Part shown: positions 1-32,000 of the stretch, one piece after another | Position numbering within the stretch: position 1 is the stretch's first letter | Layout: each line of letters starts with the position of its first letter | Notes under the pieces: model-generated | Database searches by the model: none | The model's input: only the letters and a program-made list of their open reading frames with translations | What the model was told of the DNA's origin: nothing | Position numbers and translations under genes: made by a program | Assembly (NCBI RefSeq): GCF_028368975.1 | Contig: NZ_JAQNDM010000002.1 | Location: forward strand, 3,186,425-3,218,424 | Reading direction: 5' to 3' | Source of the DNA: Stigmatella ashevillensis | Lineage (GTDB): Bacteria; Myxococcota; Myxococcia; Myxococcales; Myxococcaceae | DNA length: 32,000 nt

Positions 1-1953
1 CTCGGAGACGGTCTTGATGGTGTCCACCGCCTTGAGCACCTGCTCGCTGCCCTTGGTCTGCTCCTTCTGGGCCCGGTTCAGGTGGGTGACCATCTCGTTG
101 ATGCTCTCGATGGAGCGGGTGATCTGCTTGCTGCCCTGCGTCTGCTCCTGGCTGCTGCGCTGCACGTGCGCGGTGATGACCTTCATCCGCTCGGCGCTCT
201 TGATGATCTGCTCACTGCCCTTGGCCTGCTCGTTGGAGGCCTTGGAGATCATCTGCACCGTCTCCGAGATGCGCTGGATGGCCGTCGTCACCTGACGGCT
301 GCCGCGGGCCTGCTCCACCGTGGCGCGCGCAATCGCCTTCACCATCTGCGTGGCCTTCTGGGCGCTGTCGTTGATCTTCCACAGGGCCCCTTCCGCGTCC
401 CGGCCCAGCAACACGCCCTCCTCCACGTTCTTCACACCCTGGTTCATCACCGAGACGGCGTTGCGGCTCTCCTCCTGAATGCTGCGGATGAGCTCGGCGA
501 TCTCCTTGGTGGACGCGCCCGTGCGCTCGGCCAGGTCCTTGATCTCCTCGGCCACCACGGCGAAGCCCTTGCCGTGCTCGCCCGCCTGCGCGGCGATGAT
601 GGCGGCGTTGAGCGCCAGCAGGTTGGTCTGCTCGGCCACGTCATCGATGACGTTCAGGATGTTGCCGATCTCCAAGATGCGCCGACCCAGGCTTTCGATG
701 ACGCCCGCGGCGGTGCGGCTCGTCTCCTTGATCCGGTCGATGCCACTGAGCGTCTTCTGCAGCGACTCCACGCCCGACTGCGCGTCCTCGGACACCTGCT
801 CGGACAGCCGCGCCGTCTCGTTGGCGTTCGTCTCCACCTGCCCGATGGAGGAGTCCATCCGCTTGATGGAGACGGACGTCTCCTCCGTGGAGGCCGACAG
901 GCCGGAGATGTTGGTGGCCACCTCGCGGATGGAGAACGACATCTCCTCGATGGCGCTCGTGGTCTCCTCCACGCTGGCCGTCATGGACTGCACGTTCTCG
1001 GCCACCTCATCGTTGGTGGCGGCCATCTCCATGATGGAGGAGCTGCTCTGCTCGGCGCTCTGGTAGAGCACCTCCACGTTCTCCGCGATGCCCCGGAGGC
1101 TCGCCAGCATCTCCACCATGGAGGTGGAGGTCTCCTCCACGCGGGACTGGACGGTGGAGGCACCCGAGGACACCGTGGTCCCCGTCCGGGAGATCTGTTC
1201 AATCACCCCCGCCAGGCTCTCCGACACGCCCCGGACCCGGCCCAGCGTCTCCCGCCAGCTCAGCGCAATGCGGTTGAGGGCCTCGGCCAGCTTCCCCAAC
1301 TCGTCCACCGCCCCCACCTCCACGCGCCCCGTCAGGTCTGACTCGGCCAGCCGGCGCGCCATGGACATCATCGCTTCCAAGGGATGGAGGATGAGCACCC
1401 GGGAGATGGGGAAGAAGAAGAGCATGACGAGAAACAGGCCGGAGCCGAAGATGGCCAGCACCGTCCACCGCAGGGAGACGACCTCCGACGTCAATGCGTC
1501 GGGGTTCATCGCCAGCACCACCCAGCCCGCCCCGTTGTCGAGCGGCTCGGCGATGAGCCGTGTGTCCCCGGTCAGCTCGGGATCCGTCCCCAGGCGGTTG
1601 CGGAGCAAGCGCTCGACCGAGGCCTCGACCCCTGGAGGACGCGTGCCGCTGGAGGCCACGGACACCCCGTTGCGGTCCAGCAACGCCGCGAACCGGACGT
1701 CGTCGTCCCCCCGCAGGGAATCGAAGAACCCTTGCAGGTGCTCTCCCTGGCGGACCTCCATCTTCTGGCTGAAGACGGAGCGGGCAAGCTGCTGGGCCTT
1801 GAGGTGCCCATGCTTGGAGAGATCCTTGTCGAGGAAGTCCTCCACCCGCTCCTGAACGACGAAGGCCAGCACCAGGAACAGGACGGCCTGCGCCACGGTG
1901 AAGTACCCGAAAAGAACCCCTCGAAGACCCAATCTCTGGAAGCGGCGTGCCAA
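1..1953 (-). CDS. Methyl-accepting chemotaxis protein (membrane-anchored), 3' end truncated by window edge
   Basis: Not in the ORF track because it runs off the window. Minus-strand translation gives (TTG)ARRFQRLGLRGVLFGYFTVAQAVLFLVLAFVVQERVEDFLDKDLSKHG..., an N-terminal TM segment and sensor region, then the AVDTIKTVSE signalling region with the typical repeated heptad-like MCP composition. Start codon uncertain (TTG at 1953 or further upstream). Confidence 0.85.
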   Translation of the reverse strand, partial: MARRFQRLGLRGVLFGYFTVAQAVLFLVLAFVVQERVEDFLDKDLSKHGHLKAQQLARSVFSQKMEVRQGEHLQGFFDSLRGDDDVRFAALLDRNGVSVASSGTRPPGVEASVERLLRNRLGTDPELTGDTRLIAEPLDNGAGWVVLAMNPDALTSEVVSLRWTVLAIFGSGLFLVMLFFFPISRVLILHPLEAMMSMARRLAESDLTGRVEVGAVDELGKLAEALNRIALSWRETLGRVRGVSESLAGVIEQISRTGTTVSSGASTVQSRVEETSTSMVEMLASLRGIAENVEVLYQSAEQSSSSIMEMAATNDEVAENVQSMTASVEETTSAIEEMSFSIREVATNISGLSASTEETSVSIKRMDSSIGQVETNANETARLSEQVSEDAQSGVESLQKTLSGIDRIKETSRTAAGVIESLGRRILEIGNILNVIDDVAEQTNLLALNAAIIAAQAGEHGKGFAVVAEEIKDLAERTGASTKEIAELIRSIQEESRNAVSVMNQGVKNVEEGVLLGRDAEGALWKINDSAQKATQMVKAIARATVEQARGSRQVTTAIQRISETVQMISKASNEQAKGSEQIIKSAERMKVITAHVQRSSQEQTQGSKQITRSIESINEMVTHLNRAQKEQTKGSEQVLKAVDTIKTVSE

Positions 1954-2102
1954 GGGGCCGCAATCTACGGAGGGAATCCGACAAAGGGCAAGGAACGGAG
2001 AGGGCGTGTTCCCTCGAAGAAGGTAAGATGGGGGGTTACCCAGGGAGCCCATCCCCCGCGGCGAGTAGGTCCCGGGTTGCCGACGCTCCGAGTCTCTCCG
2101 CC

Positions 2103-3131
2103 ATGACGCCACCGACCCTCCTGCTGACGGATCCCCTCTTCCTGCAACACGACCCGGGCCAGGGGCACCCCGAGAGTCCTGCCCGGCTCAAGAGCATCCT
2201 CTCGGTGCTCGCGCGCACCCCGGTGGCGGGCACCCAGGTGCGTTCGCCCCGCTCGGCCACCGCGGCGGAGCTGACCGCCGTCCACACGCCCGAACTGCGC
2301 CAGACGCTGCTCGGAATGGCCGGGCACCGGGCGGTGATCGACGAGGACACCCGGCTCTCCCCGGACAGCTACGACGCGGCCGTCCTGGCCGCGGGGGCCG
2401 CGGTGGGCGCCGTAGAGGAAGTCATGGCGGGCCGGGCCCGCAATGCCTTCGCGCTGGTCCGCCCCCCCGGGCACCATGCCGAGCCCGGGCGGTCCATGGG
2501 GTTCTGCCTCTTCAACAACGTGGCGATCGCCGCTGAAGCGGGGCGGCGGCTGGGCGCCGAGCGCGTGATGGTGCTCGACTGGGACGTGCACCACGGCAAC
2601 GGCACCCAGGCCGCCTTCGAGGGAAGGCGGGACGTGCTCTACCAGTCCGTTCACCAATATCCCTACTACCCGGGCACGGGCGCGCCGCGGGAGGTGGGCC
2701 ACGGCGCGGGCGAGGGTTTCAACGTCAACTGCGGGCTGCCCGGGGGCGCCACGGACTCGGATTACCGGTCCATCTTCGAGGATCTGCTGCTGCCCATCGC
2801 GGATGCGTTCCAGCCCCAGCTCATGCTGGTGTCCGCGGGGTTCGATCCCCACCGGAATGATCCCCTTGGGGGCATGCTGGTCACCGAGCGGGGCTTCGCC
2901 GCGATGTGCGCCGGGCTCCGGTCCCTGGCCGAGCGGGTGTGTGGGGGCAAGCTGGTCCTGGTCCTGGAAGGGGGATACTCCTTGGAAGGGCTCTCCCAGT
3001 CCGTCCATGCCTGCATCGAGGTCCTCGCCGGCCGAAGCGACTCCTTCCCCGGTGGGGAGACGTCCTCGGACGCGGCCCACGCCATCGCCCAGAGCCGCGC
3101 GGCGCTTCGGCCCTACTGGGCCTGCCTCTGA
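2103..3131 (+). CDS. Histone deacetylase family protein (class II HDAC / acetylpolyamine amidohydrolase-like)
   Basis: MTPPTLLLTDPLFLQHDPGQGHPESPARL..., VRPPGHHAEPGRSMGFCLFNNVAIAAE, VLDWDVHHGNGTQAAF, LVSAGFDPHRNDPLGG, LEGGYSLEGL: canonical HDAC active-site motifs. Start trimmed from the longer ORF. Confidence 0.95.
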   Translation: MTPPTLLLTDPLFLQHDPGQGHPESPARLKSILSVLARTPVAGTQVRSPRSATAAELTAVHTPELRQTLLGMAGHRAVIDEDTRLSPDSYDAAVLAAGAAVGAVEEVMAGRARNAFALVRPPGHHAEPGRSMGFCLFNNVAIAAEAGRRLGAERVMVLDWDVHHGNGTQAAFEGRRDVLYQSVHQYPYYPGTGAPREVGHGAGEGFNVNCGLPGGATDSDYRSIFEDLLLPIADAFQPQLMLVSAGFDPHRNDPLGGMLVTERGFAAMCAGLRSLAERVCGGKLVLVLEGGYSLEGLSQSVHACIEVLAGRSDSFPGGETSSDAAHAIAQSRAALRPYWACL

Positions 3132-3141
3132 GCACCGCGGA

Positions 3142-3549
3142 TCACCACGAGGCGACACTGGCCGATTCCGAGGGCCCCTCCGGCGAGGCGAACCGCTCGA
3201 CCGTGTTCAGCAGGTCGTCGAGATCCACGGGCTTTCGCAGGTAACCCGCCACGCCCAGCCGAGCCACATCCCGAGAGCTGACACCCTGGCCGGAGACGAC
3301 CACCACGGGAATGGAGGCGATCTCCGCATCGGAGCGCTGCTCGGCCCGGAAGGCCCATCCACTGACGTCGGGCATCATCAGATCCAGCAGGATGAGCTCC
3401 GGGCGAAGTCCCCCCTTCAGCTGATCCAGCGCCTCGCGCCCATCGTGTGCGACGGCCACCTGGTACCCTTCCGTCTCCAGCGCATCCTGGAGCGCGAGCA
3501 AGATGTCATGGTCGTCGTCAACGACAAGCAAGCCGCTCGAATGCTCCAT
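3142..3549 (-). CDS. Response regulator receiver-domain protein
   Basis: MEHSSGLLVVDDDHDILLALQDALETEGYQVAVAHDGREALDQL...PELILLDLMMPDVSGWAF...PVVVVSGQ...GYLRKPVDLDDLLNTV: full REC domain with DDD, phosphoacceptor D and K. Confidence 0.95.
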   Translation of the reverse strand: MEHSSGLLVVDDDHDILLALQDALETEGYQVAVAHDGREALDQLKGGLRPELILLDLMMPDVSGWAFRAEQRSDAEIASIPVVVVSGQGVSSRDVARLGVAGYLRKPVDLDDLLNTVERFASPEGPSESASVASW

Positions 3550-3774
3550 TGGTCACTCCTCCTCCCCTCTGACGGTGAGGACGGCCTCAAGCAGGCGCCA
3601 CCCCAAAGCGTGCGCTGGATGCCCAGCAAGGGAGCAGGCAACGCTCGGAGATCCCTCTCGGAGGGTCTGACACTCCGTGTCACCGTCCATGCAGCCGAGG
3701 GCGGCGAAGCACACCCGGCGGCTCGTACTTACCTAGAAAGGGATGCCTCTTTCCCTTCAGGACAGCTGACACCC

Positions 3775-5646
3775 ATGTCGCCCACTCCCAACATTCCTCT
3801 CTTCGAAGAGGAGCCCCAGCAATGGACGGCCCAGGATGCCGGGGACCCGGGTGAGCATGCCGGGCAAGCCCTGCGACTCTTGGCCAGGGCAGGCCGCCTG
3901 CTCTCCGTCCAGCGAGGCAGCCTGAAGCCCATCTTGCGGCGGGTTGCCCGCTTGACGACCTCCGGACTGGCCAGCTTCTGCATGGTGGAGCTGGTCCGTC
4001 CCAACGGCCAATTCGAGCGGGTGGCCCTGGCCCATCATGATCCCCAGGCCGAATCCCAGCTTCGGGCCCTTCATCCTCATTCTCCCCAGGACAGCTCGTG
4101 CAGCCCCTGGGTGGATGCCCTTCACAGTGGGACGTCGCAACTGCTGGTGGACTATCCAGTGGAGATCCGCCGACGGCTGACCACGCTGCCCGAGCACCTC
4201 TCCCAGCTCGAAGGGCTGGATCCCCGGTCCCTGATGGTGGTGCCCCTGGTGGGGCATCGGCGGGTGCTGGGCTTGATGCTGCTGGCCCGCGATGGCTCCC
4301 TGCCTCCTTTTGATGCCACGGATCTCATCGTCGCCGAGGAGCTGGCGCGCAGCATGGCCGTCGCGCTCGATGACTCCCGCCTCCTGCGGGAAGCCCGGCG
4401 TGCCGAGCGACGTGCCCGGTTCCTGGCCCGCTCCAGCCGTGTGCTCGCGGGCTCCCTCAACTATCGCGCCACGCTGGATCAGGTCGCCCGGCTCGCGGTG
4501 CCCACCGTGGCGGACCTGTGCGCGGTGGACATGCTCGAAGAGGACGGGAGCATCAGCCGACTGGCCGTGGCGCACCGGGTTCCCGAAAAGGCCGCGCTGG
4601 TCTGGGAGCTGGCACAGCGCTGGCCCTCGCACCTCCAGGATCTCTACGGCTCGGGACATGTCATTCAGACGGGCGAGCCCGAGCTGCGCGGAGAGGTCCA
4701 GGAGACAGGCCTGCCGCGCGCGGCACGGGACCCGGAACACCTGCGCGCCCTGCGTGCCCTGGGGCTGGAGTCCTACCTCGTAGCCCCCCTCCGGGCCCGA
4801 GGCCGGACGCTGGGGGTCATCACCTTCGCCTATACAGGCTCTCACCGCTCCTATCGCCAATCGGATCTGCGGCTGGCGATGGAGCTGGCGGCCCGGGCGG
4901 CCCTGGCCGTGGACAACGCGCTCTTGTACGGCGCCTCTCAAGAAGCCGTGAGACTTCGGGATGAGTTCCTCGCCGTCGCCTCGCACGAGCTGAAAACCCC
5001 GCTCACGCCCCTCAACCTGCGGCTACAGAGCCTGCGGCGCGAGCTGGACCGGAGGGGCTCTCCCGTGGATCCCGCCCGTGTGAAGGAGCACGTCGCCGCG
5101 CTCCAGCGTCAATGCAAGCGGCTGGGCACGCTGGTGGACAGTCTTCTGGATGTCTCGCGCCTGGAAGCCGGCGTGTTGGAACTCGACCTGGAGTTTCTGG
5201 ATCTGGCGGCGCTGGTCCGTGAAGTCATCAGCCGCTTCGCGCCCCAGGCGGCACGCACGGGCACCTTGCTGAACATCCAGGCCGGAGAGCCCATCGTGGG
5301 GCACTGGGACCGGGTGCGGCTGGAGCAGGTGGTGAGCAGCCTGCTCAGCAACGCCCTCAAGTACGGAGTGGGCCACCCCGTTCACATCCGGGCCGGGCGA
5401 GGCCCCCAGGGCGCGCGCCTCACGGTACGGGATGAAGGCATCGGCATCTCCCCCGAGCACCTGCCCCGCATCTTCGAGCGCTTTGAACGGGCGGTCTCCG
5501 CGGAGCATTTCGGGGGCCTGGGCCTGGGGCTCTACCTCACACGCCACCTGGTCGAGGCTTTCGGAGGAACCATCCTCGCCACCAGCGAGCCCGGCCATGG
5601 GTCCACTTTCCAAGTAGACCTTCCCCTGGCCTCCCCCGCTTCTTGA
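3775..5646 (+). CDS. GAF-domain sensor histidine kinase (HisKA + HATPase_c)
   Basis: MSPTPNIPLFEEEPQQW...; two GAF-like regions; H-box FLAVASHELKTPLTPLNLRL; N-box SNALKYG; G-boxes VRDEGIGISPEHLPRIFERFERA, GLGLGLYLTRHLVEAFGG. Start trimmed from the 947-aa ORF. Confidence 0.93.
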   Translation: MSPTPNIPLFEEEPQQWTAQDAGDPGEHAGQALRLLARAGRLLSVQRGSLKPILRRVARLTTSGLASFCMVELVRPNGQFERVALAHHDPQAESQLRALHPHSPQDSSCSPWVDALHSGTSQLLVDYPVEIRRRLTTLPEHLSQLEGLDPRSLMVVPLVGHRRVLGLMLLARDGSLPPFDATDLIVAEELARSMAVALDDSRLLREARRAERRARFLARSSRVLAGSLNYRATLDQVARLAVPTVADLCAVDMLEEDGSISRLAVAHRVPEKAALVWELAQRWPSHLQDLYGSGHVIQTGEPELRGEVQETGLPRAARDPEHLRALRALGLESYLVAPLRARGRTLGVITFAYTGSHRSYRQSDLRLAMELAARAALAVDNALLYGASQEAVRLRDEFLAVASHELKTPLTPLNLRLQSLRRELDRRGSPVDPARVKEHVAALQRQCKRLGTLVDSLLDVSRLEAGVLELDLEFLDLAALVREVISRFAPQAARTGTLLNIQAGEPIVGHWDRVRLEQVVSSLLSNALKYGVGHPVHIRAGRGPQGARLTVRDEGIGISPEHLPRIFERFERAVSAEHFGGLGLGLYLTRHLVEAFGGTILATSEPGHGSTFQVDLPLASPAS

Positions 5647-5702
5647 CGTGCGGAGCCCGCTGACCCAGCGTGCAGGACAGACTCGGTGCCCAGGGGAAAC
5701 AG

Positions 5703-6464
5703 ATGGCGGAGATGCACTATAGAACGGCGTTGGTCACAGGGGCCTCGAGTGGGCTAGGACGCGGCCTGGCCCTGTGGCTCGCTCGGCGCGGCACGCGCGT
5801 GTTCGCCGCGGCCCGGCGGCAGGAACCCCTCCAGGCCCTGGCCCAGGAGGCCCAGGCAGCGGGCGCCACGCTGGAGCCCCTGGACATGGACGTGGCCCGG
5901 GCGGAGGAGACCGTCGCCCGCATCCGCCAGCTCGACGCGGACTGTGGGGGGCTGGACCTGGTGATTGCTAACGCCGGCGTGGGCGGAGAGACCTCCGGCA
6001 AGCGCTTCCCCTGGGAGCGCACGAAACAGATGATCGACATCAACGTCACCGGCGCGGCGGCCACCCTGAGCGCCGTGCTTCCCCAGATGGTGGAGCGCGG
6101 CCGAGGGCACCTGGTGGGCGTGTCCAGCCTGGCGGCGTTCCGGGGCATGCCCACCCATGCCGCCTATTCCGCCTCGAAGATCTTCCTCTCCACTTTCCTG
6201 GAGAGCCTGCGCGTGGACCTGCGCAACACGGGCGTGCGCGTCACCTGTATCTACCCCGGCTTCGTCAAGAGCGAGATGACAGCGAACAACCGCTTCCCCA
6301 TGCCCTTCCTGCTGGAAACAGAGGATGCGGTGGAGCGCATGGGCCGCGCCATCGTGCGCGGAGCGCCCGTGTTCGCCTTCCCCTGGCCGACCGCGCGGTT
6401 CGCGCAGTTGGTCCACTCGCTGCCCGACGCCCTCTTCGATTCCCTGGCGGGCCGACTCCTCTGA
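5703..6464 (+). CDS. Short-chain dehydrogenase/reductase family protein
   Basis: TALVTGASSGLGRGLALWLARRG (TGxxxGxG), LVIANAGVGG, YSASKIFLSTFLESLR (YxxxK). Start could be 5670 or 5712. Confidence 0.92.
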   Translation: MAEMHYRTALVTGASSGLGRGLALWLARRGTRVFAAARRQEPLQALAQEAQAAGATLEPLDMDVARAEETVARIRQLDADCGGLDLVIANAGVGGETSGKRFPWERTKQMIDINVTGAAATLSAVLPQMVERGRGHLVGVSSLAAFRGMPTHAAYSASKIFLSTFLESLRVDLRNTGVRVTCIYPGFVKSEMTANNRFPMPFLLETEDAVERMGRAIVRGAPVFAFPWPTARFAQLVHSLPDALFDSLAGRLL

Positions 6465-6494
6465 GACAGGGTTCGCGAAGCACTCTGGGTCTTG

Positions 6495-7022
6495 CTACCG
6501 GACAAACACGGGCGCGAACAGGCTGACGGAGTACGGCACCGCTGCCGCGCCCCCCGCTCGAACCCGGACGAAGAACCCGTTTTGGGACTCGGCCCGAAGC
6601 AGGCGTATCTCGCCCGGTTGGCGTTGGACGATGTCTCCAGGTGCGCTCAACGGGATCGGTTGGCCACTGGCATCCACGAGCTCCACCTCCAGTGGACCCC
6701 GCGAGGCCTCCCAGCGCACGGTCGCACCCGCCGGGTGACAGCAGTCCACCCAGGCCTGAATCCAGTCCGCATCGCCAGGGCACGCCACCCTTCCCTCCTG
6801 CACCAAGGGCCCGTGGTTGTAGATGTGGGAGAGAGGAGGGGTCGCCAACCCTTGCTCCAGCGTGTCGTCGTCCTCCCACGCATCATCCGCACACGGGGAC
6901 TCGTTCTCAGTCTGAGCTTGGCTTCCACTCGGGGGGCCGCCTTCTCCCCCATGGGCACGGCACGCTCCCACCCCACTCAGTGTCACCAGCATCAGCGCGA
7001 GGCATGGAAATCTCATGGCCAT
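6495..7022 (-). CDS. Hypothetical secreted lipoprotein
   Basis: MAMRFPCLALMLVTLSGVGAC lipobox-like N-terminus; beta-rich C-terminus (pre-peptidase-like). Lies 6 nt downstream of the Ser/Thr kinase gene. Confidence 0.75.
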   Translation of the reverse strand: MAMRFPCLALMLVTLSGVGACRAHGGEGGPPSGSQAQTENESPCADDAWEDDDTLEQGLATPPLSHIYNHGPLVQEGRVACPGDADWIQAWVDCCHPAGATVRWEASRGPLEVELVDASGQPIPLSAPGDIVQRQPGEIRLLRAESQNGFFVRVRAGGAAAVPYSVSLFAPVFVR

Positions 7023-7028
7023 GAAGGT

Positions 7029-8435
7029 TCAGGGATACTCGGAGGTTCCTAAAGGGACCGGTGCGAGCACCGGGTAATAGCAAGCGCCCCGCCACTCGTA
7101 GTTTCCTTCTGCACAGGGAGGTGTGGCTTCCCGGGGTACCCCCCAGCAGCCCCCATTGAGTTCTATTTCACGCTTCCTGCATGGAGGCCTTAACTGTCCC
7201 GGTAGATGCTTTTTTGGAACGTCGAGACCGATGCGCTCCGAACCAGATTCCGGGGCTTGCACGGACTCACCCGAAGGGAGCGCATCCTTCGCGAGCCCGG
7301 CGGTCCCCGCGTCTGCCTCGGCCGCGTCTCGGCCGAGGGAATGGACGCCTTCCGCACGCCAGGGCCTCGGCTGCTGCCATAGGTTCCAGGCTCCCTGAAG
7401 CACCAGAGAGGCGGCGAGCCCAGCCACAGCCCCCAACCACGCTCCTCTGAGATGGGAAGGGGGAGAAGGGTTGGGCCGACGAGCCCGTAGAGCAACCGCT
7501 GGCCTCAGACGATGGGTGATGGGCTGATCCGCCTCCGGGCCCGCGGACTCCGCCGCCTGTTCGAGCGCACGGGCCACCTGCGCCGCGCTGCCTCGGGCTG
7601 AGGGCTTCTTCGCGAGCATCTGGCGGATGAGCCTTGCCAGTTCCGGACAGAGCGTCACCCATTCCTCGGGCGGAACCTGGACGGGAACGGAGACGGAAGC
7701 CTCTCCTCGAGAGGCCTTCAGCGTCACCTGGGCGGGGGGATAGACGCCCGCGACGAGGCGATAGGCTGTCACGCCCAGCGCGTAGACGTCGTCCGCCGGT
7801 CCAGGCGCATAGTGCGTGCTCCGCTCACGCCAGAATCGCCACTGGAACTGCACGGCCTCGGGACTGCGGTACGGAGAGGTTCCTGGAGGCAGCACCTCGT
7901 CCGTGAGCGGCGGCGCGCCGCGAAAACTGCCCGCACCGAAGTCGATCAGCACGGCGTGGGCATCCGCGGAACGGACGAGGAGATTGCCCCCCTTCACGTC
8001 CCGGTGCACGCCCTCCGCCTCGTGGGTCGCGGCCAGGGCGCGCGCGGCCTGGGCCAGCACTCGCAGCACAAGCCTGGACGTGAGGACACGTCCCTGGCCC
8101 CAGGCGTACAACGGGATGCCTTCCACCCAATCCATGACAATGAAGGGAATGGGGCCGGCCCGATGGGCCCATTGCCCGCGGTCTCGCAGGCCCGGCACGT
8201 TCGGCTGAGACAGGCGCGAGAGCAGCTCCGCCTCCCGCTCGAAGCGCGGATCCCTGGGATGGCGGGCCAGCTTCAACGCGAAGGGTCCGCTTCCCTCCTC
8301 ACCCCGCCGCTCGGCGCGGTAGACCACCCCATAGGTGCCGTACCCCTTCAGCTCCCCAATTCTCCAGGAGCCGATCTCCGTGCCCGGAGGAAGACAGGAC
8401 AGTTCCCGAGCCTGAGCGCTCCCATGCGTCGCCAC
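7029..8435 (-). CDS. Serine/threonine protein kinase, membrane-anchored
   Basis: KGYGTYGVVYRAERR, FALKLAR, EGVHRDVKGGNLLV, VLIDFGAG, GTSPYRSPEA kinase motifs; TM stretch LGAVAGLAASLVLQGAW after the kinase domain. Confidence 0.93.
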   Translation of the reverse strand: MATHGSAQARELSCLPPGTEIGSWRIGELKGYGTYGVVYRAERRGEEGSGPFALKLARHPRDPRFEREAELLSRLSQPNVPGLRDRGQWAHRAGPIPFIVMDWVEGIPLYAWGQGRVLTSRLVLRVLAQAARALAATHEAEGVHRDVKGGNLLVRSADAHAVLIDFGAGSFRGAPPLTDEVLPPGTSPYRSPEAVQFQWRFWRERSTHYAPGPADDVYALGVTAYRLVAGVYPPAQVTLKASRGEASVSVPVQVPPEEWVTLCPELARLIRQMLAKKPSARGSAAQVARALEQAAESAGPEADQPITHRLRPAVALRARRPNPSPPSHLRGAWLGAVAGLAASLVLQGAWNLWQQPRPWRAEGVHSLGRDAAEADAGTAGLAKDALPSGESVQAPESGSERIGLDVPKKHLPGQLRPPCRKREIELNGGCWGVPREATPPCAEGNYEWRGACYYPVLAPVPLGTSEYP

Positions 8436-8536
8436 GTGAGGACTCTACCTCTGTCTGGCTGGCTGCCCTGCAAGGGGCCTTCAGAAAAAAGGTAAGGCCT
8501 GCTTGTGGAGGGGGCACAAGCGGTTATCTCGAAGAC

Positions 8537-8737
8537 ATGACTGGATTCCAGCCCCGATCCGAGGTGAGCGAGTACACGATTCCGGAAGGATGCCCGGGGT
8601 GCGGTGCCGACCTGCCCGTGCGTGTGTCCGAGAAGGGCGCCATGAGCGTGTGCACCCACTGCCACTGGATGGGACGGCCCGTATTGACCGTCACCCACCG
8701 GGGCCTGAGCGTGGAAGTGAAGGCCCTCCAGGCCTGA
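8537..8737 (+). CDS. Small zinc-ribbon-like hypothetical protein
   Basis: 66 aa; CPGCGADL...CTHCHWMG paired CxxC motifs; isolated ATG ORF divergent from the kinase gene. Confidence 0.6.
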   Translation: MTGFQPRSEVSEYTIPEGCPGCGADLPVRVSEKGAMSVCTHCHWMGRPVLTVTHRGLSVEVKALQA

Positions 8738-8763
8738 TAAGCGCCCAGCCCGCCGATGGCCGC

Positions 8764-9225
8764 TTAGTCCACCGGGCCGAAATGGATTCGCGCAGAGGTG
8801 TGCCCATCCGCCGGGTCCAAGGCGAAACGGAGCCGCTCCAAGAAACCGGTGAAGCCCAGAATGTTCGGGCCCGGCCACGTCTTCAAGGCAAGGCACGTGG
8901 CGTCGACCGTGATGTCCTTTCCCTGGTCCGCGAGAAGCCGGATGGGAAGGCGATGGAGCGTGCCTGGAAACCGCCCGATCCGGGTCGACATGGTGATGGC
9001 TTCCAGCCCCTCGCCAAGTTCATCCCCCAGCAGTTCGATGTGCTCTGGGCCAATCAGGGTCCAGCGCGCCCCTGTATCCAGCATCGCGAGTTCGTCCGAT
9101 TGAGAGCCGAACCGGCAGCGCACGGCCACGCAAAGGGTCCCCGTCGGACGCGGCTGATCGAGAAAGACCTCGGCACTGCCGCTGCTCCAGGGACGGCTCC
9201 CCGAAGTATCTACCCAATGGAGCAC
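8764..9225 (-). CDS. Retropepsin-like aspartic protease domain protein
   Basis: LAMLDTGARWTLIGPEH (DTGA) and PNILGFTGFLERLRFALD (hydrophobic-hydrophobic-G second-half motif) typical of clan AA bacterial retropepsin-like proteins; GTG start with AGGAGG upstream. Confidence 0.7.
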   Translation of the reverse strand: MLHWVDTSGSRPWSSGSAEVFLDQPRPTGTLCVAVRCRFGSQSDELAMLDTGARWTLIGPEHIELLGDELGEGLEAITMSTRIGRFPGTLHRLPIRLLADQGKDITVDATCLALKTWPGPNILGFTGFLERLRFALDPADGHTSARIHFGPVD

Positions 9226-9239
9226 CCCACCCCTCCTGC

Positions 9240-9875
9240 TCAGAGACGAACGAAGGTGATGCCCTCCAAGGCGTTGGCTTGCGCCAACCGCCGTTGCAGG
9301 ACCACTCGGCTCGGATCCTCATCTACCAGGGAGCCCTCCCGGAGTGCCACCCACTTGCCGACATGGTCTTCCGAGTTCTGGCGGAGCCATTCCGCATTGC
9401 GCGCAAACGGAGAGGCAGTGGCTTCATTCTCTGAATGGACAACCGGTGGCGCGAGCACTTGGGACCACCGCTCCAACGAGGGTGCAGGAGAGGCCTGAGC
9501 CAGAAGTCCCACGAGCTGTCGGGCCTCTGTGATGCGGCCGACCTCCACCAGTGAAGCCACAGGCCCCGCTACACCGCGCTCTTTGAGTGAAGCCAACTCG
9601 GCCTTGATGGCGGCATTCTCCTTTTCCAGCGCCGCGACACGGCCTTCCAGCTTCGTCCGAGGAGCCCCTGAGCGCGCATTTCGCCGCTCCTGCTGATCTC
9701 TGGAACGGCGCAATTTGAGCGCCATGTCCGCCGCGACCTGGGTTTCGGAACGGTTCATGGGCGGTGGAAAAGGGCTCTCTGGCACAAGGGTCTGAGCAAG
9801 CACCTTCTCCCAACTGACGGTCACCGCTTCGGTTTCGACCGGCGGGGCTTCAGGAAGATCCTCAGGCCGTCCCAT
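9240..9875 (-). CDS. Hypothetical protein with coiled-coil and short C-terminal DUF5678-like module
   Basis: Coiled coil LEGRVAALEKENAAIKAELASLKER; C-term FARNAEWLRQNSEDHVGKWVALREGSLVDEDPSRVVLQRRLAQANALEGITFVRL. Alternative GTG start at 9824 would give a 4-nt GTGA overlap with the upstream gene stop. Confidence 0.65.
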   Translation of the reverse strand: MGRPEDLPEAPPVETEAVTVSWEKVLAQTLVPESPFPPPMNRSETQVAADMALKLRRSRDQQERRNARSGAPRTKLEGRVAALEKENAAIKAELASLKERGVAGPVASLVEVGRITEARQLVGLLAQASPAPSLERWSQVLAPPVVHSENEATASPFARNAEWLRQNSEDHVGKWVALREGSLVDEDPSRVVLQRRLAQANALEGITFVRL

Positions 9876-10561
9876 ATCGCGCCATCCACTTCATTCAAAA
9901 AGCGGGGAGTCCACTGGAGAGTATAGTTACCTCGGCCTTGAAGAACGAAGCTCTTCCCGGAAGGAGCTTTGCTCTGCTGGGAAATTTCTCTGACGCAACC
10001 ACTCGGCGGGTTGATCGTCCAGACAGAGGGATTCACATTGAGAATCTGCTCCCCTGCTACGACATGCTGTGCTCGCGCTGGGGCCAGTGTGAACCTTAAG
10101 TCCTCGCCCAGGATTAAGTAATTGGCCCTGATCTCCGCATCTACAGGGCGAGTGACAGGCCACAAGGCGCCAAGCCGATCCAGAACACTTGGGAAGCTGC
10201 CCACCGTCCGACTGCTCTCCACCATGACCTCTGGGGGCGAATCGTCCGGGCTACGACTCCAGCGAAAGTCCCAAGTCGCCGTCCCCGGCATGTCCTTGTC
10301 CCAAGCCACCAGTGTGGTCATGAAGGGGCGGAACTGCTCCAACCGCTCCGGGAGCGAAAAGAAGGCAGCGCGGCACCTCTGGCCGTCATCAAGGACTTCG
10401 AGATTCAGTTTGGCAAGAACCTCGTGCCAGTGGGCCAGTTCGGACTGGACCTGGAAACGAACGTGAAGTTTCGAGAGTCCCACGCCCCTGGTCCGGAAGA
10501 AGAAGACCTCGTCTGTGTGCGTGGCATCTTCGGGAAAGGACACCTGGGTTTCCGCGCTCAT
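9821..10561 (-). CDS. Hypothetical protein, first gene of a three-gene cassette
   Basis: 246-aa ATG ORF (MSAETQVSFPEDATHTDEVFFFRTRG...) with coding-like composition, overlapping the next gene in the same direction. Confidence 0.6.
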   Translation of the reverse strand: MSAETQVSFPEDATHTDEVFFFRTRGVGLSKLHVRFQVQSELAHWHEVLAKLNLEVLDDGQRCRAAFFSLPERLEQFRPFMTTLVAWDKDMPGTATWDFRWSRSPDDSPPEVMVESSRTVGSFPSVLDRLGALWPVTRPVDAEIRANYLILGEDLRFTLAPARAQHVVAGEQILNVNPSVWTINPPSGCVREISQQSKAPSGKSFVLQGRGNYTLQWTPRFLNEVDGAIWDGLRIFLKPRRSKPKR

Positions 10562-10696
10562 CGGGCAGTGGGTTCCCAGCTTGCCTGTCTGTCTGCCCGG
10601 GCACCCAGCTCCACCATTATCCAGCTCCGGCGCAGGCTCAAGGCTTGAGTCCCAGAATGCCCACTGGGCTCAACGATTTCCGGAACAGGTTTGGCC

Positions 10697-13333
10697 CTAC
10701 TGCTGGCCCATCAGGAAGTCGTTGACGTTGACCTGTCCCTTCTCGGGAGTGGCCTCCTTCGGCTGGGTGCCCTTCTTGAAGAACATGAGTTCCATGTTCT
10801 TGGAGCTGTTGGAGGCAATCTTGCCCGTCTTCTCATCGATGGGCAGGCGCACCAATTCCATGGAAGGCCACGGGTAGAACTCCGGCTGGGGCCGGCCCGC
10901 GAGCGCCTTCTTCATGTAGTCCAGCCAGATGGGCAGCGCCGCGCGGCCACCGGTCTCGTACCGGTTGAGCGGGTGCGGGTTCAGGTCGTACCCCACCCAC
11001 GCCACCGTCACCAGATCCCTCGTGAAGGCGGAGAACCACGCATCGAACGAGTCGTTGGTGGTGCCCGTCTTGCCCGCGGCCGGCTTGCCCAGACGCGAGG
11101 CGGGCCCGCCCGTGCCCTCCTGCACCACGCCGCGCATCAGGTGCGTGATGATGAAGCCCGTCTCCGGCGACATGACCTGCTCGCCGGGCTCGAAGAGGCG
11201 CGCGTAGCCCGCCGCCACCCGGTCCTGCAAGGGGGCCCACGGGTCATCGAACGCGGTGTGGTCCTCCAGCGTGCGCCCGAACCGGTCTTCGATCTTCCGG
11301 ATGAAGTACGTGGGCTTCTTGCGGCCATAGCGGTTGAAGGTCGCGTAGACCTGCGCCAGGTCATACGGATAGACGCACGAGGAGCCGAGCGCCGCCGAGA
11401 AGTCCATGTTCATCGGCGTCGTCAGCCCGAGCAGCCGGGACCACTCGGACATCATCTTGGTCCCCACCGCCCCGAACGTCTTCACCGCCGGGATGTTCAT
11501 GGAGTTGACCAGCGCGGTGCGCAGCACCACGTCGCCCTGGAACTCCTCGGAGAAGTTCTCCGGCTTCCAGGAGACCTTGTTGTCCGGATCATGCTCGACG
11601 ATGGGCGAGTCCACGATGATGGTGGCCTCCGTCCAGTTGAGCTTCTCGATGGCCGCCGCGTACACCAGCGGCTTGAAGGCACTGCCCGGCTGGCGGCACG
11701 CCTGGAAGGCGCGGTTGAACTCGTTGTCGTCGAAGTCGTAGCCGCCCACCATGGCCGTCAGGTACTGCCGGTGGGGATCAATCGAGACGAGCGCGCTCTG
11801 GGGCTCGGGCTGCTGCTCCAGCCGGAAGAGCTTCGGGCCGTTCGGAATCCGCACCGGCTCCGCCGGGACAGCCGAGCCCTCCACGGGCTTCACCGTGTCA
11901 TCGGGAATCGTCTCGGCCAGCTTCTTGTCCCACTGCTCCTTGTCGTCCGTCAGGTCCCGCTTCGTCACGTGGCGGACGACCACCAAGTCCCCCTCGGCGA
12001 CGGCCCGCTTCACCGCGGAGATCATCCCGCCCGGTGCGTAGTAAGACTCCGGATTCACCTTGCGCGCCCAGCGCATGCCCAGCAACGGCAGCCGCGCCTT
12101 GTGCGGCCCCACCTGGATGTCGGCGCCCTTGCCGTCGTCGTCCAGCCGCGTCACCAGCCCCACGTAGAGCCGGTTCAGGACGAGTTCCTCGTTCCCCATG
12201 GCCTTCTTCGCGCGCGCGACGAAGTCGTCCCGCTCCTTGCCGGGGGGCAGGTTCCCGAGCGGGCCCCGCCAGCCCTGGCGCTTGTCCAGCGACAGCAGGC
12301 CTTCGAGCACCGCCTCCTGGGCCGCGCGCTGCCGCTCGCTGTCCATGGTGGTGAAGACCTTCAGCCCCTGCTCCAGGAGCACCGGGTTGCCGTAGCGGTC
12401 GACGATGTCGCGGCGCGCCTGCTCCACGAAGTACGGGGCGAACTCGTGGAACACGTCCTCCACGGGGTACACCTGGACGGGCTCGGCCTTGGCCTCGTCG
12501 TGCTCCGCCTTCGTGATCATCCCCTCATCGAGCATGCGGCGCAGCACGTAGGAGCGGCGGTTCTTGGCCGCCTCGGGCTTGAGGAAGGGCGAGTAGCGGC
12601 TGGGCGCCTGGGGCAGCCCGGCGATGAGGGTCATCTCTCCCAGTGTCAAATCCCGGACGTCCTTGCGGTAGTAGTTCTCCGCGGCGCTCTGCACCCCGTA
12701 GCTGTGGTGCCCCAGGAAGACGTTGTTGAGGTAGAGGTAGAGGATCTCCTCCTTCGTCAGCGCCGCCTCCAGGCGCCGGGCCAGGAGGGCCTCGCGAATC
12801 TTGCGCTTGAGCGTCTTGGCCGTGGCGTCCTTGTAGCCCTCGGCGCCGATCAGCACCGCCTTGGCGGTCTGCTGCGTCAGCGTGGAGCCGCCCTGCATAC
12901 CGCCGCTGCGCAGGCCCAGCTTGGAGGTAATCGTCTTGAAGCCGGCGCGGGCCGTTCCCAGGATGTCCACGCCCATGTGGTCGAAGAAGCTGGAGTCCTC
13001 GCTGGCGATGAACGCCTGCACCAGCCGCTTCGGGATGCGCTCGTAGGGCACCACCTTGCGCCGCTGGTTGTAGAACTCCCCGGCCAGCACCGCATCGTCG
13101 GTGTAGACCTCGGTGACGATGGGCGGCCAGTACTGGTCCACCTTCGGGATGGCGGGCAGCCCGGGGGAGTAGATGTAGTACAGCGCCACCAAGCCCACCG
13201 CGCCCGCGGTGGCGCCCGTGAAGGCCAACCACCCCGCGAGCTTGAGGGGAAAGAGCCACCAGCGGCCCTTTTTCACCCCGTCGAGAACGAGCTTGGAGCG
13301 GCTGCGATCGATGTTCGAGTTGGAAGTGCTCAT
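10697..13333 (-). CDS. mrcA: Penicillin-binding protein 1A (transglycosylase/transpeptidase)
   Basis: N-terminal TM, EDSSFFDHMGVD, GGSTLTQQTAK (GT51 motifs), RQPGSAFKPLVYAAAIE (SxxK region), SMN, AGKTGTTNDSFDAWF (KTG). Start trimmed to ATG 13333. Confidence 0.95.
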   Translation of the reverse strand: MSTSNSNIDRSRSKLVLDGVKKGRWWLFPLKLAGWLAFTGATAGAVGLVALYYIYSPGLPAIPKVDQYWPPIVTEVYTDDAVLAGEFYNQRRKVVPYERIPKRLVQAFIASEDSSFFDHMGVDILGTARAGFKTITSKLGLRSGGMQGGSTLTQQTAKAVLIGAEGYKDATAKTLKRKIREALLARRLEAALTKEEILYLYLNNVFLGHHSYGVQSAAENYYRKDVRDLTLGEMTLIAGLPQAPSRYSPFLKPEAAKNRRSYVLRRMLDEGMITKAEHDEAKAEPVQVYPVEDVFHEFAPYFVEQARRDIVDRYGNPVLLEQGLKVFTTMDSERQRAAQEAVLEGLLSLDKRQGWRGPLGNLPPGKERDDFVARAKKAMGNEELVLNRLYVGLVTRLDDDGKGADIQVGPHKARLPLLGMRWARKVNPESYYAPGGMISAVKRAVAEGDLVVVRHVTKRDLTDDKEQWDKKLAETIPDDTVKPVEGSAVPAEPVRIPNGPKLFRLEQQPEPQSALVSIDPHRQYLTAMVGGYDFDDNEFNRAFQACRQPGSAFKPLVYAAAIEKLNWTEATIIVDSPIVEHDPDNKVSWKPENFSEEFQGDVVLRTALVNSMNIPAVKTFGAVGTKMMSEWSRLLGLTTPMNMDFSAALGSSCVYPYDLAQVYATFNRYGRKKPTYFIRKIEDRFGRTLEDHTAFDDPWAPLQDRVAAGYARLFEPGEQVMSPETGFIITHLMRGVVQEGTGGPASRLGKPAAGKTGTTNDSFDAWFSAFTRDLVTVAWVGYDLNPHPLNRYETGGRAALPIWLDYMKKALAGRPQPEFYPWPSMELVRLPIDEKTGKIASNSSKNMELMFFKKGTQPKEATPEKGQVNVNDFLMGQQ

Positions 13334-14295
13334 GAAGGTTCTAGCGCAGCGCGTTTGAGGGTGTCCTTCAGCTCTGGAGGCAACCTCGCCTCCACCGTCA
13401 CCTTCCCGCCGTGCTGGGGGTGCGGAAATTCGATGCGCTCCGCGTGCAGGAACAAACGCTTCAACCCCCACCGGGCCCGCACATCCCGGTTGAAGGCAAA
13501 GTCACCATACTTCCTGTCTCCAGCCACGGGGTGACCAACAGCGGCCAGATGCCTTCTTATCTGATGGGTGCGTCCTGTCTCGATGGAGCAGGAGAGGAGC
13601 GCCGCCTCGCTCGACTGGCGGATGACCTTCCACCGGGTGAGGGCCTCCTGCATGTTCACCCCCCGGCGGGCCTTGGACTCGGCGGTCTGCTGGTGCTCCG
13701 AGAGGGGAAGTTCGATGACCCCCGAGTCCTTGGGCATCTTGCCCTTGACCAGGGTGATGTAGCGCTTGCGGGCAAGGCCTTCCGTGAACACTTCGGTGAA
13801 GTGCACCATCGCCGGGCGGCGCTTGGCCACGAGGATGACGCCCGAGGTCTCCCGGTCCAGCCGGTGGGCAGGTGAGGCGGTGAAGTCGTTTCTCACCGCC
13901 TTGGGGCCCAGGTAGGCACGCACATAGTCCACCAGGGTTCCCCCGGTAATCCCGCTCCCGGTGTGCACGGCCATGCCGCTGGGCTTGTCCACGGCCATCA
14001 TCCAGTCGTCCTCCAGGAGGATGACCAGCTCGGAGGGGTCCACGGGGGGTGGGGGGGGAGGCAGGCGCTCGCCGCCCTGGGCCGGGCCGAGCAGTTGCTG
14101 CTCATCCCCCCGGATGGCGATGACGTCCCCGGCGACGAGCAGCTGCTCGGGCTGGGCCCGTTTTCCGTTCACCCGGACCTTCTTGACCCGGATCATCTTG
14201 AACAGATGACTGGTGGGCATGTTGGCCAGGCGTTTGCGGAGGTACTTGTCCAGCCGCATCCCCACACTGTCTTCTTCGATTCGGTACTCGATCAT
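13330..14295 (-). CDS. RluA family pseudouridine synthase (S4 domain + catalytic domain)
   Basis: RLDKYLRKRL S4 motif, VDKPSGMAVHTGSG, HRLDRETSGVILVAK catalytic motif, RTHQIRRHLAAVGHPVAGDRKYG. 4-nt ATGA overlap with the PBP1A gene. Confidence 0.95.
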   Translation of the reverse strand: MIEYRIEEDSVGMRLDKYLRKRLANMPTSHLFKMIRVKKVRVNGKRAQPEQLLVAGDVIAIRGDEQQLLGPAQGGERLPPPPPPVDPSELVILLEDDWMMAVDKPSGMAVHTGSGITGGTLVDYVRAYLGPKAVRNDFTASPAHRLDRETSGVILVAKRRPAMVHFTEVFTEGLARKRYITLVKGKMPKDSGVIELPLSEHQQTAESKARRGVNMQEALTRWKVIRQSSEAALLSCSIETGRTHQIRRHLAAVGHPVAGDRKYGDFAFNRDVRARWGLKRLFLHAERIEFPHPQHGGKVTVEARLPPELKDTLKRAALEPS

Positions 14296-14340
14296 TTGTT
14301 CTTGGCGGCCGGACCAGAGCACACGAATAATGACCGGTCC

Positions 14341-15801
14341 ATGCCGAAGGCTCCCAGTATCGAGAAGCTCCTCCAGAGCGGTTCAGCGGAGTGGAACAAG
14401 CTCCGCAAGTCCGGACAGGTCTCCACCGACCACACGGGCGCTACCTTCACGCAGCTGTTCTCCGCCAATGCGGACCTCTCGGGCCTAGAGCTCGTGGGCT
14501 CCGAATGGGAGCGCTGCGACCTGTCCAAGATGAACTTCCGCGACGCGGACCTGTCCAACGCCTACTTCCATGGCGGCCGGCTCCAGGACTGTGACTTCCG
14601 CGGGGCCAACCTCGAGGGCGCCACCTTCGAGAAGTTGAAGTTGCTGCGCTGTGACTTCACGGGCGCCAAGGGGCTGGACGACCTGGAAATGGAGGATGTG
14701 GACATGGACCGGGTGCAGGGCCTGGACGGCGAGGAAGCCCCGCCCCCGCCCCCGCCCCCCGCCCAGGGCATCACCGCCTTCACCCGCGAGCAGCGGGAGA
14801 AGGCCATGGGGGCCGCCGCGGCCGCCGTGGCAGGCCCCGCCGCGGAGGAGCTGCCCCCCTTCAAGCCCCAGGATCCTCCGGGCTCACTGCTCTTCCGGGC
14901 CTTGAAGCGGCTCCCGGCGCCGCCCCCCTGGGTGCTGGACGTCCCCGGCCTGCGCCCGTTGCTCCCGCAGCGCCTGCCCCCCGGCTCCTCGCTGGAGGCG
15001 ATGTACCGCGAGGCGGTGAAGACGCGGCTGGAGAACAAGAAGCCCGGGGCGGACCCGGGCGCGGTGGAGCGGGCGCAGAAGGCGCTGCGGCTGGGCGGGA
15101 AGGACTCGGCCGTGGCGGCCATGTACCTGCGCGAGGTGGGCGTGCTCCCGCTGTCGCGCTTCTCCGCGGCCAAGGTGCTCAAGGATGCGCTGCGCGCCGA
15201 GGTGGATGTGGATGATCTGACGGGCTCCATCGACCCGCGGGTGGCCGGGGCGCTCTTGGAGCTGCGGCTGACGCACGAGGTGGTGGAGCACCTGCAAGAG
15301 GCCCGGCGCCGCCTGGCCGCCACGCAGCTCTACACCGCGCTGCTGGAGGCGGGCTTCACCCCGGAGAACAACTGGGACGAAGCGCTGGAGTCGGCCGAGC
15401 CCGCCCTGGAGCTGGCACAACTGGCCACGGGCGATGACCGCAACGCGCTCTTCGAGGCCTTCCAGGTGTTCGCCGCCCTGCCGGACGAGGCCCGGCTGCG
15501 GCGGTTGGCGTACCTGGCCGAGACGGTGACGAACCTGGAGCTGGTGAGCCGACTGCCCGAGGGCATGGAGCCGCAGTGGCTCACCGGGCCCGAGACGCGC
15601 GAGTGCCACGACCGGGAGATGACGTACGTTCAGGCGCTCCGGGCACAGGACATTCCCACCAAGGTGCCCGCCCTGGCCCAGGCAGAGCTCGGCGTTCCCG
15701 AGGGTCAGGTGCCCGAGGACAGCGACGACGACCTGTTCGTCCACCTGCGCTGTGACGTGTGCGGCAAGGAGAAGCTCATCGTTCAATCCCGGATCGACTG
15801 A
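14341..15801 (+). CDS. Pentapeptide-repeat-containing protein with long alpha-helical C-terminal region
   Basis: MPKAPSIEKLLQSGSAEWNKLRKS...; ANADLSGLELVGSEWERCDLSKMNFRDADLSNAYFHGGRLQDCDFRGANLEGATF A(D/N)LXX repeats, Pro-rich linker PPPPPPP. Start trimmed from the 612-aa ORF. Confidence 0.85.
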   Translation: MPKAPSIEKLLQSGSAEWNKLRKSGQVSTDHTGATFTQLFSANADLSGLELVGSEWERCDLSKMNFRDADLSNAYFHGGRLQDCDFRGANLEGATFEKLKLLRCDFTGAKGLDDLEMEDVDMDRVQGLDGEEAPPPPPPPAQGITAFTREQREKAMGAAAAAVAGPAAEELPPFKPQDPPGSLLFRALKRLPAPPPWVLDVPGLRPLLPQRLPPGSSLEAMYREAVKTRLENKKPGADPGAVERAQKALRLGGKDSAVAAMYLREVGVLPLSRFSAAKVLKDALRAEVDVDDLTGSIDPRVAGALLELRLTHEVVEHLQEARRRLAATQLYTALLEAGFTPENNWDEALESAEPALELAQLATGDDRNALFEAFQVFAALPDEARLRRLAYLAETVTNLELVSRLPEGMEPQWLTGPETRECHDREMTYVQALRAQDIPTKVPALAQAELGVPEGQVPEDSDDDLFVHLRCDVCGKEKLIVQSRID

Positions 15802-15817
15802 GCCGGGCATCCTTCCC

Positions 15818-15839
15818 CCCTCCCGTGCAGGGGGGAGGG
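15818..15839. terminator. Inverted repeat between convergent genes, possible bidirectional terminator
   Basis: CCCTCCC (15818-15824) / GGGAGGG (15833-15839) stem with 8-nt loop in the 55-bp gap between convergent CDSs; no clear T-tract. Confidence 0.35.
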
Positions 15840-15856
15840 CCCTCTGCGTGGCGGAC

Positions 15857-16429
15857 TCAAGGCAAGGAGTACGTCACGGCGGGGGGCAGCAGAATCCTCA
15901 CCGGGTCTCCTGGCCGGATGACGCCCGGGCGATCCACCCACCCCACCAGCCCTCGCCGCTGGTGCGCGGCCTTCACGAAGCGGCTCGCCAGGCCTTCCCG
16001 GTCCGGATACCAGGGCTGCAGCGCCCGCCCCGCCTTCCGGCACGGCGTGTTCTCCCCTTCCATCGTCAGGATGACCTCTTCGGGGAAGAACAGGCGCGTC
16101 CCGGGAGGCAGGTGCGTCAGCCGGGGCACCCCCGCCAGCTCCAGGTTCGCGCCCAGCCAGGCCGCCTCCACCCGGGGCACCTCCAGCGCCGCCGCGATGA
16201 GCGCCAGTTCCTCCGTGGACACGAGGGAGACCTGGCGCGTGTTGCGCACGAGCGCGCCCTTGGGACACCAGGGCGTGCGCACATCCGACGTGCGTGTCAG
16301 CCCCGCGTGCCGGTCTCCCACGAAACCTTCCAGGGACACCTTCCCCTCGGGCACCTCGCGCGCAGGGTGATTCTTTGGCTCGGAGCCGATGAGGACGCGA
16401 ACCGTGTGCCCGGTGAGGTGCGTGCGCAT
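15857..16429 (-). CDS. MOSC domain-containing protein
   Basis: EGKVSLEGFVGDRHAGLTRTSDVRTPWCPKGALVRNTRQVSLVS, LGANLELAG, GENTPCRKAGRALQP: MOSC fold motifs including the conserved Cys. Start trimmed to ATG 16429. Confidence 0.85.
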   Translation of the reverse strand: MRTHLTGHTVRVLIGSEPKNHPAREVPEGKVSLEGFVGDRHAGLTRTSDVRTPWCPKGALVRNTRQVSLVSTEELALIAAALEVPRVEAAWLGANLELAGVPRLTHLPPGTRLFFPEEVILTMEGENTPCRKAGRALQPWYPDREGLASRFVKAAHQRRGLVGWVDRPGVIRPGDPVRILLPPAVTYSLP

Positions 16430-16437
16430 GAAGGGCC

Positions 16438-17412
16438 TCAGAAGAGCGAGAGCTGCTGGGGCTTGCCCAGCGTGCGCGCGTCGATGCCTTCCTCCCGCAG
16501 CAGCCGCGCCAGCTCCTCCGCGAAGCCGTGGTGCGTGATGACCTCGCGAGCCCCCGTGGCCTTCACATAGCCCACCAGCGAGGGGCAGTCCGCATGGTCC
16601 GAGAGGGGAAAGGCCACCTGCGCGCCATAGCGATGCGCGGCGCCTGGATCCAACGCCCACCCCGTGAGCACCGCGGTGGCGCGCGGCCACACGGGCGCCA
16701 GGGCCCCCGTGCGCGCCTGATGCGGTGGGAAGAAGAGCACCTCTCCCGGCTGCACCGTCCCCTCGAAGCGCCGCAGCGGCTCGATGCGCACGCCCAGCTC
16801 CGCGTAGAGCTGTGTCACCTCGAAGATGGAGGGGTGCGCCACCAGCGGGAAGCCGCGTCCAGAGAGGTACTTCATCGCCTCCTGGCTCTTGCCCAGGGGA
16901 TAGCCCAGCAACACGGGCACCGCCCCCCGTTCGAGCTGCTGGCGCACCCACGCCTCCACCCTGCCCAGCACTTCGTCCTTCGGCGGAAAGCGGTACCGCG
17001 GATGGCCGAACGTGGCCTCGATGACGAGCGTGTCGCACTCGGCCACCTGCACCGGCTCCGCCGTGAGCGAGGGCGTGACGTTCAGATCCCCCGTATAGAC
17101 GATGCGACGCCCATCCCCCCGGATGACGCGGAGCTGGGCACTGCCCAGGATGTGGCCCGCCGAGAGCAACTCCAACGTCAGGGGACCCAGCTCGAACGGC
17201 TGGTTGTAGGCCACCGCCACCGGGTCCTTCACCCGGCCCAGCCGGTGCGTCATGAAGCGCAGGGTGGCGGCCGTGGCGATGGTCCGCTCATGGCGCGCGA
17301 TGTGGTCCGAGTGCCCGTGGCTGACGAAGGACAGCGGCGTCTTGCGCATCGCATCCAGCGCCAGCGGGGTACCCGTCAGGTGAAGTCCGGTTCGCCTCAA
17401 CTCGACGCTCAT
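16438..17412 (-). CDS. Metallo-beta-lactamase-fold exonuclease-like protein (COG1236/YSH1-type)
   Basis: LSFVSHGHSDHIARH (HxHxDH), SAGHILGSAQLRV, RIVYTGDLN, LVIEATFGHPRYRFP, FPLSDHADCPSLVGYV, HHGFAEEL: beta-CASP-like motifs. Confidence 0.88.
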   Translation of the reverse strand: MSVELRRTGLHLTGTPLALDAMRKTPLSFVSHGHSDHIARHERTIATAATLRFMTHRLGRVKDPVAVAYNQPFELGPLTLELLSAGHILGSAQLRVIRGDGRRIVYTGDLNVTPSLTAEPVQVAECDTLVIEATFGHPRYRFPPKDEVLGRVEAWVRQQLERGAVPVLLGYPLGKSQEAMKYLSGRGFPLVAHPSIFEVTQLYAELGVRIEPLRRFEGTVQPGEVLFFPPHQARTGALAPVWPRATAVLTGWALDPGAAHRYGAQVAFPLSDHADCPSLVGYVKATGAREVITHHGFAEELARLLREEGIDARTLGKPQQLSLF

Positions 17413-17502
17413 GGGGAAGCCTGGATATAGCGCGCCTGGGACCGCAGGGGGGGACATGCTCCACGACGCGCCCGCCCGCCCGTCCGCCCTGCCTGCGAAA
17501 CC

Positions 17503-18420
17503 TCAGGCCCCCGCCAGGGGCCGCTCGCGCCAGCGGTCCCACAAGGCCGAGCCCACCTCCGACACCAGCACGCCCAGCACGATGAGGCTGCCCCCGCTCC
17601 ACTCCCGGGGGCCCAGCGTCTCGTATCCCAGCGACACCGAGAAGAGCGCGGCGAACACCGGCTCCAGCGCATAGATGAGGGCCGCGCGCACCGCGCCCGT
17701 GCGGGCCTGGGCCCACGTCTGCACGCTGATCGCGACGGCGCTGCCGAGGACGCCACAGAAGAACACGGCCCCCACGAAAGCCCCTGTCCACGCCACCCGC
17801 GTCTCCACGAAGGGCAGGCACGCCGCCGAGAGCAGCGCCACGCCCCAGAGCTGCACGGCGACGAGCGCGCTGGCCCCTTCCTTCGGCGCGAACCGCCCCG
17901 TCAGGACAATGTGGAGGGCATAGGACACCGAGCCCGCCAGCGTGAGCAGGTCTCCCGAGGAGATCCCCCCGGAGGCCTCCTCGCCCGCGTGCGTGAGAAA
18001 GAAGAGCCCCACGGTCGAGAGCACCACCCCCACCAGCGAGGGGACGCGAGGAACCCGGCGAAAGAGCACCAAGGTCAGCAGCGGAACGAAGAGGACACAC
18101 AGGCCCGTGATGAAGGCCGAGCGCGCGGGCGAGGTGTGCGTCAGCCCCACCGTCTGAAACACGTACCCGCTGAAGAGGAAGAGGGACAGCAGGCCCCCTC
18201 GCCGCAGGTAATCCCCGGAGAGCATCCGCCGCCCCGCCACGGCGCTCAGCACCACGGCCCCCAGGCCAAAGCGCAGCACGAGGAACGAGAAGGGATCTCC
18301 ATGGCCCAACGCGTCCTTCACCACCACGAAGGTGGTGCCCCAAAACACGGTGAGCAGCGCCAGGGCGCCGTCCGCCTGGAGATGGGCGCGACGCTCCCGC
18401 GGTGAAGTCACTTCGGCCAT
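17503..18420 (-). CDS. EamA/DMT family transporter
   Basis: Ten hydrophobic segments; GALALLTVFWGTTFVVVKDAL, GSVSYALHIVLTGRFAP, AALIYALEPVFAALFSV. Start trimmed to ATG 18420. Confidence 0.9.
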   Translation of the reverse strand: MAEVTSPRERRAHLQADGALALLTVFWGTTFVVVKDALGHGDPFSFLVLRFGLGAVVLSAVAGRRMLSGDYLRRGGLLSLFLFSGYVFQTVGLTHTSPARSAFITGLCVLFVPLLTLVLFRRVPRVPSLVGVVLSTVGLFFLTHAGEEASGGISSGDLLTLAGSVSYALHIVLTGRFAPKEGASALVAVQLWGVALLSAACLPFVETRVAWTGAFVGAVFFCGVLGSAVAISVQTWAQARTGAVRAALIYALEPVFAALFSVSLGYETLGPREWSGGSLIVLGVLVSEVGSALWDRWRERPLAGA

Positions 18421-18454
18421 GACGGAGGTCCAGCTAGCACACTTCCCTCGCCCA

Positions 18455-19420
18455 TCAATCCAATGCGCGCTCCAACACCACCAAGGGCTTGCTGCCCCCC
18501 GAGGCATCCCACTCGGCGTTGACCCGCCGGATAAGCTCTGGGGGCGAGAAGCGAAACCCCACCCTCCGGAACGTCCTCAGGGAGGCGGCGTTGTCCTCAT
18601 CGACATCCGCGAAGATGCATTCCTCGCCCTGCTTTCGCGCCGCTTCCACCAGACAGGTAAGGAGCTGGTGGGCCACCCCCATCCTCCGGGCTCTCGGCGC
18701 CACCACCAACGAGCGGACCCAGAGCCCGTCCAGCGCCAGCCCTTCCTCGCGGTAGCTGTCCAGGTAGGCGAACCCACACAGGCGGCCCGCCGAGTCGAAG
18801 GCTCCCGCCGAAGCCCCCACCGCCCCTCCCTCCCGCGCCCACCGGCCCAGCAGTTGGCGGCGCAGGAACACCGAGGAGACCAGGAGCCGTTCCCCGGCGA
18901 ACACCAGGAGCGCGTCCAGATCCTCGGCCCGAAGCAGGCGCACCTCCAGCCGCCCCAACCACCGCGCCCGCACGGGGCGGGACCACCCCGAGAAGGTGAA
19001 GTCCCGCAGCCGCCGAGCCGCGCCCCTCGCCACGGGACGGGCCCACAACGCGGAAGCCAACCGCTGCCCCAGAAAGAGCGAAGGCCGCGTCACGCGGGGC
19101 AAGGGCAAAATCCACCACCCCCGGCGCAGGGCCGTCACACGCCCGAGCGGAACTCCCTCGGGATCTCCGTGGCCCAGCAAGGAGGCCGTCACCAAGGGGC
19201 CCGTGGAAACCACCACGTGCGCGATGAGCCGACGCCCCACCCTCACCAGCGCCACATCGCCCCGGGACAGCTCCTCCGGCCCACAGCGAAGCACCTGGAT
19301 CGAATCTCCGCTGCGCAGCAAGGGATACAGGCTCCGGCCCGCCCCTCGCAGCCAGAGCCGACGGCCCAGAGACGTGGACTCGACGAAGGCCGCGAGATCA
19401 ACCGGGTGTGTGCCAACCAT
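18455..19420 (-). CDS. S24/S26 peptidase-like domain fused to a GNAT N-acetyltransferase
   Basis: N-term: GRSLYPLLRSGDSIQVLRCGPEELSRGDVALVRVGRRLIAHVVV (GxSxxPxxxxGD...); C-term: LWVRSLVVAPRARRMGVAHQLLTCLVEAARKQG...ADVDEDNAASLRTFRRVGF (GNAT acetyl-CoA motif). Confidence 0.8.
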   Translation of the reverse strand: MVGTHPVDLAAFVESTSLGRRLWLRGAGRSLYPLLRSGDSIQVLRCGPEELSRGDVALVRVGRRLIAHVVVSTGPLVTASLLGHGDPEGVPLGRVTALRRGWWILPLPRVTRPSLFLGQRLASALWARPVARGAARRLRDFTFSGWSRPVRARWLGRLEVRLLRAEDLDALLVFAGERLLVSSVFLRRQLLGRWAREGGAVGASAGAFDSAGRLCGFAYLDSYREEGLALDGLWVRSLVVAPRARRMGVAHQLLTCLVEAARKQGEECIFADVDEDNAASLRTFRRVGFRFSPPELIRRVNAEWDASGGSKPLVVLERALD

Positions 19421-20165
19421 GAAGCCAGTCCCTCACGAAGCCCGCCGCGGCGGCGTCCTTCCGGAAGACGAACCTGCGGATTTCGACACATGAGAGGATG
19501 CGAACCAACCGCTGGAGCACCTCCCCCTGCGACGCCTCGCCCGGCAGCGGACGGAAGACCTGCGCCATCATCGCCGCAATGGCCTCGGGGGCTGCCACCG
19601 CCTCCAACCGCTCCTCGCCGCCCTTCTCCAGCAACAGCACCGCGGCCAACTGCGCCCGGGCGAGCGACGAGGGCAGATCCAGATCCGAGCAGAACGGGCT
19701 GCCCTCGACGCGCGCCCCGGGGTAGAGCCCGAGCACTTCGTCCGAGAGCACTTCGGCCCCGGCCTCCCGGGCGCACAGCCGGGTGAAGGTGGACTTGCCC
19801 GCCCCGCTGGGCCCGATGGCCACCACCGCCCGTCCCTGGAAGGCCACCCCGGCGGCATGCAGCAACAGGCCTCCCTGGCGCAGCGTGGCCAGTTGCATCC
19901 CCACCCGCAGCGCCAGTTCAGTATCTAGGAAGGCCTGAGGGGGCTCCACCCGCACCACATCGCCCTCTACCCGGAAGCGGGGACCCGAGGGCCGACGAGG
20001 GTCGAGGGGCATGCTCGGCCCCTCGGGCAAGGCCCCCGCCCGGAGACTCAGGCGGGGAGCGCCGTCTTCGGCCAGGAACGGGGCCAACGCGCACCGTGCC
20101 CCTACCTGGGTCAGCAGCCCCTCATCCACTCCCACGCTCCACTCCCCGAACCGCAGTCGCCGCAT
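19398..20165 (-). CDS. HPr kinase/phosphorylase C-terminal-like P-loop protein
   Basis: LLLHAAGVAFQGRAVVAIGPSGAGKSTFTRLCA...VLSDEVLGLYPGARVEGSPF: Walker A GPSGAGKST at 19788-19814, and the 'lsDE.v.l..' element seen in HprK-like proteins of RiPP loci. Confidence 0.85.
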   Translation of the reverse strand: MRRLRFGEWSVGVDEGLLTQVGARCALAPFLAEDGAPRLSLRAGALPEGPSMPLDPRRPSGPRFRVEGDVVRVEPPQAFLDTELALRVGMQLATLRQGGLLLHAAGVAFQGRAVVAIGPSGAGKSTFTRLCAREAGAEVLSDEVLGLYPGARVEGSPFCSDLDLPSSLARAQLAAVLLLEKGGEERLEAVAAPEAIAAMMAQVFRPLPGEASQGEVLQRLVRILSCVEIRRFVFRKDAAAAGFVRDWLHGWHTPG

Positions 20166-20184
20166 CCGGGACCCTGCCGCCTCT

Positions 20185-20322
20185 TCAGCAGGCCCCCGTC
20201 TCTGGATCGATGATGCAGCTGGGCGTGAAGAGGTCCGGAACGAGAATCCGCTCCGAGCGCACCTGGGGAGGGGCGTAAGCCTTCTTCTTCTCCGCCTTCA
20301 CCGGCTGCACCGTGGTTGCCAT
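20185..20322 (-). CDS. 45-aa putative RiPP precursor peptide
   Basis: MATTVQPVKAEKKKAYAPPQVRSERILVPDLFTPSCIIDPETGAC; Lys-rich leader, YxPPxV motif, C-terminal Cys36 and Cys45; Shine-Dalgarno AAGGAG 3 nt upstream of ATG; located between PqqD/giant lipoprotein and HprK-like genes. Confidence 0.75.
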   Translation of the reverse strand: MATTVQPVKAEKKKAYAPPQVRSERILVPDLFTPSCIIDPETGAC

Positions 20323-20325
20323 GGT

Positions 20326-20331
20326 CTCCTT
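20326..20331 (-). promoter_or_regulatory. Shine-Dalgarno of the precursor peptide, overlapping the stop codon of the giant lipoprotein gene
   Basis: Minus strand reads TAT TAC TAA GGAG ACC ATG: stop TAA at 20332-20330 shares two bases with AAGGAG. Confidence 0.65.
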
Positions 20332-23300
20332 AGTAATACACCACGACCCGGGCTGGATTCGACTGACTATCACCCACGGCCAGGTCCATTTTTCCATCCC
20401 CGTTGAAGTCCAGAATGGTCAAACTGATTCCAAGCGACGTCGTGGATGCCAGCTTGGACTGCCAGAAGCCATTCTCCTGGGCAAGGTCGAACTCGGCCCC
20501 CGGAATGCCCTGGTTGTAGAAGACGGCCGCGGCGTTCTGCCCGACGACGTTCTGGCCCACGGCGATGTCGACGCGTCCATCTCCGTTCAAGTCCCCCAGG
20601 GCCAGGGCGTTGCCGAAACGGCCGCCACCGACGATCTCCACCGGCGCCGTGGGGAAGCCCGAAGGGCCTCCATCCCGGAACACGAAGACCTTGCTCTGGG
20701 TGGCCGAGGAGGCCACCAGATCCAGCCCCGCGCCCCCCACCAGGTTCACCCCGCCAAAGGCCTCGGTGCCAAAGCCGTTCTGCGAGTTGCCGGTCGTATC
20801 GGGCCCCTGGTGAATCACCTGGAGCGCGTCCGTCGTGGACACGTTCCGGCCCAGGGCGTGAACCGCGGCGCCTGAATAGACATAGAGGTTGTTGACCCGC
20901 TCATGGGAGGCCGGGACGGTGAAATCCGCGACGCCATCGCCCGTGATGTCCCCCAGGCGCACGTAGCCACGGGAGCGTCCGAAGAAGACCATCCCCGTGG
21001 GGGCCGTGAAGACCTTGTCGGACTTGCTCGTGGGCACGACGCAGGCGGAGGTGGCGTTGCAGCCTGTTCCCAAGGCCCGCCAAGCCTCCGGCGTGCGGCT
21101 GTAGAAGAGGTAGACCTTTCCGGGCGTCTCGCCGTGCGAGCTGAGCAGCAGCTCATGAAGCCCGTCCCCGTTGATGTCCTGGATCATCTTCACCGAGCCG
21201 CCCAGCGTGGCCCCGGTGATGGCCGTGTCATGCCGGAACTCGATGGGGGCCGTCGTGTCCAGCACCTGGCCCTTCCGGCCAAAGTAGAGGAACGCCCGGC
21301 CGGAGTTGGACGTCCAGCCACGAGAGCCCACCAGCAGGTCCGCCACCGGCTCCGAGGTGGCGTTGCCGACATCACCGACATCGAAGTCACTCCCATAGGC
21401 TTGAGCGCCCGTCTCCGGGACCGTCAATTCCTGCCGAACCGGCGGGGAGCCCACCGGATCGCTGCTGCCGTAGTACACGTACGCCGAGCCCGGATTGCCC
21501 AGGACGCCTGTCACGATCAGGTCTTCCCTGCCATCCGCGTTCAGATCTCCCCGGGCGGTAATATAGGTGGCGTAGCTGTTGCTCGGGACGCCTGGGTTCG
21601 TCACCGTCACCTGCCGCCAGAAGTTGTCGATCTGTGGCTGCACCGCGAAGGGCGCGTAGTTGCCAATCTCGTCCCGGGGACGGAGCTGGATGGAGTAACG
21701 GGCCAGGGGCGGCAACGTCAGCGTGTAGGCCGTGGACGTGGCAGGCAGCAGCGCTCCCGTTTCCTGCTTCACCTTCCCGCCGAAGAAGGTCGCCTCGTTC
21801 TCGATGCCGTTCAGAAGCTGGGCGTTGACCGTCCACCGCAGGTCATAGCCCACCCCCATGCCGGACAGCCCGTCATCTCCACTCGCCGTCCACGACACCT
21901 GCACCTTGGCCGCCCGCTCCTGGCCGGGCACCAACGCCATCGTCACGGTGGGCGCCGCGGGAGGCACCACGTCCACGGTGGCCGTGACGGTGTGGCGCGC
22001 CGTGTTCCCGGACGCATCCACCACGCGCACCTCGAGCGTGCCATCCGTGTTGTGCGGCAACGTCACGGGAAGCTCCAGGGTCTCCGGCGAGGCGGAGATC
22101 GTGAACTCCGAGGAGACGGAAGCTCCCTTGTAGAGCGCCTGCACCGTGCTGCCCACGCCCTGCGTCACGGTGAGTGTGAACACCGCATTGGCATCCCCGC
22201 CCGGGGACATGTCCACCACGCGGTCCGGTGCAGGAGATGGGAAGAGATAGGCGTTGGTGCTCGCGACGAAGAAGAGCGCCGTGGGGGAGGGAGAGATGGA
22301 GGTGATGAGCGGGGGCGTGATGTCCACCGTCACGTCCACGAAGTCGACAGCCCTCAGCCCCGAGATGTTGAACACCTCCACGGCCAGGCGTGTCTGATCG
22401 CCGTCCGCGAGCGTCACATCGAAGAAGAACGCCCCCGTCGCCGGATCCGCGGTGACGGCATCCTCCGGTGTGGTCGAGCCTCCCTTGTAGAGAATCACCT
22501 CGCGGCCATTGCATGCCGGCGTGATACCGGCCAGGCGGTACTGCAACCCCGCCGCCGAGGGGTCCAGATCGTCCTGGGCAAGCAACGTGGCCACCGGCTC
22601 ACTCGGCGTGGTGAGCGTGATGGCACAGCCAGGGATTTTCACATCGACGTTGGCCTTGGAATCACTGCCCGCGTTTCCAGCGGTATCACGGGCCACGGCC
22701 GAGACGGTCTGCACGCCCACGGGGAAGTTGAGCGTGCCTTGCGCGACTCCCGAGACGACCGGCAGGGTCCCCACCACCGCGGCGGGAGCGCTCCCCACCT
22801 GCGAGAGGATGCTCACCGTGCTCACGTCCCCTCCTGCCACATTGACCTGAACGGGGATGTCCGTGTTGTCGTAGACAGCGCTCGCCGCGGGGGCCACCAG
22901 CGTCACGGTGGGGGCTTCCAGATCCACCGTCAGGGTCCGGACCACCGAGGTCTCGTTGCCCGAGGTGTCCACGGCAACCACCGAGAGCGTGTACTCCGTC
23001 TTGCCTGTGCCCGGCACGGTGAACTCATGCGTGGCCACCAGCTCGGAAGGCGTCAGCGACACCGGATTTCCCCCCGGGGAGAGCAACATCCGCACACCGC
23101 CCGCGCCCACGTCCGCGCTCGTGTTGATGGCCGCCCGGAGCTGGAAGCCGACGGCCGTCGAGCCGTCATCCGCGAGGCCGAACTCGGTGCGCGTGGGCGC
23201 GCTCACCACCAACGAAGGCGGGACTCGGTCCAGGCGGAAGGCGAAGAAGGCCGCCGTGTTGAGCGGATAGAAGGGGGTCGGATTGAGCACCCGGTTCTGA

Positions 23301-26134
23301 TTGCCCGCAGCGTCCGTCACGGTCACGACGAGCGCGTAGTCCGCCTCGATACCGGTGGGCATCGCATCGAGGGAGACGGTGGCCAGGCCACCGCCGGCAT
23401 TGCCCTGGCCATAGACGATGCCGGGATTGCTGGCGTTGCGAACCTGGACCGGCCGCCCATCTTCCAGACCGTCAATGGTCACCCGGAGCTGCACGGAGCC
23501 TGTGGGCCACTCGACGGCATTCAGCCGCCGATCCCCGTTGACGTCTCCCACCAGTTCCACGGCACGCACCACCGGCTCGGTGCTGTCCACGGTGATGTTC
23601 ACCGACTGAGACACGGAGATGGCCCCGTCGTCGAGAACGGCGCGCAGGGCGTAGCGCCCATCGGGGTAGGTGAAATCCGGGGTGAAGGCCGGCACGTTGG
23701 CGGCCAGGGTGTACCAGCCCGAGCCATCCCGGCAGGGCGCGGCATCCTGGCTCGGCGCCACGCTCGCGCAGATGTCCACGACGGCGTTCGCCGAACGTCC
23801 ATTCGCGGCGTACTTCAGGGGCGCCTGGATGCCCGACTCCTCGGGCGTGACGTCGGAGTTCACGACGTAGACCGGGGCGGGGGAAGCCGCGGGAATCTCC
23901 AGGGCGATGTTGCCCGGCTGGGTGTCCACCAGGAGCAGCACCGTGGCGCAGGCCACCGTGCCTCCGGGGCCGATGAGCTCGGCGCGCAGCACGTTGGAGC
24001 CCTCTTCCAGCTCCACGGTGTTGAACCGCTTCGTCCGCTCGTTCGCGGCGACATCCACCACGGCGATCTCGGTGGCCCCGCGCAGCAATCGCAGCTTGCT
24101 GGCCGCCTGGGTGTCCACGCTCAGGGTGACCGAGACACTCAACCCGCCGTTGGGCAGCACGATGCCATCCGTGGCCCCCAGGTACCGGCCAATCGCGGGG
24201 GTCTCGAAGGCCAGCGAACTCGGAGAGAAGGCCAGGGTCAGCGCCCGGACTTGCTCGCTGGTGTTGCCCGCCAGATCCGTGGAGGCGACTTGCAACAGAC
24301 ATTCGCCGCTGAGCGGCACGGAGACGTCCCTCAACACGAGCGCCCCGTGGTCATCGGCCTGTCCCGCCACCCCCGCGGCCAGGGCGCACCCCGTGACGAG
24401 CACCGAGGCGTACGGCTCGGTCTCCACCTCGAGGGCCACTTGCATGCCCGGAGCCAGAGACGTGTCGTTGAGCCCGAAGCCCAGAACAGTCTCTCCGGCG
24501 GGCACACCGCGCACCTGGAACGCCAGCACCGGCGGCGTGGAGTCCAGCTCCAGGGAGAGCAGCTGACTCGTGGCGCCCCCTGGACAGGAGGCCAGGAGCC
24601 GGTACGCGCCATCGCTCTCCAAGAGGAGCGAAACCAGCGCCGACCCCGAAGATGCGACGGCGGTGCTCCGTCCCCGCTCATTGCCATTCACATCCAAGGC
24701 CACCACGGTGACCGGCCCGGCCCCCGACTCCACGCGGACCGAGGTGTTCATGCCCGTGGTGGGAATCAGGGTGCCATTGTCCGGCGAGATGATGCGGCAG
24801 ACGGGCTGGCCCGTGGTGACCGTGACGGTCTCCGCCAGGCACTGCTCCAAACCCGCTGCATTGCGGACACAGGCCTGAACGGCATTGGCGCCCCCCGCCA
24901 GTTGCACGGTGAAGGCCGCCTCGCGCCCACCGTTCGTCACCGCCCGCTGCGGCTGGGCGAACTTGCCGGTGACGCTGGTGAAGAGCGTCACCTGGGTGCC
25001 AGGAGGCAGCGAGTCCACCTGGACGGTCACCGGTACCTGCACGCCGTTGTCGAGCCGGCCGTCCACCGGATCCTCCGAGAGGCTCTTCGGCACCACCAAT
25101 TTGAGGGTTGGCGTCGTGCTGGCCACCGTGACGGGAACCTGCCGGGTGGAGACATTGCCCCCCGCATCGGAGACTTTCAGCGTGAAGAGGTAATCCCCAT
25201 CCACCGGCACCGTGACGGCGGGGAACGTCACGCCTCCGGAAATGACGGGGGCGGACAGATCCGGCGCGCCAACCCGGGACAGGGTGGCCAACACACCGGG
25301 CTCGGTACACCCCACGGTGGCCTCCACCCGGAACGTCGTGGACGCCACCGCCGCCACTGGCCAGGCCAGTTCCACGCGCGGAGACACCGTGTCCAACGTG
25401 ATGTGGCGCCGGCCGGACGTCACCTCGTCATCGCCATTGCGGACCACCGCGTAGCACTGGGCTTCCTGGGACTCGCATGCGAACTGGGACAGCGTCACCT
25501 CGACCTGGGTGGCCCCATTGCCCGCCACGGTGAAGTCCGTGGGAGGCACCCCACACGCCTGCTCGCAATAGATCGTGCCCTTTCTTCCCGACAGGCCCAC
25601 GGCATTCACGCTGAAGCGCAGCTGGTAGCCGGGCGAATCCGGGTTCGCGTCATCCGCCTCGAGCAGCACCTCGCCTTCGGGGGGCTGCGTCAGATCCACC
25701 GATGGCGGCTCCGAGGTCACCGTGACGCTGATGCGCTGGGTGGCCGTGCGCCGCGAGCTGGCCTCCTCCACCGTCACCTGCAGCACGTTGGTGCGCGACT
25801 GCAACAGCGCCGCCGGGAAGCGGGCCGTGTCCCCCTCGATGAGGGCCTTGGGCCCCTCCGTCCATCCCTGCTCGGACGGCGTGCGCACCTCCAGCTTCGC
25901 GCTGGCCAGCTTCACCGCCCGGCCCGAGGTGTCCCGGGCCCGCACCACCACCTCGTGCTGGAAGCCGTCGGTGGCCGTGTCCTCATCATCGGAGAGCACC
26001 AGCCGCTGCCCGTCCACGGGCTTCTCGAACCCCACCTCCAGCTCCGACTCCACCGGTGGCTCGCCGCAGCTGCATCCGGACGCACTCCACAGCGCGAGCC
26101 CCATCAACAGCCACTGCCACATCGATCGGCGCAT
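20330..26134 (-). CDS. Giant surface lipoprotein: N-terminal/central Ig-like modules plus C-terminal FG-GAP/VCBS beta-propeller
   Basis: MRRSMWQWLLMGLALWSASGC lipobox signal with GGGAG SD; recurrent 'DTTPP...VTVSVT' Ig-like modules; C-term blades DLNADGREDLIV, ADLLVGSRG, DINGDGLHELLL, DITGDGVADFTV, GLDLVASS, DLNGDGRVDIAV, DFNGDGKMDLAV. ORF track start (GTG 26203) gives GTGA overlap with the upstream gene; ATG 26134 gives a proper signal peptide. Confidence 0.88.
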   Translation of the reverse strand: MRRSMWQWLLMGLALWSASGCSCGEPPVESELEVGFEKPVDGQRLVLSDDEDTATDGFQHEVVVRARDTSGRAVKLASAKLEVRTPSEQGWTEGPKALIEGDTARFPAALLQSRTNVLQVTVEEASSRRTATQRISVTVTSEPPSVDLTQPPEGEVLLEADDANPDSPGYQLRFSVNAVGLSGRKGTIYCEQACGVPPTDFTVAGNGATQVEVTLSQFACESQEAQCYAVVRNGDDEVTSGRRHITLDTVSPRVELAWPVAAVASTTFRVEATVGCTEPGVLATLSRVGAPDLSAPVISGGVTFPAVTVPVDGDYLFTLKVSDAGGNVSTRQVPVTVASTTPTLKLVVPKSLSEDPVDGRLDNGVQVPVTVQVDSLPPGTQVTLFTSVTGKFAQPQRAVTNGGREAAFTVQLAGGANAVQACVRNAAGLEQCLAETVTVTTGQPVCRIISPDNGTLIPTTGMNTSVRVESGAGPVTVVALDVNGNERGRSTAVASSGSALVSLLLESDGAYRLLASCPGGATSQLLSLELDSTPPVLAFQVRGVPAGETVLGFGLNDTSLAPGMQVALEVETEPYASVLVTGCALAAGVAGQADDHGALVLRDVSVPLSGECLLQVASTDLAGNTSEQVRALTLAFSPSSLAFETPAIGRYLGATDGIVLPNGGLSVSVTLSVDTQAASKLRLLRGATEIAVVDVAANERTKRFNTVELEEGSNVLRAELIGPGGTVACATVLLLVDTQPGNIALEIPAASPAPVYVVNSDVTPEESGIQAPLKYAANGRSANAVVDICASVAPSQDAAPCRDGSGWYTLAANVPAFTPDFTYPDGRYALRAVLDDGAISVSQSVNITVDSTEPVVRAVELVGDVNGDRRLNAVEWPTGSVQLRVTIDGLEDGRPVQVRNASNPGIVYGQGNAGGGLATVSLDAMPTGIEADYALVVTVTDAAGNQNRVLNPTPFYPLNTAAFFAFRLDRVPPSLVVSAPTRTEFGLADDGSTAVGFQLRAAINTSADVGAGGVRMLLSPGGNPVSLTPSELVATHEFTVPGTGKTEYTLSVVAVDTSGNETSVVRTLTVDLEAPTVTLVAPAASAVYDNTDIPVQVNVAGGDVSTVSILSQVGSAPAAVVGTLPVVSGVAQGTLNFPVGVQTVSAVARDTAGNAGSDSKANVDVKIPGCAITLTTPSEPVATLLAQDDLDPSAAGLQYRLAGITPACNGREVILYKGGSTTPEDAVTADPATGAFFFDVTLADGDQTRLAVEVFNISGLRAVDFVDVTVDITPPLITSISPSPTALFFVASTNAYLFPSPAPDRVVDMSPGGDANAVFTLTVTQGVGSTVQALYKGASVSSEFTISASPETLELPVTLPHNTDGTLEVRVVDASGNTARHTVTATVDVVPPAAPTVTMALVPGQERAAKVQVSWTASGDDGLSGMGVGYDLRWTVNAQLLNGIENEATFFGGKVKQETGALLPATSTAYTLTLPPLARYSIQLRPRDEIGNYAPFAVQPQIDNFWRQVTVTNPGVPSNSYATYITARGDLNADGREDLIVTGVLGNPGSAYVYYGSSDPVGSPPVRQELTVPETGAQAYGSDFDVGDVGNATSEPVADLLVGSRGWTSNSGRAFLYFGRKGQVLDTTAPIEFRHDTAITGATLGGSVKMIQDINGDGLHELLLSSHGETPGKVYLFYSRTPEAWRALGTGCNATSACVVPTSKSDKVFTAPTGMVFFGRSRGYVRLGDITGDGVADFTVPASHERVNNLYVYSGAAVHALGRNVSTTDALQVIHQGPDTTGNSQNGFGTEAFGGVNLVGGAGLDLVASSATQSKVFVFRDGGPSGFPTAPVEIVGGGRFGNALALGDLNGDGRVDIAVGQNVVGQNAAAVFYNQGIPGAEFDLAQENGFWQSKLASTTSLGISLTILDFNGDGKMDLAVGDSQSNPARVVVYY

Positions 26135-26199
26135 TCGTCTCCCACCCTCTCCAGCGGCAGGCCGTGGGCCTGCGGCTCGCGACATCAGCGCAAGGGACC

Positions 26200-26550
26200 T
26201 CACGGCCCCAGCACCAGCACCTTCTTCGCCACGAGGAGCCGGAGGAAGGCGACCGTGTCCGCTTCACACGCCTCCGGTTCCACCTCGAATTCGTCACACA
26301 GCACCGCCACGATGTCCGCCACCGTCCGGCGGCCATCCACCAACTCCACGATGCGCTCGGCCACCTCGGACACCTGACCCCGGGCGTCCTCGAACAGGTG
26401 CAGGTGCTCATCGGGCCCCGCAGCCATCAGCCGCCCACCCACGCGCTGCACCCCCGTCTCCGGATGCAGCCGAGGCACGGCGCGCAGCACCTCCCGGCCC
26501 GCCTCCGCGGGAGCTTTCGTTCCATCTTTGTTGGAAACGAATCCAGCCAC
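26200..26550 (-). CDS. PqqD family protein (RiPP recognition element)
   Basis: RLHPETGVQRVGGRLMAAGPDEHLHLFEDARGQVSEVAERIVELVDGRRTVADIVAVLCDEFEVEPEACEADTVAFLRLLVAKKVLVLG fits the PqqD pattern (lvdG.rtv.div..l..ef...v...d...fl..l...g.l); GTG start with GGGAG upstream. Confidence 0.82.
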   Translation of the reverse strand: MAGFVSNKDGTKAPAEAGREVLRAVPRLHPETGVQRVGGRLMAAGPDEHLHLFEDARGQVSEVAERIVELVDGRRTVADIVAVLCDEFEVEPEACEADTVAFLRLLVAKKVLVLGP

Positions 26551-26800
26551 TTGAATCTCCCGGAGGCCTGCCCCCCGGCCTGGAGCTTCCCGGCCTCACG
26601 GAATCTGAAGGCATGCTATCCGCGAAGATCCGGCCCGGCCAAATCCCTGATCTCCTCAGTCCCCTCACGGATCAAGGTTTTGGAAGAAATCCCCGGAACT
26701 CCCCAGGGCCCGCACAAGGATTTGGGCGGAAACCGCGAAACCGCTATGACGGGGCGGCGCCAGACTCCCACGAGGGAGGGCGACACGATGGGGAGGGCGG

Positions 26801-27376
26801 ATGAACACGACGCCGGAAGGCAACATGGCGCCACGGCAGGGCTGGTGGAGCCGCAATTGGAAGTGGGTCGTTCCTGTTGGCTGTCTGACACCCGTGCTGA
26901 TGTGCGGGTGTTTCGGGGCGCTCGTCTTCTACTTCGTCACGAGCACCATCAAGTCCACGGATGCCTACCAGCAGGCCGTCACCCTCGTTTCGGCGAACCC
27001 CGAAGTCCAGGAGGCGCTGGGCACCCCCATCGACTTCGGATGGCCGCGGGGCTCCGTGAACGCCACAAACGGAGAGGGCCGCGCCAGCGTCAGCGTGCCC
27101 GTCGAAGGCCCCAAGGGCAGCGGGACCTTGCGCCTCGAAGCCGTCTCGGAGGGCGAGAATTGGACCTTTGATCTGCTTCAAGTGGAGGTCCCCGGCAGGC
27201 CGGCCATCGATCTGATGGATCAGGTGGGCGGACGCCCGGAGCCGGAGCTGGAACCCCTCCCGGACGACGAACCGCCGCCCACGATGGATGAGGAGATGCT
27301 TCCCCCGGAAGAGGAAGTCCTCCCCCCCTCCGAAGAGGAAGCCCCCGCCAAGAAGGGCTCCGAGATCGACCTGTAG
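26801..27376 (+). CDS. Coa1-family (cytochrome c oxidase assembly factor-like) membrane protein
   Basis: [100 protein letters not shown]; acidic C-terminal tail. Confidence 0.75.
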
Positions 27377-27452
27377 CCCGCAACGCAAGAGGGGCGGCGC
27401 GGGCCTGAGCCTCGCACCACCCCTTCCGCGTGCCACACCGGAATGGACCGGC

Positions 27453-28418
27453 CTACTTCAGGGCGTGGAGCGCCTGGCGCAGCTCGGGCAGCACCTTGAA
27501 GAGATCCGCCACGAGGCCGTAATCGGCCACCTGGAAGATGGGGGCCTCGGCGTCCTTGTTGATGGCCACGATGGTCTTCGAGCTCTTCATGCCCGCCAGG
27601 TGCTGGATGGCACCGCTGATGCCCGCGGCGATGTAGAGCTGCGGGGCCACGACCTTGCCCGTCTGACCGATCTGCAAGTCGTTGGGCACCCAGCCGGCGT
27701 CACACACCGCGCGCGAGGCGCCCACCGCGGCGCCCAGCTCGTCGGCCAGGGCTTCAATCTCCTTGAAGTCACCCTTGGTGCCACGGCCACCGGACACCAC
27801 CACCCGGGCCTCGGTCAGCTCCGGACGGGCGCTCTTCACTTCCTTGAAGTCGATGAACTTCGTCTTGGACGGTTCGATCTTCGCGGTGAAGGTCTTCACC
27901 TCGGCGGCCGCCTGACCGCTGGCGGCGGCGGGGAACTCGGTGGCGCGCAGGCTGAGCACCTTCACGGGCGTGGTGAGCTTCACCTCGGCGATGACGTTGC
28001 CGGCCCACATGGGGCGGGTGAAGGTGACGTCCGCGCCACTGCCGTTGATGGCGGTGACGTCGGTGGCCATGGCGGCCTTGAGGCGGGCGGCCACGCGGGG
28101 CAACAGGTCCTTGCCCAGGGCGGTGGAGGCCGCGCCCACGTAGTCGGCCTTCAGCTCCTGCGCCAGGGTGGCGACGACAGGGGCGTAGACCTCGGCCAGG
28201 TAGTGCTCGAACTCGGGGGCCGCGGCGGTGTGCACCGCCTTGGCGCCCAGGCCCTTGAGCTCCTCGGCCAGCTTGGAAGGATCCTTGGACAGCAGCACCA
28301 GGTGCAGCTCGGCGCCCGCCTTCTGCGCCAGCTGGCTGCCGGCGGAGATGGCGTTGAGGGTGGCCTTGCGCAGGTTCCCGTCAGGTTGCTGCTCGGCGAC
28401 GATGAGAACGATCGGCAT
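27453..28418 (-). CDS. etfA: Electron transfer flavoprotein alpha subunit
   Basis: [27 protein letters not shown]...[107 protein letters not shown]. Confidence 0.97.
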
Positions 28419-28457
28419 TTGGGACTCCAGTCTCTCGAAGCGGTTGAAGGGACAGGC

Positions 28458-29255
28458 CTAGACGGCCTTGGCCTCGTTGCGCAGCTTGTCCACCAGCGAC
28501 GCCACGTCCGGCACCTTGATGCCAGCCTTGCGCGGCGGCGGCGAGGACAGCTTCAGCACCTGGATCTTCAGGGCGACATCCACCCCGAGCTTCTGGGGCG
28601 TCAGCTCCTCGATGGGCTTGCTCTTGGCCTTCATGATGCCGGGGAGGCTCGCGTAGCGCGGCATGTTCAGGCGCAGGTCCGTGGTGACGACGGCCGGCAG
28701 CGTGCACTCCAGCGTGGTCAGCCCGTTGTCGACCTCGCGCACCACGCGCACCGTCTTGCCATCGGCGCCCACCTGGAGGGCCGGCGCCTTGTTCTTCTCC
28801 TGCTCACTCTCCAGGGACTCGACCTTGGAGGCAAACGTGGCCTGACCCCAGCCCAGGAACTCGGCCAGGTACTGGCCCACTTGGTTCTGGTCGTCGTCGA
28901 TGGACTGCTTGCCCAGCAGGACGAGGTCCGGCTTCTCCTTCTCCACCACCTTCTGGAGCAGCCCGGCGATGCCCAGCTGATCCAGCGGCCCCACGTGGTT
29001 CACCCACACCGCGCGGTGGGCGCCCATGGCCAGCGCGTGCCGGAGCGACTCCTGCACTTCCTTGGCCCCGATGGAGACAACCACCACCTCACCGCCGTGC
29101 TTGGCGGCCAGACGCAGCCCCTCCTCCACGCCGATCTCATCGAAGGGGTTGATCTTGTACTTCAAGCCCTCTTGCACGATGCCCGAGCCGTCGGGCTTGA
29201 CCTTGATCTTGGACTCGGGATCTTCCACGCGCTTGGCGGTGACGAGGATCTTCAC
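28458..29255 (-). CDS. etfB: Electron transfer flavoprotein beta subunit
   Basis: MKILVTAKRVEDPESKIKV...NPFDEIGVEEGLRL...VVSIG...LLGKQSIDDDQNQVGQYLAEFLGWGQATFASKV...VVTTDLRLNMPRYASLPGIMKAKSKPIEEL. Confidence 0.97.
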   Translation of the reverse strand: MKILVTAKRVEDPESKIKVKPDGSGIVQEGLKYKINPFDEIGVEEGLRLAAKHGGEVVVVSIGAKEVQESLRHALAMGAHRAVWVNHVGPLDQLGIAGLLQKVVEKEKPDLVLLGKQSIDDDQNQVGQYLAEFLGWGQATFASKVESLESEQEKNKAPALQVGADGKTVRVVREVDNGLTTLECTLPAVVTTDLRLNMPRYASLPGIMKAKSKPIEELTPQKLGVDVALKIQVLKLSSPPPRKAGIKVPDVASLVDKLRNEAKAV

Positions 29256-29374
29256 GGGGTCCCTCTCCTGTGGGGTGGCCTCTTGATTGGTGAATCAATA
29301 AGAGCGGGCAGGAGTAATAGGCCCCACGTCCCGCGCCGGCAATGGGAAACGACGCGGAACAGGGATTAACTTTT

Positions 29375-30511
29375 CTACTTGAACAATTCCCTCGCGATGA
29401 CGAGCCGCTGCACCTGACTGGTGCCCTCGTAGATCTGGATGAGCTTGGCGTCGCGCATCAGCTTCTCGACGGGGTATTCCTTGATGTAGCCGTAACCGCC
29501 GTAAACCTGGACGGCATCGGTGGTCACCTTCATGGCCATGTCGGCGGCGAAGCACTTGGCGTAGCTGGAGATGAGGGTGTTCTTCTGGCCCTCGTCCAGC
29601 AGCAGCGCGCTCTGGTAGGTGAGCAGGCGGGCGGCCTGAATGTTCATGCCCATGTCGGCGAGCATGAACTGGACGCCCTGATGCTCGCGGATGGCCTTGC
29701 CGAAGGTGCGGCGCTGGGAGCTGTACTCGAGGCTGTGCTCGAGGGCGGCGCGGGCAATGCCCACGGAGAACATGGCCGTCAGCGGACGGCTGTTGTCCAG
29801 CGTCTCCATGGCGATGAGGAAACCCTGGCCCTCTTCGCCGATGCGGTTTTCCACCGGAACGCGCACGTCCTCGAACGTGAGGGTGACGGTGTTGCTGGCG
29901 CGCTGGCCCATCTTGTTCTCGTGCTTGCCAATGGTGAGCCCCGGCGGCTGGCCCTCCACCACGAAGCAGCTGATGCCCTTGTGCTTCCGGTCTTTGTCCA
30001 CCGTGGCGAAGACCGTGTACTGCTCCGCGTAGGTGCCGTTGGTGATGAAGCACTTGGAGCCGTTGAGGACGTAGTGGTCGCCATCAAGACGGGCCGTGGT
30101 GGACAGGCCCGCCACGTCCGAGCCAGCCCCCGGCTCGGTGAGACAGAACGAGGCGAACTTCAGCTTCTCGGTGAAGGGCGTCAAAAGCCGCCGCTTCTGA
30201 TCCGGGGTGCCCGCCAGGATGATGGGCAGGTTCGCCAGATCATTGGCCACGATGGTGGTGGCCACCGAGGCATCGCCCCAGCTCAGCTCCTCGCACACGA
30301 TGACCTGCTCGAGGTGGGACAGCCCCAGGCCGTTGTACTCCTGGGGAATGGCCATGTTGATGAGCCCCAGCTCGTGCGCGGTGGCGATCAGCGCCTTGGG
30401 AAACTCGGCCGTCTCGTCGTGGTGGGCGGACTTGGGACGCACCACCTCGCGGGCGTACTTGCGGGCGGTCTCCTGGAGTGCGCGTTGAGAGTCGGAGAGC
30501 TGGAAGTCCAT
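29375..30511 (-). CDS. Acyl-CoA dehydrogenase
   Basis: MDFQLSDSQRALQETARKYAREVVRP..., FCLTEPGAGSDVAGLSTTARLDGDHYVLNGSKCFITNG, YSSQRRTFGKAI, DAVQVYGGYGYIKEYPVEKLMRDAKLIQIYEGTSQVQRLVIAR. Confidence 0.97.
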   Translation of the reverse strand: MDFQLSDSQRALQETARKYAREVVRPKSAHHDETAEFPKALIATAHELGLINMAIPQEYNGLGLSHLEQVIVCEELSWGDASVATTIVANDLANLPIILAGTPDQKRRLLTPFTEKLKFASFCLTEPGAGSDVAGLSTTARLDGDHYVLNGSKCFITNGTYAEQYTVFATVDKDRKHKGISCFVVEGQPPGLTIGKHENKMGQRASNTVTLTFEDVRVPVENRIGEEGQGFLIAMETLDNSRPLTAMFSVGIARAALEHSLEYSSQRRTFGKAIREHQGVQFMLADMGMNIQAARLLTYQSALLLDEGQKNTLISSYAKCFAADMAMKVTTDAVQVYGGYGYIKEYPVEKLMRDAKLIQIYEGTSQVQRLVIARELFK

Positions 30512-30618
30512 GCGTTCCTCGTGATTCGAGAGCGGAAGGAATGTTGCTGTTTTGACGAAGGGTGAAGAGTCGCAATACTGTTCGAACCCCCACGTTTTTC
30601 ATCAGGAGTTCACCCTTA

Positions 30619-32000
30619 ATGCAACGTTCTATTTTTTCCGCGGGCGCCTGCCTGGTGCTCGCGCTGGCGATAGGTGTCGCCTGTGGTGGAGATGACGGAG
30701 GAGACAAGGAGCCCGAGGACAACGTGAGCCTCCGCGCCGCCCCCACGCGCATCTCGGATCAGGGGGAGAGCTCCACCCTCACCGTGACGGCCGAGTCCGC
30801 CGACGGCTCCGACGGCACGGGTGAGGTCACCCTCACGGCGGCGGCCGGCCTGCTGGGCAATGGCGAAAAGGAAGAAACGCTGTCGCTCGCGGATGGCAAG
30901 GCGACCACGACGTTCACCTGTGCCAAGGCCTCGGACGCGAAGTGCACGGGCAACGTGCGCATCACGGCGGAGTGGAAGGACGCCACCGCCAGCGTCACGG
31001 TGGTGATCTCTGGGCCGGATGGCGGCACGGATGGCGGTACCGACGGCGGCACGGATGGTGGCACCGACGGCGGCACGGATGGTGGCACCGGCACCACGCT
31101 GGGCGATTACGTCGTGAACCTGTCGACGGGCAAGGCCCTGCTGATTGCGAAGACGGGCGACCAGACCCCGGTCACCCTCTCCGTGGCCCGCAAGAACGGC
31201 GGCGATCCCGCTCCCGGGCAGGAAGTCACCTTCACGACCACGCGGGGCTCCTTCGCCCCCTCTGCGGGAACCACCAGCATCAAGGTGACCACCAACACCT
31301 CGGGCATCGCCTCGACGCCCCTCTATGCCGCCAACATGGATCCCGGCTCCGCAGAGATCACTGCGGCGCTGACTGGGGTCAATGGGAGCGTCAAGACGAC
31401 CATCGCCTTCACGGCGATCTCCACCCTGGTGTACGACGCCACCAACAAGGCCACCAAGGCCCTGATCGGCATCGAGTCCTCGGGCCGGGATACGACGACG
31501 CCCCTCTTCTTCAAGATCACCGATTCCGCCCAGAAGCCCGTGCCCGGCGTCGAGTTGACCTTCACCGTCTCTGGAGCAGCGCAAGCCAACGTCACCGACA
31601 AGGCCGTGACCAACGGGGACGGCATCGCCTCCACCACGCTGCGCGCGGGCAACACGGTGGGTGTCGCCATCGTCAAGGCGACCGTCACCGCCACGATTGG
31701 CTCGACGCCCGAGCTGAGCGTCTCCCACCCGGGAACGCCCATCGTGGGTGGCAAGCCCTCGGACCGAGGCCTGTTGGTGGACTGCGTCCGGAAGAACCTG
31801 GGCGCGCTGCACGCCACCCCTCCTCCCAGGGCCCTCAGCACCAACTGCACGGCCTCGTTGTCGGACCGCTTCGGCAATCCCATCGGCCTGACCACCACCG
31901 TGCAGTGGTACCCGGAGGCAGGGAAGATCACCAGCCCAGTCGATTCCAGGCCCCAGGCGGGCACCACGCCGTCCGCGGAGACGGGCGTGGCCACCACCGT
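30619..32000 (+). CDS. Lipoprotein with bacterial Ig-like (invasin/Big_1-type) domains, truncated at window edge
   Basis: Open + frame from ATG 30619 to the edge: MQRSIFSAGACLVLALAIGVACGGDDGGDKEPEDNVSLRAAPTRISDQGESSTLTVTAES... with a GGTD linker and repeated Ig-like segments. Absent from the track because no stop in window. Confidence 0.85.
   Translation, partial: MQRSIFSAGACLVLALAIGVACGGDDGGDKEPEDNVSLRAAPTRISDQGESSTLTVTAESADGSDGTGEVTLTAAAGLLGNGEKEETLSLADGKATTTFTCAKASDAKCTGNVRITAEWKDATASVTVVISGPDGGTDGGTDGGTDGGTDGGTDGGTGTTLGDYVVNLSTGKALLIAKTGDQTPVTLSVARKNGGDPAPGQEVTFTTTRGSFAPSAGTTSIKVTTNTSGIASTPLYAANMDPGSAEITAALTGVNGSVKTTIAFTAISTLVYDATNKATKALIGIESSGRDTTTPLFFKITDSAQKPVPGVELTFTVSGAAQANVTDKAVTNGDGIASTTLRAGNTVGVAIVKATVTATIGSTPELSVSHPGTPIVGGKPSDRGLLVDCVRKNLGALHATPPPRALSTNCTASLSDRFGNPIGLTTTVQWYPEAGKITSPVDSRPQAGTTPSAETGVATT
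31021..31092 (+). repeat. In-frame 12-bp tandem repeat (GGCGGCACGGAT-like), 6 copies, encoding (GGTD)n linker
   Basis: GGCGGCACGGAT GGCGGTACCGAC GGCGGCACGGAT GGTGGCACCGAC GGCGGCACGGAT GGTGGCACCGGC; a 24-bp higher-order period is visible. Confidence 0.9.

Follow-up and report, generated by a model that had tools for sequence, protein, structure and literature searches.

The lasso-precursor kinase BsfK phosphorylates Ser3 of the core of its precursor, which carries the motif YxxPxL at positions -17 to -12 (PMC10368454). This phosphorylation is stimulated by BsfB1, a RiPP recognition element (RRE) (PMC10368454). Another peptide made with a leader is the Cys-rich gamma peptide of quinohemoprotein amine dehydrogenase (QHNDH). 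It carries a 28-residue leader, is cross-linked through an enzyme of the radical SAM (rSAM) type, trimmed by a dedicated serine protease and exported, and joins larger subunits (PMC7876137). For the catalogued SynChlorMet (Scm) and HprK-related families, we found no published function in the literature.

Here, a stretch of 32,000 nt from Stigmatella ashevillensis was analysed, in the following called the window. An earlier note on this DNA had proposed a six-gene RiPP-like system. Its PqqD-type RRE, Cys-containing precursor, HPr-kinase-like enzyme, giant lipoprotein and S24/S26-like domain could be retained, whereas the EamA transporter had to be dropped. We consider it probable that the locus is a five-part RiPP-type maturation cassette, in which PqqD, ScmC and an S24/S26-like peptidase mature a peptide that acts together with the giant lipoprotein.

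Organization of the locus

Six minus-strand ORFs were confirmed by reading the sequence. Their coordinates, common strand and tight spacing are all as given before. In one of them, in the following called X-GNAT, a peptidase-like X domain is fused to an acetyltransferase. The features are:

26551..26800, no strand assigned: divergent intergenic region of 250 nt between PqqD and a plus-strand Coa1-like gene, read from sequence
26200..26550, minus strand: PqqD-family RiPP recognition element (RRE), 116 aa (PF05402)
20330..26134, minus strand: giant lipoprotein, about 1934 aa, with lipobox signal, Ig-like arrays and C-terminal FG-GAP beta-propeller
20185..20322, minus strand: precursor peptide, 45 aa, with orthologous ORFs and AAGGAG before its ATG
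19398..20165, minus strand: HPr-kinase-like P-loop phosphotransferase of the ScmC family, a candidate peptide kinase of 255 aa
19085..19420, minus strand: S24/S26-like Ser/His peptidase domain, residues 1-112 of X-GNAT, candidate leader peptidase
18455..18952, minus strand: GNAT acetyltransferase domain, residues ~157-321 of X-GNAT (PF00583)
17503..18420, minus strand: EamA/DMT transporter (PF00892), a syntenic neighbour and not a consistent member
16438..17457, minus strand: beta-CASP MBL-fold nuclease-like gene (TIGR04122), a neighbour outside the system

The PqqD stop codon (26200-26202) does overlap a GTG at 26203, which had been proposed as a possible start of the giant gene. However, the ATG at 26134 is the likelier start. 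It is preceded by GGGAG and encodes the N-terminus MRRSMWQWLLMGLALWSASGC. It also agrees with the start assigned in S. aurantiaca and with a lipobox Cys that all orthologues conserve. The TAA of the giant gene (20330-20332) is located 7 nt before the peptide ATG (20322), which is preceded by the Shine-Dalgarno sequence AAGGAG. Downstream of the peptide stop (20185-20187), the ScmC ATG follows after 19 nt at 20165. The ScmC gene (stop at 19398-19400) overlaps by 23 nt with X-GNAT, whose ATG is at 19420. The X-GNAT stop (18455-18457) is followed after 34 nt by the EamA ATG at 18420.

The region 26551..26800 is the probable promoter region of the cassette; a consensus scan of 16000-27500 yielded no sigma-70-like site. 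Domain searches detected no radical SAM, YcaO, lasso B2/C or ATP-grasp genes in the window, in agreement with the earlier note. A modifying enzyme outside the cassette, e.g. an rSAM enzyme, may be encoded elsewhere in the genome.

The five-part cassette and its distribution

Judged by sequence comparison, PqqD, the giant FG-GAP/Ig lipoprotein, the precursor peptide, ScmC and the S24/S26-like peptidase domain are a real conserved unit. The five-part set is kept together in about 13 loci, which represent three genomic contexts and differ in gene order. The ETF/Coa1 context comprises the window, L006-L010 and L019-L024, the COX15/UbiA context L014 and L034. A third context is represented by L028 with PqqD, giant gene, peptide and ScmC; no X domain was seen there in the 20 kb fetched. 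The gene orders are PqqD-giant-peptide-ScmC-X, PqqD-giant-peptide-X-ScmC and giant-peptide-ScmC-X::PqqD. In L034, the peptidase and the PqqD RRE are fused to one ORF of 340 aa. Conservation across about 13 loci places this arrangement far beyond chance. PqqD, peptide and kinase genes, which had been grouped on the basis of a single locus, are hence found together elsewhere, and the proposed membership of the giant lipoprotein and the S24/S26-like domain is borne out by their co-occurrence with the cassette.

Pfam searches agreed with the earlier domain assignments for PqqD (PF05402, 5e-13; 49.6 bits vs. a cut-off of 23.4), FG-GAP (FG-GAP and FG-GAP_3, about 1e-18), GNAT (PF00583, 3e-13; 50.5 bits vs. 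20.7) and EamA (PF00892, 1e-31). For the HprK-like and S24/S26 domains, direct matches were weak. The former assignment is backed by annotated homologues and the AF2 fold, the latter by a profile search and motif conservation. PqqD shows 54-93% identity throughout the cassette loci, 27% identity to the lasso RRE BsfB1 and weak matches to lasso and PQQ PqqD models. The giant protein contains the Ig-like domains Big_13 and Big_3_2 in addition to FG-GAP, and its gene adjoins PqqD in every locus long enough to tell.

At a threshold of E <= 1e-30, the ScmC-PqqD cassette family falls into 867 clusters (50% identity). The distant cassette relatives L011, L012 and L016 each additionally carry one generic rSAM or rSAM/SPASM enzyme. 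On this homology, the cassette belongs to a large ScmC-PqqD-rSAM/SPASM family, in which it forms a branch without rSAM enzyme, a placement that had previously been overlooked.

The genes downstream of ScmC behave differently. M. xanthus, C. exiguus and P. parkwayensis have no PqqD, giant gene, peptide or ScmC, and yet EamA, the MBL gene and full-length X-GNAT persist there at the corresponding chromosomal position. MOSC, too, persists without the cassette in these three genomes. EamA occurs without the cassette in L013, L015 and L038 and is missing from the cassette loci L010, L014, L023 and L034. The MBL gene matches TIGR04122 (ligase-associated exonuclease) with 211 bits, below the cut-off. 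By synteny, MOSC, EamA and the gene for the beta-CASP MBL protein must be counted as bystanders, and EamA was rejected as the dedicated exporter that the earlier note had seen in it. DMT transporters normally carry small metabolites. A six-gene system with GNAT acetylation and EamA export as integral steps could draw on the tight spacing of the same-strand genes in the window and on the fusion of GNAT to the peptidase domain in ETF-context loci. Given the behaviour of EamA and X-GNAT in cassette-less genomes and a GNAT half that L014, L034 and L016 have in truncated form or not at all, we regard it as improbable.

The precursor peptide

The precursor consists of the leader MATTVQPVKAEKKKAYAPPQVRSERILVPDLF (20227-20322, 32 residues) and the predicted core TPSCIIDPETGAC (20188-20226, 13 residues). 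Orthologues are encoded in L006-L010, L014, L019-L021, L023, L024, L028 and L034. Among 14 orthologous peptides, the leader is conserved and the core variable. Leader codons of the window and L020 differ at 8 synonymous and 0 nonsynonymous positions. This means, the leader is under purifying selection, and the 45-aa ORF that the earlier note had picked out is conserved.

The leader contains the lasso-type motif Y16-A-P-P19-Q-V21 (YxxPxV), and the border between conserved and variable residues lies 17 residues after the leader Tyr. With YxxPxV at the position of the lasso motif YxxPxL (-17 to -12; PMC10368454), the leader/core border would fall exactly at this boundary. Distant loci of the rSAM type contain this leader motif again.

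Together with the synonymous bias and the strong ribosome-binding site, this recurrence speaks against chance synteny, i.e. a small ORF that is no gene among unrelated neighbours. As most Myxococcaceae and Archangiaceae loci share one context (ETF/Coa1), their conservation could be merely vertical. However, the same set is found in other contexts and gene orders and is affected by a gene fusion, so that we consider chance synteny extremely improbable.

The core is hypervariable (13-30 residues). The Cys counts (2, 2, 2, 2, 2, 2, 4, 4, 6, 6, 4 and 6) represent 8 independent designs and are all even. Ser/Thr3-Cys4 at the core start is usual and recurs among the designs; L009, L023 and L028 are exceptions to Ser/Thr at position 3. 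The window core has Ser3 (Ser35 of the precursor) beside Cys4 as well as Asp7 and Glu9. The L010 and L023 cores have no Asp/Glu at positions 7-9, and that of L023 is entirely free of these residues. The cores of rSAM-type relatives begin with [AG]-C-x-K without Ser/Thr at positions 2-3, and ScmC is kept.

Asp7 and Glu9 of the window core occupy positions used for lasso macrolactams. Combined with the lasso-like leader motif, RRE and kinase (PMC10368454), they would be in line with a lasso-peptide pathway that is split, with the genes for cyclase (C) and B2 protease at another place in the genome. We judge this very unlikely: Neither the window nor any cassette locus contains an Asn-synthetase-like or transglutaminase-like gene, the L010 and L023 cores lack the acceptor residues, and the cassette conserves a protease of another type, which in L034 is even fused to the RRE.

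The peptide gene is closely linked to a gene for a large protein. In family I loci, it follows the giant gene after 7-15 nt. In the rSAM-type locus L012, which encodes a colinear remote giant homologue that is 24% identical over 538 aa and shares the CG[ED]xP N-terminus, it begins directly after the stop of the giant gene. In L016, it directly precedes a gene for a secreted 767-aa beta-propeller protein. One QHNDH partner subunit is a beta-propeller, too. It might be assumed that the leader-trimmed peptide is a stoichiometric cross-linked small subunit or a cofactor-like insert of the giant lipoprotein and not a free natural product. The presence of a gene for a large secreted beta-propeller beside the peptide gene in each of three architectures, a translational coupling that is likely at a 7-nt gap, the precedent of the QHNDH gamma peptide (PMC7876137) and the rSAM/SPASM enzymes of the cassette relatives favour this assumption. 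By contrast, the core varies in length and sequence while the giant protein is conserved, as would be expected of a ligand or toxin under diversification rather than of a fixed subunit. Homologues of QhpD, QhpE, QhpF and QhpG as well as an ABC exporter are missing. Altogether, we consider a subunit of this kind unlikely, yet it is the alternative that we take most seriously.

The kinase-like protein ScmC

Direct searches with ScmC gave weak matches (TIGR04352, 1.5e-6; TIGR04355, weak), and scores against curated kinase models were far below the cut-off. Homologues with 40-93% identity carry precomputed PF27840 (ScmC) annotations, one of them marked weak. The AF2 model (pLDDT 94) matches PEPCK (9e-7) and HprK/P (4e-4) in Foldseek, and the ScmC family profile matches the characterised kinase BsfK at 55 bits. 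H103, G118, G121, G123, K124, S125 and D142-E143 are invariant or nearly so and can be aligned to the BsfK catalytic motif. Hence, ScmC keeps the full motif H-x14-G-x2-G-x-G-K-S ... D-[DE] of BsfK- and PadeK-type kinases. By analogy, it is a candidate peptide kinase.

Alternatively, ScmC might be an ATP-dependent adaptor or chaperone that presents the leader, together with PqqD, to the peptidase. The product would then be leader-trimmed, disulfide-bonded and free of phosphate. Consistent with this, the core Ser/Thr position is not strictly conserved, rSAM-type relatives keep ScmC although their cores have no Ser/Thr at positions 2-3, and lasso leader removal is itself described as ATP-dependent in the abstract of a review (PMC9266682). 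We find an adaptor role rather improbable, as ScmC retains every element of the phosphotransfer motif (H, GxxGxGKS, D-[DE]) known from characterised precursor kinases and the fold family consists of phosphotransferases.

The X-GNAT protein

The X domain displays the motifs GRS30LYPLL...GD and IAH68VV. The AF2 model shows it as all-beta. The domain has no TM anchor and is soluble and cytoplasmic. The Pfam gathering score for PF00717/PF10502 was not reached (12.4 vs. 23.3 bits); PF00717 is weakly matched by 8 of 10 family members (best E-value 0.003). A profile of the X domain retrieved 87 relatives, 41 of which carry PF00717, several of them named signal peptidase I or S24. The L016 homologue can be aligned to the Ser/His/Asp boxes of human SEC11A. 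Ser30 and His68 are intact in all 13 cassette loci. In two of three cassette-less genomes (C. exiguus and P. parkwayensis), they are mutated (C/Q). Mutations were also seen in 19 of 89 full-length homologues that were scored among 95 retrieved; all 19 belong to the Myxococcus/Corallococcus/Pyxidicoccus-like group. Profile search and motif conservation thus support the S24/S26 call that is sub-threshold in Pfam, and the X domain is a candidate S24/S26-like leader peptidase. Cassette-less M. xanthus retains Ser and His of the peptidase and conserves the whole X-GNAT, from which it follows that this protein has some cassette-independent role.

Foldseek matches of X-GNAT are dominated by GNATs, with the N-alpha-acetyltransferases RimI, Ard1 and Naa60 among the top matches. 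The GNAT half is truncated in L014 and L034 (COX15 context) and in the L010 paralogue, absent in the rSAM-type locus L016 and kept in cassette-less genomes. Acetylation, listed before as part of the system chemistry, would be at most a lineage-specific extra. The membership of this lineage-specific add-on in the cassette is uncertain.

Proposed maturation pathway and its significance

In the five-part cassette, the PqqD RRE would bind the 32-residue leader via the lasso-like Y16-x-x-P19-x-V21. ScmC, a P-loop protein with HPr-kinase/PEPCK fold, would spend ATP to phosphorylate a hydroxyl near the core start, with Ser35 as best candidate. Guided by the RRE, the cytoplasmic Ser30/His68 domain would cut off the leader after ...PDLF. 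In the window protein, the fused GNAT may subsequently acetylate the new N-terminus. The 13-residue core TPSCIIDPETGAC would be exported, and its two Cys could form a disulfide loop. Both disulfides and contact with the lipoprotein would require export; no exporter for the peptide was found in the cassette. The product might work with the giant FG-GAP lipoprotein, which is presumably translated together with it, and be a ligand, a subunit or a cargo of the beta-propeller.

A more far-reaching proposal is tentative. The cassette might define a new RiPP class without cyclase or rSAM enzyme, in which an HPr-kinase-like enzyme guided by the RRE acts along with a leader peptidase that is soluble and of the S24/S26 Ser/His type. 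Its small phosphorylated, disulfide-looped peptide could be dedicated to a giant integrin-like FG-GAP lipoprotein of the cell surface, as its ligand or subunit, and such a peptide-adhesin pair could serve myxobacterial cell-cell or predator-prey recognition. We consider this possible rather than probable.

If the proposed pathway holds, it would be a RiPP-type pathway with a leader peptidase from S24/S26, a role for which no report was found in the literature and of which we know no description. It would also use the leader/RRE/kinase logic of phosphorylated lasso peptides without lasso machinery, so that the A/B1/K module would be re-usable. Furthermore, the large uncharacterised ScmC-PqqD cassette family would obtain a concrete testable function. 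The constant pairing of a peptide with a giant beta-propeller surface protein would suggest a peptide-receptor or peptide-subunit relation on the myxobacterial surface; to our knowledge, such partnerships are seldom considered in RiPP mining. M. xanthus, which naturally lacks the cassette and keeps X-GNAT, is a convenient host for reconstitution.

Comparison with known systems

With S26B signal peptidases (SEC11, SipW) and LexA-type S24 peptidases, the X domain shares the GxSMxP...GD Ser box, the downstream xxHxV His box and, judged by the AF2 model, an all-beta structure. In contrast to them, it is not anchored in the membrane, has GNAT or PqqD as fusion partner and does not reach the Pfam threshold.

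The SynChlorMet system and the HprK-related kinases A/B (PF27840; TIGR04249, TIGR04248, TIGR04352, TIGR04355) likewise have a pair of ScmC-type protein and PqqD. The distant cassette relatives L011, L012 and L016 combine rSAM/SPASM maturases with the same leader motif as the cassette. However, the window proteins score far below the cut-offs of the equivalogs (ScmC TIGR04249, 16.7 vs. 125 bits; ScmD TIGR04248, 20.5 vs. 100 bits; HprK_rel_A, 27.6 vs. 200 bits), and SynChlorMet employs two rSAM/SPASM enzymes (ScmE and ScmF), whereas the window encodes none.

The qhp operon follows a similar logic: A small Cys-rich peptide with a leader passes through cytoplasmic enzymes that serve this purpose only and is trimmed by a serine protease of its own, exported and joined to large partners, whose genes lie in the same operon (PMC7876137). 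The cassette differs from it in the lack of homology to QhpC, D, E, F and G, of an rSAM enzyme and of an ABC exporter, and in its hypervariable core.

The parallel of leader, RRE and kinase to the biochemically studied lasso A/B1/K module had escaped the earlier note. Lasso clusters contain an Asn-synthetase-like cyclase (C) and a transglutaminase-like Cys protease (B2), which are absent from the window and the cassette loci; the protease role would fall to the S24/S26-like Ser/His domain. Moreover, the cassette cores are Cys-paired, many are devoid of an Asp/Glu macrolactam acceptor, and the giant lipoprotein is a constant partner. The peptidase-RRE fusion in L034 is reminiscent of fused lasso B proteins (B1 plus B2). 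With the phosphorylated lasso modules (A, B1 RRE and K) of Bradymonas sediminis (bsf) and Paenibacillus (paeninodin), the cassette shares Y-x-x-P-x-[LV] 17 residues before the core (PMC10368454, PMC8498205). Both have a discrete PqqD-type RRE, the same kinase motif H...GxxGxGKS...D[DE] and a Ser at core position 3, the residue phosphorylated by BsfK. The bsf cluster itself is bordered by a gene for an FG-GAP repeat protein.

Organization of the locus

An ORF check on the sequence finds six minus-strand ORFs where the earlier note had placed a six-gene RiPP-like system: PqqD, a giant FG-GAP lipoprotein (here the giant), a short peptide, an HprK-like kinase (here ScmC), an S24/S26-GNAT fusion protein and an EamA exporter. 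Their packing had also been read correctly: 7 nt with an AAGGAG motif separate the giant stop from the peptide ATG, 19 nt lie between the peptide stop and the ScmC ATG, the ScmC and GNAT genes overlap by 23 nt, and the EamA ATG follows 34 nt after the GNAT gene. Although a GTG does overlap with the PqqD stop, the giant gene is more likely to begin at the ATG at 26134. Translation from the ATG yields a lipoprotein signal (MRRSMWQWLLMGLALWSASG-C), and the lipobox Cys is kept in all orthologues. As had been claimed, rSAM, YcaO, lanthipeptide, lasso B2/C and ATP-grasp genes occur nowhere in the window.

PqqD is preceded by a divergent Coa1-like gene, the ETF alpha and ETF beta genes and a gene for an acyl-CoA dehydrogenase. 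EamA is followed by a beta-CASP MBL gene and by a MOSC gene:

15857-16429, minus strand: MOSC-domain gene, homologous to the MOSC genes of cassette loci L007 and L008 and of M. xanthus (L013) and C. exiguus (L015)

The latter occupies an apparent 637-nt spacer between the MBL and pentapeptide-repeat genes and had been overlooked by a GC3 filter. In S. aurantiaca DW4/3-1 (L006), the gene is deleted and the flanks alone match. The plus-strand pentapeptide-repeat ORF (13963-15801, 612 aa) overlaps a minus-strand RluD-like pseudouridine synthase ORF (13330-14322). Its start is probably over-extended, since the S. aurantiaca pentapeptide gene encodes 486 aa. At E <= 0.001, no Pfam family matches the long ORFs at 8503-9498 (plus strand), 9821-10561, 30616-31812 and 3757-4986 (all minus strand); in such GC-rich DNA (about 68%), some of them could be non-coding shadows. 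Promoter and terminator scans of this DNA were uninformative. Rfam and tRNA scans of the window gave no matches. PADLOC found no anti-phage defence match, and this reading was dropped.

Five genes constitute a probable cassette

Membership was surveyed by homologue look-ups, a PqqD-seeded metagenome scan and tblastn mapping. In addition, a genome collection was scanned with ScmC alignments: the first was too divergent, and the second, with a P-loop pattern, had five very distant HprK-like loci (L001-L005) among the matches listed. The order PqqD-giant-peptide-ScmC-X(GNAT), where X is the S24/S26-like Ser/His domain N-terminal to GNAT, is found in an ETF/Coa1 context in Stigmatella, Hyalangium, Archangium, Pyxidicoccus xibeiensis and several soil contigs (L006-L010, L019-L024). 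Two further loci have a COX15/UbiA context and differ in gene order: PqqD-giant-peptide-X-ScmC (L014) and giant-peptide-ScmC-X::PqqD (L034). In L034, one uninterrupted 340-aa ORF (9296-10318) comprises an S24/S26-like peptidase domain, a degenerate GNAT-like linker and a PqqD RRE. It is a Rosetta-stone fusion that follows the same logic as the lasso B proteins (B1 RRE plus B2 protease). L028 represents a third context, with no X domain in the 20 kb retrieved. There, a beta-CASP MBL gene and a PanD-like (aspartate decarboxylase) ORF are located between peptide and ScmC (15912-17515).

In M. xanthus, C. exiguus and P. parkwayensis (L038), X-GNAT-EamA-MBL-MOSC directly follow Coa1, and PqqD, giant, peptide and ScmC are all missing. 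Since EamA, MBL and MOSC persist in these cassette-less genomes, they are neighbours kept independently of the cassette. EamA is also missing at four cassette loci (L010, L014, L023, L034), and its proposed role as exporter was rejected on this distribution. The MBL gene was considered as a PqqB-like member and discarded: it is of the beta-CASP type, resembles a ligase-associated exonuclease and is retained where the cassette is missing. Full-length versions of the GNAT half are confined to the ETF context. L014 and L034 have truncated ones, and the peptidase of L016, a more distant relative, has none. Taken together, PqqD, giant, peptide, ScmC and X very probably form a genuine RiPP-type cassette.

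ScmC resembles lasso peptide kinases

PqqD, the FG-GAP/Ig-like giant, GNAT and EamA have clear Pfam matches. ScmC itself has weak direct matches (TIGR04352, 1.5e-6; TIGR04249, 0.0035), and its homologues bear the precomputed Pfam family ScmC (PF27840). It shares 93% identity with the homologue of S. aurantiaca DW4/3-1; the window X-GNAT is 100% identical to a protein of Stigmatella sp. ncwal1. H103, G118, S120, G121, G123, K124, S125 and T126 are invariant among homologues of 27-93% identity, and D142 nearly so. A confident AF2 model (pLDDT 94, pTM 0.90; 19 homologues) retrieved ATP-dependent PEP carboxykinases (E 9e-7) and HprK/P (E 4e-4) in Foldseek. The two are members of a single fold superfamily.

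BsfK, an HPr-kinase-like enzyme encoded in the bsf lasso cluster of Bradymonas sediminis, phosphorylates core Ser3, and the PqqD-type RRE BsfB1 stimulates it strongly. The motif essential to BsfK is H148-G163-G166-G168-K169-S170-D186-D187 (PMC10368454). The published bsf genes were translated and compared with the window proteins. Over its positions 88-240, the ScmC family profile matches BsfK with 55 bits, and the alignment includes all residues of the motif. The window PqqD is 27% identical to BsfB1, and the precursors align in register (KLIYKKPQL...IIR/GTS vs KKAYAPPQV...DLF/TPS). Paeninodin-type precursors are also phosphorylated by HPr-kinase homologues, prior to leader removal (PMC8498205). 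Based on these matches and this precedent, ScmC is proposed to be a peptide kinase that acts close to the core N-terminus with the help of the RRE; kinase activity is predicted by homology, with moderate confidence. The cassette would operate in the manner of the A/B1/K module of phosphorylated lasso pathways, except that its protease is of another type and a cyclase is missing. An FG-GAP repeat protein, described as 'presumably not involved', flanks the bsf cluster (PMC10368454). This neighbour may merit re-examination, given the constant FG-GAP partner in the cassette.

The precursor peptide

An orthologous small ORF follows the giant gene at every locus of the rSAM-less cassette. Its leader is conserved (...KK-x-Y-x-P-P-x-V-R-S-E-[RK]-[IL]-L-V-P-[DN]-L-F) and under purifying selection: over 20 codons, window and L020, a cassette locus, show 8 synonymous and 0 nonsynonymous differences. 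The C-terminal 13-30 residues are hypervariable. Y-x-x-P-x-V corresponds to the lasso-leader motif YxxPxL, which occupies positions -17 to -12 of lasso precursors (PMC10368454). A step of 17 residues from Tyr16 leads to Thr33 as the first core residue, exactly at the border between conserved and variable parts, and the predicted window core is TPSCIIDPETGAC. The cores contain 2, 2, 2, 2, 2, 2, 4, 4, 6, 6, 4 and 6 Cys. They comprise eight independent designs, all with even counts (about 1/256 under random parity). This suggests that the Cys residues pair with each other and that the product is therefore destined for an oxidising environment outside the cytoplasm. Ser/Thr3-Cys4 is a recurrent pair (TPSC, QPSC, SPSC, ATTC, MITC, MVTC).

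The X domain as candidate leader peptidase

X is all-beta in its AF2 model and carries the boxes G-R-S30-L-Y-P-L-L-x3-G-D and I-A-H68-V-V. Pfam S24 matches it weakly (eight of ten family members, best E-value 0.003). An X-domain profile retrieved 87 proteins, 41 of them with PF00717 and several named signal peptidase I or S24/S26 peptidase at source. Against PDB sequences, its best matches were spurious DARPin hits, and signal peptidase I, SEC11C and SEC11A appeared at E about 0.2-1.7. The stand-alone X homologue of L016 aligns with human SEC11A over the Ser, His and Asp boxes. Foldseek with the whole X-GNAT model found GNAT matches exclusively.

The putative catalytic Ser and His are intact at all 13 cassette loci. 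In C. exiguus and P. parkwayensis, both without the cassette, they are replaced by Cys and Gln. M. xanthus departs from this rule: it lacks the cassette, yet keeps both residues. Of 95 X-GNAT homologues retrieved, 89 full-length ones were scored; 19 have substitutions, all in the Myxococcus/Corallococcus/Pyxidicoccus-like group. The distribution links the peptidase chemistry with the cassette, and X is predicted with moderate confidence to be the leader peptidase. The whole X-GNAT protein has some other role, too. As PqqD, ScmC and X-GNAT have no transmembrane segment, maturation would be cytoplasmic.

The L010 genome encodes a second, GNAT-truncated peptidase paralogue (254 aa, GRSMAP...VAHLV). 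In the region 12029-18231, it adjoins a Cu-monooxygenase-like gene, a caspase-like Peptidase_C14, an ECF sigma factor and DUF2807. This neighbourhood may be a second system with the same peptidase type. A similar trio (Peptidase_C14, unknown gene, ECF sigma) is located in P. parkwayensis (1-1747 of L038), a few kb upstream of the ETF genes.

The wider ScmC-PqqD family

Distant ScmC homologues (27-31% identity) occur in cassettes with a generic rSAM or rSAM/SPASM maturase (L011, L012, L016). L012 and L016 also have PqqD, which was not seen in L011. Their small ORFs carry the same leader motif (PYVPPKIESE, PYTKPACVSEE, DYQAPRV), and by the +17 rule all cores start with [AG]-C-x-K. L012 encodes a 1593-aa lipoprotein colinear with the window giant, sharing the CG[ED]xP start, Ig-like arrays and 24% identity across the fn3/FG-GAP region; the peptide ORF begins right after its stop. 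In L016, the peptide gene is directly 5' of a gene for a secreted 767-aa PQQ-type beta-propeller protein. Besides its stand-alone peptidase, L016 has an additional gene accompanying the rSAM-type cassette:

L016, 15982-17184: NTP_transf_5 (PF14907) gene

A predicted nucleotidyltransferase (bsfN) is encoded beside the kinase in the bsf cluster, and a nucleotidyltransferase glycosylates the phosphorylated lasso peptide pseudomycoidin (PMC10368454, PMC8498205). A ScmC profile search yielded 867 clusters (50% identity) at E <= 1e-30. Together with the rSAM-type relatives, this identifies the window cassette as an rSAM-less branch of a large, catalogued ScmC-PqqD family. Literature searches on ScmC/SynChlorMet, HPr kinase with SPASM and RiPP with S24 found nothing relevant, and PqqD with FG-GAP led to the bsf paper only (PMC10368454). 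RiPP, RRE and PqqD go unmentioned in a survey of conserved myxobacterial BGCs.

Proposed pathway and comparison with known systems

In the proposed pathway, the PqqD RRE would bind the leader, ScmC would phosphorylate the peptide near the core N-terminus, and X would remove the leader; N-acetylation by GNAT is possible in the window lineage. The product would be exported by some route, form disulfides and act together with the giant. The fate of the product and the role of the lipoprotein are proposed with low confidence. The best precedent for a peptide partnered with large subunits of the same operon is the QHNDH gamma-subunit pathway, in which the processed peptide is Cys-rich (PMC7876137). 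The hypervariable core argues for a diversifying ligand rather than a subunit.

The cassette has no components homologous to those of QHNDH. A lasso pathway was rejected: C and B2 genes are lacking in the window and at the cassette loci, the acceptor residue is not conserved and is absent from some cores, and the cassette falls outside the lasso clusters. It also scores far below the cut-offs of the NCBIfam SynChlorMet and HprK-related-A equivalogs and has no rSAM. If the product and its partnership with the lipoprotein are confirmed, the cassette would represent a new RiPP class.

Follow-up and report, generated by a model that had tools for sequence, protein, structure and literature searches.

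The PQQ and mycofactocin pathways (PqqA/PqqD and MftA/MftB) combine a short precursor and a highly conserved core with a dedicated PqqD-family chaperone, and PqqD proteins are peptide chaperones. The SynChlorMet (SCM) cassette is a bioinformatic definition only, laid down in NCBIfam/TIGRFAMs (ScmC, TIGR04249; ScmD, TIGR04248; ScmE/F, TIGR04250/04251); to our knowledge, its precursor has never been identified. In lasso systems of the paeninodin type, an HprK-fold kinase acts on the linear precursor, and HPr-kinase homologs phosphorylate RiPP precursors (PMC8498205). QhpC, the gamma subunit of QHNDH, is a small cysteine-containing peptide whose leader is cleaved off; once modified in the cytoplasm, it joins large exported periplasmic subunits, with which it shares an operon (PMC7876137). 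The literature on ScmC/SynChlorMet, on HPr kinase with radical SAM enzymes, and on FG-GAP proteins with PqqD yielded nothing that describes the system considered here.

The locus lies in a window of 32,000 nucleotides (67.6% GC) of Stigmatella ashevillensis and centers on a minus-strand ORF of 45 codons (ATG 20322-20320, TGA 20187-20185), which reads MATTVQPVKAEKKKAYAPPQVRSERILVPDLFTPSCIIDPETGAC in translation (Table 1). Retranslation of the window DNA reproduced its coordinates, sequence and motif exactly as the initial annotation had given them. The description of the peptide as unannotated did not hold: GenBank contains a 100% identical hypothetical protein of 45 aa with no function assigned (POL68_15655, Stigmatella sp. 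ncwal1). As reported earlier, mechanical ORF calling yields a 70-aa form that starts with MEKWTWPW and runs upstream of the peptide ATG; this extension is not kept in relatives, and on one metagenome contig (L016) a stop codon is found two codons 5' of the ATG. The peptide start had also been credited with an AAGGAG of its own, which is present in the window, only 3 nt from the ATG, but is not conserved among the orthologs. In every ortholog the ATG is located 5-12 nt past the stop codon of the giant lipoprotein gene (7 nt in the window); given this spacing and the non-conserved hexamer, termination-reinitiation coupling and a free-standing ribosome-binding site are equally likely. Readthrough or frameshifting from the giant gene was rejected because this stop-to-ATG spacing varies and the frames differ among orthologs. 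No signal peptide was found in the 45-aa peptide.

Table 1. Features of the window and of related loci; locations refer to the window unless another locus is named.
Feature	Location	Strand	Details
Chemoreceptor	1-2187	-	
Histone-deacetylase-like protein	1947-3131	+	
GAF histidine kinase	within 2803-5646	+	
Response regulator	3142-3549	-	
Ser/Thr protein kinase	7029-8435	-	
Mechanical ORF with MOSC domain, 393 aa	15857-17038	-	overlaps MBL exonuclease gene
MBL exonuclease	16438-17457	-	
EamA/DMT transporter	17503-18507	-	PF00892, E 1e-31; neighbor, outside the gain/loss unit
S24/S26-like (~14-126) plus GNAT (~157-295) fusion, 321 aa	18455-19420	-	putative leader peptidase plus N-acyltransferase
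ScmC-like HprK/PEPCK-fold P-loop protein, 255 aa	19398-20165	-	putative ATP-dependent modifying enzyme
Precursor-like peptide CDS, 45 aa	20185-20322	-	stop codon included; direct translation, homologs, dN/dS
Putative core, residues 33-45	20188-20226	-	TPSCIIDPETGAC; S35, C36, C45 invariant
Putative leader, residues 1-32	20227-20322	-	KKKAYAPPQVRSERILVPDLF conserved behind a variable N-terminus
Putative PqqD-binding motif	~20251-20289	-	within KKKAYAPPQVRSERILVPDLF, residues ~12-32
AAGGAG, Shine-Dalgarno-like hexamer	20326-20331	-	direct reading; overlaps TAA of giant gene (20332-20330)
Giant lipoprotein, 1957-aa ORF	20330-26203	-	Ig-like arrays, C-terminal FG-GAP propeller
PqqD-family protein, 116 aa, putative RRE	26200-26550	-	PF05402, E 5e-13
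L001 (Hyalangium versicolor), Na/Ca-exchanger gene	11947-13089		between GNAT fusion and EamA
L004, FG-GAP lipoprotein, 1600 aa	12689-17734		adjoins cassette, directly before peptide
L004, small ORF	17570-17734		..RRDYQAPRVDQSGDFERLVLACVKASVPC..; ends ..PGRS
L007, small ORF	11310-11471		..RRLPYVPPKIESEMIQDLSAGGCGKC..; ends ..QSTS
L008, small ORF	12250-12426		..GKKPYTKPACVSEEIFETSALACGK..C..; ends ..PRLS
L008, PQQ_2 beta-propeller/CBM96 protein, 767 aa	12564-14867		adjoins cassette
L009, small ORF	12302-12463		..PKKPYTKPSVVSEPIYETLALACGK..C..; ends ..PRRS
L010, C25 peptidase, 1180 aa	9504-13046		adjoins cassette
L010, small ORF			..KKQAYQKPELRKV...C...C...C..
L024 (Pyxidicoccus sp. MSG2), SpvB/TcdB/Rhs-type toxin gene	13217-18984		a few kb downstream; site lacks the unit

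A search of 5.8 billion proteins recovered 29 homologs of 45-50 aa from Stigmatella, Hyalangium, Myxococcaceae and soil metagenomes; the genera that carry them are Stigmatella, Hyalangium, Pyxidicoccus and Archangium. M1, P7, K13, Y16, P19, V21-E24, L27-F32, S35, C36 and C45 are invariant in this alignment, the VRSE and LVPDLF blocks are retained across all 29 sequences, and P18 is conserved in at least 90% of them. The residues that the initial annotation had singled out for such a comparison (Y16, P18/P19, S35, C36 and C45) are thus conserved, far beyond chance. Purifying selection, likewise proposed as a check, operates at the protein level: Nei-Gojobori dN/dS on peptide DNA from nine loci gave pairwise values of 0.03-0.5 among close orthologs (pS 0.70 and pN 0.06 for the window vs. 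Hyalangium versicolor), and 0.56-0.92 for pairs that involve the Archangium peptide with its divergent core. At least two synonymous codons are used at 16 of the 20 invariant residues, which indicates selection on the protein, and indels among the orthologs are in-frame only. Short ORFs are plentiful in GC-rich DNA of this kind, but a chance ORF would be extremely improbable in the face of these dN/dS values, in-frame indels and synonymous changes at invariant residues, and this explanation was ruled out. The 45-residue ORF is a genuine, strongly conserved small gene.

The peptide family is narrow, since an exhaustive HMMER search with the 45-mer against 1.84 billion cluster representatives returned two family clusters only. 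The same search returned a metagenomic protein of 632 aa (P0031), a plant-like secreted repeat protein that matched the 45-mer (E 1.8e-8) via six repeats whose units resemble SELRSQHVLLPSLQKGGPVTSPGSNPGHN; it was rejected as a relative, and its likeness to VRSERILVPDL is judged, from the sequences, to be compositional or convergent, without homology. The metagenome locus L022 was discarded as a chance match in the wrong frame. Neither the window peptide nor the peptides of the distant cassettes described below matched a family in Pfam or NCBIfam.

The initial annotation had proposed a leader-core architecture for the peptide, and the comparison across genera supports this. A block of the form K/R-K/R-x-Y-x-P-P-x-V-R-S-E...LF is constant from Stigmatella to Archangium, and the cysteine-bearing tail diverges. 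The Archangium peptide (MTTRETRKQRRPYRPPIVRSEKILVANLFASKDPGQGCEPNCDFAPPDGEL) retains the leader block RRPYRPPIVRSEKILVANLF through LF, whereas its core has been replaced by ASKDPGQGCEPNCDFAPPDGEL, in which the tail differs and two cysteines occur again; the same head is found on small ORFs of the distant cassettes. The core limits suggested earlier were only partly right: C36 and C45 are invariant, but the residues LF fall within the conserved block, so that the core more likely begins at T33 or later. The residue before the first cysteine is small (A, G or S) in six of seven lineages, and peptides of the window family end in Cys (or Cys-Leu/Ile), without a C-terminal Ser. Taken at the level of sequence, the shared head and the cysteine-containing tails fit a leader/core RiPP precursor that is read by a PqqD-type recognition element. 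One point counts against this reading: for a RiPP of antibiotic type, the core varies unusually little from genus to genus.

All on the minus strand, the genes follow each other in the order PqqD, giant lipoprotein, peptide, P-loop (ScmC-like) protein, S24/S26-like-GNAT fusion, EamA and MBL exonuclease. The initial annotation had connected the peptide neither with the giant gene nor with the S24-like/GNAT fusion. PqqD, the giant FG-GAP lipoprotein, the peptide and the ScmC-like protein constitute a four-gene unit that is present or absent as a whole, according to a presence/absence matrix from tblastn over 25 loci and from gene tables. The complete unit occurs in Hyalangium (L001), Archangium (L002) and Pyxidicoccus xibeiensis (L003), and on three long metagenome contigs (L016, L020, and L021). 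In M. xanthus, C. exiguus, Myxococcus sp. RHSTA-1-4, Pyxidicoccus sp. MSG2 and M. landrumensis, the identical syntenic site, flanked by Coa1 and the GNAT gene, has none of the four genes. In the tblastn matrix, a PqqD protein accompanies the peptide at every peptide-bearing locus and is missing where the peptide is missing, and the giant gene is gained and lost with the peptide. The GNAT fusion, EamA and MBL genes are in place whether the unit is there or not. In every ortholog, 12-25 nt separate the peptide stop from the start of the P-loop gene (19 nt in the window). In the window, the P-loop gene overlaps the GNAT-fusion gene by 23 nt, and no terminator-like site was found between the giant, peptide, P-loop and GNAT genes. 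The putative RiPP-type pathway is restricted to a few myxobacterial genera.

Positions 1-10600 of the window are rich in signaling genes, none of which showed a connection with the peptide unit. The MOSC gene measures ~195-205 aa in relatives, so that the 393-aa mechanical ORF in the window is an artifact of an upstream start. The Na/Ca-exchanger gene of Hyalangium versicolor is an extra gene that is lacking in the window and at the other loci. A known defense system was rejected on the basis of PADLOC, which returned zero matches for all five proteins submitted.

The PqqD-family protein of the window scores below the NCBIfam cut-offs for PqqD, lasso-PqqD and ScmD models; its best match is the PQQ PqqD model with 35.7 bits (cut-off 46), and the ScmD model reaches 20.5 bits (cut-off 100). 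The orthologs of the ScmC-like protein carry the ScmC domain PF27840, and the window protein matches TIGR04352/04355/04249 weakly, with 27.6 and 23.7 bits for HprK-related kinases A and B (cut-off 200) and 16.7 bits for ScmC (cut-off 125). Its AF2 model (pLDDT 95) was matched by Foldseek to PEP carboxykinase (E 2e-6) and HprK/P (E 4e-4); a direct sequence search of the PDB returned P-loop noise only. Across 59 homologs H103, G118, G123-K-S-T126 (forming G118-x-x-x-x-GKST126) and P157 are invariant, and D142 is present in at least 90%; we take H103, the P-loop and D142 to be the His, P-loop and Asp of HprK/P. Judged by model and alignment, the predicted protein has a PEP-carboxykinase-like fold with intact catalytic motifs.

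The inventory of this locus invites comparison with tailored lasso clusters, which share the Y-x-x-P leader motif, PqqD, and HPr-kinase-like and GNAT genes; the stretch S35-C-I-I-D-P-E41 of the peptide would even permit a seven-residue ring. However, Pfam scans of the window candidate ORFs and of the orthologous loci found neither the asparagine-synthetase-like lasso cyclase nor the transglutaminase-like B2 peptidase, and a lasso-peptide precursor is accordingly given next to no weight. The leader motif that the initial annotation had likened to the YxxP motif of lasso systems recurs beside ScmC-like/radical SAM cassettes (with PqqD in four of five), but the lasso system itself is not present. 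No lanthipeptide enzyme was found among the scanned window ORFs, no radical SAM gene was found in the scanned ORFs of the 32-kb window or within 8-10 kb at six orthologous loci, and no peptide exporter belongs to the four-gene unit; lasso, lanthipeptide and sactipeptide readings were rejected, as the class-defining enzymes are absent from the window.

More remote homologs of the P-loop protein (PF27840 in precomputed tables) occur in five distant cassettes from unrelated lineages (L004, L007-L010), all of which combine ScmC-like and radical SAM genes; PqqD is present in four of them. The order is ScmC-like protein, PqqD, radical SAM/SPASM and small ORF in L008 and L009; ScmC-like protein, unknown protein, small ORF and radical SAM in L007; PqqD, radical SAM, small ORF and HprK-like protein in L010 (Anaerolineales); and ScmC-like protein, PqqD, radical SAM, giant FG-GAP lipoprotein and small ORF in L004. 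The radical SAM genes of L007-L009 are SPASM-tagged; L010 was obtained from a contig search with the generic pattern GPSGAGKST, which at least six loci matched. The five small ORFs have a common head, [KR][KR]..Y..P.[VIL], followed by cysteine-containing tails, and every one of these peptides contains at least two cysteines. When a profile of the window family was run against 6699 six-frame segments from all loci, the peptides of L009, L008, L010 and L007 were among the few non-orthologous matches; they align at identical profile positions, with individually non-significant E values of 0.14-1.2. The peptides of L004, L007, L008 and L009 end in Ser, the position that is phosphorylated by HPr-kinase homologs in lasso systems; the window family has Cys there.

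These cassettes raise the alternative that a radical SAM/SPASM enzyme from elsewhere in the genome matures the window peptide to a thioether-crosslinked product (sacti- or ranthipeptide-like), with PqqD and the ScmC-like protein as accessories. The pairing of radical SAM genes with same-head cysteine peptides in all five distant cassettes, and the invariance of both cysteines in the window family, are consistent with such maturation in trans; nevertheless it appears quite unlikely, since no radical SAM gene was found among the scanned window ORFs or within 8-10 kb at the six orthologous loci, and the four genes that come and go together do not include one.

The giant lipoprotein matches FG-GAP, FG-GAP_3 and Big_13 in Pfam, and its true start is likely an ATG near 26134. 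The window protein has a lipobox (..SASGC), as do six of the seven other giant proteins examined; the exception is L021. Cys is conserved in 20 columns of the giant proteins, one of them the lipobox Cys; since the mature protein would retain 19, an odd number, one conserved Cys may be unpaired. Large secreted proteins also adjoin two other distant cassettes: a beta-propeller protein in L008 and a C25 peptidase in L010. The position of the peptide behind a giant FG-GAP gene in two different layouts (the window unit and L004), together with these large neighbors, suggests that the peptide product acts with a large exported protein, which in the window would be the giant FG-GAP lipoprotein.

Alternatively, the peptide might remain unmodified and serve the giant lipoprotein as an assembly factor, as a regulator or as a stoichiometric partner; its PqqD and ScmC-like neighbors would then be unrelated to the peptide. 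The short distance between the giant stop and the peptide ATG (5-12 nt in every ortholog), the L004 peptide directly behind a giant FG-GAP lipoprotein, and the highly conserved core are all compatible with this explanation, which nonetheless seems improbable on three counts: the leader motif tracks ScmC-like and radical SAM genes in L007, L009 and L010, which lack the giant gene (PqqD in two of these three), and this disfavors an unmodified accessory; a signal peptide is lacking in the small protein, although the giant one is exported as a lipoprotein; and PqqD proteins are chaperones of peptides. A modified peptide that acts, in the manner of the QHNDH gamma subunit, as partner or cofactor of the giant lipoprotein, produced by a minimal pathway with PqqD, HprK/PEPCK-fold kinase and S24-like/GNAT protein as its only enzymes and no radical SAM, is a version that we regard as rather unlikely.

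The fusion protein encoded downstream has a GNAT half (PF00583, E 3e-13) and an N-terminal domain that aligns with a Pfam-S24 protein beside cassette L009 (hhalign probability 93%, E 3e-7); the Pfam S24 model itself matches this domain below threshold (E 0.13). A Foldseek search with the whole model matched only the GNAT half, with N-alpha-acetyltransferases such as RimI and Ard1 as best matches, a likeness that is generic to the GNAT fold; a PDB profile search likewise matched the GNAT half alone. The motifs GRS[LM]xP (GRSLYP in the window) and AHVV contain a putative Ser/His dyad. All 49 scorable sequences of the Stigmatella/Hyalangium/GXIMD/Archangium clades retain it, and every locus examined there has the four-gene unit; in the Myxococcus/Corallococcus/Pyxidicoccus clade, where the unit is missing at five of six loci examined, only 14 of 33 sequences do. 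Only in the latter clade has the dyad been lost, several times (Ser to C/D/G, His to Q/R; homologs P0165-P0205); as a control, the acetyl-CoA motif RxxGxA of the GNAT half is retained in both clade groups. That the dyad never varies in clades with the unit and is frequently lost in the clade that mostly lacks it suggests that the S24/S26-like domain of the fusion is a putative leader peptidase. In Myxococcus and Corallococcus the S24-GNAT gene remains although the unit is absent, and EamA likewise remains at unit-less loci, so that neither is a dedicated partner. S24, S26 and signal peptidase all go unmentioned in a 2023 review of leader proteases. At the unit-less site of Pyxidicoccus sp. MSG2, a toxin gene of the SpvB/TcdB/Rhs type follows a few kb downstream.

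Among the explanations considered, we favor, with moderate confidence, that the peptide is the precursor of an RRE-dependent RiPP-type pathway in which PqqD binds the leader, the ScmC-like protein modifies the peptide and the S24/S26-like domain cleaves it. The steps that we infer for this pathway, from PqqD binding and modification chemistry through cleavage site, acetylation and disulfide formation to the destination of the product, would proceed as follows. The stand-alone PqqD protein would bind leader residues ~12-32, the K-K-x-Y-x-P-P-x-V-R-S-E stretch, and would present the bound peptide to the adjacent ScmC-like HprK/PEPCK-fold enzyme. This enzyme would use ATP to modify the peptide, most probably by O-phosphorylating a conserved Ser, either S35 (beside C36) or S23 (in VRSE); by analogy with the HPr-kinase homologs of known systems, the chemistry is probably phosphorylation. 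The S24/S26-like domain would then remove the leader, plausibly just before C36; the small residue that precedes the first cysteine in most lineages fits cleavage at this point, which would leave CIIDPETGAC, with Cys at both ends. The fused GNAT domain may acylate the new N-terminus, and the two invariant cysteines could close a loop, possibly as a disulfide pair. Two considerations weigh against the kinase step: HPr kinases of lasso type act on a C-terminal Ser, whereas this peptide ends in Cys; and as radical SAM enzymes, presumably the main modifiers in the related cassettes, are missing here, the kinase-fold protein may play just an accessory role.

If the precursor reading is correct, the peptide would represent a precursor family for ScmC-type cassettes, which so far are defined by bioinformatics only, and the locus would offer a tractable minimal version of such a cassette, with PqqD and a kinase-fold enzyme and no radical SAM. 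An S24/S26-type protease fused to GNAT would join the known RiPP leader peptidases, and, in bacteria that are social and active on surfaces, a modified peptide would be genetically linked with an FG-GAP lipoprotein of 2000 residues. Should the minimal pathway apply, it would constitute a new RiPP class with the kinase-fold protein as class-defining enzyme. The presence/absence polymorphism of the unit among close myxobacteria provides natural hosts and controls; Myxococcus xanthus is without the unit and has kept the peptidase-GNAT gene.

Compared by sequence with the systems described at the outset, the locus resembles RRE-dependent RiPP pathways yet fails the tests that define lasso and SynChlorMet systems. 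With paeninodin-type lasso systems it shares a small precursor with a Y-x-x-P leader, a stand-alone PqqD (B1-type) and an HprK-fold protein, and, as in albusnodin clusters, a GNAT is present at the peptide locus. In contrast to paeninodin-type systems, it has no lasso cyclase and no B2 peptidase, the peptide C-terminus is Cys and not a kinase-targeted Ser, and the kinase-fold protein is ScmC-like (PF27840) and no equivalog of HprK-related kinases A or B. The SynChlorMet cassette is matched by the ScmC-like HprK-fold protein and the PqqD-family protein of the unit, and by distant relatives (L004, L007-L010) that add radical SAM genes; the window differs in ScmC and ScmD scores far below the equivalog cut-offs, in the lack of radical SAM/SPASM maturases (ScmE, ScmF), and in the giant lipoprotein gene embedded in its unit. 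The short precursor with conserved core and the PqqD-family protein recall PQQ and mycofactocin, but PqqE/MftC radical SAM enzymes and the other pathway genes are absent, and the core sequence is unrelated. QhpC shows no detectable sequence similarity to the peptide. Its maturation also differs: the radical SAM enzyme QhpD crosslinks it, a subtilisin-like protease cleaves it and an ABC transporter exports it, and the window has none of the three; by analogy, QHNDH may still serve as a precedent for a RiPP-like peptide that partners with a big periplasmic protein.
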